Below, one piece after another: positions 1 through 64,000 of a stretch of DNA of 64,000 bases. The first letter of the stretch is position 1. Each line of letters opens with the position of its first letter. The notes beneath the pieces were generated by a model, which saw only the letters and a list, made by a program, of their open reading frames with translations, had not been told where the DNA came from and searched no databases. This DNA is from an uncultured archaeon (GTDB lineage: Archaea > Asgardarchaeota > Lokiarchaeia > Sigyniarchaeales > SOKP01): the NCBI GenBank assembly GCA_964525635.1, contig CAZGJX010000003.1, forward strand, positions 39,465-103,464, in the 5' to 3' direction. The translations under genes were made by a program, and so were the position numbers.

Positions 1-13
1 AATATCTAAAAAA

Positions 14-226
14 ATGAATGAATTAAATGATTTAGATTCAATTATAGATTCAAATGAGTTACATATCTCTCAAGAGAAGATCTATACTCAAGTAATGAAA
101 CTTATCAATAAAAAAAAGACAATCATTTTTGGTCCAGAAAAAAGTAAAACAGCAAAATTTATTGCTGAAAATTGTATGGATGTGTACAATATAATTAGAA
201 AATATTATATGGAGAATTCTGATTAA
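14..226 (+). CDS. hypothetical small protein (70 aa) directly upstream of trpD
   Basis: The ORF stops 1 nt before the trpD ATG. It has no recognisable motif and no Trp codons, so it is not a trp leader. Confidence 0.3.
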   Translation: MNELNDLDSIIDSNELHISQEKIYTQVMKLINKKKTIIFGPEKSKTAKFIAENCMDVYNIIRKYYMENSD

Positions 227-227
227 G

Positions 228-1286
228 ATGTCTGAAGAGATTAAGATATTAACAGGATTAAACAGTGTAATTAAGAATATAGATCTATCAACCAATGATG
301 CAGAAGAAATAATGCGTGAGATTATGAGCGGAAGAGTCACTAACGCTCAATTAGGAGCATTTTTAACTGCATTAAACATGAAAGGTGAATCTATTGATGA
401 AATAGTTGGATTTGCAAAAATTATGAGAGAATTTGCAAATCGTATCGAACCAAATGTTTCAGGTGAATTATTGGATACATGTGGAACAGGAGGAGATAAA
501 ATAAAAACATTTAATATTAGCACGATTTCTGCAATAGTTCTTGCTGGAGCTGGAGCTTATGTTGCAAAACATGGGAATAGAGCAGTTACAAGTAAATGTG
601 GAAGTGCTGATTTATTAGAAGGACTTGGAGTAAATATAGCTTTAGAACCAGGAAAAGTAAAGAATTGTATTGAACAAGCAGGAATTGGCTTTATGTTTGC
701 TCCTCTGTTTCATCCTGCTATGAAATATGCAATGCCTACTAGAAGAGAATTAAAAATCCGAACTGTCTTTAATATTTTAGGTCCTTTAACAAATCCAGCT
801 AATGCAAAATGTCATGTTTTAGGTGTATTTAAAAAAGAGATGGTTCCAATCATGGCGAAGGTTCTAAAAGGATTAGATGCAAAACATGTCTTTACTGTTC
901 ATAATTCATATGGAATTGACGAACTTGCTCCCACAGGAGTAAATTATATTACAGAATATATGGATGGAAACCTTGAAAGTTATGCAATTACCAATAAAGA
1001 ATTTAATATTCCTGATTGTTCTATTAATGAATTGTTAGCCGGAAATCTTGAGGAAAATTTAAAAATAGCAATTGATATTCTCAAAAATCAATCTTCTGGG
1101 GCAAAATTTAATACGGTTTTAATGAATGCTGCTTTAGCATTAAAAAGTATAGATATTGCTCATGATTTTCAAGAAGGTGTGGCAATTGCTAAAGAAACGA
1201 TTGAATCTGGAAAAGCCTTTGATAAATTAAAAAAATTTATTGAAATTTCTGGTGGAGATATCCAAAAATTAATGAATCTTACATAA
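228..1286 (+). CDS. trpD: anthranilate phosphoribosyltransferase
   Basis: Has the DTCGTGGDK and KHGNRAVTSKCGSADLLEGLG motifs. It is the first gene of a trp operon. Confidence 0.92.
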   Translation: MSEEIKILTGLNSVIKNIDLSTNDAEEIMREIMSGRVTNAQLGAFLTALNMKGESIDEIVGFAKIMREFANRIEPNVSGELLDTCGTGGDKIKTFNISTISAIVLAGAGAYVAKHGNRAVTSKCGSADLLEGLGVNIALEPGKVKNCIEQAGIGFMFAPLFHPAMKYAMPTRRELKIRTVFNILGPLTNPANAKCHVLGVFKKEMVPIMAKVLKGLDAKHVFTVHNSYGIDELAPTGVNYITEYMDGNLESYAITNKEFNIPDCSINELLAGNLEENLKIAIDILKNQSSGAKFNTVLMNAALALKSIDIAHDFQEGVAIAKETIESGKAFDKLKKFIEISGGDIQKLMNLT

Positions 1287-1305
1287 ATTAAGAGTAAACT
1301 AAATA

Positions 1306-2109
1306 ATGGTTTCAGATAAAATAAGAGAAATAGTAAACAAGAGATTAAAAACAATATCTAATGATATTGAATATGAAAAACATATGGAAAGTTCAATTCA
1401 AAATAAAAATATTTTAAATCTAAGTGAAACTATTAAAAATAATAAAGGAATTTCAATCATTTCTGAAATAAAACCAGCATCACCAACATTAGGAGAAATA
1501 AGAAGCAATATTAACGTTCCAGATATTGCTAAAATCATGAAAGATTCAGGTGTTATTGGATTAAGTATTTTGACAGAACCAAATTATTTCAATGGTTCAT
1601 ATACTAATTTGAAATTAGCTGTTGAAACTACAGAATTACCTTGCTTGATGAAAGATTTTGTTATTAATCCTATCCAATTTTCTATAGCTAGCAAACTTGG
1701 AGCAACGAATATTTTAATTATTAACTCAATTGAAAATCTAAATTTAGAGGAGTATTATAATTTAGCAATGAATTATCATCTTGAACCACTTATCGAAATT
1801 CATGATATAGATGAAATTAAAGATATTCAACATTTATTCGAAATTGGTTTTAATCCAAAATTAATTGGTGTTAATAATCGCAACCTGAATACCTTATTAA
1901 TAGATCTTAATACATCTAAGAAAATTATACCAGAATTAAAACAAGAATTTGGAAATAAAATTCAAATTGTAAGTGAAAGTGGTATAAATTCTCATAGTGA
2001 TATTAAAGAATTGCAATCTTATGGTGCTAATGCATTTTTAATAGGATCTTCAATTATGAAATCAATTGATATTAGTAAAAAGATCCATGAATTAAGAGGT
2101 GTAGATTAA
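1306..2109 (+). CDS. trpC: indole-3-glycerol-phosphate synthase
   Basis: Has ISEIKPASPTLG, LTEPNYFNGS and a TIM-barrel-like pattern. Operon context supports the call. Confidence 0.88.
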   Translation: MVSDKIREIVNKRLKTISNDIEYEKHMESSIQNKNILNLSETIKNNKGISIISEIKPASPTLGEIRSNINVPDIAKIMKDSGVIGLSILTEPNYFNGSYTNLKLAVETTELPCLMKDFVINPIQFSIASKLGATNILIINSIENLNLEEYYNLAMNYHLEPLIEIHDIDEIKDIQHLFEIGFNPKLIGVNNRNLNTLLIDLNTSKKIIPELKQEFGNKIQIVSESGINSHSDIKELQSYGANAFLIGSSIMKSIDISKKIHELRGVD

Positions 2110-2762
2110 TGGAATATATTAAAATCTGTGGTATCAAAAATTTTGATGATGCCAAACTATGTATTGAAAATGGAGCAGACGCAATAGGATTTGTATATAA
2201 TGTCCCTTCTTCTCCAAGAAATCTAGAAATAAATGAAATTAATTCACTTATTAATCAGATAAATAATAAGATTTCTACAGTCTTAGTAACTAAATCTAAT
2301 AATTTGGAGGAAATTCAAAGATTAATAAAGGAGTATAATATTACATATTTTCAAATACATTCAAATTTAGATATTAATGAGTTTAATCAACTTCCAACTG
2401 AAATAAAACAAAAACTTATTATAACTCTTAAAGTAAATAATGAAAATAAAGATTCAATCACATCAATCATCAATAAATTCAATGACCAATTTCATGCCTT
2501 TTTATTAGATAATAGTGAAGGTCATGGAAATGAATTAGATATAAATCTAGTAAAAAAAATTATAACCAATTTAAAAGATACGAGAATTATTCTTGCGGGA
2601 GGAATAAATATTAAAAATATTGAAAATATTATTAAAATTTTAAATCCCTATGGTATTGATCTTAGTAGCTCTTTAGAATCTGAAAAAGGAGTGAAAGACC
2701 CTAATAAAATTATAAATTTCTTAGAAAAAATAAATGGAATAAAAAATAACATTAAAAATTGA
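2109..2762 (+). CDS. trpF: phosphoribosylanthranilate isomerase
   Basis: Has an IKICGI N-terminus and GADAIGFVY. Its start overlaps the trpC stop (ATG/TAA overlap at 2107-2111), and an AGAGGTG SD lies upstream. Confidence 0.8.
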   Translation: MEYIKICGIKNFDDAKLCIENGADAIGFVYNVPSSPRNLEINEINSLINQINNKISTVLVTKSNNLEEIQRLIKEYNITYFQIHSNLDINEFNQLPTEIKQKLIITLKVNNENKDSITSIINKFNDQFHAFLLDNSEGHGNELDINLVKKIITNLKDTRIILAGGINIKNIENIIKILNPYGIDLSSSLESEKGVKDPNKIINFLEKINGIKNNIKN

Positions 2763-3983
2763 GTGAAAATGGACTATATTGGAAAATATCCTGATAAATT
2801 AGGAAAATTTGGTGATTTTGGGGGTATGTTTGCACCTGAGATCCTTATGCCTGCACTAAATGAATTGACTGAAGCATATAATAAATATATACATGATGAT
2901 GAGTTCCAAAAAGAATTTTATGACATTCTTAAAGATTATAGTGGAAGACCTACACCATTGTATTATGCATCTAAACTAAGTGAACAGATTGGGTGTAAAG
3001 TTTACTTAAAGAGAGAAGATCTCTCCCATGGAGGCGCTCACAAGATCAACAATGTTATAGGACAATCGCTGCTCGCAAAGAAAATTGGTAAGAAACGCTT
3101 AGTAGCTGAAACCGGTGCTGGGCAACATGGATTCGCAACGGCAATAGCGGGGGCTTATTTTGGAATGCCAACAAAAGTATTTATGGGAGAGGTAGATATA
3201 GTAAGACAATCTATGAATGTATATCGAATGCAACTCCTAGGTGCTGAAGTTATTCCTGTTAAATCAGGTTCTAGAACATTGAAAGATGCTATTAATGAAG
3301 GTTTAAGATATTGGATAGCAAATGTTCATGATACACATTATCTCATGGGGAGTGTAGTTGGACCACATCCATATCCTATGTTAGTAAGAGAATTTCAAAG
3401 AGTTATTGGTAAGGAAATAAAACAACAAATATTAGAAAAAGAAGGTAAGCTTCCTAATGCGATTATTGCGTGTATTGGAGGAGGTAGTAATGCTATTGGA
3501 GCTTTCTATGACTTTGTAAATGATGATGTTCAATTAATTGGTGTAGAGGCGGGTGGAGAGGGAATGGAGAGTGGTAAACATTCAATAGCATTAGGTTTAG
3601 GACGTCGAGGTGTTTTACATGGTGCTATGCAACATCTTTTGCAGGATGAGTTTGGAAACATTCTTGAAACTCATTCTATCAGTGCAGGATTAGATTATCC
3701 AGGGGTCGGACCAGAACATTGCTATTTAAAAGAAATTAATCGCTTAAGAGTTGGGGAAGCAACTGATCAGGAGACTTTAGAGGCATTTAAGAATTTATCT
3801 CGTGTTGAAGGTATCATTCCAGCCTTGGAAAGCAGCCATGCTCTTGGATATCTATACAAAATTAGAAATGAATTCGATAAATCAGATATAGTTATTATCA
3901 ATCTTTCTGGATCGGGAAGTAAAGATTTATCAATTGTGGCAGATCATATAAAATTTAAAATACATCCTAAGAACATATTGTAA
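2763..3983 (+). CDS. trpB: tryptophan synthase beta chain
   Basis: Has the [12 protein letters not shown]-lysine motif, [14 protein letters not shown] and a LSGSGSKDL tail. The start is either GTG 2763 or ATG 2769. Confidence 0.95.
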
Positions 3984-4025
3984 TTTTCTTTAGAAAATTA
4001 AATTAATTATTTAAAGTATTAATAA

Positions 4026-4160
4026 ATGATGGAAAATATGGGAATTAACAAGAATAAAATTGAAGAATGTAATGATGATACAGTTATTGTTAAATTATCT
4101 GGTTCAGGATAAAAAGATCTTGATATAATTAAAGAATATATGGTGTTTAAAGTAAAATGA
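4026..4160 (+). pseudogene. relic 3' end of a second trpB copy (about 44 codons with an internal TAA)
   Basis: The frame reads ..DDTVIVKLSGSG*KDLDIIKEYMVFKVK*, parallel to ..[23 protein letters not shown].. of the intact TrpB. Its final TGA overlaps the trpA ATG (ATGA, 4157-4160). Confidence 0.5.
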
Positions 4161-4993
4161 GTAATACAAATAGATTATTTAAGTTATTTAATGGTAGAGA
4201 TGTCAATGACAAATATTTTATGCCCTTTTTTGTAGCAGGAGATCCGAGTATTGATGAGTTTAAGAATATCATCAAGAAAATTGAGCCATATGCAGATATC
4301 ATTGAAATTGGGATACCATTTTCCGATCCTATTGCAGATGGTCCAACAATTCAAGAAGGAAATGTAAGAGCCTTTAAAGCAGGAATTAATACAAAAGTAG
4401 CTCTGGATGCAATTAAAGAACTAAGAAAATCAACTGATAAACCTTTTGTTATTTTAACTTATTATAATATACTTATTCAAGGAGCTGAAACAATAGAAAA
4501 GTCAATTGATAAAACATTTAAACAATTAAAAGAAAGTGGAATAGATGGAATGGTTATCGCAGATCTACCAATTGAGGAAGCAAATTTAGTTTTAGAAGCA
4601 TGTGAAAAGTATGATTTAGCATTAATATTTCTTGTTGCACCTTCTACCACAGAAGAAAGATTAAAAAAGATCTTGCTTAAAGCAAAAGGATTTATTTATC
4701 TAATATCAGTAATGGGTGTAACTGGAGCAAGAGAAACGGTTGCTCAAATTACAAAGGAGAATATAGCAAGAATAAAGCAAAAAACTGATAAAAACCTTCC
4801 CGTTTTTGTAGGATTTGGTATATCAAAACCAGAACATGCAAAAGCTATTATTGAAGCAGGAGCAGATGGAGTTATAATTGGTTCTGCGATTGTAGATCTT
4901 ATTAAAAATAATCTAAATGATTTTCAGGAAATTGAAGGAAAATTAGTAGAATTTCATGAAAACATAAAAAATTCAATAAAGAGGTCGAATTAA
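4157..4993 (+). CDS. trpA: tryptophan synthase alpha chain
   Basis: Has IEIGIPFSDPIADGPTIQ and GFGISKPEH motifs. Confidence 0.92.
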   Translation: MSNTNRLFKLFNGRDVNDKYFMPFFVAGDPSIDEFKNIIKKIEPYADIIEIGIPFSDPIADGPTIQEGNVRAFKAGINTKVALDAIKELRKSTDKPFVILTYYNILIQGAETIEKSIDKTFKQLKESGIDGMVIADLPIEEANLVLEACEKYDLALIFLVAPSTTEERLKKILLKAKGFIYLISVMGVTGARETVAQITKENIARIKQKTDKNLPVFVGFGISKPEHAKAIIEAGADGVIIGSAIVDLIKNNLNDFQEIEGKLVEFHENIKNSIKRSN

Positions 4994-4994
4994 A

Positions 4995-6491
4995 TTGGAT
5001 TTTGACATACATATAGAAAAAATTGGAGAATTAGATAATATCTTTAATTTTTATAAATATCTCATCGAAAAATATGATTTTAAGAAGCATGTCCTATTAG
5101 AATCCTCATCAGGAAACTCAAACGAAACCTTATATAGTTTTATTGCTCTTGAACCTGATTTTATGTTTGAAATTAATGGGAAGAACTATAAAATTTTCGA
5201 TATCACTTCAGAAAGAGGTGAAAATATCAAAAATTATGTTGAATCTAAAGATCCCGCTAAGGAAATACCACGTAATCCCCTACCATTTAATGATAATGTC
5301 GATTATAATATGATTGCTTTAGATACCTTAAGTCATCTTACCCCATATTCTAAATTACCTTTTACTGAACTATTTCCAAGAAATATATTTTTTGGAGGAG
5401 TAGTAGGGGTGATCTCTTATGATATAGTAGCACCATATGTTGGTTATCAATCTAATAGTGAATTTCCAGATATTCTCATGGGACTTTATACAAAAGTACT
5501 TGTATATTCGCACAAATCTAATGCTTTATTTATGATAGATAATAGCCTTGATGATTATTCAAGGGACAAGGACATTAGATATCAATTAGAATTGTTTAAA
5601 AGAAATAATATTAAAAATAAAAAGAAAGATATTCCATTAGATCTCGACGATATAGATGAAAGTATGTTTAGATCGAATACTTCTAAATCAGCTCACGAAC
5701 AAATGGTGAACAAGACTAAAGAGCATATATATGCTGGCGATATAATTCAAGCGGTTATCTCTAGAAGACTATATACTGAAAGTAAAGTAAATCCTATTAA
5801 TTTTTATGAAATACTTAGAGAGCTTAATCCCTCGAATTATATGTATAATATCAATTTCAATTATATTAAAATAATTGGTAGTAGCCCCGAAGCTCTTATA
5901 ACAAAAAATAAAGATGTTCTATCAACTATGCCAATAGCAGGAACGATAAGAAGAAGTAAGGATCCAGAAGAAGACTTGAATTTAGAGAGAGAATTACTAG
6001 GTAATATAAAGGAGAGGGCCGAGCACCTCATGCTAGTAGATTTGGCAAGGAATGACTTAGCTAAGGTCTCATATCCTGGAACTGTCGAAACATTTGATTT
6101 TATGACGATTCAGAAATACCAAAAAGTTCAACATATCGTAAGCAAAGTTAGAAGTAAGACACCTCTTGATGGTTTTCAAGCATTAAAAAGTGTTTTTCCT
6201 GCAGGGACATTATCAGGAGCACCCAAATTAGAAGCTATGAAAATAATCCAAGAACTTGAAACTGAAAATCGCTCATTTTATGGTGGAGCAATTGGCTATT
6301 TCAGTTTTAATGGGGATCTAGCAATGGCAATTGCCATTAGAACATTATTTGGTCGGGGAAATAAATATTTTGCTCAAGCAGGGGGTGGAATTGTCGCAGA
6401 CTCCCAACCAGAACAAGAATTCCAAGAAACTTATAACAAATTATACAGTGTTTTGAAATCAATTAAGATAGCGGAGGCAAGAGAACAATGA
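4995..6491 (+). CDS. trpE: anthranilate synthase component I
   Basis: Has LVDLARNDL, GTLSGAPK, FYGGAIGY and AGGGIVADS. It uses a TTG start 10 nt after an AGAGGT SD. Confidence 0.92.
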   Translation: MDFDIHIEKIGELDNIFNFYKYLIEKYDFKKHVLLESSSGNSNETLYSFIALEPDFMFEINGKNYKIFDITSERGENIKNYVESKDPAKEIPRNPLPFNDNVDYNMIALDTLSHLTPYSKLPFTELFPRNIFFGGVVGVISYDIVAPYVGYQSNSEFPDILMGLYTKVLVYSHKSNALFMIDNSLDDYSRDKDIRYQLELFKRNNIKNKKKDIPLDLDDIDESMFRSNTSKSAHEQMVNKTKEHIYAGDIIQAVISRRLYTESKVNPINFYEILRELNPSNYMYNINFNYIKIIGSSPEALITKNKDVLSTMPIAGTIRRSKDPEEDLNLERELLGNIKERAEHLMLVDLARNDLAKVSYPGTVETFDFMTIQKYQKVQHIVSKVRSKTPLDGFQALKSVFPAGTLSGAPKLEAMKIIQELETENRSFYGGAIGYFSFNGDLAMAIAIRTLFGRGNKYFAQAGGGIVADSQPEQEFQETYNKLYSVLKSIKIAEAREQ

Positions 6492-7081
6492 ATATTTTAT
6501 TTATAAATAATTACGATAGCTTTGTTTATAATTTAGTTAATTATTTCTGTCAGTTGGCTCCAGACGCTAGAATCATGATCGAAGACAATAATATCTCTAT
6601 AGAAAAAGTTGAAGAATATTCTATTGATAAAATTATAATATCACCTGGCCCCGGTCATCCCAAATACGATACAGGAACTGTCATTCCTATTATTAAACAC
6701 TATCATAAAGAAATTCCGATCTTAGGGATTTGTCTTGGACATCAAGCAATTGTTGAAGCTTTTGGTGATAAGCCCGATTTGGAATATATTGGACGAGCTA
6801 AAGTAGGACCTATGCATGGAAAACAATCAAAGATATTTCATGATCAAGAAAAAATCTATAAGGATATACCTAATCCAATCCAAGTTATTCGCTATCATTC
6901 TCTTGCAGCTAAAGGGGACATTCTTCCTCAAGACCTTAAAATCACAGCTACTGCAGATGATGGAACAATTATGGGGGTTCGACATAAACAATTTCCAGTT
7001 GAAGGGGTTCAGTTTCATCCCGAATCAATACAAATGAAGCCCCATGGAATGCAAATTTTAAAAAATTTCTTAGATATATGA
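6488..7081 (+). CDS. trpG: anthranilate synthase component II (glutamine amidotransferase)
   Basis: Has the GICLGHQ nucleophile elbow and FHPES. There is a 4-nt ATGA overlap with trpE. Confidence 0.92.
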   Translation: MNILFINNYDSFVYNLVNYFCQLAPDARIMIEDNNISIEKVEEYSIDKIIISPGPGHPKYDTGTVIPIIKHYHKEIPILGICLGHQAIVEAFGDKPDLEYIGRAKVGPMHGKQSKIFHDQEKIYKDIPNPIQVIRYHSLAAKGDILPQDLKITATADDGTIMGVRHKQFPVEGVQFHPESIQMKPHGMQILKNFLDI

Positions 7082-7083
7082 AA

Positions 7084-9855
7084 TTAACTAAGAGAAAGTT
7101 CAAGTAATTCTCTACCTAACTTAGTAAGAGAATATTTATATTGTCTTTTATTATTACTTAAGGTAGAAGGATTATAAGCAATTATTCTTTTTAAATATCT
7201 TTTCTTATAAAGATCTCGTATCATCCATTCAAGGCTCTTAATATCATCCAAGTAATTTAACTTTAATAGATCTAAAGCAAAATAAGATCCTTTGCTAAAT
7301 TCTAGTAAAATTCTTCGCTGAAAATCTGTTAGATAATTGAAACCTTCACGGTCACCTAACTTTTTTCTATATTGAATCTCATCTTCATAGTCTTCTACAA
7401 AAAATTTTCGATGATCAAATTTCGGAATGGGAGGTAATTTTTTTCCTGTTTTTTCTTCAATCTGTCTTATTATTTTTTCTTGCATTTCTTCAAGCTCAAT
7501 TTTTTTCCATTCTCCATTTCGCATTTCATATCCAAGCACTATTAATAATATATATTGTTTCTCACAAAATTCAATTTTGAACTGATCAATTTCTAATTGT
7601 CTTTCATGATCCTCTTCCTTTTTTTGCCATTCTGGCACTCTAATATAATGTTGCCTTCCTTGTCGCTCAAAACCTACTAATAATTCAAGATTAAAACCAT
7701 CTAAATGCATTCTAGTAATATCAAAATTGATTTTATTTGGATCATATCTCGCTAAGCCTTCTCTACCTTCGATATTTAAAACTATTTGAATTAGTGGTGT
7801 CTCAAGAAATTTAATTTGTTTCTTATACAAGTAAGAAAATATTCTTTCCATATAACATCTGAATACTTTCTCATAATAACCCTTTGAGCAATGAGGACAC
7901 CATGACCTTCTTTTTTTCACTTTATATATCCGCTTTTTAAAAATTTTCTTACACTTTCCACATCGCCAATTATGTAGTTTATCGCTTCCCTTATATATAT
8001 TCGATAAAAATTCACCAGGTGCTCCCGTTTTTTCTAAACCCACTTCATAAGCCAATTTTCTTAATCCCTTAATAGTAGGCGTAACTTTATGAGCACACTT
8101 AGAACACCAACTTCTTCTCGATTTCACTTTGTTAGGTGTCATAGTAAACTCATGTTTGCAAGCACCACATTTCCATCTAAGTTTGGATGTCGCTCCTTTA
8201 TATTCATCAGACAAACAAAATCCAGGGACTTTAGTTTTTTCTAGCCCAACTTCATATGCCAAAATTCTCATATCTTCAATAGTCTGTTCTTTACCAGCAC
8301 ATCTAGGACACCATGACCTTTTCGATTTTATATCATTTGGTGTCATAAAAAATTTATTTTCACATTTTCCACAATACCATTCTAATTCTGTGGAAGAATT
8401 AATATACTTATTGGATAAACACCGTCCAGAAACACCCGTTTTCTCCATTCCAACATCATAAGCTAATTCATGCATATCCTCAATTGTTATTTGTTTATGT
8501 AAAAAATGTGGATTATTACTACATCTAGGACACCACTCCTTTCTAATTTTCACTTTATCAGGGTTTTTTGAGAATACATATCTGCAAGCTCCACATCGCC
8601 ATTTTAATTCAGTTTTCATATTTATATAATTTTTTGATAAACACTCACCTTCAATCCCTGTTTTTTCTATACCTACCACACGGGCTAGTTCTTGCATATC
8701 TAATATAGAATATTTCTTAATTTCTTTAACCCCTCTTACTTTTAATTTAATGTTAACTTCGTTTGCTAATTGTTGCAATAAATTAAAAGAATCCTCAGGG
8801 ATAGATTTACTTTGATAGATAATATCTCCAATTCTGGTATGAATATAATCACTAATAGATTTGTTTGTCATACTTAACTCTAACCTCAATTTATCTATTA
8901 AAGACTTGGTCTTTTCCTTATCAAGTATGAAATATTTTTTTATAGGGAATGTCGATTTAGTATAAATTCCATCATAAATCGTTTCGCTCTTCTTATAATC
9001 TTCTTCATTCATAAAATTATAAAATTCATAACCACACTGACCACATTTCCATAGAAGTTTTGTTTTATTATTAAAATATTCTTTGGATAAACATTTTTTT
9101 GGAACTCCAGTTTTTTCTAATCCCAAATCATGGGCTAATTTAATCATATCTCTTATTTTTTCCTCTTTTTTCTTTTTATAAATTATAAATTTCTTTAATT
9201 CATCTCTAATTACTTCATAGAAATGAGAGAGATTATTTGAATTCCATTTTTCTTTTATGATGATAAAAATATGAGAGATGATCCATTTTAAATATACTTC
9301 AACATCAGATTTATAAAAAGGATCTTTTTTTATTTTTTCTTGAAACTTAGCATGATATGTATTAAATTCTTCTGTTCTCAACTTTTTGTAAAGATTTTCA
9401 AGATAAATTCTTTGAATCTTCTTTTCTGTAATTGGCAAAATAAAATCTTCTAAATTTTTTAATACTTCACTTTTTAATTTACTTTTTTTTATTTTTTGCT
9501 TTAAATGTCTTTCCACATCTCCGATTATATCATATATGAGGCGAGAGATTATAATGACGAGATTTTGTTTAAATAATTTTGGAAAATCAGGGTCATAATA
9601 AACCCTCTCGATTGGATATTTATATGTTTTTCTTATTTCTTGTTCTTTATTGTTAATTCTTTTATCCTCATATTTTTCCTCAGAATGAATATTATCTTGA
9701 ACAAAAATATTTTTTATCTCAAATTTCGTTCCACAATATTGACAAAATGCGAATTCATCGGCTATTGGATTATTTTCTATATCTTTTATCTGTAATCTAA
9801 TACCACAATTTTCACAAAATAAGGAGTTCCCATTCTTGTTTTTTGACTCATTCAT
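7084..9855 (-). CDS. 923-aa multi-zinc-ribbon protein with a candidate restriction-endonuclease-like domain and a C-terminal winged-helix-like tail
   Basis: The N-terminus has CENCG..CQYCG. Five copies follow of a module of about 65 aa (LAxxVGxEKTGxxGxCLSxxY..LxWxCGxC..F...P..VK...SWCPxC). Then comes MHLDGFNLELLVGFERQGRQHY, and the protein ends in ..YKYSLTKLGRELLEL. Confidence 0.6.
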   Translation of the reverse strand: MNESKNKNGNSLFCENCGIRLQIKDIENNPIADEFAFCQYCGTKFEIKNIFVQDNIHSEEKYEDKRINNKEQEIRKTYKYPIERVYYDPDFPKLFKQNLVIIISRLIYDIIGDVERHLKQKIKKSKLKSEVLKNLEDFILPITEKKIQRIYLENLYKKLRTEEFNTYHAKFQEKIKKDPFYKSDVEVYLKWIISHIFIIIKEKWNSNNLSHFYEVIRDELKKFIIYKKKKEEKIRDMIKLAHDLGLEKTGVPKKCLSKEYFNNKTKLLWKCGQCGYEFYNFMNEEDYKKSETIYDGIYTKSTFPIKKYFILDKEKTKSLIDKLRLELSMTNKSISDYIHTRIGDIIYQSKSIPEDSFNLLQQLANEVNIKLKVRGVKEIKKYSILDMQELARVVGIEKTGIEGECLSKNYINMKTELKWRCGACRYVFSKNPDKVKIRKEWCPRCSNNPHFLHKQITIEDMHELAYDVGMEKTGVSGRCLSNKYINSSTELEWYCGKCENKFFMTPNDIKSKRSWCPRCAGKEQTIEDMRILAYEVGLEKTKVPGFCLSDEYKGATSKLRWKCGACKHEFTMTPNKVKSRRSWCSKCAHKVTPTIKGLRKLAYEVGLEKTGAPGEFLSNIYKGSDKLHNWRCGKCKKIFKKRIYKVKKRRSWCPHCSKGYYEKVFRCYMERIFSYLYKKQIKFLETPLIQIVLNIEGREGLARYDPNKINFDITRMHLDGFNLELLVGFERQGRQHYIRVPEWQKKEEDHERQLEIDQFKIEFCEKQYILLIVLGYEMRNGEWKKIELEEMQEKIIRQIEEKTGKKLPPIPKFDHRKFFVEDYEDEIQYRKKLGDREGFNYLTDFQRRILLEFSKGSYFALDLLKLNYLDDIKSLEWMIRDLYKKRYLKRIIAYNPSTLSNNKRQYKYSLTKLGRELLELSLS
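7885..8709 (-). repeat. four tandem, diverged coding repeats (about 195 nt each) of the helix + CxxC..CxxC module
   Basis: Protein residues 383-657 of the 923-aa ORF form four near-collinear modules. A degenerate fifth copy lies at 9022-9156. Confidence 0.8.
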
Positions 9856-10104
9856 TTATAATTCATATATGCACAGGTATATAAACAAAAAAAAATAATA
9901 AAAAAATTCCCTAATTTATATCTCAATCTTCATACATTTTTTATAAAATTTTTATATATTACTTCACTAGACCTATTAAGGATAGAAATTATTTTAAAAT
10001 AAACAACAAATAGATTTCATCTTTATTTCTAACAAGAGTCAGTCACAATTAACTTTCTATATTTTTGGTTTAAATCATCTAAATATCAAGAGAAAACTAC
10101 ATAG

Positions 10105-12309
10105 ATGAATCATATTAAGAACGATCTAATAGAAAATTGTATTTTACATGGTAAATTTCATGAAGCACTTAATAGTCTTAACTCAATTGAAAGAAGAAGA
10201 GTTTTATCTGATAATGAGTTGCTAATGAAAAAATTAACTAAGATTTATATTTGTATTGATAAAGGAGATTTTAAGAAAGGTAGATCAATTGCTGATGAGA
10301 TGATTAAGCTTTCACAAGAAAAAAATAATATATTGAGGGAGATTGATGGCCTTATCGGTAAGGTTGAAAATATGCTTTGTTTAGTTTTATATAATGATGC
10401 GCTTCAATTATTAAAAAAAGCAGAATCGATATTAATTAAAGCTCAAAATATATCAATAAAAGAATTTAAACGGAAAAAAGCATATATAATCTATCTTAAA
10501 GGAAGAATTTGTCAAGATACCCATAAAATCAATGAAGGAATAAATTATTTTAAGGAAAGTCTTAAAATAAGAAAAGATATAAATGATAGGATAGGTATAA
10601 TCTGGACTTTATTAAATCTAGGTATATTAACCGTAGCTATTGGAGAATTTCAAAATGCAGAAAAATATATTACCAAAAGTTTAAATCTTGCTGAAGAATT
10701 CAATATTGAGGCTGCAATTATTTGGAGTTTGATTCATTTAGGGTGGATTAAATATCACAGAAGAGAACTAGATCTTCTAATGGTTTATGCCCAAAAATGT
10801 CTTTTGATTTGTAAATCACAAAATTTTAAGTATTCATTAGCTTATTGTTATGATCTTATTGGACATTATCACCTCATTAAAGGAAATTTAAATGACGCTT
10901 TACATAATTTTGAAATAAGTTTAAATTTAAGATTAGAAGAAGGATATAGATATTCATTACCACAATCGTATTATAGTATTGGAGAAGTATATAGTCAGAA
11001 AGGTGAACTTAGAGAGAGTTTAAAATATTATCACAAAATTATAGATATTCCCTTAATTGATGAGAAAGAATTCTTTACACCAGTTTATTTAAGTACAATG
11101 GGTAAAATCTATGGTGAACTCGGTGATTTTCCTAAAGCTAAAAAATATTTATCATCTGCTTTAGACTTATTTAAAAAAAACAAAATGTTAACCATTCACT
11201 TCCAAAATTTCACTATGTCAATTGCTAAAACTTATCATTTTTTAATTGTTCTTTCAATACGGAATAATGAACTCGAGAATATAAATAATTACTTAGAGGA
11301 TTTACATCAAATAAGTCAGGAGCACCCAAATCTTAAATATATTAGCCAAATATATAAATTAGATAAAGCTATAATATTAAAAATAAGTAATCGTGTTAAA
11401 ATTCGAATGAAAGCAGCCAATATTTTTAAAAAACTTTCTGAAGAAAAAATAATTGATCATGAAATTACAATTGAATCTATGACAAATTTATGCGAACTTT
11501 TGATATATGAATTAGAATTGACAGGAAATGAGGATATACTTATAGAGATAAAGGATATTTCTAATAAATTACTTAAAATAGCAGAAGCGCAGTATCTATA
11601 TAATTTAATGGTCGAAATATATTTATTTAAAGCTAAAATATCATTATTAGAGTTAGATCTTAATAAGGTACATGATTTTCTATCAAAAGGTCAAAGAATA
11701 GCATTGAATTTTGATTTAAAATTATTATTAAAAAGAATTTCCAGTGAATATGATTCATTACTAGTTAATAAAGATAAATGGGAGGAAATGATTAAAAAGC
11801 AAATCCCATTACAAAAGCGAGTGAATTATTCAAGATATGAATTTTTATTTTCTAGTATGGTTCGAACTAAAATCAAAAAGTCAATAGAACTTCCAGAATT
11901 GCCTTATTATTTTATAACTCTCAGTAATATCGATGGATACTGTTTATATGAGAAGAATCTCCAAGAGAAATTAAATATAGAGGGAGATTTTATAGCAGGA
12001 TTTATTTCAACTATAAATCTATTTGGTAAAGAAGCTTTCTCTTCCTTAGATTCAATTAACCGAATTAAACATGGAGATTTTTTTATAATTCTACAGTCTA
12101 AGGAAAATTTTTTATTTGGTTATGTATTTAAAGGTCAATCTTATTCTGCAATAACTAAATTAGATCTTTTCATTAAAAAATTAACAGAATTTAATGATAT
12201 ATTCAAAAAATTGTATTATTCTTTACAGAGCCATCTTGAATTATCAGAAGAAACTAAAATATCAATAGATAATTTAGTTAATGAGATTTTTATACAAGAT
12301 AATAAATAG
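10105..12309 (+). CDS. TPR-repeat protein with a C-terminal longin/roadblock-like alpha/beta domain
   Basis: Shows repeated 34-aa TPR-like periodicity (..AYIIYLKGRI..,..LLNLGIL..,..YDLIGHYHL..). The C-terminal 140 aa follow a beta-beta-alpha-beta-beta-alpha pattern (YFITLSNIDGYCLYEKN..FIAGFISTINLFGKEAF..IKHGDFFIILQ..FLFGYVFKG). Confidence 0.7.
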   Translation: MNHIKNDLIENCILHGKFHEALNSLNSIERRRVLSDNELLMKKLTKIYICIDKGDFKKGRSIADEMIKLSQEKNNILREIDGLIGKVENMLCLVLYNDALQLLKKAESILIKAQNISIKEFKRKKAYIIYLKGRICQDTHKINEGINYFKESLKIRKDINDRIGIIWTLLNLGILTVAIGEFQNAEKYITKSLNLAEEFNIEAAIIWSLIHLGWIKYHRRELDLLMVYAQKCLLICKSQNFKYSLAYCYDLIGHYHLIKGNLNDALHNFEISLNLRLEEGYRYSLPQSYYSIGEVYSQKGELRESLKYYHKIIDIPLIDEKEFFTPVYLSTMGKIYGELGDFPKAKKYLSSALDLFKKNKMLTIHFQNFTMSIAKTYHFLIVLSIRNNELENINNYLEDLHQISQEHPNLKYISQIYKLDKAIILKISNRVKIRMKAANIFKKLSEEKIIDHEITIESMTNLCELLIYELELTGNEDILIEIKDISNKLLKIAEAQYLYNLMVEIYLFKAKISLLELDLNKVHDFLSKGQRIALNFDLKLLLKRISSEYDSLLVNKDKWEEMIKKQIPLQKRVNYSRYEFLFSSMVRTKIKKSIELPELPYYFITLSNIDGYCLYEKNLQEKLNIEGDFIAGFISTINLFGKEAFSSLDSINRIKHGDFFIILQSKENFLFGYVFKGQSYSAITKLDLFIKKLTEFNDIFKKLYYSLQSHLELSEETKISIDNLVNEIFIQDNK

Positions 12310-12481
12310 AACTTCTTTGATTATATATTGAAGCAGTAATTTTGTATATATTTTTTAAGACTATATCTTTGTAGGGAATATAAAACTGAAAAAAAAAGAT
12401 TCAAAATTATTTGTTATAAAAAAATATATTTTACTAATGATAATTTAATTTTTACAAAACTAATAAACATATAGCTATAAG

Positions 12482-14677
12482 ATGGATGATAATCAGATAG
12501 AAAAGTATATTTCAATTGGAAAATATGAAGATGCACTAAATAACCTCAAGTTAATTGAGAAAGAGAGAATTTTATCAACTGATGAAGATTTATTAAAAAA
12601 ATATGTATTATCTTTTATTTCTCTTGATAAAGGAGATTTTGAGAAAGGAATAAGAATTGCTGATAAACTTATAAAGGAAGCCTATGAAGAAAATAATATT
12701 TTAGGGGAGATTAATGGTATAATTGCAAAGACCGAAAATACTAGTACCTTAGGGCTATTTAAAGAATCGCTTAAATTAATAGAGGAGGGCGAATTAATCC
12801 TTAAAAATTGTAAAAATATTTTCCCAGTTGTTAAAAAACAAAAACAAGCTTATCTAATTTATTTAAAAGGAAGAATATATCGAGATACTCATTATATTTT
12901 TGATGCAATAAAATTTTTAAAAAAAAGTTATAAATTAAGAAAAGAAATAAATGATAAAGTTGGAATGATGTGGTCTTTATTAAATTTGGCCTCCATCATT
13001 AATGTTAATGGTAATTTTAAAAGTGCAGAAAGATATTTTAATGAAAGTCTAACAATAGCAGAAGAATTAAATATTGAGGAGGGAATAACATGGAATTTAA
13101 TTTATTTTGGTTGGTTAAAGTATCATCAAAGAGATCTAACTAAAGCAATTTCTTATGCTAAAAGATGTCTCTCTATTTGTGAACCAAAAAATTATAATTA
13201 TCCAAATACAAGATGTTATGATCTTATCGGACATTGTTATCTTTTAAAAGGAAAATTAAACACAGCTTTACTTTATTTTGAGAAAAGCCTGAATATAAGA
13301 GAAATTGAAGGATATAAACAGATGCTACCAGTATCATATTATTCTATTGGATTAGTTTATTGCCAGAAAGGAGAATTTAAACGAAGTTTAAGTTATTATG
13401 AAAAAACTTTAGAATTATTAGATCTTGAAGTAAGAGAACTGGTAATACCTGTGTATTTAAACGCAATTGGTAAGGTTTATGGTGAAATAAATAATTTCCA
13501 AGCTGCAAAAGAACATTTACTAGAAGCTTTAAATATATTAGAAAAGAATGAAATACCATTGTTTCAATTTTTAAACTTTAACGTCTCTATTACATCTACA
13601 TTACATAATTTAATTTTACTCTCCGTGAATAATAATGATCTTAAGAATGTTAAAAATTACTTAGAAAAAATACATAAAATAAGTATGGATAATCCGGATA
13701 TTAAGCAATTTGATCATCTTTATCATTTAGATAAAGCTATAATTTTAAAATCAAAAAATCGTTTAATGGATAAGATGGAAGCAGTAAATATTCTTGAAAA
13801 TATAATAAAAGAAGAAATTATAGATCATGAAATAACAGTAGAGGCTATGAAAAATTTATGCGAAATTTTATTATATGAATTAGAATTATCGGGAGATAAA
13901 GATATTCTACGAGAAATAGAGGCCCTTTCAGAAAGATTACTTGAAATTAGTAGATCAGAATATTTATATGATTTATTAGCTGAAACTTATTTCTTTAAAG
14001 CAAAAATATCCTTATTAAATTTAGAGACTCAAAAAGCACGTTTATTATTAACAAAAGCACAGAATATTGCAAATGAGCATGATTTAATAAGATTAGCATC
14101 CAAGATATCAAATGAGCACGATTCGCTTTTAAAAAATCTTGATGAATGGGAAATAAAAATTAAACAATCTGAATCTTTAAAGGATATATTGCATAATAAA
14201 AAAGATGATTTTCTTTTTATAAAAAAAGACTTATCCGATAATAATAAAGAATCAAAGAATTATGATATTCCTGTCTATTTCATTATTATTAATAATATAA
14301 ATGCTGAATATTTATATAATAAAGCATTTCAAAATATTAATATTGATAATGCGAGCCTTATAGCAGGATATATATCAGCAATTAATATATTTGGGAAAGA
14401 AACCTTTTCATCCTCAGGTACGATCTCTCGAATTAAACATGGAGAATATCTAACAATTCTTCAATTAAAGAAGGAATTTTTATTTGGATATGTCTATAAA
14501 GGATATTCTTATTCCGCTATCTCTAAATTAAATAACTTTATTCAATCTTTGAGTAAAGCAACGAATGATCTTGAAAATATTACTATAGATTTTGAAAAAT
14601 ATCTTAAACTTCCAGAAGGTATAAGTATAACAATTAATAATTTAGTAAATGAAATTTTCTTGGAAAACAAAAATTGA
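12482..14677 (+). CDS. TPR-repeat protein with a C-terminal longin/roadblock-like domain (tandem paralog of 10105-12309)
   Basis: It is collinear with the upstream paralog over its full length. It has the same C-terminal core (LIAGYISAINIFGKETFSS..IKHGEYLTILQ..FLFGYVYKG) and the same terminal I.I.NLVNEIF motif. Confidence 0.7.
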   Translation: MDDNQIEKYISIGKYEDALNNLKLIEKERILSTDEDLLKKYVLSFISLDKGDFEKGIRIADKLIKEAYEENNILGEINGIIAKTENTSTLGLFKESLKLIEEGELILKNCKNIFPVVKKQKQAYLIYLKGRIYRDTHYIFDAIKFLKKSYKLRKEINDKVGMMWSLLNLASIINVNGNFKSAERYFNESLTIAEELNIEEGITWNLIYFGWLKYHQRDLTKAISYAKRCLSICEPKNYNYPNTRCYDLIGHCYLLKGKLNTALLYFEKSLNIREIEGYKQMLPVSYYSIGLVYCQKGEFKRSLSYYEKTLELLDLEVRELVIPVYLNAIGKVYGEINNFQAAKEHLLEALNILEKNEIPLFQFLNFNVSITSTLHNLILLSVNNNDLKNVKNYLEKIHKISMDNPDIKQFDHLYHLDKAIILKSKNRLMDKMEAVNILENIIKEEIIDHEITVEAMKNLCEILLYELELSGDKDILREIEALSERLLEISRSEYLYDLLAETYFFKAKISLLNLETQKARLLLTKAQNIANEHDLIRLASKISNEHDSLLKNLDEWEIKIKQSESLKDILHNKKDDFLFIKKDLSDNNKESKNYDIPVYFIIINNINAEYLYNKAFQNINIDNASLIAGYISAINIFGKETFSSSGTISRIKHGEYLTILQLKKEFLFGYVYKGYSYSAISKLNNFIQSLSKATNDLENITIDFEKYLKLPEGISITINNLVNEIFLENKN

Positions 14678-14689
14678 ACTTATAGTTAA

Positions 14690-14697
14690 TTTTTTTT
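14690..14697 (+). terminator. oligo-T tract (T8) 13 nt after the stop of the TPR paralog
   Basis: Oligo-T tracts act as archaeal intrinsic terminators. Specificity is low in a genome this AT-rich. Confidence 0.25.
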
Positions 14698-14842
14698 GAT
14701 ACTTTTCAGATTTTTTATCAAATAGTTTGACTGAATAAAACTATTTTATAATAAAATGAGGACAATTTCAATTCCAAAAGAGAATATTAAAAGATTTTAA
14801 ACATTTATGAATATAACTTTATTATTATAATATTGAATTAAA

Positions 14843-15231
14843 ATGGTACAAGTAAAAATTTATGGTCTAAAAGTTGAATTAACTAAAATTATTGATAAAT
14901 TATCAAACACAATTCATTCCTGCATTATTGAAATTTTAGGATTACCAAAGGAAAAGAGATTTCATCGTTTTTTTTTATTAAAAAAAGAAGAATTTTACTA
15001 CCCATCTAATCGTTCAAATAACTATAAATAATAGAAATTATTATGTTTGAAGGAAGATCTATAAAAATAAAGAAGGATTTAATCAAATCACTTTATAAAG
15101 CAATTGGGGAGAAGTTATTTATTTCATCAAAAGATATTGAAATTGTAATCTTGGAAAGTCCCAAATATAATTGGGGTATTAAAGGTCTATCTGGAGATGA
15201 ATTATCATTAAATTATAAAACAGATATTTAA
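14843..15231 (+). pseudogene. tautomerase-family (long, Tautomerase_2-like) gene split by a 1-nt frameshift
   Basis: ORF1 reads MVQVKIYGL..IHSCIIE..LPKEKRFHRFF..EEFYYPSNRSNNYK*. The second frame continues IIEIIMFEGRS..KKDLIKSLY..ESPKYNWGIKGLSGDELSLNYK. Together these form one collinear family pattern, with the frame changing at about 15026-15028. Confidence 0.65.
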
Positions 15232-15242
15232 TATATATAATT

Positions 15243-15758
15243 ATGATTAATATTAATGAAGCAGATGTAAATGATGCAGAGGAAATATTGGATTTACAGA
15301 AAGAAGCTTATATAAGTGAAGCTGAAATATATAATGATTATACAATTTCCCCACTCCATCAAACATTAGAAGAAATAAAACATGACTTTTCATATAAAAA
15401 ATTTGTCAAACTAATAATCAATAGAAAGATTATTGGCTCTATTAGAGGATTTAATAAGAATGACACTTGTTATATAGAAAGAATAATCGTTCAACCTAAT
15501 TATCAGAATCAGGGTCTTGGAAAAAAGTTATTAAGAAAGTTAGAGAAAATATTTGATAAATCAAAAAGATATGAGCTTTATTCTGGATATAAGAGCGAAA
15601 AAAATTTGTATTTTTATAAAAAGAATGGATATAGACCATTTAAAGAAGAAATATTGAATGAAAATGTAAAACTTATCTTTTTAGAAAAATATAAACAAAA
15701 GAATAATATTAATATTCAATTTGATTTCTCTAAATCTTGGATTAGCAATAATTTATGA
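15243..15758 (+). CDS. GNAT family N-acetyltransferase
   Basis: Has motif A, IIVQPNYQNQGLGKKLLRKLE, and is 171 aa long. Confidence 0.8.
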   Translation: MININEADVNDAEEILDLQKEAYISEAEIYNDYTISPLHQTLEEIKHDFSYKKFVKLIINRKIIGSIRGFNKNDTCYIERIIVQPNYQNQGLGKKLLRKLEKIFDKSKRYELYSGYKSEKNLYFYKKNGYRPFKEEILNENVKLIFLEKYKQKNNINIQFDFSKSWISNNL

Positions 15759-15999
15759 AAAGAATAAATTAATCTATAAATTTAAAAAAGGGGAATATAT
15801 TGAATCAAATAGGACTGTTTAAAAAAAAAATGATTTTAAAGAAAATTTGTTTACTCCCCTATAAAGAAATATAAATAAAAGACAAATAATCATCATAAAA
15901 TAGATTTATAAAAGAATACTTCTTTATAAATTAATCAAGCAATATATCTACTCTAAAGGTTATTTGTAATAGAGAAAAAAATAAAAAAATCATTGAGAT

Positions 16000-17502
16000 A
16001 TGTCAGATTACTTAAAGAATAAAAGTTTTTTGGATTTTATTTTAAAAGAATCAAATGAAAAGTATAATTTCATACTTCAGAATACAAATGATTTGATTCA
16101 AATTCTCAATGATAAATTTAAAATTGATTATATAAATGACCAAGCTCATTTTAAAACAATAGGATATTCTAGCGAAGATTTAATTGGAAATAACTTAGGA
16201 GAACTCATTCATCCAAATGAGTCCAAGGACGTCAGACTTTTCTTAGAAAACCTTCTAAAAAATGGTGAAACAGAACGTGAAGGAAGATTAAAACATAAAA
16301 ATGGGAATTGGATTTGGTTTAATATAAGAGGAAAAAAAATTTTAGATCTAAATGATGAGATAAAATATTTGATAATTTCGAGAGAAATCTCAAAAGAAAA
16401 AAAAGTAGAAGAAGAGTTAAAAACTTCTGAAGAGAAATATCGTCTTATAACAGAAAATGCAAATGATTTAATTGATATTATTGATAAAGATTTTAAAATT
16501 GAATATATCAATGAAGAAGTCCATAAAAAAATACTAGGTTATTCAAAAAAAGATTTAATTGGAAAATTAGCTATTAATTTTGTCCATCCAGATGATTTTT
16601 TAACTGCTATGAAATCTTTAAAAAGAGGAATTAAGCAAGGTGAGGGAGAAGCAGAAATAAGATTTAAACATAAAAATGGAAATTGGGTATGGTTAGAAAT
16701 TAGAGGGAGAATATTTATAGATATTAATGGTAAGGAGAAAGGATTATTAATTTCTAGAGATGAAACAAAAAGAAAAGAAGCTGAAGAAAAATTAAAAAAG
16801 ACATTAGAAGAATTAAAACGTTCTAATGCGGATTTAGAGCAATTTGCTTATATTGCTTCACATGATCTTCAGGAACCTCTCCGTATGGTGGCTAGCTTTA
16901 CACAATTATTGGGCAAACGTTATAAAGATAAATTAGATTCAGACGCAAATGATTTTATTAATTTCGCAGTAGATGGTGCTAAACGAATGCAAGAATTGAT
17001 AAATGATTTATTAACCTATTCAAAAGTAAGAACACATGGGCAACCCTTTGAGGAAGTTGATTTAAATAAGATCCTGAAAGATGTTCTAAAGAATTTAAAA
17101 TTTTCTATTGATGATTCAGATACTATATTTACCTATGATCCTTTACCTGTAATAATGGGTGATAGCTTACAGATCTCTCAATTATTTCAAAATTTAATTT
17201 CAAATGCAATAAAATTTAATGATAAAGAACAACCTATGGTTAGTATATCTATAAAAACAAAAAAAAAAGATTGGGTTTTTTCTATTCGTGATAATGGAAT
17301 TGGAATAGATCCTAAATATTATGATACCATATTTAAAATCTTTAAAAGATTGCATAGTAGAAAAGATTATCCAGGATCAGGAATAGGACTATCGATATGC
17401 AAGAAAATAATTAAACGTCATGCGGGAGAGATTTGGGTTGAATCAGAAGAAGGAAGAGGTTCAGTATTTTATTTTTCAATTCCAAAAATTAAAATTAGAT
17501 AA
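16000..17502 (+). CDS. sensor histidine kinase with two PAS domains
   Basis: Two PAS-like repeats (..RLKHKNGNWIWF.. and ..RFKHKNGNWVWLE..) are followed by H-box ASHDLQEPLRMV, N-box ISNAIKF, DNGIGI and GSGIGLSICKKI. Confidence 0.9.
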   Translation: MSDYLKNKSFLDFILKESNEKYNFILQNTNDLIQILNDKFKIDYINDQAHFKTIGYSSEDLIGNNLGELIHPNESKDVRLFLENLLKNGETEREGRLKHKNGNWIWFNIRGKKILDLNDEIKYLIISREISKEKKVEEELKTSEEKYRLITENANDLIDIIDKDFKIEYINEEVHKKILGYSKKDLIGKLAINFVHPDDFLTAMKSLKRGIKQGEGEAEIRFKHKNGNWVWLEIRGRIFIDINGKEKGLLISRDETKRKEAEEKLKKTLEELKRSNADLEQFAYIASHDLQEPLRMVASFTQLLGKRYKDKLDSDANDFINFAVDGAKRMQELINDLLTYSKVRTHGQPFEEVDLNKILKDVLKNLKFSIDDSDTIFTYDPLPVIMGDSLQISQLFQNLISNAIKFNDKEQPMVSISIKTKKKDWVFSIRDNGIGIDPKYYDTIFKIFKRLHSRKDYPGSGIGLSICKKIIKRHAGEIWVESEEGRGSVFYFSIPKIKIR

Positions 17503-17594
17503 TTTTATTTTATACTAAATTTAAAAAGTGTGGAAAAAAATAATAGAATGGATAAAATAAATATAATTCTATTATAAAAAAAAAATGAGATAAA

Positions 17595-18032
17595 ATGACT
17601 GTTATTAATATTTTATTAGTTGAAGATAATCCTGGTGATGTTAGGTTATTTAAAGAATCATTTAAAGAAAGTGAAATTGAAAATAAACTTCATGTGGTTG
17701 GAGATGGAGTTGAGGCGATGTCATTTTTAAAGAAAGAGGGGAAGTATATAGATAGCCCACGTCCTAACCTTATCCTCTTAGATATTCGAATGCCAAAAAA
17801 AAATGGATATGAAGTCCTTGATGATATTAGAAAAGAAGAATCATTAAGTAATATTCCAGTTGTAATTCTTACTGCTACAGAAGTAAAAGATGAAAGTATT
17901 AAGAATTACTCGAGTGATGTAATTTGTTTTCTTAAAAAACCAGAGAGTATGGATCAATTTATATTAGGTGTACAATCAATCTTCCGCTTTTTATTTTTAT
18001 CAAATACATTTAATAAAGATAAAGAGAAATAG
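17595..18032 (+). CDS. single-domain response regulator (CheY-like receiver)
   Basis: Has ILLVEDNPGD, LILLDIRMPKKNG, VVILTA and FLKKP. Confidence 0.9.
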   Translation: MTVINILLVEDNPGDVRLFKESFKESEIENKLHVVGDGVEAMSFLKKEGKYIDSPRPNLILLDIRMPKKNGYEVLDDIRKEESLSNIPVVILTATEVKDESIKNYSSDVICFLKKPESMDQFILGVQSIFRFLFLSNTFNKDKEK

Positions 18033-18065
18033 ATATAACTATAATTTAAGAAAAAAATCAATAAA

Positions 18066-18506
18066 ATGAATAAAATTGAGATTTTATTAGTTGAAGATAA
18101 TTCAGGAGATATTCGTTTAATAAAAGAAGCATTTAAAGAAACTAAAATCCCAAATAAACTTCATGTGGTGGGAGATGGTTTAGAAGCTATTTCATTTTTA
18201 AGAAATGAAGGTAAATATATGGATGAACAACAACCAGACCTCATTATATTAGATTTAAATTTACCTAAAAAAGATGGATATGAAGTTTTAACCACAATTA
18301 AACAGGATAAATCTTTAAAAAAAATACCTGTTTTAATTCTCTCCGTGTCAGCAGCAGAAGAAGATATAAAGAAATCTTATGAATGTCATGCAAATTGTTT
18401 TATTAAAAAACCAGTTGATATGGATCAATTTATTGATATTATAAAAAGCATTGGTAATTTTTGGTTTGAAATTGTTAAACTACCACCAAAAGAACATATA
18501 AAATAA
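18066..18506 (+). CDS. single-domain response regulator (CheY-like receiver), paralog of 17595-18032
   Basis: Has ILLVEDNSGD, LIILDLNLPKKDG, VLILSVS and FIKKP. It shares long identical nucleotide runs with the upstream paralog. Confidence 0.9.
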   Translation: MNKIEILLVEDNSGDIRLIKEAFKETKIPNKLHVVGDGLEAISFLRNEGKYMDEQQPDLIILDLNLPKKDGYEVLTTIKQDKSLKKIPVLILSVSAAEEDIKKSYECHANCFIKKPVDMDQFIDIIKSIGNFWFEIVKLPPKEHIK

Positions 18507-18540
18507 AAGAATAAAAAAAAATAAAATTAAGAAATAGAAA

Positions 18541-19413
18541 TTAATTATTTCTAGAGAGATCTAATTCCCCGTTTAACGCCTCAGATATTCCAAACCTTTT
18601 TGCCCAATTTTGAATGAATTTTCTCCTTTTGTTAAACGTCATATCTAAAGCAATTATTCCTAAGACCATCATAAAAGCAATAAATATAGGCATAAATGGC
18701 CAAATTATATAAATTAACAGATTAGCTGCACCTCCATCTGATTCAATTGATAACAAGTGTGTATAGAAAGTATAAAAAGAGATAATAACTGCAACTCCAG
18801 CATAGCCCTTCATAAGATATATATACCACCCACCAACACTTCTAATTTCAATTGGATCAGAACGATCTCTTACTTTTTTCTTATTAGTATAAACAATTCC
18901 AGCATCCAACAAGAACCAAGTGGGAGAAAATATAGCCATAGAAACTCCCGTTATTAAAGGGAGTATTACCGAAAATGCAAGCATTTGTGCCATAGATGTT
19001 TCGGGTTCACGAAGGGTTATTTCTTGAATAGTTGAATTAGCACTAAAAACTAAACATAAATTAACTGTCAATAATGCAGGAAATAATGCTTTAAAAAAAA
19101 CTCCTTTAATTTTATTACTTTGAGCTCTATTTTGAAATCCGTATATCATCTTTCGGCCAATTGTTTTTTTATGAACAAATAAAAAGAATGGTCCAAGAAT
19201 ATAGCCACCAACTATAGCTCCAACTATACTCCCAATAATTGTAAAAATTAAAATCCATAAAGATTGAGTTCCTTGTGTAGGAACAGGAATAACTTTTGCA
19301 TAACCTTTATCTCCCCTACCTACAACATACAATGTTATAAAAATAAAAACCATCATTAAACCAATTATTATCAAATAAGGAGTTAAGATTTTCTTGTATT
19401 TTTCTATTGTCAT
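18541..19413 (-). CDS. polytopic membrane protein, unknown function
   Basis: A 290-aa ORF with several long hydrophobic segments and no catalytic motif that I recognise. Confidence 0.5.
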   Translation of the reverse strand: MTIEKYKKILTPYLIIIGLMMVFIFITLYVVGRGDKGYAKVIPVPTQGTQSLWILIFTIIGSIVGAIVGGYILGPFFLFVHKKTIGRKMIYGFQNRAQSNKIKGVFFKALFPALLTVNLCLVFSANSTIQEITLREPETSMAQMLAFSVILPLITGVSMAIFSPTWFLLDAGIVYTNKKKVRDRSDPIEIRSVGGWYIYLMKGYAGVAVIISFYTFYTHLLSIESDGGAANLLIYIIWPFMPIFIAFMMVLGIIALDMTFNKRRKFIQNWAKRFGISEALNGELDLSRNN

Positions 19414-19729
19414 TTTTTAAGAGAATTAATTATAAATTTTTGTTATAATAATTATCAACTCCATATTTTTAACTTATTTATATTCAAATGCTTAAATTTA
19501 AAAATAAAAAGAAAATATTTTTAAAAAACTGAATTTTCATCTTGAACTAATAATATGTTTATCCTCTGAATATAATAATATTAGAAGTTATATTACTTAT
19601 TTTTGGGATTAGCTAATCTATTTTTTTTCTCATTATAATATAAAATATAGTTTTTTCCCAATATTTTTTCTAATTGGGAATGGAATTGGGAATTTTTTTT
19701 TTAATCCATCTCATTCCATGTTTGATTGT

Positions 19730-20530
19730 CTAAATCAATCTTTTTTCCACTCTGTTTAGTCCTATTTCAGTTGCTAGTTCATCATGAACTCTAATATTTG
19801 CTTCTTTAATCCAAGTTTGCATTAGATCGATTATTTTCTGTGACATATATTTTGATAAGTCCTTAATATTATTTCCCACAGATTTTCTCACAGATATTGA
19901 TGGATCACTATTTAATTTAGTTAAAATATCTAAGATCTTATCATTTTGATTTGAATCTCTTAACCATTTGATTTCTGCTTTTGGTCTTAAGGATTCAGCA
20001 ACAAACCGTCTCAAATTCTGATTTTTATCATTAATCCAATTTGTTAGAACCAATAAAACATCATCAGGTTTTTTTTTTAATCCAGATAAGACACAAAAGC
20101 AGATACTCTCTCTAACAGTCCAATCATTATGATCAGCATATATTTTTATAAAGGGTACAATATCCTCAAAATTATCAGGAAAATTATAGATATATTCTGA
20201 TAAAATAAGTAAAGCAAATTGTTGTATAGATCTATTATTATAGGTTTCTCCCTATTTAAATGCTTTTTCTGATAATTCTATATAGTACTCCTTATCTATA
20301 TTGATTATTTTTTTTAAATAATTCATTATCTCTTTTGAAACATATGTAGAGATATAAGAACTCCCCTTGCCTATTCTCTCATTTTCAGGAATAATATTAT
20401 ATTCATTTTTGAGAAATAGATTCATTTTATTAAGTAATAAATTATTTTTATCGATCTTCCAACTCTTAATTCTTTTACAAAATTCTAATGTGCATTGCCT
20501 GATTAAATTTGAAGAACTTATTGATACCAT
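19730..20530 (-). pseudogene. DNA alkylation repair (AlkD-like HEAT-repeat) family gene interrupted by one in-frame TAG
   Basis: A single reading frame of 267 codons runs from 20530 to 19730 with TAG at 20252-20254. The C-terminal half reads ..WTVRESI..WINDKNQNLRRFVAESLRP..DPSISVRKSVGNNIKDLSK.., typical of the family. Confidence 0.6.
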
Positions 20531-20568
20531 TTTTCTTAATAAATAAATAATTTTTTCAAGTGATTATT

Positions 20569-21927
20569 CTATCTTATGTAATAATGATAATCACATGTTA
20601 ATTCTTTATTTTCCCCTGGTGCTATTCGAATATTCCATTTTACTAGACTATGTCCCGTTAGTGCCTCTGATCCCTTGAAAGATGCCCAATCATTACTTCT
20701 AAAATCAGATATAGTTATTTTCCCATCATGCGATGCAGTTATAGCATTACCTCCTAGATCACATTTGATTAAAAGATTTACAGATTCTTTCTTATAATTT
20801 ATTATTTTTAGAGTCCCCTTTTTAGATACTTTATTGTAGTCATAATCATCAAAATGGATTGCATTTATTTCTCGTTCTATTTCTTCTTCAGAATATGTAC
20901 CTCTGATATCAACTGCAATTGACAGAGGGATAAGGAGATTCTCCCCAATAGAAGTATAAGTTAATAATTCCTGACATAATGGTAATAAATCTTTTATTAT
21001 TATCGCAGGTCCAGTTGTCCAAGGTACATTAGTATTATTTGATATTTCAATTTGATGCCAAATCTCATTCTTGGTTAATTTAACAGGGGATATATATGAC
21101 TTTGAGGATTTAGATTGAACATTAATACTTGAATGACTTAAATGTAAATCCCAAGTATAGATGTGTTTAAATTCTTGTTTTGTAGAAATTAGAGGAATTA
21201 TTGCTCTTTCTCCTACATTAACCGATATTTTTGAAACTTTGTAGAGAAAAAAATCTTCTGATTTTTCACCACCTAATTCTGAGGGAATTGTAGGAGTAGT
21301 TGAGGTAAAATCTTCTGTACTAGGGGTTCTTTCTTCCATACCACCCATTCTTTGATCCATCATTACATTAGAGAACATTTGTTGTCCTACTAATTGAGGG
21401 GCTGTTTCTCTAAGAGAATTCTTAAGAATTGATTCAAAACTAAGAGGAGAAACCGAATCTTTGAATCTAAAATTGGGTACCCCAACAACTAAATCAATAG
21501 CAACATTTTCAAGATCTTCTGCTTCATTGATAAGTTCTGCTTGCATCCTAAGATTACATTCATTATTCTCATTTATTTTAATATGATATGTAGGAATCCA
21601 ACGGATTCCAGGTCCAAAATAGATTATATTTGCCTCAATTGTCGTTCCTGCTGCTTTAGATTCAAATTGAAGTTCAAAATACTTTTCTTTTTCTTGAAGA
21701 GATTTTCTTGTAAAAATTTGTTGCTTTGCAATAATATTAAGGAGTGTACCATTACTTGGAATTATCCAAAAGGACCCAATAACCATAGATTCAGGGATTT
21801 TATCAATAATTCCTTTACTATTTAGGTCTAAAGTGCCTATAGCTTTTTTAACAAATAAACAGTACCCATCTTTAAAGATAATTACTCTTAATGTCTTCAA
21901 TTCAAATATATTTTTATTATTTTGCAT
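20569..21927 (-). CDS. beta-rich hypothetical protein, DUF4139-like
   Basis: The core ..IIYFGPGIRWIPTYHIKI..LRMQAELINEAEDLENVAIDLVVGVPNF resembles the conserved W.P.Y...N..gedw..v.l.lv pattern of DUF4139. This is recalled from memory and not searched. Confidence 0.45.
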   Translation of the reverse strand: MQNNKNIFELKTLRVIIFKDGYCLFVKKAIGTLDLNSKGIIDKIPESMVIGSFWIIPSNGTLLNIIAKQQIFTRKSLQEKEKYFELQFESKAAGTTIEANIIYFGPGIRWIPTYHIKINENNECNLRMQAELINEAEDLENVAIDLVVGVPNFRFKDSVSPLSFESILKNSLRETAPQLVGQQMFSNVMMDQRMGGMEERTPSTEDFTSTTPTIPSELGGEKSEDFFLYKVSKISVNVGERAIIPLISTKQEFKHIYTWDLHLSHSSINVQSKSSKSYISPVKLTKNEIWHQIEISNNTNVPWTTGPAIIIKDLLPLCQELLTYTSIGENLLIPLSIAVDIRGTYSEEEIEREINAIHFDDYDYNKVSKKGTLKIINYKKESVNLLIKCDLGGNAITASHDGKITISDFRSNDWASFKGSEALTGHSLVKWNIRIAPGENKELTCDYHYYIR

Positions 21928-22130
21928 TATCTTTCCGTCTATTACTTTATGTTATTAAAAATATTTAAGAAATAATATAAACATTTAGTTAATCAACTTT
22001 GATATCTTCAATAAAAATTTCTACGTAATAAAGAAATAGTAGAAAAGTTAAATATATAATATGATCTTTTATTCAAATAAAACGATTAAGAATATATCCC
22101 CATAATTCATTAACTATATAAGTATTTATT

Positions 22131-23285
22131 ATGAATATAAGTGGTTTAGTCAGAAAAGAATTTGGTCGATTAAGAAGTGATAAAAGGACTTTAATTCTAT
22201 TATTTGCAATTCCGCTTGTATTAATAATAATATTTGGATTAACTTCAGGAGGGGGTCCTTCAGAATTCTTTCATGCATCAATTATAACAAGAGATGATAT
22301 GGATTCTTCATATCCGTTTCCCCCGATGAGTTCTGAATATGATGAAGTATTTATATCGATTTTTAATGATAATCTTACCTCCTTTGGCCTTGAAAGTTAT
22401 TATAATGTATCAAATGAAGAAGAATATTCTGAAGCCTATATTAATTGTAAAAATTTACTGAAAAAGGAGATTATTGATATTTTTATAGTATTACCAGAAA
22501 ATTTCTCCGAGACCGTCAGGGATAACTTAGACACGCATTTAATTTACTATATAGATGGATCGGATCTACAAGCAGTGAAAGCAATTAATGTTTCAATGTT
22601 AGAGCCTATAGTCCAATTCAAATTAAGAACAGGAAAGATGGTTAATTTTACTATGTTGTTGCCATATTTAGAATTTGAAGTACCTTTTTGGGAATCACAA
22701 GTATTAAATTATGCTTTTGCATTAACAATTCCTTTAATAATTATAGGAACAACAATGAATCTTTCATGTTTATCAATTGTGTCAGAAGGACCTTTACCAA
22801 GAATGCTTATTACTCCTGCTTCAAAAAGATCTATTATACTAAGTAAATTAGTCGCAAATTCATTAATTATGATACTTCAAGCAGGAGAAATTTTTATTGC
22901 AACTGCTATATTTGGTCTTTATAGTTTAGGTTCATTATTTGATTTATTTTTAGTATTTCTTGCAATTGGATTTAGTGGAGTAACTATAGGTATTTTTATA
23001 TCATCAATAAGTAAAACGGATCAACAAGCAAATCAACTCTATATGGTCTTTTTTATTATTATTTTATTATTTTCAGGACAATTTGTAAGTGTTGGGAATC
23101 TTCCTGCCTATATGCAGGCCATTATCTATTCACTTCCTTTAGGACATGGTATACCGCTTACATTTGATATAACATTAAAAGGATTGCCATTAAATCTTAT
23201 AACTTTTTCCAGTATAATATTTATATCTTTGGTATATATACTCTTGGCTTATATCATTTATTTATTTAAAAGAATAGAGGTTTGA
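22131..23285 (+). CDS. ABC-2 type transporter permease
   Basis: Has an N-terminal TM, a large sequon-rich loop, then five C-terminal TM segments with SKTDQQANQ. Confidence 0.7.
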   Translation: MNISGLVRKEFGRLRSDKRTLILLFAIPLVLIIIFGLTSGGGPSEFFHASIITRDDMDSSYPFPPMSSEYDEVFISIFNDNLTSFGLESYYNVSNEEEYSEAYINCKNLLKKEIIDIFIVLPENFSETVRDNLDTHLIYYIDGSDLQAVKAINVSMLEPIVQFKLRTGKMVNFTMLLPYLEFEVPFWESQVLNYAFALTIPLIIIGTTMNLSCLSIVSEGPLPRMLITPASKRSIILSKLVANSLIMILQAGEIFIATAIFGLYSLGSLFDLFLVFLAIGFSGVTIGIFISSISKTDQQANQLYMVFFIIILLFSGQFVSVGNLPAYMQAIIYSLPLGHGIPLTFDITLKGLPLNLITFSSIIFISLVYILLAYIIYLFKRIEV

Positions 23286-24511
23286 AAATGAATAGTGAAA
23301 ATGAATTAAAAGATAAAAAGAATGATCAAGGAGGATTAATTAGAGTTAAGAGTAGCTTATTTAGGATTTTAAAAATGATTAAAAAAGAATTTAGATTATT
23401 AAAAACTGATCCTTGGAATTTAGTAATTGCTATATTAATACCTCCGCTCATTATTATGTTATTTTCTTTTATGACGGGAGAAGCAGGAGAATCACCACCA
23501 TTACCTGTAGTTATTGTTTCAAATGATTCAAATACTTTTATAAATCCAAATAATTACACAGAATCAACATTGGATAGTTATTCCATACCTTACATAAATG
23601 CTGCGAATAAGTCAGAATTGTTAGATCTTAAGGCCGTCTATAACTCAACAAAATTTCCATATTCTATGGAAATTGCAAGAGAAGAGTTACTTAAAAGCAA
23701 AATTGGTTGTATTATTGTTATTCCTGTAGAATTTACGGAATTGTTAGTCTTAGGATATCCCGGAATAATTGAATGTATCCCAGATTCTTCGAGAATTTCT
23801 AAAGTTCAAGATAGTATTAATGCAGTATATGATTCGATCAAGATTTTTGTTGAAGATAATCATTTAACTCCTCAAATTATTTTAAATGGATTTGAAGAAT
23901 TTTCTGTCCCAGAAGAATATAATTTAAAATTTAGCTCTAATATAATACAATTATTACCTCTCATGGTATTTGGGATAGCAAATGTATTGACGATTCTTGT
24001 TATCGTTAAAGAAAATCCTATTTCTAGACTCTTACTAACTCCTGTTAAAAAAACAGAGATACTCATCTCAAAATATTTTACTTATTCGGTCGTATTATTC
24101 TTTCAAAATTTGGCTATAATTCTTGCTACAGTATTTAGTGGATTATATATAAGAGGATCTACTTTCGATCTTTTTGGAGCATTGTATATAATTGGTTATA
24201 CTGGAATAAGTATGGGTCTTTTTATTAGTTCCATTAGTAAAACAAAAACAGAAGCAAATCAATTATTTTTTGCTTCTTTTATAATAATAATCCTTTTAAG
24301 TGGATTATTTGTCCCATTAGGAAGCATGCCCATATATCTAAGTTTATTCGCTCAATTATTGCCTTTATCTCATGCAAATCCCCTAATTAGAAGTGTATTA
24401 TCAAAAGGGAACTCTATTTTCGGATATCATTTCTATATATTATTATTAGTAAGTTTAGCTTTGAATATTATTACATTTTTAATATTTTATAAAAGGAGGT
24501 ATGAAGTATAA
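23282..24511 (+). CDS. ABC-2 type transporter permease (paralog)
   Basis: Same topology as the upstream permease, with SKTKTEANQ. It overlaps the upstream permease stop. Confidence 0.7.
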   Translation: MKMNSENELKDKKNDQGGLIRVKSSLFRILKMIKKEFRLLKTDPWNLVIAILIPPLIIMLFSFMTGEAGESPPLPVVIVSNDSNTFINPNNYTESTLDSYSIPYINAANKSELLDLKAVYNSTKFPYSMEIAREELLKSKIGCIIVIPVEFTELLVLGYPGIIECIPDSSRISKVQDSINAVYDSIKIFVEDNHLTPQIILNGFEEFSVPEEYNLKFSSNIIQLLPLMVFGIANVLTILVIVKENPISRLLLTPVKKTEILISKYFTYSVVLFFQNLAIILATVFSGLYIRGSTFDLFGALYIIGYTGISMGLFISSISKTKTEANQLFFASFIIIILLSGLFVPLGSMPIYLSLFAQLLPLSHANPLIRSVLSKGNSIFGYHFYILLLVSLALNIITFLIFYKRRYEV

Positions 24512-25512
24512 TTCTGGGAAATTTAAATTCTAAAAATATAATCGTCAATGTAAGAAATCTCAAAGTTAACTTTAAAAAAAAAAAAATTATTCATGACGTA
24601 TCCTTTCAAGTCTACAAAGGAGAAATTATTGGATTATTTGGAATATCTGGGGCAGGTAAGACAACTATAATTAGAGTTCTAACTTGCCAAATAAAGGAAA
24701 AAAATTGGAAAGGGATAGTATCAGTAACTAATTTAAATCCTAAAAGAAAAAAGAATCATTCAAAAATACTGAGTAATATAGGATATGTTCCTCAGTTAGA
24801 ATTACTTAATCTATATTATGATTTATCTCCTTTGGTAAATGTTGAAATATTTGCATCTAATTATGGACTAAAAAAAGAAATTGCATTAAAAGCTGCAAAA
24901 GATTTATTTTCAATTTTAGATATCCCAAAAGATACCTGGAAAAATCCATTAGAAAAACTTAGTGGTGGTGAGAAAAAGAGAGTTTCTATGGCTATTGGTT
25001 TAATTCATAAACCTAGTGTATTATTTCTCGATGAGCCAACGACAGGAGTAGATGCAAACAAACGTTATGATATTTTAAATTATCTAAAGATATTAAATAG
25101 AAAATTGGGAACAACTATGTTTTTAATTACACATGATCTAGAAGCAGCTTTAATATGTGATAAAACAGCAATTTTAAGAGAAGGAAAATTATTAGAATTT
25201 GATGAACCACACAATTTAATATCCTCTCTTCCAAGTGAAGGAAAATTAGCAAGATTTATAATAGAGGACTTAAATGAGGATATAATTAATTTAATACAAG
25301 AATTTCCTTATTGTGAGTTTGTAGTTCGCACGGGAAATGATGTATTAGAAGTATTTATGAATGATTTTGAAAAAAATTTTATGGAATTTATCAATTTTTT
25401 ATTTAACAATAAAGTAAAAATAATTTCAATGAGTAGAGATATAGCAAATTTTAGGAGATATTTTCAAATACGAATTCAAGAAGAAGAAAGAAAAATTTAT
25501 GAAAATTTATGA
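24508..25512 (+). CDS. ABC transporter ATP-binding protein (5' end extended beyond the ORF-track start)
   Basis: Walker A GISGAGKTT (about 24640-24666) lies upstream of the track start at 24832 in the same open frame, which contains no ATG/GTG/TTG. LSGGEKKRVSMA and LFLDEPTTGVD lie downstream. An AAGGAGGT SD at 24493-24500 is followed by an in-frame ATA at 24508. Confidence 0.8.
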   Translation: MILGNLNSKNIIVNVRNLKVNFKKKKIIHDVSFQVYKGEIIGLFGISGAGKTTIIRVLTCQIKEKNWKGIVSVTNLNPKRKKNHSKILSNIGYVPQLELLNLYYDLSPLVNVEIFASNYGLKKEIALKAAKDLFSILDIPKDTWKNPLEKLSGGEKKRVSMAIGLIHKPSVLFLDEPTTGVDANKRYDILNYLKILNRKLGTTMFLITHDLEAALICDKTAILREGKLLEFDEPHNLISSLPSEGKLARFIIEDLNEDIINLIQEFPYCEFVVRTGNDVLEVFMNDFEKNFMEFINFLFNNKVKIISMSRDIANFRRYFQIRIQEEERKIYENL

Positions 25513-25538
25513 TTAATTTTACCGAAAGGTGATAAATA

Positions 25539-28500
25539 ATAGAAAGAAAGAAAAAAAGACGATTAATATATATTATATTAATTATTGGTATATTTACAGG
25601 TGAATTTATACTCCAATGGATTATCAATATACCATTTATAGAATATTTAAGTGAAAGTGAGGTAAAAAAGTATAAAGATAATATGGGTTATTTTGCTTAT
25701 ACTCACCAAAATCCTGACAGTGGGCTTTTTGTTGAACCTTCTATCGCTTATAATTATAGAGCAATAGATTCAATTAATTTTTCTGACTCTACTTTTAAAA
25801 ATTCTAATTTAACTAATCCTATTGATAATTCTTATCTTGATGTAGAAAATAGTCAATTTTTCTTGGATTATTTATTTGAGAAGCAAAATTCAGATGGTTC
25901 TTTTTCGGATATTGGAGGAATTGGAAATATGATTTCAACTTATCAAGTTGTTAAAACTATAGATAAATTAAATAGTTCTTATTTAGATACACCAGATAAA
26001 TTGGAAAGAGTTGATAAAATTATTGATTTTATAAATATTTCTATGGGTGAGAATGGTTGGGGCTTTAAAGCTCATCCAATCGCAAATGTTTCAGATATTA
26101 TTTCAACATATTATGCAATAAAACTAGCTAAACGGTTTAATAATTATTCAATATTACAGAATAGTAACATAAGTGTATTTATAAATTCTACTAGGTATTT
26201 AGCTCAAGGAGGTTATGGCCTCACAAGTTATAGTCCCATAGTAACTCCAGAAACTACCTATTTTGGAATAAAAGCTCATCTAGAAATGGATTATAATTTC
26301 ACTTTAGAGGATTTAGTCTTACTTGAAACATTTTTTTTTTTAAGAAGAGATCTTTTAGGGGGATATAAAGACTCTATGACGGGTATAACCAATGTAATAT
26401 CAACATATTATGCACTTGCTTCACAATATCTTCTAAATATACCACTCTCTGATTCATTTGAAGAAGTTACATTAGATTTTATACTTGATTGTCAATTACC
26501 TGATGGAAGTTTTGAATATTATCTTAATGTAATTTTGGATATCCCACGATTTAAATCTGGTTGGGCTGCCATGAAAGCTATTTCTTTATTAGAATATAAT
26601 GCTACAGCACCTCTTAGCGTAGCTAATAGTGTTAAAAGCAAATATTATAATTGGTTATATAAAAATCAAGCAATGAATGGTTTAGTTGGACAAATATCTC
26701 TCCAAACAAATTATTTTGGGGTATTATCTTTACATAACTACGATATTCAGAATTATACTTATTATATTAAGATGAATGAAATCTTAAAATATGCGGATTC
26801 CTGTTACAATCCTAATGATGGTGGTTTTGGCTCTAAACCAAATTCTAATTCAACTATTTTTTCAACTTATTGTGCGATTTTTTTATATAACTTATTTCTC
26901 CCTTATAATATATCTTATCTTCCTAATGCAACAGCAACGAAATTATATTTTAAAACAATTCAAAATGAGGATGGAGGTTATAAAGTAGGTGAAGATATAG
27001 ATGTTGTTATTTCCTTCTTTGGTTCCGTATATGAGCCAATCTTACATTTAATAAATACAAATATCTCTACAGTTATAAGTACATATTGGGCATTAAGTAG
27101 TCTAAATGATCTAGATGCATTAGATATAATCAATACTACTTCTTTACAACATTGGATTTTTTCATGTCAGAATGCAGATGGAGGATATTCATTATTCATT
27201 GGATTTCATTCAGATGTAATTTCAACATATTATGGATTAGAAATTCTTAGATTCTTTAATCTAGAACCCCTTTCTAAAATAGCTGCGCTAGAATTCCTTA
27301 AAAAAGCACAATCAGAAGATGGAAGTTTCATTCTAATACCATATCTTTCGTTATTATTTGATTTACCCACTTCCTTTATTGGTAATTATTTAGGCTCAAT
27401 TTCCTTATATTATTATAGATCACAACCCCAAAACTTACCTAATCTAGCTAAGTGGTTTAGAAATTGTTTCAGTAATATTACAGGGGGAGTTGGAGATTAT
27501 CCTTTTTTTGGAGGGGATCTTAGAAATACTCCTTATGGATTACTTATAATTGATCGTATTAGATTTGATCAAGCTTTTGATCCGTTACCATGGACTCGAC
27601 TGATTTTTTGGATAATGATTTCAGAAATTATAGTACTATTGTTAATTGTGATGCTTAATATGGTTTCATATGTAAACCTATCTGTAGTTAGAATACTAAA
27701 ATTAAAATTAGGTATAGGAGACAAATTAAATGTTGAATATTTAAAAAGATATCCAGCAATATATTGTGAAAATTTAAATATCTTTGTAGGTAAAAAGCTA
27801 ATTGTTGATGGTGTATCTTTAGAATTAAATCATGGAAAAATATTAGGCGTATTAGGAGAAAGTGGAGCAGGAAAATCGACTTTTATAAAAGCTTTGTTAG
27901 GTATGAGAAAATATAAAGGTAAATGTGAAGTTTATGGGATGGATGCACGGAAAAACAGAAAGAAATTTAGACCTGTTTTTGGATATGTCCCGCAAGACTT
28001 AGGTAAAATTTATTCCAATTTTACTACTCTACAAAATTTAATCTATTTTGGAAGTCAATACGGTCTTTCTGAAAAACAAATAATTAGTAGAGCAAAAAGA
28101 TTATTAAGAAGCTTAGAGATTGAAGATAAAATAAATGAACCTGTAAAAACACTATCAGGAGGTCAAAAAAGAAGAGTTAGTATTGCAATGGCTTTAATTC
28201 ATACACCAATCTTTTGTATATTGGATGAACCTACATCTGGCTTAGATCCTGTAGTTAGAGAAAATCTATGGCTTGCACTTACTAAGATAAATGAAAGATT
28301 TAATACTACTCTTCTGGTTATTTCTCATTATCCAGAGGAATCAAGATTTTGTAATAAAGTCGTAGTATTTGGTAGAAAAAGAGGAATGATAGATTTTGGC
28401 AATCCAAAGGATTTATTAGCTCAATTACCTGGAAAAGGAAGAACTATTGAATTATCTTTTAATGATTTATATGAAAATGGAGTTCAACGTTTAGAATCAA

Positions 28501-28697
28501 TAATAGGAATTGAAAAAGCTCTTGAAAATAAAGTAGGGAAGGATTTTATAATATTAACAGATTTGAATTTAAATGAAACTAAAAATAGAATTGAAATGGA
28601 ATTCGGTAAAAACTCAATATCAGAATTGAAGCAATCTGATGCTAAAATGGAAGAATATTTTAGGTATAAAGCACTAGAAATTCAGGATTTAATTTAA
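25539..28697 (+). CDS. fusion protein: N-terminal signal anchor, prenyltransferase/terpene-cyclase-like alpha/alpha-toroid repeats, TM helix, C-terminal ABC ATPase
   Basis: At least 9 repeats of the Q..DG(G/S)F...(I/V)STYYAL type are present. The TM is WTRLIFWIMISEIIVLLLIVMLNMV. The ATPase has Walker A GESGAGKST, LSGGQKRRVS and ILDEPTSGLD. The first ATG is at 25683, but the open frame upstream encodes KKKRRLIYIILIIGIFTG. Confidence 0.75.
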   Translation: MERKKKRRLIYIILIIGIFTGEFILQWIINIPFIEYLSESEVKKYKDNMGYFAYTHQNPDSGLFVEPSIAYNYRAIDSINFSDSTFKNSNLTNPIDNSYLDVENSQFFLDYLFEKQNSDGSFSDIGGIGNMISTYQVVKTIDKLNSSYLDTPDKLERVDKIIDFINISMGENGWGFKAHPIANVSDIISTYYAIKLAKRFNNYSILQNSNISVFINSTRYLAQGGYGLTSYSPIVTPETTYFGIKAHLEMDYNFTLEDLVLLETFFFLRRDLLGGYKDSMTGITNVISTYYALASQYLLNIPLSDSFEEVTLDFILDCQLPDGSFEYYLNVILDIPRFKSGWAAMKAISLLEYNATAPLSVANSVKSKYYNWLYKNQAMNGLVGQISLQTNYFGVLSLHNYDIQNYTYYIKMNEILKYADSCYNPNDGGFGSKPNSNSTIFSTYCAIFLYNLFLPYNISYLPNATATKLYFKTIQNEDGGYKVGEDIDVVISFFGSVYEPILHLINTNISTVISTYWALSSLNDLDALDIINTTSLQHWIFSCQNADGGYSLFIGFHSDVISTYYGLEILRFFNLEPLSKIAALEFLKKAQSEDGSFILIPYLSLLFDLPTSFIGNYLGSISLYYYRSQPQNLPNLAKWFRNCFSNITGGVGDYPFFGGDLRNTPYGLLIIDRIRFDQAFDPLPWTRLIFWIMISEIIVLLLIVMLNMVSYVNLSVVRILKLKLGIGDKLNVEYLKRYPAIYCENLNIFVGKKLIVDGVSLELNHGKILGVLGESGAGKSTFIKALLGMRKYKGKCEVYGMDARKNRKKFRPVFGYVPQDLGKIYSNFTTLQNLIYFGSQYGLSEKQIISRAKRLLRSLEIEDKINEPVKTLSGGQKRRVSIAMALIHTPIFCILDEPTSGLDPVVRENLWLALTKINERFNTTLLVISHYPEESRFCNKVVVFGRKRGMIDFGNPKDLLAQLPGKGRTIELSFNDLYENGVQRLESIIGIEKALENKVGKDFIILTDLNLNETKNRIEMEFGKNSISELKQSDAKMEEYFRYKALEIQDLI

Positions 28698-28720
28698 AAA
28701 TGATTGATGTAAGAAAATAC

Positions 28721-29440
28721 TTATTTAAATCGCTCAATTAATCCTTTATAAATTAGATAAAAACATATTATTGATGAGAGTGCTGTAATATTCATAATTA
28801 TTCTTAACAATTCGATATTTAGATAATTAATAAGGAATTCTGATAAAAATATTGCTAATAATCCAAAAACTCCCAAATAAAAAATTCGAAAATGTTCTTT
28901 TAATTTTTCATTTTCCATAGCATTGTATATTTCTTTTATAGTTCTCAATAAAGGAATAATCGAAATAAGAAGGACACAAATTATTATAAATAGGAAGAAA
29001 TAAATATTAAGGACTATGTATCCTGACTTAAAGGTTATTTTATCAAGAATAGCTGCAAAAGTCATACCTAATATTAAAGATACTGCATAAATCTTTAGAT
29101 AGTTGTTAATTTGAGACTTTTGAAAAGTTATCGATGATTTAATAATTATTTTATTTACTATATATAAAAATCCAAAAGCATAACAATTAAAAAAAGCAGA
29201 AATAATGTAGAAAATGATTAGTATAATTTCAAATACACCAACTATTAATAAAGTAAAATATACAATCATTGCAATACTCCCTAATGCAATTGCTATAAAA
29301 AACCAGGAAAAATATAAATTTAATTGCTCATCTTTAGATTTTAATATTTTATAGCTAAATAATAAAAAGAAACTAACTAAAGCTAACTGCATACAATATG
29401 TTAGTACTATATCATAAAGAGAGAATATTTCATTAATCAT
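28721..29440 (-). CDS. polytopic membrane protein (about 6-7 hydrophobic segments), unknown function
   Basis: A 239-aa ORF that is almost entirely hydrophobic helices separated by short K/N-rich loops. Confidence 0.5.
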   Translation of the reverse strand: MINEIFSLYDIVLTYCMQLALVSFFLLFSYKILKSKDEQLNLYFSWFFIAIALGSIAMIVYFTLLIVGVFEIILIIFYIISAFFNCYAFGFLYIVNKIIIKSSITFQKSQINNYLKIYAVSLILGMTFAAILDKITFKSGYIVLNIYFFLFIIICVLLISIIPLLRTIKEIYNAMENEKLKEHFRIFYLGVFGLLAIFLSEFLINYLNIELLRIIMNITALSSIICFYLIYKGLIERFK

Positions 29441-29644
29441 ATGTTATTTTGAAAAGATTTTGAATTTTTTTTATGAATATTTTAATTATTATATAAACTT
29501 AGATATAAAAGTTATATTTCTATTTTTGGGAAAAAATTATTTTTTATTTTGTAATCCTAAACTATCACAATAACTCATTCTTTTAATTTATTTTAATATA
29601 TTAGGATTAATAATTTTATAATTTTCTTTTTGTACCAAAGAGAT

Positions 29645-30103
29645 TTATTTAGAGAAAAGCAATGATATTTTATCCTCTATATTATTCTTAGATATTCCAA
29701 GAATATTATCAATAATATTTTTGAATTGGATAAATTGTGTGGAATATGAAAAATCATGACCATGATAATTTACTTTAAATTTATGTAAAATGTTTTCTAA
29801 TAGAGGATTAATTTTTCTTTTTACATTTTTATCGAATTTTTCATTCTTATCTAATATAAGATAGGCAAAGATATCTGTTATCTCTGAATTAATAGTATTA
29901 ATTTTTTCCTTTTTAAAAATAAAATTATATTTAGTACTTTCAAAAGACTCTATTGGCGAAATAAGGGTTTCAGCAAAATTTAATAAACAAGAAAGTAATG
30001 CACATTTATGAATTAAATCCTCATCCTTTTCACTAGGATTAATATAATTAGCACTTATTATAGGAATACCCCCGATAATAATACCTGCTTCATAAATTTG
30101 CAT
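29645..30103 (-). CDS. small soluble protein with a longin/roadblock-like N-terminal pattern
   Basis: MQIYEAGIIIGGIPIISANY..DEDLIHKCALLSCLLNFAETL..YNFIFKK..IFAYLILD follows the same beta-beta-alpha-beta-beta order as the C-termini of the TPR proteins. Confidence 0.45.
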   Translation of the reverse strand: MQIYEAGIIIGGIPIISANYINPSEKDEDLIHKCALLSCLLNFAETLISPIESFESTKYNFIFKKEKINTINSEITDIFAYLILDKNEKFDKNVKRKINPLLENILHKFKVNYHGHDFSYSTQFIQFKNIIDNILGISKNNIEDKISLLFSK

Positions 30104-30382
30104 TTTTATTATATATTTCTTTAATTTAAATATATATTTATAAAAATTTTAACCCGATATAATAGTAAATTCCTCTATATTTATATTTTTTTTAGGAAAA
30201 AAAAAATATTAAATTATCTTTTTATGGTACTTGATATTATTAAATTGGGAAATAACCATTTATTCCAGTAATTCATATGAATTAACATTAAAGTTAATAA
30301 ATCTAAAAATATATCAAATTCATAAGCATTTATAAGGATAATTTATTCTTAAGGTATTTATAAAATAACGGTTTTGTGAAGA

Positions 30383-32095
30383 TTGAATAACTATAGAAAA
30401 GAAGAATTAGAATTAATTAGAAAAAAAATAATAGATGCTATTCGATTTTCTGAGCGTTATTGGATGATTTATAAGAAAAATACTTTTGGATTTTCAACAA
30501 TATTAGATTTGAATTATAAAAAGAGTTACATCGAAGTATTACTATTTTCGAATTATGATGTCTTGCATGAAGGAGTACCTTTAATAGAAATAAACACACC
30601 TATAGAAACAGAACTTGATTTTAATACAATTATTGTTGATCCTGATTTTGATGATGATGGACTAATAAGTCCTATAAAAATAATTGAACGAATTAATATA
30701 TTAATTAATAAGGAATATCAATATCATATTGATTTTTTAAATAAAGAAATTGAATTAATGAACGAAGAATTTGAGAATTATCCATTTAAAGATATCCCCT
30801 ATTTTAGGAAAATTCGAATTTATTTCCCTGATTTTTATATTAAATTGAAAATTAATTTTGAGCTTTATCCATCAAAACCAACATTTTACTTTTCAAAATT
30901 TCTTTCAAGAATAATAAAATTAGTAGAATTTTTAAATATTGATCCTATTAAGAATTGGAATGAATTAGAACCTCCTCATTTAGTAGATATATTAAAATAT
31001 TTAATTAAACTTATTATTAAATCCCTTAAAATTAAGAATTATTACAAAAATTCTCAATATTTATTATTAGATAATTTTTTGTTAGAAAAAGATATAGATA
31101 AAATATCTTTTAAAATTCACAGAGGACAATCAATTGGAATATTATATGAGGGAACATCTGAAGAAAATAATGATCAAACTAGCATGAACATATTATTTAA
31201 AAGTATTATGGGGGAAATAAAAAATTTTTCAGGAGTTATAGATATATTTGGTAAATTTATTCAGCTGGTAGATAGAAAAGATCTAACAGGTATTATTAAT
31301 ATATCTAATTCAATAGATTTCAAAAAAGAAAATATGAAAATTAAGAAAGCAATTAAATATGGTATTAAATTAAAACCTAAATTAACACCCTATAGCACAG
31401 TTATATTAGGTAACCTACAAAATAAGGATAATATATTATTAAGAAAATCATGGCTTTTAAAAAATCCTATTTTTAAAAGTTTCTCAATTCTTAAGAAATT
31501 TAATAAAAAAAGAGAAATTATCAATAAAACTTTAGAAATAACAGGATTATCAAGTAAACTAAATTTAAAAGTATTTCAATTAAAGAAATTTGATCTTTTA
31601 TTATTATCTATAGCAAGGGCTCTTGTTCAATTACCAAAGATAATAATTTTTCCGATTCCTCAAGGCATCTTAAATAGATTGGAATATGAAAGATTAAATA
31701 ATTATTTAGAAATTATAAAAAAAAAGTTCCATATTGCACTTATAATTCATGGACCCGAGATAGTTGTTTCTAAATGTGACAAAATTTTAACTATTACAGG
31801 GAAGAAAGCTGATTCTGGAACAATGAAAGAATTAATTAAAAAAATACCACAATCAGGAGAATTAATTTCAATTGAATTAAATTATCCAAAAGAGGAAGAG
31901 TTAAATGAATTATTTCAATTAGAATCGGTTATAGTCCTTGAAGAGAGAAAATATGAAAAATATAAATTATTTCCAAAAGAAGATCCAGATAAATTAATTA
32001 GAAAAGTAATCCGTATATTTGGAGCTGATTTATATAGTTTTAAACGTTATAAAGCGTCTCTACATGAATTTGTTGAATTTTTAAGAATTTCATAA
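30383..32095 (+). CDS. UBC/RWD-like domain fused to a degenerate (catalytically dead) ABC-type ATPase domain
   Basis: The C-terminal 340 aa are collinear with ABC-2-type ATPases, but Walker A reads ILYEGTSEENNDQTS, the signature reads QLKKFD and Walker B reads IIIFPIP. The N-terminal part contains KLKINFELYPSKPTFYFSK...W...PPHLVDILKYLIKLI (YPxxxP-type). Confidence 0.55.
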   Translation: MNNYRKEELELIRKKIIDAIRFSERYWMIYKKNTFGFSTILDLNYKKSYIEVLLFSNYDVLHEGVPLIEINTPIETELDFNTIIVDPDFDDDGLISPIKIIERINILINKEYQYHIDFLNKEIELMNEEFENYPFKDIPYFRKIRIYFPDFYIKLKINFELYPSKPTFYFSKFLSRIIKLVEFLNIDPIKNWNELEPPHLVDILKYLIKLIIKSLKIKNYYKNSQYLLLDNFLLEKDIDKISFKIHRGQSIGILYEGTSEENNDQTSMNILFKSIMGEIKNFSGVIDIFGKFIQLVDRKDLTGIINISNSIDFKKENMKIKKAIKYGIKLKPKLTPYSTVILGNLQNKDNILLRKSWLLKNPIFKSFSILKKFNKKREIINKTLEITGLSSKLNLKVFQLKKFDLLLLSIARALVQLPKIIIFPIPQGILNRLEYERLNNYLEIIKKKFHIALIIHGPEIVVSKCDKILTITGKKADSGTMKELIKKIPQSGELISIELNYPKEEELNELFQLESVIVLEERKYEKYKLFPKEDPDKLIRKVIRIFGADLYSFKRYKASLHEFVEFLRIS

Positions 32096-32118
32096 TTAAA
32101 TTAAAAAGAGGAAGTTAT

Positions 32119-32943
32119 ATGATTAAGAATATCTATATTTTAAGCAGAAATGGGATGTTGCTATATTCAAAAAATTTTATTGAACAAAAATACGATGATA
32201 ATTTATTAATTGGATTCTTTACGTCAGTAGAAAATTTTAGTCGAGAAGCTTTAGAAAGTATTGTAAAATTTATAGATCTTGGTGTAGATAATAAATTAAT
32301 CCTTAAACCAAAACCAGATGAAAAGATCTTTGGTGCAGCTATAGTAAGTTCTAAGGATAACAATATATTAGTGGGTAAGATACTTGATAACATATTGCAA
32401 GATTTTATTGATGATTTTTCACCTGATTATAATCTTGATAGAAAAAGTAAAAGTAAAATGGATAAAAATATAGAGGACAATCTAAAAAAACGGACATCTT
32501 CATCATTAAGAATTAGAATATTAAAAACTTGGTTAATATTAGGACCACTTGGATTATTACTTACAATTATTAACATAATGGCGACAGAATATTTTATTTC
32601 ATCCAGACAATCTGAATATGGATCTTTTTTTTATATGGAAGATATTCTATTAAGCATAATACCACAAGTAGTTTTAATTTCTTTAGCTGAACTTGTTTTA
32701 GTATTTGGTGTTGCTAATTTCATATCTGGATATATAATATTAGACCTCAAGCTAGCTGCTATAAATGTACTTCTATATTTTGGTTATATTCTTATCTTTT
32801 ACTTTATATCTGTAAAACCTGTCTTAGCTCTGATTATTCTCACGTTTTTTCCATTCATTATAGTCGCATCTTTATTGGCAGCATATCTTGGTTATGTTTT
32901 AGCGCTTCAGAGAATAACACTTAGAGTAAAAGAAATAGATTAA
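32119..32943 (+). CDS. longin/SNARE-like (AP-sigma-like) domain protein with a C-terminal multi-TM anchor
   Basis: MIKNIYILSRNGMLLYSKNF..LLIGFFTSVENFSREAL..IFGAAIVSS..ILDNILQDFIDDF parallels the sigma-adaptin/longin pattern. Four hydrophobic segments follow. An AGAGGA SD sits 7 nt upstream. Confidence 0.55.
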   Translation: MIKNIYILSRNGMLLYSKNFIEQKYDDNLLIGFFTSVENFSREALESIVKFIDLGVDNKLILKPKPDEKIFGAAIVSSKDNNILVGKILDNILQDFIDDFSPDYNLDRKSKSKMDKNIEDNLKKRTSSSLRIRILKTWLILGPLGLLLTIINIMATEYFISSRQSEYGSFFYMEDILLSIIPQVVLISLAELVLVFGVANFISGYIILDLKLAAINVLLYFGYILIFYFISVKPVLALIILTFFPFIIVASLLAAYLGYVLALQRITLRVKEID

Positions 32944-32959
32944 AGAGGATTATTTTCAA

Positions 32960-32966
32960 TTTTTTT
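32960..32966 (+). terminator. oligo-T tract (T7) 17 nt after the stop
   Basis: An oligo-T run at the end of the 30383-32943 two-gene unit. Specificity is low. Confidence 0.25.
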
Positions 32967-33119
32967 GTAACTCAAATTATTTAGTCTAATAATTCTAATG
33001 ATAATAATTTAATAATCTATGAATAATCTTAAAAATAAATATAATTTATTTATAGTAAAATAATAAAATAATGAGCTAAAGGCAACAAAGAATAGGATAA
33101 AATAAAGGGAGATATAATA

Positions 33120-34604
33120 ATGAGTTATAAAGCTCCAAATGAAAAAGATTTAGAATCTTTAAAATCAATTGTGGGTAAGGACTATGCTTCAATGGATGAA
33201 GCAATTACAGCATCTTATTTATCTAAATCTGTTATGGGTTTAGAAGGTCAAATTCCTGATATTGTCATACGACCAAAATATGTTGAAGAAATCAGGAAAA
33301 TATTACTTTATTGTTCAGAAGAAAAAATAGCGGTAAGTCCCGTTTCTGGTGGCCTTTCAGGAGGATTTGCTTGTCCTACAATTAAACCTGCTGGAGTATT
33401 ATTAGATTTGGGCAGGATGAATAGAATTATTGAGATAGATGAGGATAATCGATATGCAATAATTGAACCAGGTGTTACAAACGGGCAAATTTGGGCATAT
33501 ATGCTTAAAAATAATTCTGATTTTGCCCCACCTATAGCTGACGGAGCCCCCCCTGCTGCAACAGTCATGGGAGATGCTATTGATCGAGGATTTTCACTTT
33601 ATACTTCAAGTGTTGGACCTCAAGGGGATAATTTTATGTGTGCTGAAGTTGTTTTTCCAAATGGAGATGTCTTACGTACTGGATCGTGGGTACTTCCAAC
33701 AGCTAAACCATTTTACAAGTACGGAATTGGCCCAGATATGTGGAGCCTTTTGATGGGTTCCCAAGGAACATTTGGGGTTATAACAAAAGTAGCTGTAAAA
33801 ATTTATCCTCACCCAAAATATAAGACAATTGTTGCTTGGGGAATGTCTAATCCTTATGATATGCAGAATGTAACTTATGAATTGGGTATAAGAGAGTTTA
33901 GCATTGCCCATAATACAGTTATGGTTCAAGGGGGAAATTACCCCTTAATTATGGCTCGATGGCCTAAAGATAAAATCCCCCACGATTATGAATTCTTTAA
34001 AGAGATGGGAATACCTAAATGGTGGATGAATTGGGAATGTTGGGCTTGGAATGATAGGGAGTTGGAATATATAACAGAAACAATTAATAATCATTGTAAA
34101 GAATTTGCAAAGAATAGAGCTAAAGATGGTAATAATATGCAACCATGGGAACTTCATCCAAAACAAATAACGAGTAGATTGAAAAAACCAAATAAAATTG
34201 CGATACCTTATGCACTTTGGGAGTCTGGATTTTTATTTATCACATGGTATACTCCCTGGAAAGATTGTGCTCAATTCGCTGAAAAATATATATCTATCTT
34301 AGAAAAATATGGTTTTCCTCCAGTAATTTGGATTGCTTCTATTGAACATTGTCGACAAGCAATATGTATGCCAATACTTGTTTTTGATAGTTCAAAATCA
34401 GAAGATATCGAACGTGTTCAAGATTTTAATAGGGAGACTACCGAATATAGTTTAAAACAAGGTTGGCTTAATTATAGACCTGATCCAAAATTTTCTATAA
34501 AAGCATATTATCAATCAGGATTATATTGGAAATATTTAAGAATGTTTAAAAGATTGGTTGATCCTAATATGATAATGCATCCTGGAAGACTAGGATTACC
34601 ATAA
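33120..34604 (+). CDS. FAD-linked oxidase (PCMH-type FAD-binding domain, GlcD/VAO-like)
   Basis: Has ..IRPKYVEEIRKIL..AVSPVSGGLSGGFACP..LDLGRMNRIIEIDEDNRYAIIEPGVTNGQI. Confidence 0.8.
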   Translation: MSYKAPNEKDLESLKSIVGKDYASMDEAITASYLSKSVMGLEGQIPDIVIRPKYVEEIRKILLYCSEEKIAVSPVSGGLSGGFACPTIKPAGVLLDLGRMNRIIEIDEDNRYAIIEPGVTNGQIWAYMLKNNSDFAPPIADGAPPAATVMGDAIDRGFSLYTSSVGPQGDNFMCAEVVFPNGDVLRTGSWVLPTAKPFYKYGIGPDMWSLLMGSQGTFGVITKVAVKIYPHPKYKTIVAWGMSNPYDMQNVTYELGIREFSIAHNTVMVQGGNYPLIMARWPKDKIPHDYEFFKEMGIPKWWMNWECWAWNDRELEYITETINNHCKEFAKNRAKDGNNMQPWELHPKQITSRLKKPNKIAIPYALWESGFLFITWYTPWKDCAQFAEKYISILEKYGFPPVIWIASIEHCRQAICMPILVFDSSKSEDIERVQDFNRETTEYSLKQGWLNYRPDPKFSIKAYYQSGLYWKYLRMFKRLVDPNMIMHPGRLGLP

Positions 34605-34658
34605 AAAATTCTATAATTTCATTTGAATATATTATTAGACAATTTCATTATGTAAAAT

Positions 34659-36038
34659 ATGATTAAAACTAAAAATAAAAAGCCTGAAAAAACAGATTCT
34701 GGATTGCAAATATTATTTGGATTTCCTAAATTCGGAACATCATTAATCCTAGGATTAGAAACATTTTCCATGTTTACCCTTTATCCAAGTATTTTTGGAT
34801 TGAATTACATTCTAACAGGAATTTCTTTAGCATTTGGTTATATATGTATAGCTTTAGGTCAATTAACTTTTGGATGGTTAAGTGATAGACGCTATACAAA
34901 ATTAGGAAGAAGAAAACCTTATCTTTTGATATTATCACCAGTATTAGGTTTATCTTTTATTTTTCTATTTCTGCCTAATATGTTCTTACCAAATATTGAT
35001 GATCAAATTATTTTATTTCTTTGGTTATTCACTTTTGAGGGTTTATTTAAATTTAGTTATGCAGTAACAATCCCTTATCAATCATGGATGGTAGAAGTCT
35101 TCCCTAATGAACAAAGACCAGAAGTATCTCAAATACAAAATATATTCAATTATATTGGGGTAGGTCTCATGGCAGTTATCACTTTTTTTATATTTGATGA
35201 GATATATGATTCTTTTAAAATTAATCCATATCTAATTCCAATCAAATATTTATCTATTGTTATAATCACAGGTATTACAATTTGGATAATATTTTATTTA
35301 ATAGTATTAGTTTTTCCAACGGAACCATATCACGAAATTAAACATACTGGTATCAAAGAAAGTATAAAGATTATGAAGGAGAATAAGGATTTAATGAGGG
35401 TAATTCTCTCAAATGGTATAGCAGCGATAGCATGGGCAATTTTTGCTAGTGGTACGTTACTCTTTAATAAAGAAGTATTAGGGTTAGAAAAAACACAATA
35501 TTTAATCATAGGAGTTTTTCTGGGAATTGGCACTTTACTTTTCCTATCTTTTTGGAGAGAAAGAATTGAATTAAAAGGAAAAAAAAAAATTCTTTTACAA
35601 TTATTGATTATAGCAACTATTTTATCACCAGTCACATTATTGGGCTTATTATGTGATTATATTTATCCATTAATTATAGGAATAATATTTACCACTTCAA
35701 TGGGATTAATAAGAGCAGGTTTGAATTTATTTCCATATATTATATATGCAGATATTTCCCAAGATAATGCAAAAAAATCAGGACAATTATTAGCAGGTAT
35801 CTTTACAGGATTCCCTCTAATGATTTTAAATGCGTTTCAAGCTCTTGGAATGATATTATTGGGTATTTTTGGTACCTTTCCAAAAATAACTATTAATTCA
35901 ATTGAATTTCCGATAGGATTAACTCTATGGGGACCAGTTTGTTCTATTATATTAATTATAGCTTATCTAATTACAAAAAAATATGTTATTTTAGATTTTG
36001 AATGGGAAAAGAAAAAAAATGGTAAAAAAGAAAAATAA
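34659..36038 (+). CDS. MFS transporter, glycoside-pentoside-hexuronide (GPH)-like
   Basis: Has about 12 hydrophobic segments and the GWLSDRRYTKLGRRKPYLL loop motif. Confidence 0.7.
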   Translation: MIKTKNKKPEKTDSGLQILFGFPKFGTSLILGLETFSMFTLYPSIFGLNYILTGISLAFGYICIALGQLTFGWLSDRRYTKLGRRKPYLLILSPVLGLSFIFLFLPNMFLPNIDDQIILFLWLFTFEGLFKFSYAVTIPYQSWMVEVFPNEQRPEVSQIQNIFNYIGVGLMAVITFFIFDEIYDSFKINPYLIPIKYLSIVIITGITIWIIFYLIVLVFPTEPYHEIKHTGIKESIKIMKENKDLMRVILSNGIAAIAWAIFASGTLLFNKEVLGLEKTQYLIIGVFLGIGTLLFLSFWRERIELKGKKKILLQLLIIATILSPVTLLGLLCDYIYPLIIGIIFTTSMGLIRAGLNLFPYIIYADISQDNAKKSGQLLAGIFTGFPLMILNAFQALGMILLGIFGTFPKITINSIEFPIGLTLWGPVCSIILIIAYLITKKYVILDFEWEKKKNGKKEK

Positions 36039-36052
36039 ATTTAGATAAAAGT

Positions 36053-36822
36053 TTAAACGTCTCGTGTTCTAAATCTTAGATAAGCAAGAATAATACTAGG
36101 AATTAAATAACATAGCAACATTACTACTACCCAATCGACTTTTAATATAATAACAATTTCTTCAGAGGTAACTTCACCTCCAAAAATAGATTGTCCGACT
36201 AATTCAGAATAAAAAGGGAAATAATAGGGGCTATTGACAAAAGCAAGGAGTATTCCAAAAGCAGCTCCTAATATAATCAGTGTAATAAAAGCCATAGTCA
36301 TAGCTTGAGAACCAGATCGGAAAATGGTACTATGTAATATATATATAGCCGCATAAGTGATTCCAGATAAGCAAGAAAGCCCAAACCATATAAATAATTC
36401 AGTTGGAATTTGTTGATAATATATAATTGAATAGATCATTAATTCAATCAAGCAAGGTCCAATCCATATTAAAATAATTGTTAAAACAGCAAGAGTTTTA
36501 CCAATAAAAAAGTTTGTTCTCCCTGTTTTAGTAAAATTTGTAAGTACTGTTCGTTTATCAAACTCATCTGTTAAAATTCCTCCTGCAAAAAATAGGGAAA
36601 TAATTAATATTATCATCCCATAATTTTGGGTTATGGAGGATAAAAACTCTTTCGGATTTGGTGGAAGAAAAAAACCAATGAGAATCCCATATAAATTTAT
36701 AATTAATATTCCTAAAAAGAGAAGATGTAAATATCTTTTCTTTTTAGAGATAATTCAAACTTATAAACTTCAGATATTAATCTTGGATTAGTTCCTCTTT
36801 TGATTTCTATATCAACGGACAT
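36053..36822 (-). pseudogene. ABC-2 type permease disrupted by a frameshift
   Basis: ATG at 36822 gives MSVDIEIKRGTNPRLISEVYKFELSLK.. The frame then changes in an A-rich run near 36745-36755 to ..KKKRYLHLLFLGILIINLYGILIGFF..MIILIISLFF.. (track ORF 36053-36616). Confidence 0.7.
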
Positions 36823-36823
36823 T

Positions 36824-37858
36824 TTAATTATAACCTCTTTTCTTTTTTAATTTAGAATCCGTTTCAATCAGATCTAGATATAAATCTTCTAGACGAGAAG
36901 ACCTGACTTTACTAAATCCAATTATAGGTAGCTTTAAATCTAATGATAAAATATCATGTATTTCTTTTCTCGATTTAGGCTTCCCATCATAGTATATATA
37001 GAATCCAGATAAATTTTCATTATATTGAACTATTGCTTTTGTATCTTCAACACAATAAGGAACGATTCTTTCAGATAAATCTTTAGTATAGTATTCAATT
37101 TTATTATTTTTGATAGGATCAAGTAATTCAACGGCTATTTCTTTTATTGTCATTTTTTGTTCAAGATTAACTATTTTATCAACAGCTATGAGTTCTCCAT
37201 GATTTATAATGGCAATTCTATCACAGATTTCAGATATTTCATATAGCATATGTGAAGATAAGAAAATTGTTTTTCCTAATTCTTTATTTTTTTTCATAAT
37301 GTTTCTTACTTGTACACGCCCTTCAGAATCCAATCCGGTTTGAGGTTCATCTAAAACAGCCACAACGGGATCATGAATAAGAGCTTGAGCCAATCCAAGT
37401 CATTGTGTCATTCCATTTGAAAATTCTTTAATCTTTTTATTTTTCCATTGGATCATTTCAACCAAATCTAATACCCAATCAATTTGCTGTTCTATTTTAT
37501 GTCTTGGAACACCTAATAAACTACAATAATAGCTAAGATTCATTTTTGGTGTTGCCTATCCATAAAAAGCGGGTATATCAATTAAAAAACCAAATTTTTT
37601 GTATAATTCTAATGGGTGATCATTTATATTAATAAAATCTCCATTACCTGTGTTAATTTCAATAAATCCAGAGGTTGGTTTAACTAATCCACCGAGCATC
37701 TTCATCGTAGCTGTTTTACCCGCACCATTTGGTCCTACAAATCCTAAAATCTCTCCTTTTTAAACTTCAAGATTCAATTTATTCACCGCTATAAGATCAC
37801 TATATTCCTTAGTTGTGTTATTAAATCTTGCGATAGTGTTATCTATCATATTTCTCAT
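36824..37858 (-). pseudogene. ABC transporter ATP-binding protein with three in-frame stop codons
   Basis: One frame reads [68 protein letters not shown]. The stops are TAA at 37760-37762, TAG at 37556-37558 and TGA at 37400-37402. Confidence 0.85.
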
Positions 37859-38089
37859 TTAATTTGATTTAGAATCATATCAATTATCTTTTGTTTGAAA
37901 AAAGTCATATTTAATTTTAAAAAGATTTGGAGTCCAATTTTTCAATTTATAAGAGTGCCATGACCTTAAATAAGAAAATATAATCAGATGTAACTTTTTA
38001 AAAAATAACTGAAATTGAATTAATCATTATAATTAAAATCAAAATTCTTTTAATTGATTTATTTTTATTAATTAAATAGAATAATCATA

Positions 38090-39502
38090 ATGAATATAAG
38101 GGAAATGTCAAAGTCAGGAATAGAACGATTAGAAGAATTAAAGTCAAAAATCTATCAATGTATTCATTGTAAGGCTTGTAGATTTGCCTATTCAGGTCAA
38201 CCAAGTAAGGAAGGCATTGGTGAATATGAAGGGAAACAGGGAAAAATTCTTTATGAAGGTATGATTGATTCCTGCCCTGCAGGTATTGAATATGGTTGGG
38301 AAGCTTTCTGGAATGCTGGGATAATCTGGATTGCTCGTTCTATTTTAAGTGGAGATCTAAATATTTCTGAATCCGTGAGAGATGTTATTATGCCATGTAT
38401 TACATGTGGAATGTGTTCAACTCAATGTGAAAATAAAATTCCAACTGTAGATATCATTGAAGCCTTAAGAGCTGCTTGTGTTGAGGCAGGTGTACCTTTA
38501 GTAGAAAAACATGAAGTAATTAAAAAATTAGTAGAAGAACTGAATAATCCGTATGGAGGAAAAGCTGAAGAACGTTTTCAATGGGTAAAGGATGCTGGTT
38601 TCGAAAAATATATTAACAATAAAGATGCAAAAATCGCTTATTATGTTGGATGTACAGCAAGTTATCGTCAAAAAGAAATCGCTATTGCAACCTGTAAAAT
38701 TTTTGAAAAGCTTGGAATTAATTTCACCCTGATCCGTGAAGAAGTTTGCTGTGGAAGTCCATTTTTCAGAATTGGAGCCACAGAAACAGCCCAAGAATTA
38801 ATGAAAAAAAATCTTGAGAGTTTTAAAAAAGTAAAAAAAATATTTTTCTCCTGTGCTGGATGTTATAGAACTTTTACAATTGATTATCCAAAATGGAATA
38901 AATCAAAAAAAAATCCATTTCAGACATTACATGCTTTTGAATTAATCACACAATTGATAATTGATGATAAAATTAAATTTAAAGCAAATAAAAATCTGAA
39001 GGATAAGGTAGTTACTTATCATGATCCATGTCATACGGGTAGACACTTTGGTATCGAATTTGAACAAGAACTTATTGAACAGAGTGAAAATTTAATGTTT
39101 GATATGAGGAAACTCAATGAAAAACTTGAGGAATGGTTTGAAAAACCACGTATCATTCTAAAAAAGTTAGAAGAAGATGTAGGAATTCAATTTAAAGAGA
39201 TGTATCGTATTAAAATGGATTCTATGTGTTGTGGGGCTGGAGGCGGAGTAAGAGCAGCTTATCCAGATTTCTCTCTAAAAACTGCAAGTCTAAGGTGTGA
39301 TGAAGCCAATGCTATAGGCGCAGATATATTAACCACAGAATGTCCCTTTTGTTTTCGAAATTTAAGTGATGCTAATGAGAAATTTAAACATGAATTACAA
39401 GTGTATGGATTATTGGAAATTATCGATAAATTCGATTTATTAGAGATAATAGATACTCCATCTGAAGAATATGTATTAGATTTAAGGAGAAATATTCTCT
39501 GA
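38090..39502 (+). CDS. Fe-S oxidoreductase with two 4Fe-4S motifs and two CCG domains (GlcF/HdrD-like)
   Basis: Has CIHCKACRFAY and CITCGMCSTQCEN, then ..VGCTASY..CCGSPF.. and ..HDPCHTGRH..MCCGAGGG...CPFC. Confidence 0.8.
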   Translation: MNIREMSKSGIERLEELKSKIYQCIHCKACRFAYSGQPSKEGIGEYEGKQGKILYEGMIDSCPAGIEYGWEAFWNAGIIWIARSILSGDLNISESVRDVIMPCITCGMCSTQCENKIPTVDIIEALRAACVEAGVPLVEKHEVIKKLVEELNNPYGGKAEERFQWVKDAGFEKYINNKDAKIAYYVGCTASYRQKEIAIATCKIFEKLGINFTLIREEVCCGSPFFRIGATETAQELMKKNLESFKKVKKIFFSCAGCYRTFTIDYPKWNKSKKNPFQTLHAFELITQLIIDDKIKFKANKNLKDKVVTYHDPCHTGRHFGIEFEQELIEQSENLMFDMRKLNEKLEEWFEKPRIILKKLEEDVGIQFKEMYRIKMDSMCCGAGGGVRAAYPDFSLKTASLRCDEANAIGADILTTECPFCFRNLSDANEKFKHELQVYGLLEIIDKFDLLEIIDTPSEEYVLDLRRNIL

Positions 39503-39612
39503 TATGAAATATCATTTATAGAATTTCTCACTTCTTCCTTTATTAATTAACCACAAAAAGGTTTTATCTAAGTGATTTTAGATTAGTTTATCAGTAATTT
39601 TAATAATTTTCT

Positions 39613-41142
39613 TTAAAAACTTATTACAGCAATCATTCCAATTATAATTAAACTTAAATTAATTGATAATATTATAACTTCCAATCTCCTACCCTTCTTT
39701 AAAAACCTAAGAATAAATGTTAAATTAACTATTAATGCTACATTAAAAATAAATAAAAGAAGAGCACGAATATTATCATCAATAGTAAATGAGGGTAAAT
39801 GAAAAAGATCACGAACTATAAATAAAATTCCATATAAAATTAAGCTAAATATTATTATTGCTAATATTGGTTCGAACTTCTTCTGCTTACGGATCCACTT
39901 CCCCAATTTATTATATGGATAAGCTATTAAAGTAATACCTATTAGCATAATAGGGAGGGAGATGAACCAAAAAGTTCCAAGATAAACACCATCAAAATAG
40001 TTATAAAATATAAGACTATTTGTTTTTACTGAAAGGTTATGTAGTATATAAATTGCAAATATCTCTCTACCAGGTAATTCAATTGCTTTCAAAACTTTAT
40101 TTGGTTTTTTTTTTATCATGGTAAAAGCGAATATAAGAACAGAATATCCTATCATAGGAAAAATAAATGTTCTAATAATATTTGTAAAAGGAATGTGAAT
40201 ATCTGGTATATTTAGAATTATAAAAGCACGGCTATCTGTAGTTAAATAGCTTCTATTTCCCCATGGATGCATAAAAGATGCTAAAATCAGGTATAATCCA
40301 ATAAAAAATGTCAAAGATATAAAAGAAATATTCCTGATTGTTACACTTTCCTTTAATTTTTTTAAATTTGCCATATTATCTTGACTTAACCAGTATCCAA
40401 ACATAACTCCAAAAAAGAATGAGAAATATTTTGGCGGTAACATATACATACCTTCAATATATAGATCTTGGTTTAGAAGATCTTTACTTAAATCTATAGA
40501 TAATTCATTTAAATTTGTATAAAAAATAACATAAAGAACATAAAGAATAATGACTGAAATTAATGTAATATAGAAATATCTTCTTACCAAATAATAAAAT
40601 AGTGGAAAAATTAAATATACCGATAAAAGAAAAGTAATAAACCAATAATGGGCGCAAATCCCCCAGAAATTAGTTCGAGTAGCAAAAGGATATGATTGTA
40701 ATCCACTTAGATATAATAAATCATTATCTAAAGAATAAGGTCTTAAATCATCTTGTTGGAAGTAAAAAATAAAGATGATATTTATTATTACACCTAAAAT
40801 AAATAAAGGAAAGATCCTTATTAATCTACTTTTATACCATTTTAACCACGAATGGTTTTCTCTTTTTCGTGTCTCTATACCAATTACCAACAACATTCCA
40901 ATAAAAACTATGATAACTTCAACCGTAGGATATCCAATCTCTATTAAAAACATGAAAATTGGATGTCTAGTATCTTTAGAAAATGGAATAAATGACATAT
41001 TCCAATGTTGGACAACAGTGAATAAAATAAAAATAGCTTTTAATAGATCTATTGCTGAGGAAGTACCTGGATCAATAGGTAACTTGCTTCTTGGAACTTT
41101 TTCTAAATTTATTATTGATTCTATTTCATTATTTTCCGTCAT
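39613..41142 (-). CDS. membrane acyltransferase, acyltransferase-3 family-like
   Basis: Has the N-terminal SAIDLLKAIFILFTVVQH motif followed by about 10 TM segments. Confidence 0.55.
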   Translation of the reverse strand: MTENNEIESIINLEKVPRSKLPIDPGTSSAIDLLKAIFILFTVVQHWNMSFIPFSKDTRHPIFMFLIEIGYPTVEVIIVFIGMLLVIGIETRKRENHSWLKWYKSRLIRIFPLFILGVIINIIFIFYFQQDDLRPYSLDNDLLYLSGLQSYPFATRTNFWGICAHYWFITFLLSVYLIFPLFYYLVRRYFYITLISVIILYVLYVIFYTNLNELSIDLSKDLLNQDLYIEGMYMLPPKYFSFFFGVMFGYWLSQDNMANLKKLKESVTIRNISFISLTFFIGLYLILASFMHPWGNRSYLTTDSRAFIILNIPDIHIPFTNIIRTFIFPMIGYSVLIFAFTMIKKKPNKVLKAIELPGREIFAIYILHNLSVKTNSLIFYNYFDGVYLGTFWFISLPIMLIGITLIAYPYNKLGKWIRKQKKFEPILAIIIFSLILYGILFIVRDLFHLPSFTIDDNIRALLLFIFNVALIVNLTFILRFLKKGRRLEVIILSINLSLIIIGMIAVISF

Positions 41143-41494
41143 ATAAACAAATTTTAAAATAATATATGAATATTAAATTTAATTTAATACTATAAAGGTA
41201 ATTATGATTAAATCATCTATTTTTCGCAAATCCAATAATTCTTGATTATGATTGTTAATATCAGCTATAATTAACTAAAAATTTATAAAAACAAAAAACC
41301 AATCAAATAAATTCCTCGATGATTATAATTATCATAAAAATAAAATTTTCATATAAATCTGTTGAAAAATTTAGCTTATAGTTATCCTAAGAAAAAAATA
41401 ATCATAAGGAGATTGAATAAATTAATTTAGAAAAAAATACTTGCAGATTTTAAATATCATTTAGAATTGATAAGAAGAGAAGATTTTTGGTATA

Positions 41495-44089
41495 ATGAAT
41501 ATATTATTTGAAAAGATCTTAAAATATAAATTTGAGATCATTTGTTTTACTATATTCTTCTATTTTTTATTATATTTAAGGGTCATTACTCCTTATCACG
41601 ATACTTACTTAGAATGGAAATTTGATCCTTATCACGATACTTACTTAGAATGGAAATTTGATTGGGATTTTTATAGACTTATGTACAACGATATAACAAT
41701 TGTCTTTAACCGGGAGAACCCAGAGGTTATAGCTCCTTTTTGCTATAGGATTTTAACACCACTTGTAGTAAGATTATTTCCTTTTGAAGACATGACTTTA
41801 AACTGGGGATTATATAGTTTTATTTTTATTTATTTAACGGGTATAGTGCTTTATTTTATATTTAGAATTTATTTCAATAAATATATCTCAATGGTGGGAC
41901 TTATTTTATTCTGTTATTTGTGCTTTACCTCTCCAACGATTCCTTCATTTGGTGATAGTATATATGATTATTATTTTATGCAATACTATTTTTACATGGT
42001 TTTTCATGTTGATCCTTTAGCGTATTTTCTTTTAATGTTATGTTTCTATAGTATTTTAAAATCAAATAAAAAATTATTTTGTATTTCTCTCTTATTAGGT
42101 ATATTAACAAAAGAATCTATTCTATTCACAATTCCGGTGTATTTAATCCATGAATATTTAAAGAGAAGAAAAATCAAGAATCGAGAAAAATCAATCTATA
42201 ATTTTCTAAACGGTTTTAAACCCATAGTACCAACTATATTAATCTTTATTTTAATGAGAATTATAATTACTCCAAAATCTTCCTTAGAAGAAGTCTATTG
42301 GGATGAATACTATCAAGGAAATGAATATATGTCATTAGGAATGATAGAAGTGTTATTAAAGTATTTAATTTCCGATTATCATGATTTTGGCTGGGGTATA
42401 TTGGATTATTCAATTCTTTTTTGGAGTCCACTATTATTTATTTTATTTTGTTTTAATAAAAAGAAAGATGTCTTCAATTGGTTTAAATTATATAGTGTTT
42501 TTATAGCTGCTATATATTTTCAAATGATGATAGCAGGTGAAAGATCTCGTGCTCTCTTTTTTGGTTTTTTCCCAATACTTTTATTAGCGGTTTCTGGAGT
42601 AAATAATATTTATGAAATTATCCAAAAAAAAATCAATTATCGAAAAGCAAAAAAAGAGAATAATAACTTACCAATTAAAGAGGTTTTAATAAAAAAAGAA
42701 GAATTAATCCCATTGGATCCTATTTCACAATCCCAATTATTTTTTAAGCATCCTATTCTTCCAGAGGTACTTTATGGTGCTGTTATTTTAAGAGGGAAGT
42801 TGAAATTGGATGTATTAAATAATTCATATAAAAAAGTTATGGAAAAAAATCCTCATCTTCACGATATTTTAATTAAAAAGCGTGTGGGTGTGTTTTATAA
42901 AATATTTAGAAAACCTATTCAACCTCTCCCAATAGGAGAAATTAATTTGGTAAATTCAAATCTTCCATATCGGGAAAGATTACTTGAACATTTTAAATCT
43001 TCATTATCTAAGCATATTGATCCATTTAGAGAACCGACTTTTTATGCATATTATGTAAAATTAGATGAAAATATATTTGCTATTGCTTACATTTCTCATC
43101 ATACTACATTGGATGGAATTGGATTTGTAAATTTTTATCAGGAATTATTTTCATATTATTATAAAGAAATCTATAAAAAAGAAAGTGAGTGGTCGAAGTC
43201 AGTAGGATTTATAAGCCTTAGAGATAAAAAAAATGAGGGTAATATAAAAATGGTCCCTTTAATTAAGCCACGATTTTCAATTAAAAAAACTATAAAAACA
43301 ATAACAGTATTTTTATCATTTAGAAAAGCCCGAAAATTCACAATAAACCGTCCTTTATCTGAACTAAGCCATGCAAACCTTTTAAAAATCGAAAAAAATA
43401 CTTTAAAGAAAATAAAACAATATGGAAAATCACTTAATTCTACTGTAAATGATGTTTTATTAGCATTATTATTTAGAACACTCTTTATTATATTTCCTGA
43501 GATAGAGAATAAAAAAAAAACCCATTATACAATAAGCGTACCAATTAATATTAAGAAAAAAATATCACCTAATAAAAGGATTATAAATAACATGACAAGC
43601 CTTTTTATTAGCATAGAAGGTTCTCAATTTAGAAATGTGGAAAAGATACTTAAAATAATAAACACAACCAAGAAAAAACAAATTGAAATGGGATTAGATA
43701 TTTATCAATATCATGTTTTACGCATATTATTAAAAATCACTCAATTATTTCCCTTTAATCTAAGTCGGAAATTATTTCATAAGTTATTTCAATTCCCATT
43801 TACGTCATTATTTAGTAATTTTGGGATATTATGGCCTGAAATTGTTGATGGAGGCGTTACGGGGAAAAGTTTCTTAACAAAAATTGGAGACGAACTTGAA
43901 ATATTAGATGTAGATTTGGGTTATTCTCTACTTCCCCATATTGGACATGAATTTGTTACTTTTACTTATCGAGAGCAACTTCATATTTATCTTTCTACTT
44001 ATGATGCATTTTTTTCTAAAGAACAATCAAAAAGATTTATAGATGTATTCCATCAAGAAATAGAAAAATTATCAAATAAAAAAAGCTAA
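41495..44089 (+). CDS. fusion of a polytopic membrane domain with a condensation/WS-DGAT-like acyltransferase domain
   Basis: The N-terminal ~390 aa are hydrophobic. The C-terminal half carries ISHHTTLDGIGF (HHxxxDG) and TVNDVLLALLFRTL. Confidence 0.6.
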   Translation: MNILFEKILKYKFEIICFTIFFYFLLYLRVITPYHDTYLEWKFDPYHDTYLEWKFDWDFYRLMYNDITIVFNRENPEVIAPFCYRILTPLVVRLFPFEDMTLNWGLYSFIFIYLTGIVLYFIFRIYFNKYISMVGLILFCYLCFTSPTIPSFGDSIYDYYFMQYYFYMVFHVDPLAYFLLMLCFYSILKSNKKLFCISLLLGILTKESILFTIPVYLIHEYLKRRKIKNREKSIYNFLNGFKPIVPTILIFILMRIIITPKSSLEEVYWDEYYQGNEYMSLGMIEVLLKYLISDYHDFGWGILDYSILFWSPLLFILFCFNKKKDVFNWFKLYSVFIAAIYFQMMIAGERSRALFFGFFPILLLAVSGVNNIYEIIQKKINYRKAKKENNNLPIKEVLIKKEELIPLDPISQSQLFFKHPILPEVLYGAVILRGKLKLDVLNNSYKKVMEKNPHLHDILIKKRVGVFYKIFRKPIQPLPIGEINLVNSNLPYRERLLEHFKSSLSKHIDPFREPTFYAYYVKLDENIFAIAYISHHTTLDGIGFVNFYQELFSYYYKEIYKKESEWSKSVGFISLRDKKNEGNIKMVPLIKPRFSIKKTIKTITVFLSFRKARKFTINRPLSELSHANLLKIEKNTLKKIKQYGKSLNSTVNDVLLALLFRTLFIIFPEIENKKKTHYTISVPINIKKKISPNKRIINNMTSLFISIEGSQFRNVEKILKIINTTKKKQIEMGLDIYQYHVLRILLKITQLFPFNLSRKLFHKLFQFPFTSLFSNFGILWPEIVDGGVTGKSFLTKIGDELEILDVDLGYSLLPHIGHEFVTFTYREQLHIYLSTYDAFFSKEQSKRFIDVFHQEIEKLSNKKS
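41591..41662 (+). repeat. perfect 36-bp tandem duplication (2 copies), in frame
   Basis: ccttatcacgatacttacttagaatggaaatttgat occurs at 41591-41626 and again at 41627-41662, encoding PYHDTYLEWKFD twice. Confidence 0.95.
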
Positions 44090-45222
44090 TTTTTTTCTAA
44101 ATAGTCAGGTATATCATAATTCCATTCCTTTAAAGCAAAATCCCAATATTTCTTAACCTTTTCTATTGTAGAAATACTATATACATATTTATTCTTTTTA
44201 TAATTTGCAGTTTCTTTAAGATAGTCTTTAAAAAGAGGTTTAATATCTTCAAATCCATTCAATTTGAACTTTTGATAGATTTTTTTTAATTGCTTAATTG
44301 GATTCTCTTCTAAATCTTTAAAGGTAAGTTCAATGTAATTTTCTTCTGGAATTAAATCTTTCTCTTTTAAGAAAGTAAGCATCATATCTTTATATATCGT
44401 TATTATGTTTTTATCAATTTCTTTTTTGGAAATTGGTTGCAAATTGAGCCATGGTAATACAGAATCATATAATTTATGAGTTGACATATAAATTTCAAAA
44501 GGATTTCTATGAATATTGATAAACTTTGCGTTGGGGAATAATTCCAAGAGAATTTTTATACGAACAGTATTAGCAGGGTTCTTTATAACGAGAGACTTCC
44601 TTCTAATGTAGTATTTCGCTTTCTTTAATAACTCAAGATAAACTCTTTTCCATTCTTCCTTCACTTTGGATGGAACTTTTTTTAAACATGTGTATTTTAT
44701 ATAATTCTCTATCATTTGTTGAGGAAAATACCAACTAACATAAAATCCATAAGGACATAAACTTCCTAAAGCAAATTCATCTTCTTGTGGCTCATCAACT
44801 CCAATTTTTACATTATCTTGGGGACGTGTATCTGGCATAAAAACTTTCATCATATTTCTGAAAATTTTAAGATATATAAATGATTTTGGAAAAAAAGCTT
44901 GAGTCATTGTGACGTACCCAAATTGAGGGTCTTTACATAGTAAATTATGAAGATGAGTTGTACCACTCCTCCAATGACCTAAAATAATAACAGGATCATC
45001 TGGTAATTTAACTTTCTCAACAATTTTCTTTAATTTCTTAGATTCAAGATAACGAACTGGTATTCCAATCATATTTATAAGAACAATCCCTACTAATCTT
45101 GGAAAATATTTTTTAGATATCGTTCGATTCATGACAAGGATTCTTATTAAATTTCTCAATGAACCTCCTATAGCAGGATTTATTGATCTCTTCTTTTTCT
45201 GTTTCTTATCATTTGAAACCAT
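44086..45222 (-). CDS. PAPS-dependent sulfotransferase family protein
   Basis: Has the 5'-PSB motif GHWRSGTTHLHNLL and a 3'-PB-like IHRNPFEIYMS. Its stop overlaps the stop of the 864-aa gene by 4 nt (convergent). Confidence 0.75.
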   Translation of the reverse strand: MVSNDKKQKKKRSINPAIGGSLRNLIRILVMNRTISKKYFPRLVGIVLINMIGIPVRYLESKKLKKIVEKVKLPDDPVIILGHWRSGTTHLHNLLCKDPQFGYVTMTQAFFPKSFIYLKIFRNMMKVFMPDTRPQDNVKIGVDEPQEDEFALGSLCPYGFYVSWYFPQQMIENYIKYTCLKKVPSKVKEEWKRVYLELLKKAKYYIRRKSLVIKNPANTVRIKILLELFPNAKFINIHRNPFEIYMSTHKLYDSVLPWLNLQPISKKEIDKNIITIYKDMMLTFLKEKDLIPEENYIELTFKDLEENPIKQLKKIYQKFKLNGFEDIKPLFKDYLKETANYKKNKYVYSISTIEKVKKYWDFALKEWNYDIPDYLEKN

Positions 45223-45357
45223 TATCCCTAACCTCTTATAAAGTTTTAATATCTAACCAGTTAGTAAGGTAAATCTTTTTTTTGTATTAAATCTATAGCT
45301 TATTCGAATATCTTGGTAAACTTAAACTTTTTAAAAATAAAAAATTTTTAAAATTAT

Positions 45358-46659
45358 ATGAGAAAAATAAAACCAAAAAGGATTATATATTTGGGTTTTA
45401 TACTTTTATTATTGTTTTCAAACCTCATAGCTTTTTATATTTTTAGTTATAATGATTGGTTAGAGGGATATTTTGATGTTCAAAGAAAAGAAAATGGAAA
45501 CACCCTTATTTGTAGACTTCCTTTGGCAGAAATATTTGAACATCCTAAAAGAGTGGCAAACCAAATACCAGTAAAGCCAAATAGTTCTGGTCATAAAATA
45601 TTTGAAGTTGATCAATATAAAAATGTTGTATGGGAATTCAGTGGTTTAGCATATCCTCATGATATGGAAGTGCTTCCAAATGACCATATATTAGTTGCTG
45701 ATACTGCTTATGATCGAGTTATAGAAATTAATTATCCCAACAAAGATATAGTATGGAGTTGGGAACCTGCAAAAATAAATTGGACAGAAGTAAATCCTGA
45801 GTGGATAGATAAACCTCTCTTGCCACATTATTATTTACATAATTTTACTTATGATTGGACTCATCTTAATAATGTTGAATTTAAGAATTATGGAAGCTAT
45901 GATGCATGTTTAATTTCTATAAGAAATTTTGATTTAATCGTTGAAGTAAATTATACTGCTGAAAGAATTGGGCCTTCAAACAATCCAGATAATATAATCT
46001 GGTGGTATGGAGATTATAGGAATGTTACTTTAATAAGTCGTCAGCACAATCCAATATATACAAGTTATGGTACTATTTACATTCCAGATTCAGGAAATAA
46101 CCGCATTATTGAAATAAATATGACAACTAATAAAATTATCTGGAATTATAGCAAAGGACTTGATTGGCCTAGAGGAGTGGATAAATTAGAGAATGGAAAT
46201 CTTTTAATCACAGATTCATTACATAATAGAATTATTGAGATTGAGAAGGATAGTAAGAAAATTGTTTGGAGCTATACCAGAGATTTAATTATTCCCTATG
46301 ATGCTGATAGATTAGAGAATGGAAACACGCTAATAAGTAATGGATATAGTGGAATTGTTTATGAAGTAAACAGAGCAGGGGAGATAGTTTGGCGCTATGG
46401 TCTATCCTTTGATAAGAGTATGATTTACTTAAATGTTATCATTATGCTTGGATTTTCCTCAACGGCAATTATATTTATATCAAAAGATATTATTAAAAGA
46501 AGAGAATTAACTAAATTTAGGAAAGAAATAAAGGGAATAAAGATTGGAATCTTAATTATCCCAATTATATTTAGTTTGTTAGTACTTTTTAGCTATACTA
46601 CTATTATTGGAAACTTAGTGATCGAGACTATGAAAAACATATTATTAAGTTATAGATAA
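45358..46659 (+). CDS. membrane-anchored beta-propeller protein, arylsulfotransferase (ASST)-like
   Basis: An N-terminal TM is followed by repeated blades ..D(R/N)(V/I)IEIN...IVW(S/N)(W/Y).., then DWTHLNNVEF..LISIRNFDLIVEVNY (D.tH.N...S.R motif), then C-terminal TMs. Confidence 0.55.
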   Translation: MRKIKPKRIIYLGFILLLLFSNLIAFYIFSYNDWLEGYFDVQRKENGNTLICRLPLAEIFEHPKRVANQIPVKPNSSGHKIFEVDQYKNVVWEFSGLAYPHDMEVLPNDHILVADTAYDRVIEINYPNKDIVWSWEPAKINWTEVNPEWIDKPLLPHYYLHNFTYDWTHLNNVEFKNYGSYDACLISIRNFDLIVEVNYTAERIGPSNNPDNIIWWYGDYRNVTLISRQHNPIYTSYGTIYIPDSGNNRIIEINMTTNKIIWNYSKGLDWPRGVDKLENGNLLITDSLHNRIIEIEKDSKKIVWSYTRDLIIPYDADRLENGNTLISNGYSGIVYEVNRAGEIVWRYGLSFDKSMIYLNVIIMLGFSSTAIIFISKDIIKRRELTKFRKEIKGIKIGILIIPIIFSLLVLFSYTTIIGNLVIETMKNILLSYR

Positions 46660-46701
46660 ACACTTATTGATATTAAAATCGATAAAATTTTATTCAAAAA
46701 T

Positions 46702-47052
46702 TTATTTTTTTTTTAAAAAATCAGGTATTATTCCTTTAAGTCCCAAACTTTTCAAGATTGTTTCTTTTATATCCATTTGTAGCTTAAATTCAGACATTTG
46801 TTTTACAGTATTCTCCAAAGAAGTTGAAAAGTTAAGACTCATATCTTTGATTGTTTTCGACATAAGATCAAATGATTCCTTCATAGTGATATTGGTATCT
46901 TGAAGTACAGAACTCATCTTATTAACAGAATTAGAAATTTCTGAACTAAAAGTAATTAAATTTACTGAGAGGTTTTTTATTTGTTCTGCTATAGCTTTCA
47001 TCTCAGTATTCATTTTAACAAGTTGTTCGTTAAGATCTTTTATTCCCAACAT
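46702..47052 (-). CDS. small coiled-coil protein, unknown function
   Basis: A 116-aa ORF with a heptad-like pattern. I prefer it over the overlapping plus-strand ORF 46667-46903, which looks like a shadow ORF. Confidence 0.35.
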   Translation of the reverse strand: MLGIKDLNEQLVKMNTEMKAIAEQIKNLSVNLITFSSEISNSVNKMSSVLQDTNITMKESFDLMSKTIKDMSLNFSTSLENTVKQMSEFKLQMDIKETILKSLGLKGIIPDFLKKK

Positions 47053-47159
47053 TATATTTCTGATAATGTAATTTGTTTAAAATATTTAAATAATTTCTAA
47101 TGCTTTTTAATTATAACTTATTAATTATCATAATTTCAATAAGAATTTAAGAATAAAAA

Positions 47160-47924
47160 ATGAGCGAAAATAATAATAAAAATAGATTCTTTAAAATGGC
47201 AGATATTTATGATAAGCTAGCTCAGTATCTTGTGCCAAAATATGACTATCTACAAGAGGAAGTAATAGATCTTTTACCTTTTAATATAAATAGACAATAT
47301 AATGTTATAGATTTAGGTGCGGGAAGTGGGATTTTTTTAGAAAGATTTTTAAAAAAATATCCAAATGTTAAATGTTTTTGGATTGATTATTCTGATGATT
47401 TTCTAAATGTAGCAAAAAATAGATTGAATAAATACAATAAAAGGATTAATTTTATAATATCTCCAATAGAGGAGGATTGGACAAAATTAATTCATGAAAA
47501 AGTTCATTTAATAACTTCTATGTCAGCAATTCATCATTTAGAAACCCAAGAAAAAAAAGAATTATATAAAAGATGTTATGATTTGTTAGAAGAAACGGGT
47601 TGGTTTTTTAATATAGATGAGATGAAAACATTAAATTTTGATGCTTATAAAAGTAGTTTAGAAAGATGGTATAAACATGGTGAAGAAATTAAAAAAAAAA
47701 TTCCTAACCATTTACTCAGTTCTTATAAACTATTAAAAAATCAATTTGATAATTGGAAAATAAGAAATCTTGATAATATTGAAAAGCCAAAAACTAAGGG
47801 GGATGATATACATGAAACATTTATAGATCAAATTAATTGGTTGAATGAAATTGGATATAAAAACGTTGATCTTTTTATTAAACATCATCTTTGGTGTGTA
47901 ATTGGAGGACAAAAATTGAATTAA
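47160..47924 (+). CDS. class I SAM-dependent methyltransferase
   Basis: Has motif I, VIDLGAGSGIF, and a post-I acidic residue (WIDYSD). Confidence 0.8.
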   Translation: MSENNNKNRFFKMADIYDKLAQYLVPKYDYLQEEVIDLLPFNINRQYNVIDLGAGSGIFLERFLKKYPNVKCFWIDYSDDFLNVAKNRLNKYNKRINFIISPIEEDWTKLIHEKVHLITSMSAIHHLETQEKKELYKRCYDLLEETGWFFNIDEMKTLNFDAYKSSLERWYKHGEEIKKKIPNHLLSSYKLLKNQFDNWKIRNLDNIEKPKTKGDDIHETFIDQINWLNEIGYKNVDLFIKHHLWCVIGGQKLN

Positions 47925-48569
47925 TTACATTATATTTCTTCCTGCTAATTCATCTTCAAGGTATTGATCTCCATAATTTTGTCTTATTTTTTCTAACCAT
48001 TCATTTGTTTTAATTTTAACCATCCCTACACGATTTCCCTTTATTTTTTCTATTGTTTTACAAACAACTCCTTCTTTTAAATTATATTTATTTTTTCTTA
48101 CAGATTCTATAAACTTTAGAGTTAAAGGTCCTTCATAAATCATTCTTGGGGTTCCAAGATGTCCAAAATCTTCAATAAATTCTTTTGGAGGTATAATTCC
48201 CTTTCCAATTGGATTTACATCAAATAATATTAAATCAAGTTCATCATCAGGATTATGTCTACCTGCAAAAGAATGTGGTCCGACCCATTCACAAAAAACA
48301 ATGGCTTTTTTTGTTTTATTATATTTAGGATTACTTTTAAAAATATATACCAATTCTTTTGCATATTTTAGCATAAACAATGAAATAGCAGCACTAAATT
48401 CTTTATGTGAAGGATTAATTATCATTCTTCGTGTACCAAATTGATACCAACCCATTTTTTTGGACCATTCAAAACGCATATTATTCCCGTCCAGTTTATC
48501 GAATGCTATTATTTCTTTACCTAGTAGTAATTTACCAACAAAATATGGAATAGATACATATTGCTTCAT
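47925..48569 (-). CDS. ATP-dependent RNA ligase-like nucleotidyltransferase (Rnl2/REL-type, adenylyltransferase domain only)
   Basis: Has motif I FDKLDGNN, III VFCEWVG, IIIa LILFDV, IV EGVVCK and V MVKIKT. Confidence 0.7.
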   Translation of the reverse strand: MKQYVSIPYFVGKLLLGKEIIAFDKLDGNNMRFEWSKKMGWYQFGTRRMIINPSHKEFSAAISLFMLKYAKELVYIFKSNPKYNKTKKAIVFCEWVGPHSFAGRHNPDDELDLILFDVNPIGKGIIPPKEFIEDFGHLGTPRMIYEGPLTLKFIESVRKNKYNLKEGVVCKTIEKIKGNRVGMVKIKTNEWLEKIRQNYGDQYLEDELAGRNIM

Positions 48570-48780
48570 TTTTCGACCATTTTAATATATATTATTAACT
48601 ACTCTTTTGGAATATCATAAAATTAACCATTAACTTATTATCATTCTATTTTGATAAGGAATTATTATTTATATTAATATTTAGTTAAAAATTTTAAGGT
48701 AATAATAAATATATTTTATACATTCAAATTTCTTAATTTTTAAATGTGTAATATGACTATTCTATTTTAAGTGATATTTT

Positions 48781-49968
48781 ATGATTAAACAATTTAATTT
48801 TACTAATATTCCCAAAATAATATTTGGCTCAGGAAAACTTCAAGAGCTTTATAAAATAATTCCAGATTTTGGGACGAATATTTTATTTGTTATTGGAAAG
48901 AGTTCTCTAAAAAATTCAGGTAAATGGAAAGAAATTACACATAACATAGAAGGAAAAGATTTTAGTTTTTCTCATGTTTCAATTTTAGGAGAACCATCTC
49001 CTTCAATTATTGATAAAATAACATCAGAACTGAGAAATAAATCAATTGATTTAATTATTGGAATAGGAGGAGGAAGTGTAATAGATGCTGGAAAAGCTAT
49101 ATCCGCTATGTTAACCAAAGAAGAGTCTATAACAAATTATTTAGAAGGTGTTGGTTATAAACAACATAATGGATCAAAATTACCATATATCGCTATCCCT
49201 ACTACATCAGGTACTGGAAGTGAGGCAACTAAAAATGCTGTAATAAGTCAAGTTGGCCCACATGGATTTAAAAAATCTCTTAGGCATGATAATTTTGTTC
49301 CGAATATCACAATTATCGATCCTGAATTAATGATCACCTGTCCATCCTCAAAAACAGCAGCTTGTGGAATGGATGCTTTCACCCAATTACTTGAAACATA
49401 TGTTTCTTCAATTGCAAATCCAATAACGGATGCTTTAGCTTTTAGTGGAATAAAAGTGATGAAAGATAATCTTATACCTGCTTGTACTTCTGGATCGAAT
49501 GATATAAATGTAAGAAGTGGGATGGCATATGGAGCTTTAATGTCAGGAATAACATTAGCAAATGCAGGTTTGGGAATAGTGCATGGATTGGCATCACCAA
49601 TAGGAGGTTTTTTCGATATTCCTCATGGTATAGTATGTGGAACTCTTTTATCTAATGCAACAAGAATTAACATAGAAAGATTAAAAGAAATAGGTCAAAA
49701 AGGAAGGAAATCCTTAAAGAAATATGCTGAAATTGGAGCATTAATTTTAAATCAATATAATGTGGAAGAAAAGAAGATAAATCATTATTTAGATACTTTA
49801 TTGAAGACATTAGATAAATGGACAAAAGATCTAAATATAGAAAGATTAGGATCTTATGGAATTACTGAAAATGATATAGATAAAATAATAAAAAATACAA
49901 GTCTGAAAAACAATCCAGTAGATTTAACAGCTAGAGATATAGAAACAATAGTAATTAATAGATTATAG
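48781..49968 (+). CDS. iron-containing alcohol dehydrogenase
   Basis: Has GIGGGSVIDAGKAI, PTTSGTGSE and the metal-binding HG..H region. Confidence 0.9.
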   Translation: MIKQFNFTNIPKIIFGSGKLQELYKIIPDFGTNILFVIGKSSLKNSGKWKEITHNIEGKDFSFSHVSILGEPSPSIIDKITSELRNKSIDLIIGIGGGSVIDAGKAISAMLTKEESITNYLEGVGYKQHNGSKLPYIAIPTTSGTGSEATKNAVISQVGPHGFKKSLRHDNFVPNITIIDPELMITCPSSKTAACGMDAFTQLLETYVSSIANPITDALAFSGIKVMKDNLIPACTSGSNDINVRSGMAYGALMSGITLANAGLGIVHGLASPIGGFFDIPHGIVCGTLLSNATRINIERLKEIGQKGRKSLKKYAEIGALILNQYNVEEKKINHYLDTLLKTLDKWTKDLNIERLGSYGITENDIDKIIKNTSLKNNPVDLTARDIETIVINRL

Positions 49969-50053
49969 ACCAATTTATAAAAAATTTTAGTAATATTTTA
50001 ATTATACCAATATATACTTAATATAGCTAATAAATATCTAAGGAATAAAAATA

Positions 50054-50155
50054 ATGAAGATGCTTCAAAATATAAAAGATAATTATAATATGAGCAATTT
50101 GGGGCAAGTTTTATCCTTAGGTTTACTTTTAAATTTACTTTTATTATTATTATAA
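50054..50155 (+). CDS. candidate leucine-rich leader peptide (33 aa) upstream of leuA/cimA
   Basis: Encodes MKMLQNIKDNYNMSNLGQVLSLGLLLNLLLLLL*. 11 of the last 14 codons are Leu (9 TTA, 2 CTT). An AGGA lies 10 nt upstream of the ATG. The ORF is too short to appear in the ORF track. Confidence 0.4.
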   Translation: MKMLQNIKDNYNMSNLGQVLSLGLLLNLLLLLL

Positions 50156-50159
50156 AGCG

Positions 50160-50214
50160 CCTTCTAATGTTTTATAAGATTTGATAATTCTACTTCTTAT
50201 AAACATCTAGAAGG
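50160..50214 (+). promoter_or_regulatory. imperfect 18-bp stem / 17-nt loop hairpin between the leader ORF and leuA/cimA
   Basis: CCTTCTAATGTTTTATAAG (50160-50178) pairs with CTTATAAACATCTAGAAGG (50196-50214) with two 1-nt bulges. The stem starts 4 nt after the leader stop codon. Confidence 0.45.
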
Positions 50215-50253
50215 TTATTGAATTAATACACAGTTTAAAGTAGGTAAAAGAAA

Positions 50254-51867
50254 ATGGTGGAAATGGATGAAATAAGTGTTTCAGGAATGATGGAAAAGAT
50301 TAGGAATACTCTTACTCTTCCGGAGAAGGCATATTTTTTTGACACAACTCTTCGTGATGGAGAACAAACACCAGGTATAAGTTTTACTCATGAAGAGAAG
50401 CTATCAATTGCCGAAGCACTTAGTAATTTAGGAATAGATATTATTGAAGCAGGATTTCCCATAACTTCTGAAGGAGATTTTACCGCTTGTAGAGATATCG
50501 CCAAGCTTGGATTGAATTCTGAGGTAATTGGATTAGCTAGAATGAAAAGAATTGATATAGACAGAGTAATAGAGGCAGACATGGACAGTATTCATGTTTT
50601 TATTTCAACTTCAGACTTACATCTAAGAGAACAAATAAAAATGACGAGAGATCAGGTAATAGACTGTATTATTGAAGAAACTACATATGCAAAAGAGCAT
50701 TATAATACAGTATTATTTTCTGCTATGGATGCGACTAGAACAGATTTAGATTATCTAATAAAAGCAAACTTAACTGCAGTTGAATGTGGTGCAACACGGG
50801 TTAATATCCCAGATACCGTTGGAACGATTACACCCACTGCTTTTGGACATATTATTAAAAAAAATTATGAAGTTTTACCTAAAAATATAAGGATTGCTGT
50901 TCATTGTCATAATGATTTTGGTCTAGCAGTTGCAAATACTATTGCTGGTTTTGAGAATGGTGCTTCTGAAGCTCAAACGGCTATCATGGGTCTTGGAGAA
51001 AGGGCTGGAAATGCCTCTTTTGAAGAGACTGCAATGTCCTTTTACGCTCTATATGGATTGCCTATGAACATTAATACAAGACTAATATTTCCAACAGCTA
51101 AATTGGTAGAGAGTTATTGTGGTGGAAAAATAAAGATTGGACGCTTGCAACCTCTAATAGGACAAAATGCTTTCGCACATGAGGCTGGAATTCATGTAGC
51201 TGGGCAGATTAAACATGCAAGAACTTTTGAACCAATAACTCCTGAATTGATAGGAATTAAAAGAACCGATAATCTAGAAGAAATAGTCAAACAATCTATA
51301 AAACTTGGAAAACATACAGGAAGTCATGGATTAAGAGCAAAATTATCTGATCTAGGATTAAATCCAACAGAAGAACAGTTTAAGAAAATCTTTGACCATG
51401 TTAAAAGTTTTGGGGATAAAGGACACGAAGTCTCAGAGGAGGATCTCTTTGCTATAGTTAAAGACGTGATGGGAGAGCTTCCAGAAGTAGAACAATATGT
51501 GATACTTGAAGAACTTACAGTCTTGACTGGTTCAGTAACTCCTACCTCAACAGTTAGATTAAGAATTAGGGACAATGGTTCCTCGATTCGTAAAACTGCT
51601 TCTTCGGTAGGAGTTGGTTCTGTTGATGCTTCTATTAAAGCAATTGTAAAATGTTTTGGACCAATGAGTAAAGTAAAACTACTTGAATATAATATTGATG
51701 CAGTTACAGGAGGGACTGAAGCATTGGGTCATGTAACAATTGAATTAATGGATCTGGATACAAATCAAATTGTAAAAACAAGTGCCACTCATGAAGATAT
51801 TGTAATGAGTTCTGTGCTTGCACTTCTTAAAGGTCTAAATCAAATAATGAAGTATAAGAGTGAATAA
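50254..51867 (+). CDS. leuA: 2-isopropylmalate synthase / (R)-citramalate synthase family
   Basis: Has FFDTTLRDGEQTPG, HCHNDFGLAVANT and a C-terminal LeuA-dimer-type regulatory domain. LeuA and CimA cannot be separated by eye. Confidence 0.9.
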   Translation: MVEMDEISVSGMMEKIRNTLTLPEKAYFFDTTLRDGEQTPGISFTHEEKLSIAEALSNLGIDIIEAGFPITSEGDFTACRDIAKLGLNSEVIGLARMKRIDIDRVIEADMDSIHVFISTSDLHLREQIKMTRDQVIDCIIEETTYAKEHYNTVLFSAMDATRTDLDYLIKANLTAVECGATRVNIPDTVGTITPTAFGHIIKKNYEVLPKNIRIAVHCHNDFGLAVANTIAGFENGASEAQTAIMGLGERAGNASFEETAMSFYALYGLPMNINTRLIFPTAKLVESYCGGKIKIGRLQPLIGQNAFAHEAGIHVAGQIKHARTFEPITPELIGIKRTDNLEEIVKQSIKLGKHTGSHGLRAKLSDLGLNPTEEQFKKIFDHVKSFGDKGHEVSEEDLFAIVKDVMGELPEVEQYVILEELTVLTGSVTPTSTVRLRIRDNGSSIRKTASSVGVGSVDASIKAIVKCFGPMSKVKLLEYNIDAVTGGTEALGHVTIELMDLDTNQIVKTSATHEDIVMSSVLALLKGLNQIMKYKSE

Positions 51868-52015
51868 TTAAATTTTATTTTTAGCTTCTCTATCTTTTTA
51901 TATTATATTTCTTGCTTTTTCAAAAAAAGAAGATATCAGAAAAATATATTCTCTATATTTAAAAATAACCATATCTTATTTCTTTACAAATAATTATAAA
52001 TTTAAATGAGAATAT

Positions 52016-53506
52016 ATGGATCCAAAAAAAAAAAAATTTTTAATTCCATTATTAGCAATTATCATAATTATTGCTATATTAATTCCTATGTTAATTATAT
52101 TATTGCAACCTCCCCCAATTAAAAATAGATTAGATGGAGATGAAGGAGTTAGAAAAGCAATTATTCTATGTAGTGCTAATGATTTCTATGGAACTGATGT
52201 AGAACTCCATTTTACAGCTGAAGGAGATTTTGGACCTGTTTGGGAACTGGAAAATGAAGGTGCTTGGAATTATGGATCGAATCCAGGTTTTGGAAATTAT
52301 ACTCCAAATGCATTATATTTCGAACCAGTAAATTCACCACCTGCATACAGTATCGCTAATTACACATATAATTATGTTGATAGAGGTAATAAGTTAATGG
52401 ATGAAAGTTTTTATATTTTGTCAGCAAGTGTTTATCTAAATACTTCAGAACCAATAATAGGACCAGGTGCACGAGTGGGAATACAATGGTTAAATGGCAG
52501 TGGTGTCGTGAGAATTGACTGGTCAAGAAATATAAATTCCACATTATATCAATGGAGATTATTAAGCGTTATGAGTCAATTTAATAATAATAGTATAGAC
52601 AATATTACAGAAATGAAACTAGTATTATCAGTTAAGGGTATTTTTATGGGAGTACCCACGGATCGTGTTTATTTTGATGATGTATTTTTAGAACGATGGG
52701 ATGCTGTTAATAAAACTGATCCTACCAATCCAAATACAAATAACTTATTGAATACTGATGGATTTCCTGCCCAAGCACTTCAAGTCTATAAGACTTTAAA
52801 GAATCATCAGTATACAGATGATAATATATTCCTTATGTTATATCATACAGGAGACGATACAATAGATATTGAAACGGGAGATGGAATTTCAAATGATTTA
52901 ACTGGAGTTATAATAGATGTAGAAAATGATGATGTTAATGCTACTAGATTCAAACAAGAGCTTAATGTTTCTGAAACCGGCTCATTTGCTTCTCAAATTA
53001 ATCCAAAAGATCAATTAATTATCTTTATGTCAGATCATGGTTCAAATGGAATACTACCTGACCGAAATGCAACATTTCATTTTGAAGCCGATCATAGTTA
53101 TATCATGGAATTAGAATTTTATAATTTAGTTAAGGATATTAATTGCACAAGAAAATTAATTAATGTTGATAGTTGTTATAGTGGAAATTTTCTAAATGAA
53201 CAGACACCAATAGGTGCTAGTTGGTATAATTTAACTAATTGTACTTATATAAGTTCTTCAGCGGACCTAGTGTCTTGGTATTGGAGCACAAATCAAAATG
53301 GTGATGGTTGGGCGGGTTCATGGTTTTTCCATCCTTTCTGGAGTCAATTAGATCAAGGTCAATCAATTTCAAATGCGTTTAATTTTGCGTTTAATTTTAT
53401 TCCTGCAGGGCATACACTACCAGTAGGTATGCGTCAATCACCATTAATATATGATAATATGGGAATAATTAATACATGGAGTTTTAACGGTCCAATCCTG
53501 CTTTAG
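52016..53506 (+). CDS. membrane-anchored clan CD cysteine peptidase, C13 (legumain/GPI8)-like, with an inserted beta-rich domain
   Basis: An N-terminal TM is followed by KAIILCSANDFYG ... LQVYKTLKNHQYTDDNIFLMLYH ... IIFMSDHGSNG (His), and 46 residues later NVDSCYSGNF (Cys). About 170 aa ending in YFDDVFLE are inserted after the first strand. Confidence 0.65.
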   Translation: MDPKKKKFLIPLLAIIIIIAILIPMLIILLQPPPIKNRLDGDEGVRKAIILCSANDFYGTDVELHFTAEGDFGPVWELENEGAWNYGSNPGFGNYTPNALYFEPVNSPPAYSIANYTYNYVDRGNKLMDESFYILSASVYLNTSEPIIGPGARVGIQWLNGSGVVRIDWSRNINSTLYQWRLLSVMSQFNNNSIDNITEMKLVLSVKGIFMGVPTDRVYFDDVFLERWDAVNKTDPTNPNTNNLLNTDGFPAQALQVYKTLKNHQYTDDNIFLMLYHTGDDTIDIETGDGISNDLTGVIIDVENDDVNATRFKQELNVSETGSFASQINPKDQLIIFMSDHGSNGILPDRNATFHFEADHSYIMELEFYNLVKDINCTRKLINVDSCYSGNFLNEQTPIGASWYNLTNCTYISSSADLVSWYWSTNQNGDGWAGSWFFHPFWSQLDQGQSISNAFNFAFNFIPAGHTLPVGMRQSPLIYDNMGIINTWSFNGPILL

Positions 53507-53618
53507 TTTAATATCTTTTTTCTTTTATTTTCTATATATTTTTAACAATAATGTTTTTTTAAAATTATTTTATATTTATCCACTATAGAGTATCTAATTA
53601 TTCTGAGACTTCTATAAA

Positions 53619-55679
53619 TTATTCGATATAAACTACCAGTAGTTCTTTTAAATTAATAAAATTTTTAAAAGAATTAACTAAATTTCCTTTTTCTAAGTCA
53701 TCTAATCCATGGTTATTCAATTTAGTAATCTTTTCTTTTAATTTTCCGTATTTGTGGAGTTCTAATAACCCATAATGATTTTTTACCTTTTCTATTGCCA
53801 TTGGACCAATATTCCATTTTATTAGATTACTTGAATTCGATTTTGTAATTTTTTTAGGCTTTATATTTTTTGGTTCAATTATAATATTTATAAAATAATT
53901 AGGGATAATATCTTCTATAACAATACTCTCTAATTGTTTTCCATATCTATTATTAAAGTGCATTTTTACATCATAATGACCTTCAATTTCTCGATTTTCT
54001 ATATTTGAATGAGTTTTTATTAAGTTAATTTGATTTTCTATAATAAAAATAATCGTTCTTGAGATTCTTTTTTGTAACTTATATGTTATTTCAAATTTTT
54101 CCTTTTTCTTTACTTCTTGAACATTCCATATTAATTCTAGTCCTGAACCCGTTAAAGTTTTTTTAGGTGATTTACCTTGATCAACAGGATTACCATTTAA
54201 TTCAATATTTGTAAGCTCAAAATTATAAGGAATAAGATCTGTTAAGATCCCTTCTTTAATAATATCATTAAAGGAGTTTTCAAAACCAGATATTACCTGA
54301 AAACTTGATATTTTATCAGATTCATTGTCATTTTCCTTTATATTTCGGATATTGATTTTTTTTTTTAACTCAATAATTTCGCCAGAAGCACTTGTAAGGA
54401 CGTATTTATTCAAAATTTCATTTTTAATCTCAACTCGATGGTGGTCTAATAATGAATTTATTTGTTTAAACATCTCTTTTTTATCATCAGATAAATCACC
54501 TACAAGTTTTTTTACGGAATATTTATCAATTATGGGTAAAATATCTTCATCTGTTTCTATTATGTTATTAAGTTCTTTAGCTTTTTCAATAAATTTTGAT
54601 ATTTGATTTTTTCTTAGCTCTTCTGATTCTTTTAAATTTGTTTTTAAATTATCAGATAATTGATTATACTTACTTTCCTTATCCTTATCTTCAATTTCCT
54701 TAACTAATTTTATTATATTTTTACAAATAGAGATTGATCTGAGGATATGATTATTATTTTGTGATTCTTCAAGTTTCTTTTCTAATTCTTGAAGATTTTT
54801 AATTTTTGTGTTATATATTTCCTCAAGAGTAGATATATCATTCTTGATATTTTCTAATTTTTTAAGTTGTTCGGGTAAATCTTTATTTTTTAATTTTTGG
54901 ATGATTGAGGTTAATTCAATTCTTGCTTCAGTATAACGCTTATTTTCTTTTAGAATCTTACATTCAGATATTACATTAGCTATATCCCTTTTTAATTGAT
55001 TTAAATCTTTAATATGGATATATCTTTCTTCGAAATTGCTCCATTTTTTGAGAATATCATCATCATATATTTCTTTCAGAAAATTTTTAGATTCATTTAA
55101 GATCTGTTCTACTGATTTAAGATCGTAAGAATCTAAAGAATTAATAATTCTTTTTTCAAGTTTAGCTAGATCCTTTTTAATAGTGTCTTGTTTCTTTTTA
55201 AATTCCTCCCAATTTTCTTTCTCTTCAATGAAAAGTGCCCTAATATCAGAAATAGATTCAAGTTTTACTTTAGTTCCATATTTTTTTTTGAAATCTATGA
55301 TCAAATTATGTGCTTGAAATATTTTCTCTTGTTCTGTTAAATTAATAAATTGAGTTTTTAATCTTTCATAAATAGTATTAATCTCTTTAGTTAATTTTCT
55401 TTTTTCTATTAATAATTCACATTTCCTAATATATTCTTCTTGTTCTTTAACAATTGATGGTAAATTGCCTTCTTTAGCAAGTTCTATTATATCCTTAGTT
55501 ACTTTTATTGCTTCTAAGAAATCTCCAAGCATAAAACAATTATTTTGAGGTATTGTTAAATCTTCAATTCTTTCGAGATATACCATTTTTTTCTTAATTA
55601 TCTTTTTCTTCTTTTTTTTTTCTATATCATACTCTTCTTCTTTATTTTCTTCTACATTATTCTCTTTCATAATCATCAC
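53619..55679 (-). CDS. long coiled-coil protein with a conserved C-terminal beta-rich module (paralog of 55680-57611)
   Basis: K/E-rich heptad-like sequence spans about aa 40-380. The C-terminal ~300 aa are collinear with the paralog (ILPII.(K/E)YSV, H(H)RV(E/K)I, L(T/I)DL(I/V)PYNFE(L/I)TNI, RRISRTII(F/Y)I). Confidence 0.5.
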   Translation of the reverse strand: MMIMKENNVEENKEEEYDIEKKKKKKIIKKKMVYLERIEDLTIPQNNCFMLGDFLEAIKVTKDIIELAKEGNLPSIVKEQEEYIRKCELLIEKRKLTKEINTIYERLKTQFINLTEQEKIFQAHNLIIDFKKKYGTKVKLESISDIRALFIEEKENWEEFKKKQDTIKKDLAKLEKRIINSLDSYDLKSVEQILNESKNFLKEIYDDDILKKWSNFEERYIHIKDLNQLKRDIANVISECKILKENKRYTEARIELTSIIQKLKNKDLPEQLKKLENIKNDISTLEEIYNTKIKNLQELEKKLEESQNNNHILRSISICKNIIKLVKEIEDKDKESKYNQLSDNLKTNLKESEELRKNQISKFIEKAKELNNIIETDEDILPIIDKYSVKKLVGDLSDDKKEMFKQINSLLDHHRVEIKNEILNKYVLTSASGEIIELKKKINIRNIKENDNESDKISSFQVISGFENSFNDIIKEGILTDLIPYNFELTNIELNGNPVDQGKSPKKTLTGSGLELIWNVQEVKKKEKFEITYKLQKRISRTIIFIIENQINLIKTHSNIENREIEGHYDVKMHFNNRYGKQLESIVIEDIIPNYFINIIIEPKNIKPKKITKSNSSNLIKWNIGPMAIEKVKNHYGLLELHKYGKLKEKITKLNNHGLDDLEKGNLVNSFKNFINLKELLVVYIE

Positions 55680-57611
55680 TTATTTTATTTTATATTCCTT
55701 AAATTGATTAATGATTTTTTCATAGAATTGTAATGTTTCTAATAAATTGCCATTATTTAAGGAATTAATACCATCTCTAGCAAGATCTTTAATGCTATTT
55801 TTTAGTTCCTCATATTTATATAATTCCATTAATCTATAGTTAAAATTAAGAACATTTTTTTCTATATTCTCGATAGACCATTTAATAATATTACCTATTT
55901 CAGTTTCATTTTGTTCTGAAGGTAATATATTTTTAGGTTCTTTAATTGAACTGATATAATACGAGGGGATAATATCTTCTATAACTAATCCATTTAATTG
56001 GTTTCCATATGAATTATTAAAAGGCATTTTTGCTTCAAATATACCCTCTAATTGAAGGGAATTTAAATTATTATGTGTATTGATTATTTTTATTTGATCG
56101 TTAAAAATATATATAATAGTTCTTGAAATTCGCCTGCGAAGTTGATAATTAATTTCGATATTTTCTTTCAGTTGGATATTTTCAAGTTTCCATTTATATT
56201 CTATTCCATCTTTAGTAAGTTGTTTATCGGGAGTTTTTTCTACTTCTTTATTATTTATTTTTATATTAGTGATCTCAAAATTATATGGGACTAAATCTAT
56301 AAGAATTGCTTCTTCAATTATCTCATCAAAGGGATTAGAAAATCCAGAATGCCCATATAATAGCAATTTTTCATTATTTTTATTTATTTTTTTTATTTCC
56401 GTGTCTTTTTCGAATTCATGAATTTCTCCTGATAAGCCAAAAAGGAATACTTTAGTTTTTATATTTTTATTTATTTTTACACGATGTTTTTCAAGTAAAA
56501 CTCCAAGTTTTTCAAGTTTCTTATTAGGTTCTTTACTTAAGTTTTCAAGAATTTCACTTACAGAGTATTCATATATTATTGGTAATGTATTCTCATTAAC
56601 CTCTATAACTTTTTTTATTTCTTTCATTTCATTGATTAATTGCTCAGATTCAATCAGTTTTTCCTTATTCTTTTCTTCTAATTCAGATTTAATTTCTTTT
56701 AGAACTAACTTATATTTTTCTTTGATCTCAGACTTTTTATGCTCTTCTGAAATGTTAATTAATTTCTCACATATTTTTAAAGCGGCATATAATTGGGATT
56801 TTTCACGATTTGTATTTAAATTTGTTTCTAGATTTTCAATCTTATTAAAAAAAACTTCATTTTTTTCTTTGAATTTTATTAAATCATTTTTTAGATTAAC
56901 AAGATTCTCTTCATAGCCTTGAATTTCGTTTTCTTGAATTAGTTTTAAAGAGTTTTCAATTTTTGACAAAATAGCATCATATTGATCTTGATTCCATGAT
57001 TTAATTAATTCTTTCTTAGAGGTTTCTATTTCATTTAGAGCTTGTTCCACTTGCTTATTTATATTCCTCCTCTTTACTTCACTGATAAAATCCTCTTGAT
57101 CAATTATGATCGATCTATCATCAAAATTTTGTGCTAACTGAATTATTTTATCTGAAATTTCAATTGCTTGGTTATATTCTTCAGAAAGGAGATATTTATC
57201 TGCTTGAGTCTTTAAATCATCTATTTCCGACATTATAGGAAATAATTTATTTTCTTGATCTTCTATTTTTTTAGTGAGCTGTTCCTTTGTTATTGTAATT
57301 CCACCAGTTTTCATACTATCAAAAAAATCTTGAGTTTCTGATTTTGCATCAATTGTTATATTTCGGAGTATTCTTAATTCAGGGTAGCTTTTCAAAAAAA
57401 TTGCTCTAACACTCGCAATATAATTTTTCAATGATTCAGATACATATTCCCCAACCCAGATATAAAGACGTTTCTGTTTGAATATATATATAGCTAAGAG
57501 GGATACAACTGAAAAATAATCGAGAATATTTTCGGGATTCTCATTTTCTTCACAACTTTCAAAACTCCCACGATATCGTAGACGAAAAATCTTTATTCCA
57601 GAGGATTGCAT
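55680..57611 (-). CDS. gelsolin-like N-terminal domain + coiled coil + C-terminal beta-rich module
   Basis: The N-terminal 100 aa read IKIFRLR..DYFSVVSLLAIYIF..KRLYIWVGEYVSESLKNYIASVRAIFLKS..ITIDAKSETQDFFDSMKTG. This parallels the gelsolin-homology pattern (IWR..F..DaYiL..lh.WlG...s.dE...AA......r..V.qg.Es..F..yFk.G). Confidence 0.5.
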   Translation of the reverse strand: MQSSGIKIFRLRYRGSFESCEENENPENILDYFSVVSLLAIYIFKQKRLYIWVGEYVSESLKNYIASVRAIFLKSYPELRILRNITIDAKSETQDFFDSMKTGGITITKEQLTKKIEDQENKLFPIMSEIDDLKTQADKYLLSEEYNQAIEISDKIIQLAQNFDDRSIIIDQEDFISEVKRRNINKQVEQALNEIETSKKELIKSWNQDQYDAILSKIENSLKLIQENEIQGYEENLVNLKNDLIKFKEKNEVFFNKIENLETNLNTNREKSQLYAALKICEKLINISEEHKKSEIKEKYKLVLKEIKSELEEKNKEKLIESEQLINEMKEIKKVIEVNENTLPIIYEYSVSEILENLSKEPNKKLEKLGVLLEKHRVKINKNIKTKVFLFGLSGEIHEFEKDTEIKKINKNNEKLLLYGHSGFSNPFDEIIEEAILIDLVPYNFEITNIKINNKEVEKTPDKQLTKDGIEYKWKLENIQLKENIEINYQLRRRISRTIIYIFNDQIKIINTHNNLNSLQLEGIFEAKMPFNNSYGNQLNGLVIEDIIPSYYISSIKEPKNILPSEQNETEIGNIIKWSIENIEKNVLNFNYRLMELYKYEELKNSIKDLARDGINSLNNGNLLETLQFYEKIINQFKEYKIK

Positions 57612-57815
57612 TATAATCTTAATATTTTATGTTTTAATTTATAATTTTCAGAATTTTAATTATTTAATAAAAAGTAATACTCATAATATTTAATTATTTT
57701 ATATGGATTTTTTTGATGTATTTTCATATATTCAATTTAATTATGAATTAAATTAATAAAATAATAAAGATAAGCCAATATTAAGGCCTATGATTTTAGG
57801 AATGTACTTGATCTT

Positions 57816-59000
57816 TTATTTTAAAAAATCTTCAATAAGATTATATACCGTTTCAAGTGTCTCTAAATCAGGTAGAAATGTTAATCTTAAATGATTCTTT
57901 CCGAAGTTTCCAAAACCTGAACCAAACACAGTACAAATACCAGTTTCTTTTAATAATTCAATAACGAATTCCTTATCATTTTTCCATTTTTTAAACTCAT
58001 TAAAATCAATCTTAGGAAAGAGATAAAAAGCACCATCAGCATTGTTAACTGAGATTCCTTCAATTTGTCTCAATCTTTTATATGAATAATCTCTTCTTTC
58101 TTTTAATTTTTCAACCATTTTATTGGTGTGAGGGCCGGGATTTTTTAGTGCCTCAATAGCAGCAAATTGAGCAATTGAATTTGCACATAGTCTTGCTCTA
58201 GCCATTTTCTCTATTGATTCTTTCAGTTCAATTAATTGCTCCTTTGGATCATAATAATAAATGTAGCCCATCCTCCAACCTGTAGCAAGATGAGCTTTTG
58301 AAAATCCATTTAGTCCAATAATTGGTATATCCTCTGTAAGAGTTGCTGGACAAAAATATTCTTTTTCAAAAACAATTTGATCATATATCTCATCTGAGAT
58401 AATTGGTATTTTGTATTCTCCTGCTAGATTTATTATATCTTTCATATTTTTAGAATTATATAAGACACCTGTAGGATTATTTGGAGAATTAATTATAATT
58501 GCTTTAGTTTTTTGTGTTATCTTTTTTCTCATATCATCAACATTTGGCTCCCAATCATTTGATTCATCAAGTTCATACTCTATAGGAACGCCATCAAAGA
58601 ATTTAGAATAAGTAATATAAATTGGGTAGGAAGGACCTGGGACTAAAATCTCATTTTGTTTTTCTAATAATCCTGCTAGTAAGAAAAATAATCCTTCTGT
58701 TACTCCTGAAGTTATTAAAATATCATTTGGTGTTATATCAATTGAATTTTTTGATTTTTCATACTTACATACTTCTTTTCTCAATTCAGGAACACCAAGG
58801 GAATCCACATAATAATTTTGCCCTGCAAAAGTCGCATCTGCTAACGCTTGTGAGATATATCTGGGTGTCATAAAGTCATATTTTACTGGATCGCCGATGT
58901 TTAAATGATATATTTCCTTCCCAGATCTCTCGACTTCATTAGCTATAACCGCAATATCTCTAATTGCATAAGAAATATCTTTTAATCTTTCCGTAACCAT
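57816..59000 (-). CDS. class I/II pyridoxal-phosphate aminotransferase (aspartate/alanine aminotransferase-like)
   Basis: Has NSPNNPTG, GFSKAHLATGWRMGY (PLP lysine) and an R near the C-terminus. Confidence 0.9.
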   Translation of the reverse strand: MVTERLKDISYAIRDIAVIANEVERSGKEIYHLNIGDPVKYDFMTPRYISQALADATFAGQNYYVDSLGVPELRKEVCKYEKSKNSIDITPNDILITSGVTEGLFFLLAGLLEKQNEILVPGPSYPIYITYSKFFDGVPIEYELDESNDWEPNVDDMRKKITQKTKAIIINSPNNPTGVLYNSKNMKDIINLAGEYKIPIISDEIYDQIVFEKEYFCPATLTEDIPIIGLNGFSKAHLATGWRMGYIYYYDPKEQLIELKESIEKMARARLCANSIAQFAAIEALKNPGPHTNKMVEKLKERRDYSYKRLRQIEGISVNNADGAFYLFPKIDFNEFKKWKNDKEFVIELLKETGICTVFGSGFGNFGKNHLRLTFLPDLETLETVYNLIEDFLK

Positions 59001-59173
59001 TAAAATTCACAGTATCAACAAAAAATAGAAATAATTAATATGCATAAAAATTATGAAAAATTAAAGAACATTATTATAAAATTAATTATATATTTTTCAA
59101 AATGTGATATATACACAAAAATATAAACTAAAATTTTTATTATTTACAAAAGTAAATTCGGTGTTAAATACTT

Positions 59174-62100
59174 TTGACGGTCATAGAAGGAAAATACGCA
59201 TATCCATATATAACAGTATTCAAGAAAGAACCTTTTCAATCCTTTCTTACTGTAAAAAAACAAGATATAGGATTATTTTATTTTAGTCAATATGAGAAGG
59301 TTTTAGAATTTTTGAATTATTTTACAGAGAATCTCTTTTTTATTCAATCATTAAATCTTGAAGATATTTATTGGTATTTATTATTGAAGAAATATTTAAA
59401 CGTGACTATAGAACCAGGTATTAAAGCAAAGATTTATGATTTTATTAAGGGTTGTGAAATAGATAAAGATGGAAAATTAGGATTTAAATTCTCTCTTCAT
59501 AAGGAACAAAAACAACCAGATATTTGGTCAACTTATTTAGCGATTTCAAATCTTTATTTATTGGGTGATCTTAGTTTATATCTTAAAACTAAAGGAGAAG
59601 GTATTGTTTTAACTCAAATAAAAGATTTTATTTCTTTACTTGATAAAGGAGATAAGTTCATACACTGTCTTGAAAAAGATTGTGAAATTTGTAAAAAAAA
59701 CCTATCTTATAAAACGTTATATTATGTCTTAGAAATTTTATTTTTATTAAATCTGGAAGTTAGAGAACATAAATCTAAATTTTCATCATATTTAAAGGAT
59801 TTGAAAAAAGATCCTTCTATAATTTTTAAATTATTAAGTCTTAAATTTTTGGATCTCGATCTTAATATTGATGAGAAATTTCTTCATTATTTGCTTGATT
59901 TTCAAAAAGATAATGGAGGTTTTAGTTTTAAAACTGTCAATGGGAAGGTTAATACGACCTTTTGGATAACCTATGTTTTAAACAATTATATATGGCTAAT
60001 GGATTATAATCCTTCAGGAATATATTCATTCATTAATTTACATTTAAATCAAATACTAAAAGATAAATCTTCTTGCTCCTCGAAAAGACTAATAGAAGTC
60101 TCAAAACTAATCATTATCCTTTCTATAATTTGGGATAAATTAATTGAAGAAATTGAGTCTGTATTATTCAAACAAATTGAAGAAAATAGATATATTGATA
60201 TTAAACAATTAAAAAACTCGTTTGGATTATCTGAAGGAATAGAAGAAATTGTGTCATATATTAATTTAAATTATTCGTTTAATCTTAAGATACTAGATAA
60301 TAATATAGAATTCAAGAATTATTTGAGAAGTCTTACCCCAGGAGATAAGTTTCTAGCTTCTGAAGTTTTTAACCAAAGTCAAAAAAAGAGTATAATCTCT
60401 TTGACGAATATTATGAATAAATACAATATGAAATACAATAAAGCGCAAATTAAAATAAAAGATTTTATCCCAATCATAAAAAAAATGATTGAAAATCATT
60501 TGTTAAAGGGTGAAATAAAGACTAAGAAAAAATATCTCTTTGTAACCAAATACTATTTTTATTTAGATTTTGTTTTAGAAAAAATAATAATCTCAGATAT
60601 GGCTATAAAATGCGAGCAATTATTCGAAGAAAAGAAGATCATTGAGGACATTAAAAATGATATTTATAATATGACTCTTAAACTTAAAACTACGGTTTCA
60701 CAAATTAAGGAGGAAATCGAAAGTTATTTATTAATTAATGAGATAAAAATAGCTAAAGATAGGTTAAAATTTATTACTAGAAATGCTCTTATGGAATCCG
60801 ATTTTTTGAATGAAAATATAGAAAACTCATTTAATGAAGAGTTATATTATATCAATATTCAAGCAACTTTAAGATCTGAAATAACTAATTGGCACAAAAC
60901 TTACTCTGTTTTAAGTAAAAGAATAAATAATATTGAATTGCAATTAAAAGAGAAAATATCTGAGAGAGAAGAAATTAGTAAGTTTGACAATATATTAGAT
61001 GAATTGGATAATAAGCTTAGTAATTTAGAAAATTATTTTAATAAGGAGATTGATAGTTTTCGTATATTTTTAACCACAACACTAGAAGATGGCTATAATT
61101 CTGAGAAATTTAATTTGATAGTGGAAGAATTCAATAAGATCATAAAAAGTATGGCAAAATTTGATAGTGTAATTTATAATGTTTCTCAACAAATTACAAA
61201 AAAGGAAGAAAGTCTGCTTAAAAAACATAAACAATTAATATCCTATTGGATTGGTATTAAAGAGGATCTAGATAAAGTAATTAATTTTTATTCCGAAGGT
61301 TTGCTCTTTTTTAAAGAGAAAATTAAATTAACTGAGAAAATACTTGATGAAGTAAAATATGAACTCTTAGCGATAAATGAAAAAGCACAAGAAAAAGTTA
61401 GAACGAATGACTTTCAAAATGCATTTGAAATTATCAAAAAGGAATCAGGGATACTTTTAGAAAAAAATCTTGAAGAAATAAAAACACTTCATAAAGAAGT
61501 AAAAAAAGAAATAAAATCAAAACATAAGCTCTATATACTTTTTCGATTTCTACAAGAAAAGATAGAAGAGTTAGAAGAAAAAATAATTGAAATTATCTCT
61601 AAGGGAACTTATTCTTTAAAAGAAAAATTAGTTGAAGAGAGAAATAGAGTAAAAATTGAAGAATTTGATAATTTTGTTTCTGAAAAAATTAGTTTAATTA
61701 GAAAAGGTCTAACAGATTATAAAATTCAATTAGAACATACAATTAAAACATCAAAATTAGATATTCAAGATGTTATAAAGGGTTTTGATGATATCTTAAA
61801 TGAATTCGAGGAATTTAACTCAATATATCTAAAGAAATTAAATAAGAATCAGGATATCATAGAAAAGATAGATGAAAAATCAAATCTTACAGTTATGCAA
61901 TGGGAAAGGTTCCGCGAATACGTTAGAAATGAAATAACAAACTTGAAAGAAGAATACATAAATGAAATTCTTAGCGTGAAAATTCTTTTTATAGCTGAAA
62001 ATAAAGGTTCAAATTATGTGAATATAAAAGAACTTGCGAGAAAGTTGAATATAAAATGTAAGGAAGCTAGTGACAGAATTAGGGAAATGATTGAAATCTC

Positions 62101-63601
62101 TAGACTCAACGGGGAGATTAATGAGGATGATAAATTTGTATTGATTTTTACTAATTATTATTATAAAAATAAAGAGCTAAGAAATTTCATTTATAATCAA
62201 ATAATTAAATACAATAATGAGACAATAGGTAAGACGTTATCTCTTTATGATTCATGTATTAAAAATAGAACCTTGGGAATAAATATGCTGGAGCTCTCAA
62301 ATAGGATAAATGAATTGGAAGATTTTGACGAAAAAATGCAAGAGAGATTCGAAAATAAAGTAAAAGAACTTATTATTGATATTGAGAGTAGAAAAGAATT
62401 TAAAGAAACAAAAGATTATTTCAGAAATATTATTGATGATTCAAAAAGCGGAATTGAAAATATTAAAAATAATCTAAATCAATTTAAATCACTTCAAAAT
62501 CTTGTTAATATAGAATATAATAATTTAACAATTGATTTTAGTCAAAAATTCCAAAAAATAGAAGAAGATCTTGATAAATTAGATACTTTCGAGAAAATGA
62601 ATGCTTATTTCGAAAGTATTAAAGTTAAGCTGGAAGAAAAAATAAAAGAAAGACAAGAAAAACTTGAGATTAAACTTAAAGATTCAATTGAAAAAAATAG
62701 TGAAACCATAAAATTAAATCCTGAAATAAGAGAATTCTTTGTTAAAAAGAAAAATATTTTTTTGCATGATTATGATGAGAAAATAAGGAATATAAATTAT
62801 AAAATTAGTCGAAAGAAAAATGAAATTCTTCAGGGAGAATTGCTAGATTTTATCAATAATAGTAAAATCCAACTAAACCAATTATTGGGTGTATTGCAAA
62901 CAAGAATAGAAGATGATGTTGAAGTAAAGGAATTTAAAAGAGCGACTAATAACATTGATAAGAGAATAACCAATATTAAAGTTCTATTGAAAATAAATAA
63001 AAGAAATTTGAAGGATCTTATTAGAGATATTAGTAGACAAGCAAAAGATTTTGAAACCAAGAATAAATATATCTTAGATGATTTTAACCAATATTTAATA
63101 GAATATAAATCAATTTTACTTGAGAAAGCTAAAACTCTTGAAAGATATATTTTAAGATCATTCATAGAAATGGCTATTAAGGCCGTTTCAAATGAATATC
63201 TAACCCTAGGTTTTATGAATAAAGAAATAGCAATAAAAAAGCAAAACATTCAAGATCATCTCTTAACTTTAATTAGTCAGGATAAATTAAAAGGTAAATA
63301 TGATCCTCGGTTGGGATTATATTATGAAAATCCTGATGTTATCGAAAATTTAGATGAAACTGAACTAGAAGTTATGAAGAAAATGAATTATAAAGTCTAT
63401 ATGTTCATGAACCGTCTAAAAAATTTTACCAGCCATTATTATTCAATTATTGGATTCTTTGCTAGTATGTTCACACTTAGTTACTATTTATTGTTATTTA
63501 GTGGATGGAATCTCGCTGTATTAATCATTCCTATATTAATTATTATTGTATTATTTTATTATCTATTCACAAGAAGAAAAGAAAAGAAAATGGATATTTG
63601 A
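59174..63601 (+). CDS. 1475-aa protein: prenyltransferase-like alpha/alpha-toroid repeats, winged-helix-like inserts, ~1000-aa coiled coil, C-terminal double TM anchor
   Basis: Has ..DKDGKLGFKFS..PDIWSTYLAISNLYLLG.. and ..FQKDNGGFSFK..NTTFWITYVLNNY... A long K/E/I/N heptad-like region follows. The C-terminus reads YYSIIGFFASMFTLSYYLLLFSGWNLAVLIIPILIIIVLFYYLF. The start is TTG. Confidence 0.55.
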   Translation: MTVIEGKYAYPYITVFKKEPFQSFLTVKKQDIGLFYFSQYEKVLEFLNYFTENLFFIQSLNLEDIYWYLLLKKYLNVTIEPGIKAKIYDFIKGCEIDKDGKLGFKFSLHKEQKQPDIWSTYLAISNLYLLGDLSLYLKTKGEGIVLTQIKDFISLLDKGDKFIHCLEKDCEICKKNLSYKTLYYVLEILFLLNLEVREHKSKFSSYLKDLKKDPSIIFKLLSLKFLDLDLNIDEKFLHYLLDFQKDNGGFSFKTVNGKVNTTFWITYVLNNYIWLMDYNPSGIYSFINLHLNQILKDKSSCSSKRLIEVSKLIIILSIIWDKLIEEIESVLFKQIEENRYIDIKQLKNSFGLSEGIEEIVSYINLNYSFNLKILDNNIEFKNYLRSLTPGDKFLASEVFNQSQKKSIISLTNIMNKYNMKYNKAQIKIKDFIPIIKKMIENHLLKGEIKTKKKYLFVTKYYFYLDFVLEKIIISDMAIKCEQLFEEKKIIEDIKNDIYNMTLKLKTTVSQIKEEIESYLLINEIKIAKDRLKFITRNALMESDFLNENIENSFNEELYYINIQATLRSEITNWHKTYSVLSKRINNIELQLKEKISEREEISKFDNILDELDNKLSNLENYFNKEIDSFRIFLTTTLEDGYNSEKFNLIVEEFNKIIKSMAKFDSVIYNVSQQITKKEESLLKKHKQLISYWIGIKEDLDKVINFYSEGLLFFKEKIKLTEKILDEVKYELLAINEKAQEKVRTNDFQNAFEIIKKESGILLEKNLEEIKTLHKEVKKEIKSKHKLYILFRFLQEKIEELEEKIIEIISKGTYSLKEKLVEERNRVKIEEFDNFVSEKISLIRKGLTDYKIQLEHTIKTSKLDIQDVIKGFDDILNEFEEFNSIYLKKLNKNQDIIEKIDEKSNLTVMQWERFREYVRNEITNLKEEYINEILSVKILFIAENKGSNYVNIKELARKLNIKCKEASDRIREMIEISRLNGEINEDDKFVLIFTNYYYKNKELRNFIYNQIIKYNNETIGKTLSLYDSCIKNRTLGINMLELSNRINELEDFDEKMQERFENKVKELIIDIESRKEFKETKDYFRNIIDDSKSGIENIKNNLNQFKSLQNLVNIEYNNLTIDFSQKFQKIEEDLDKLDTFEKMNAYFESIKVKLEEKIKERQEKLEIKLKDSIEKNSETIKLNPEIREFFVKKKNIFLHDYDEKIRNINYKISRKKNEILQGELLDFINNSKIQLNQLLGVLQTRIEDDVEVKEFKRATNNIDKRITNIKVLLKINKRNLKDLIRDISRQAKDFETKNKYILDDFNQYLIEYKSILLEKAKTLERYILRSFIEMAIKAVSNEYLTLGFMNKEIAIKKQNIQDHLLTLISQDKLKGKYDPRLGLYYENPDVIENLDETELEVMKKMNYKVYMFMNRLKNFTSHYYSIIGFFASMFTLSYYLLLFSGWNLAVLIIPILIIIVLFYYLFTRRKEKKMDI

Positions 63602-63632
63602 TAATTTTTAATCATAATTACTATTTTTCCTT

Positions 63633-64000
63633 TTAACAAAAATCTATTGCACATTTAAAATATTTAAATACATCTATTCTTTCAAAATCACTAAATCTAA
63701 TTGGGAATCTAATTTCTCCTATTATTTTTAGGATCTCAGAAGATAGACTATTTAATTTCAATGGATCAGATGGTTTTGACCAAATTTCATACATGTTAAT
63801 TCTATTATTTATACGATGGACATCATACCAATCAAAAGTATATATGCCTTGGCTAGCTCGTTTAATAGCATAATCCTGACATGGATCATTAATATAAAGG
63901 GTATAATTACTATATAGGGGTAAATCCGAGATTAATTTTTTCACATTATCATATTCAGGTCTTTTTTTAATTATATTTAATGGAATTGGTCCTTATCCTC
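63633..64000 (-). CDS. hypothetical protein, 5' end outside the window
   Basis: The frame stays open from the track start (GTG 63944) to the window edge (..GPIPLNIIKKRPEYDNVKKLISD..). No motif recognised. Confidence 0.35.

Follow-up and report, generated by a model that had tools for sequence, protein, structure and literature searches.

The window analysed here is a stretch of 64,000 nucleotides from an uncultured archaeon. A complete open reading frame with a TTG start lies on its forward strand at 59174..63601 (stop codon included) and encodes a protein of 1475 aa. Judged by sequence, this is certainly a genuine gene, because the homology search with the 1475-aa protein recovered at least 184 homologue clusters, the best 120 of which are near full-length and share the N-terminus MTVIEGKYAYPYIT with the window protein. 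These 120 are 46–100% identical to it over 94–100% of its length (98–100% except for three truncated entries), the alignment of the orthologues, at 46–76% identity, is virtually free of indels, and a length of ∼1430–1500 aa is kept in most family members, even at 17–25% identity. Searched with a profile, a set of 1.84 billion proteins gave 93 family representatives: every named one belongs to Lokiarchaeota/Promethearchaeota or Helarchaeota, the same search found no relative outside this group (eukaryotes and other Asgard archaea included), and no characterised homologue turned up among the 93 or elsewhere. Going by these searches, the family is a narrow, lineage-specific one of Lokiarchaeota-type Asgard archaea.

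On the opposite strand lie an aminotransferase gene (57816-59000) and, beyond it, a paralogous pair encoding proteins of 643 and 686 aa (53619-57611), which an earlier note on this DNA had called gelsolin-like coiled-coil proteins; the arrangement is as the note described it. The note also took the region for a cytoskeleton/membrane-organisation locus, a proposal that it would give up if other genomes lacked the synteny. Only the window and its closest relative (76% identity) have the pair beside the gene; it is already missing in a relative at 70% identity, and was seen near the gene in none of 55 species-level loci, which contradicts such a locus. The N-terminus of the pair has no gelsolin match in Pfam or among PDB sequences. 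The adjacency arose recently, as a chance of gene order.

The neighbours that are conserved are a C13 peptidase or aminotransferase gene upstream and a gene for a Hef-like DNA repair helicase downstream (38 of the 55 loci). The helicase gene is convergent to the one studied here, so the two have no operon link, and it is missing from the Helarchaeota locus. Overall the context is of a housekeeping type, with LeuA, aminotransferase, C13 peptidase and Hef-like helicase genes conserved in as many as 38 of the 55 species loci, and there are no matches to defence systems.

Toroid head and winged helices

The protein opens with a peptide (aa 1-39; 59174..59290, + strand) that is near-invariant in Lokiarchaeota orthologues at K7, A9-T14, F16-F21, S23 and F24, and whose conservation is lost in distant (Helarchaeota-type) members. 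Its N-terminal half is probably unfolded, because the AF2 model has low pLDDT there (<50 for residues 1-12, a mean of ∼61 for residues 11-20; the model is highly confident for residues 21-39). The peptide could act as a docking motif.

It is followed by a predicted alpha/alpha-toroid head (aa 40-338; 59291..60187, + strand), with ∼13 helices in an AF2 model of aa 1-480 that has a pLDDT of 91. The prenyltransferase-like hairpins that the earlier note read at 59440-60050 correspond to aa 90-293 within this domain, and three prenyltransferase-type repeats are recognisable (GKLGF...PDIWSTY, GDKF... and NGGFSF...TTFW). The Pfam Prenyltrans model (PF00432) matches aa 45-167 with 23.8 bits, under its cut-off of 26.5; distant family members score above the cut-off (39-77 bits). 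A Foldseek comparison of the head, as the note had suggested, gives the beta subunits of the protein prenyltransferases FTase, GGTase and RabGGTase as top PDB matches (E 2e-4, ∼340 columns, 12–16% identity).

Conservation across the family is highest at H164-C165-x4-C170-x2-C173 in a loop of toroid repeat 2 (59663..59692, + strand), a motif that the first reading did not have. It is invariant or near-invariant in the 120 orthologues and is kept by 26-29 of the 29 divergent members of full length; in one family member (P0184) the loop has weak zinc-ribbon Pfam matches. Four ligands fit zinc in a structural role better than in a catalytic one. We take the motif, from sequence, for a putative zinc knuckle, and since its four conserved ligands sit in one short loop, the site would be structural and closed.

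Four winged-helix units are predicted by AF2, where two had been noted; their presence thus stands, their number does not, and they are PCI-like. Units 1 and 2 are in tandem (aa 339-476, 60188..60601, + strand; units at aa 343-405 and 406-474, pLDDT 83-95), with weak Foldseek matches to the Stn1 tandem winged helices, PCI proteins and cullins. Unit 3 (aa 948-993, 62015..62152, + strand; unit at aa 948-991) contains the peptide quoted in the earlier note, aa 948-982, modelled as strand-helix-helix-strand-strand. Unit 4 (aa 1341-1392, 63194..63349, + strand; unit at aa 1342-1384) is highly conserved, and the Pfam PCI model matches it at aa 1323-1378 with 18.2 bits. This is sub-threshold, as are the PCI matches in ∼14 of the 120 orthologues. 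In distant members, the equivalent of unit 3 passes the cut-off for PCI in one protein (P0168, 38.7 bits) and for a DNA-binding model in another (P0164, HTH_24 with 29.7 bits, along with an AsnC-type match of 26.7 bits). A wing pattern of L-x-G-x-[IY]-[DN] followed by hydrophobic residues can be read in the sequence of all four units.

Helical arms and predicted C-terminal hairpin

The rod (aa 477-1340, ∼860 residues) is K/E/I/N-rich, with 36–38% charged and 9–10% aromatic residues, and is modelled almost entirely as helix (AF2 pLDDT ∼80-90; helices of 14-74 residues). It consists of two arms separated by winged helix 3, both on the + strand: arm 1 (aa 477-947; 60602..62014), with AF2 DSSP helix lengths of 41-29-70-31-64-36-74-30-41 residues, and arm 2 (aa 994-1340; 62153..63193), with 37-14-15-62-34-73-36-40. 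In both, the helices are by turns long (62-74 aa) and short (29-36 aa), joined by short loops at conserved break positions. Arm 1 has conserved, periodic Trp residues (573, 692 and 910) and an internal repeat (567-678 versus 784-903; hhalign probability 86%, E 5e-6), and the arm ends together with their winged helices show weak colinear similarity (hhalign probability 12–34%).

The earlier note had seen ∼1000 K/E/I/N-rich, heptad-like residues. The composition holds, as does the enrichment in heptads (35% of the 42-residue windows of the rod show significant heptad-period hydrophobicity, versus 5% expected and 0% in the head), but a single continuous coiled coil does not. The rod behaves as folded helical-bundle repeats and not as a dimeric coiled coil of variable length, because it is segmented, aromatic-rich, indel-free and conserved in length down to 17–25% identity; how the bundles would pack is a matter of the model, whose pTM is 0.36 and whose inter-domain packing carries no confidence. 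No PDB fold match below E 1e-3 was found for the rod with Foldseek. Its best matches (E 6e-3 to 0.1, rmsd 17-45 Å) are PCI proteins with helical repeats plus a winged helix (Rpn, CSN and eIF3 subunits), not long coiled coils.

The C-terminal part begins with a conserved basic helix (aa 1403-1421; 63380..63436, + strand), presumably interfacial, just N-terminal to two hydrophobic AF2 helices: helix 1 (aa 1423-1442; 63440..63499, + strand; Kyte-Doolittle peak 1.74) and helix 2 (aa 1447-1468; 63512..63577, + strand; peak 3.03), with a 4-residue turn between them and a conserved FSGxNP. After helix 2 comes TRRKEKKMDI, the basic tail being RRKEKKMDI (the last 7-9 residues; 63578..63598, + strand). 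Two adjacent hydrophobic helices and a basic tail had been reported at 63446-63570 (aa 1425-1466), correctly; the term tail-anchored, which denotes a single transmembrane segment, does not apply, as the anchor is a two-helix hairpin. Distant members keep the two helices with basic flanks on each side, including a basic tail. The hairpin is missing in one Helarchaeota subgroup, so not every family member is anchored in the membrane.

From Kyte-Doolittle and AF2, the window protein is predicted to sit in the cell membrane via this hairpin. The last ∼55 residues would form it, with the N-terminal mass and the short tail both cytoplasmic, because basic residues flank it on both sides. Insertion would have to be post-translational, since the hairpin does not emerge from the ribosome until translation terminates. 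Proteins of the atlastin, Sey1 and mitofusin type have a similar layout, in which a large N-terminal part on the cytoplasmic side contains helical bundles and is followed, near the C-terminus, by two close transmembrane helices and a short cytoplasmic tail; the window protein lacks a GTPase domain and sequence similarity to them, and its tail has only ∼8 residues.

Proposed role and alternatives

The reading that we favour, with somewhat less than even confidence, is that the gene encodes a non-enzymatic, membrane-anchored modular scaffold or tether that faces the cytoplasm and is specific to the Lokiarchaeota/Helarchaeota lineage. The earlier interpretation is partly supported: its anatomy (toroid head, winged helices, helical region, C-terminal hydrophobic helices and basic tail), its domain order and its general idea of a long protein in the cytoplasm that the extreme C-terminus anchors in the membrane find support. 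A strict golgin-like tether, i.e. a parallel homodimeric coiled coil with a C-terminal anchor, whose head captures vesicles or another membrane in a locus with gelsolin-like proteins, is quite unlikely. Golgins such as giantin, golgin-84 and CASP are C-terminally anchored long coiled-coil tethers (PMC4707255), and the very long, mostly helical cytoplasmic window protein matches that design with its distinct, distal N-terminal head and extreme C-terminal anchor; the heptad periodicity and the paralogous pair beside the gene in two genomes also fit. Against it stand helices no longer than 74 residues, broken at conserved positions, where golgins have a variable dimeric coiled coil, the aromatic content, the strict length and a rod identity of at least 46% among the 120 orthologues, besides the two-helix anchor, the globular toroid, the four winged helices and the absence of the pair from related loci. 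Since the family has no relative outside its archaeal group, the likeness, with no sequence relationship in the profile search, is one of analogy and not homology. To our knowledge, no Golgi is known in the host archaeon. Side-by-side PCI winged helices build the proteasome lid, the COP9 signalosome and eIF3, and the four units here could likewise assemble, within or between chains, into a compact or oligomeric membrane hub with radiating arms, in place of an extended rod. The order of helical region then winged helix (as in PF01399 subunits), the PCI matches to units 3 and 4, the shared wing pattern and the Foldseek matches of the rod all point this way; we nevertheless consider it unlikely, given the E-values, rmsd and pTM above, four winged helices per membrane-anchored chain and helical parts far longer than PCI solenoids. 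No multi-subunit context is known for the window protein, and no MPN/JAB partner directly adjoins its gene (a Prok-JAB gene is ∼8 kb away in two relatives, inside a generally conserved gene order).

A membrane-tethered enzyme, with the toroid as an active zinc-dependent prenyltransferase-, LanC- or cyclase-like domain acting on a lipid or protein thiol and the rod positioning or regulating it, also seems improbable. The head finds its closest folds among catalytic proteins (prenyltransferase beta subunits and class II terpene cyclases), its GGF-type hairpins lead into D-x-aromatic inner-helix starts, and the Cys/His cluster and the conserved residues starting inner helices (D116, T120, F263 and W264) recall, by analogy, the zinc and isoprenoid sites that we take to lie at such positions in known FTase and RabGGTase structures; these residues could equally serve catalysis. 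However, identity is low and only three repeats are recognisable, the canonical D/C/H zinc triad is not (an insignificant RabGGTase beta profile alignment puts D116-I-W118 at the D-x-C zinc ligands of the enzyme, and the family has its four-ligand loop instead), and DxDD and DDxxD terpene-cyclase/synthase motifs are absent from the protein. Prenyltransferase beta subunits are soluble and heterodimeric, whereas this toroid tips a 1,475-aa membrane protein, with no alpha-subunit-like partner conserved beside the gene in the neighbourhood comparison, and 1,100 further length-conserved residues have no obvious enzymatic need. The head is thus more plausibly non-catalytic. Very unlikely, finally, is a membrane–nucleoid tether or membrane-bound regulator, with winged helices that bind DNA and a hairpin that fixes this DNA, or sequesters a regulator, at the membrane: the HTH_24 match and the helicase gene would suit it, but the recognition helices have no marked basic character (e.g. 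KCKEASDRIREMIE), the Helarchaeota locus lacks the helicase, and this winged-helix pattern is just as characteristic of protein–protein modules, among them PCI, ESCRT-II and cullin.

In the scaffold that we favour, two stiff arms would extend from the membrane, each a series of antiparallel helical bundles with a repeat unit of ∼105-120 residues and a spectrin-like pattern of long and short helices, and each closed by a PCI-type winged helix serving as a joint and/or docking site. At the far end, two further winged helices would lead to the toroid, stiffened by its zinc knuckle and binding a hydrophobic or isoprenoid ligand or a protein partner. The protein could hold the partners of the head and winged helices at a constant distance of tens of nm from the membrane, as suggested by the strict conservation of length. 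Alternating helices with recurring Trp are what a row of three-helix bundles shows when continuous helices link one bundle to the next, and the arms resemble spectrin-repeat rods in their alternation (∼62-74/∼30-36 residues), period (∼105-120) and recurrent Trp near helix starts; the window protein has no Pfam Spectrin match, and Foldseek against the PDB gave neither spectrin nor EzrA, the packing being predicted only. Bacterial EzrA is likewise spectrin-like, membrane-anchored and cytoplasmic, but its anchor is N-terminal, whereas that of the window protein is C-terminal and its arms are interrupted by winged helices.

Gene family and distribution

The giant is the 1,475-aa product of a 4,428-nt ORF with a TTG start (59174–63601, + strand) in the AT-rich window (GC 22–32%). 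At least 184 relatives turned up among 5.8 billion protein clusters. The best 120 of these are 46–100% identical to the window protein over 94–100% of its length (coverage is 98–100% except in three truncated entries) and are 1,395–1,504 aa long. Their MAFFT alignment is nearly gap-free throughout, with an N-terminus common to all of them, and the ORF is beyond doubt a genuine gene. These 120 relatives belong to metagenome bins of Lokiarchaeota, or Promethearchaeota as NCBI names the phylum, and are annotated as ‘hypothetical’, ‘conserved membrane protein of unknown function’ or ‘prenyltransferase/squalene oxidase repeat-containing protein’. Full-text literature searches found no publication on the family or on a characterised homologue.

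A HMMER profile of aa 1–1180, built from six orthologues, was searched against 1.84 billion representative proteins (E ≤ 1e-3). It matched 93 proteins, all of the same family; the full-length matches range continuously between 43% and 17% identity, with lengths held at ∼1,430–1,500 aa. All matches with a named source are from Promethearchaeota/Lokiarchaeota or Helarchaeota, and among the identifiable matches in these representatives there are no prenyltransferases and no proteins of other Asgard classes or eukaryotes. A sequence-pattern scan using one genome per GTDB species collected 55 loci with the giant; all 55 species-level Lokiarchaeota genomes that it recovered carry the giant, and the count covers such genomes only.

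Some of these loci (L015, L016, L021, L025, L035, L037, L040, L049, L056 and L061) belong to a single submission series (JBHL... accessions) whose bins are labelled Hod-, Thor-, Hermod- or Odinarchaeota. We suspect that these phylum labels are unreliable, because the copies of the giant are 44–48% identical to the window protein and lie in a Lokiarchaeota-type gene order. L015 and L016 carry labels of different phyla, yet their match coordinates and percent identities are identical.

Head, winged helices and predicted membrane anchor

The N-terminal peptide KYAYPYITVFKKEPFQSF (aa 1–39, window 59174–59290, + strand) is near-invariant among Lokiarchaeota orthologues, with aa 7–24 nearly invariant in the orthologues; this conservation is absent from Helarchaeota-type members. 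In the AF2 model of aa 1–480 (from the 120-sequence alignment; pLDDT 91, pTM 0.87), residues 1–12 have pLDDT below 50, residues 11–20 a mean of ∼61, and residues 21–39 are modelled with high confidence. The peptide resembles a short linear motif for docking and is followed by ∼13 helices and three short beta-hairpins (aa 40–338) and by two helix/strand units (aa 343–474). When this model was compared with PDB structures by Foldseek, the top 17 matches were all beta subunits of farnesyl- or geranylgeranyl-transferases (E 2e-4 to 2e-3, probability 1.00, ∼340 columns, 12–16% identity), with class II terpene cyclases and the complement TED domain next in rank; aa 340–480 gave weak matches to the Stn1 tandem winged helix (WH), PCI proteins and cullins. 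The Pfam family Prenyltrans (PF00432) scores 23.8 bits on the window protein, below the gathering score of 26.5 bits, and 39–77 bits, above this cut-off, on seven divergent family members. The alpha/alpha-toroid head read from the sequence in the earlier note is thus correct, as the AF2 fold, the Foldseek matches and the PF00432 scores of the divergent members agree. The most conserved positions of the family, even at 17% identity, are in H164-C165-x4-C170-x2-C173, on the loop of the second toroid repeat; since H164, C165, C170 and C173 offer four ligands, this motif is probably a structural zinc knuckle.

The remainder of the protein (AF2 model of aa 476–1475; pLDDT 82, pTM 0.36) contains two helical arms. 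Arm 1 has helices of 41, 29, 70, 31, 64, 36, 74, 30 and 41 residues and is separated by WH3 (aa 948–991) from arm 2, with helices of 37, 14, 15, 62, 34, 73, 36 and 40 residues; WH4 (aa 1342–1384) precedes the anchor. Two winged-helix-like inserts had been proposed, and the peptide quoted for them does lie within WH3, but the models contain four winged helices in total (the other two, WH1 and WH2, follow the head).

At the C-terminus, a basic helix (aa 1403–1421 in the AF2 model) leads into two hydrophobic helices (aa 1423–1442 and 1447–1468), which were found independently by AF2 and by Kyte-Doolittle hydropathy, and the protein ends in the tail RRKEKKMDI. The turn between the hydrophobic helices has four residues, with a conserved FSGxNP. 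Because both flanks are basic, we infer from the positive-inside rule a hairpin anchor whose two ends face the cytoplasm; the giant has no signal peptide, so the 1,420 residues N-terminal to the anchor are expected on the cytoplasmic side. The hydrophobic C-terminal helices and basic tail on which the giant had been called tail-anchored are there, but they are predicted to make a two-helix hairpin, and TA proteins are defined by a single C-terminal TMD (PMC9932932).

The hairpin is missing from a Helarchaeota subgroup of divergent family members (P0184, P0188 and P0197; 1,230–1,355 aa). Their C-terminal ∼140 aa form a conserved, alpha/beta-looking domain with the motif SGFLxAIQxF...W.GEL, and this domain is also found alone in ∼206-aa proteins of Helarchaeota and Lokiarchaeota. 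A weak match to Fuz_longin_1 (Fuz/Mon1; E 0.034) appeared once; 18 homologues did not show it and PDB sequences gave no such match, so we keep a longin identity as a lead only. In the Helarchaeota locus L006, a gene for a second 1,483-aa protein (15383–19834, + strand) lies ∼1 kb downstream of the family member; this protein has a TM segment near aa 1220–1258 and a C-terminal wHTH (PF24409, 25 bits), and comparison showed it to be unrelated to the Helarchaeota homologue.

A proposed membrane-anchored scaffold and competing readings

The giant was previously described as a coiled-coil protein of golgin-like design. Its rod sequence is indeed heptad-like: when the protein is scanned in 42-residue windows, 35% of the rod windows show significant heptad-period hydrophobicity and no head window does. 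A dimeric coiled-coil tether in the true sense is nevertheless less well supported, and we argue for repeated intramolecular helical bundles instead, because the rod helices are at most 74 residues long (long ones of 62–74 residues alternate with short ones of 29–36, with a period of ∼105–120 residues), the helices break at conserved positions where the 120 orthologues have no indels, aromatic residues make up 9–10% of the rod, aa 567–678 align in register with a homologous unit at aa 784–903 (hhalign: probability 86%, E 5e-6), and the ∼25 best-conserved residues of the family include Trp573, Trp692 and Trp910, all of them close to where a long helix begins. A duplication relating arm 1 to arm 2 was weakly supported (hhalign probability 12–34%). 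Spectrin repeats are tandem three-helix bundles of ∼106 residues joined by continuous helices; the Pfam family Spectrin (PF00435) has no match in the window protein at E ≤ 0.1. Golgins consist for most of their length of an extended (dimeric) coiled coil, bind Rab/Arl GTPases and capture vesicles, and they are anchored by a single C-terminal TMD or by a GRIP/GRAB-type GTPase-binding domain. The giant, in contrast, has two hydrophobic helices as its anchor and no sequence relationship to golgins (93 out of 93 profile matches among the 1.84 billion representatives are within its own family, and there is no golgin Pfam match). It resembles a golgin, or a spectrin/EzrA-type organiser, only by analogy.

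The other readings start from the winged helices and the head, and each is less well supported than a scaffold. Pfam PCI (PF01399) scores 18.2 bits on aa 1323–1378 of the window protein (WH4), below the 22-bit gathering score; WH3 of one divergent member (P0168) passes this cut-off with 38.7 bits, and a precomputed PF01399 match exists in ∼14 of the 120 orthologues. The winged helices are PCI-like. A PCI-type oligomeric hub would make these modules the core of an assembly; the best Foldseek matches of the rod are lid/CSN/eIF3 subunits, in which a winged helix comes after helical repeats, and these matches are weak (E 6e-3 or worse, large rmsd). A DNA–membrane tether would use the winged helices on the nucleoid side, and WH3 of another divergent member (P0164) passes the HTH_24 cut-off. 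A membrane-tethered enzyme would place activity in the toroid. The catalytic zinc triad of prenyltransferases consists of the Asp and Cys of D-x-C and a His ∼50 residues downstream. D116-I-W118 falls on D-V-C of RabGGTase beta in a single profile alignment that is not significant (E 0.12); no conserved His follows it, and on the basis of this alignment the D-x-C...H triad is not recognisable. The DDxxD and DxDD motifs of terpene synthases and cyclases are absent from aa 1–340, and no conserved candidate for the obligate alpha subunit of prenyltransferases (PPTA repeats) adjoins the giant gene at the six loci compared. Profile searches of PDB sequences with the whole family and with the head alone gave insignificant matches only (RabGGTase beta, E 0.01–0.12; apolipoproteins; the TRIM25 coiled coil; the DDRGK1 WH). 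The head is a structural member of the prenyltransferase toroid superfamily and probably not a functional one.

What best fits the data is a cytoplasm-facing, hairpin-anchored modular scaffold or spacer, a membrane-anchored rod assembled from known folds; its function is deduced from this architecture. The hairpin would be inserted post-translationally, and helical-bundle repeats would make up two stiff arms, each with a PCI-type WH at its end, that are predicted to carry the giant tens of nanometres inward from the inner face of the membrane. The two further WH and the distal toroid with its zinc knuckle may act as binding modules. Since the length of the giant is extremely conserved, a role in setting distance is suggested. 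In the literature and databases searched, the combination of toroid, zinc knuckle, four PCI-like WH, two repeat arms and C-terminal hairpin is undescribed.

A more specific version, which we consider rather unlikely, is that the giant is a membrane-skeleton or tether invention of Lokiarchaeia: a hairpin-anchored ruler of spectrin-like three-helix bundles and PCI-type joints, whose toroid head would hold on to another structure (a second membrane, a protrusion, actin filaments or the nucleoid) by way of an isoprenoid lipid, a lipid-modified partner or a protein partner there, the hairpin being swapped for a soluble alpha/beta recruitment domain in the Helarchaeota subgroup. If so, this ruler-type giant would be a convergent prokaryotic counterpart of eukaryotic golgins, spectrins or atlastin-type organisers.

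In Asgard archaea of the Lokiarchaeota type, cells are unusually complex in shape and contain an actin cytoskeleton, and to our knowledge very few of their membrane-associated structural proteins have been described. Being large, present in the 55 recovered species genomes, strongly constrained down to its exact length and predicted to project from the membrane, the giant is a specific candidate, accessible to experiment, for a role in membrane organisation or spacing. It would bear on lineage-specific cell architecture and not directly on eukaryogenesis, as it is not homologous to eukaryotic tethers and was undetected in other Asgard classes. The scaffold reading would also put a prenyltransferase toroid to a non-standard use, as the terminal module of a structural protein. 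The family is conserved, large and experimentally approachable, yet lineage-restricted and without a link to eukaryotic machinery.

Genomic contexts of the giant gene and other genes in the window

In the window, the giant gene (+ strand) follows genes for a LeuA-like protein, a C13 peptidase, a paralogous 686/643-aa pair (53619–57611, − strand) and an aminotransferase (57816–59000, − strand). The pair had been called gelsolin-like, and 53.6–63.6 kb was proposed as a cytoskeleton/membrane-organisation locus. Orthologues of the pair are kept next to the giant only in L004, the closest relative found (76% identity). In L003 (70%) the C13 peptidase gene is directly followed by those for the aminotransferase and the giant, and the pair is also absent from L005, L002 and L001 (58%, 56% and 47%). 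A tblastn search with the window's neighbours found the pair in none of the 55 species loci (L007–L061), the C13 peptidase in 29, the aminotransferase in 14 and LeuA in 11. With this distribution, a shared cytoskeleton locus is unsupported, and the pair was inserted recently into an otherwise conserved housekeeping neighbourhood, where it separates the C13 peptidase gene from the aminotransferase gene. The two proteins are 39–42% identical over ∼400 aa and have no Pfam match above cut-off (one sub-threshold TetR-C match was seen). A gelsolin identity for the N-terminus of the 643-aa protein found no support in sequence-level searches, which gave neither a gelsolin match in Pfam nor a significant PDB-sequence match. 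PADLOC defence-system models did not match the three proteins checked.

A convergent helicase gene lies immediately downstream of the giant in 38 out of 55 species loci, ∼3 kb downstream of the match. It encodes a Hef-like protein of ∼720 aa (NCBIfam PRK13766, 523 bits, below the equivalog cut-off of 610), e.g. between 15086 and 17254 of L003 (− strand), and falls outside the window, which ends at 64000. No conserved upstream partner emerged: the genes found upstream in L001 and L002 (217 aa and 236 aa) are mutually unrelated and absent from the window.

Several other genes of the window encode unusual proteins. In the 1,004-aa product of 25683–28697 (+ strand), some nine canonical repeats of the prenyltransferase type (Pfam Prenyltrans, 97 bits) precede a hydrophobic segment (∼aa 638–665) and an ABC-transporter ATPase domain; the protein is an unusual toroid–ABC fusion, and its similarity to the giant's head is marginal (E 0.017), so the two are not close paralogues. 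Tandem paralogous genes at 10105–12309 and 12482–14677 (+ strand) encode TPR-repeat proteins of ∼730 aa with a MalT-like TPR region. The 923-aa protein encoded at 7084–9855 (− strand) has a DUF4379 treble-clef zinc finger, and the 864-aa protein encoded at 41495–44089 (+ strand) has a weak match to an NRPS condensation domain.
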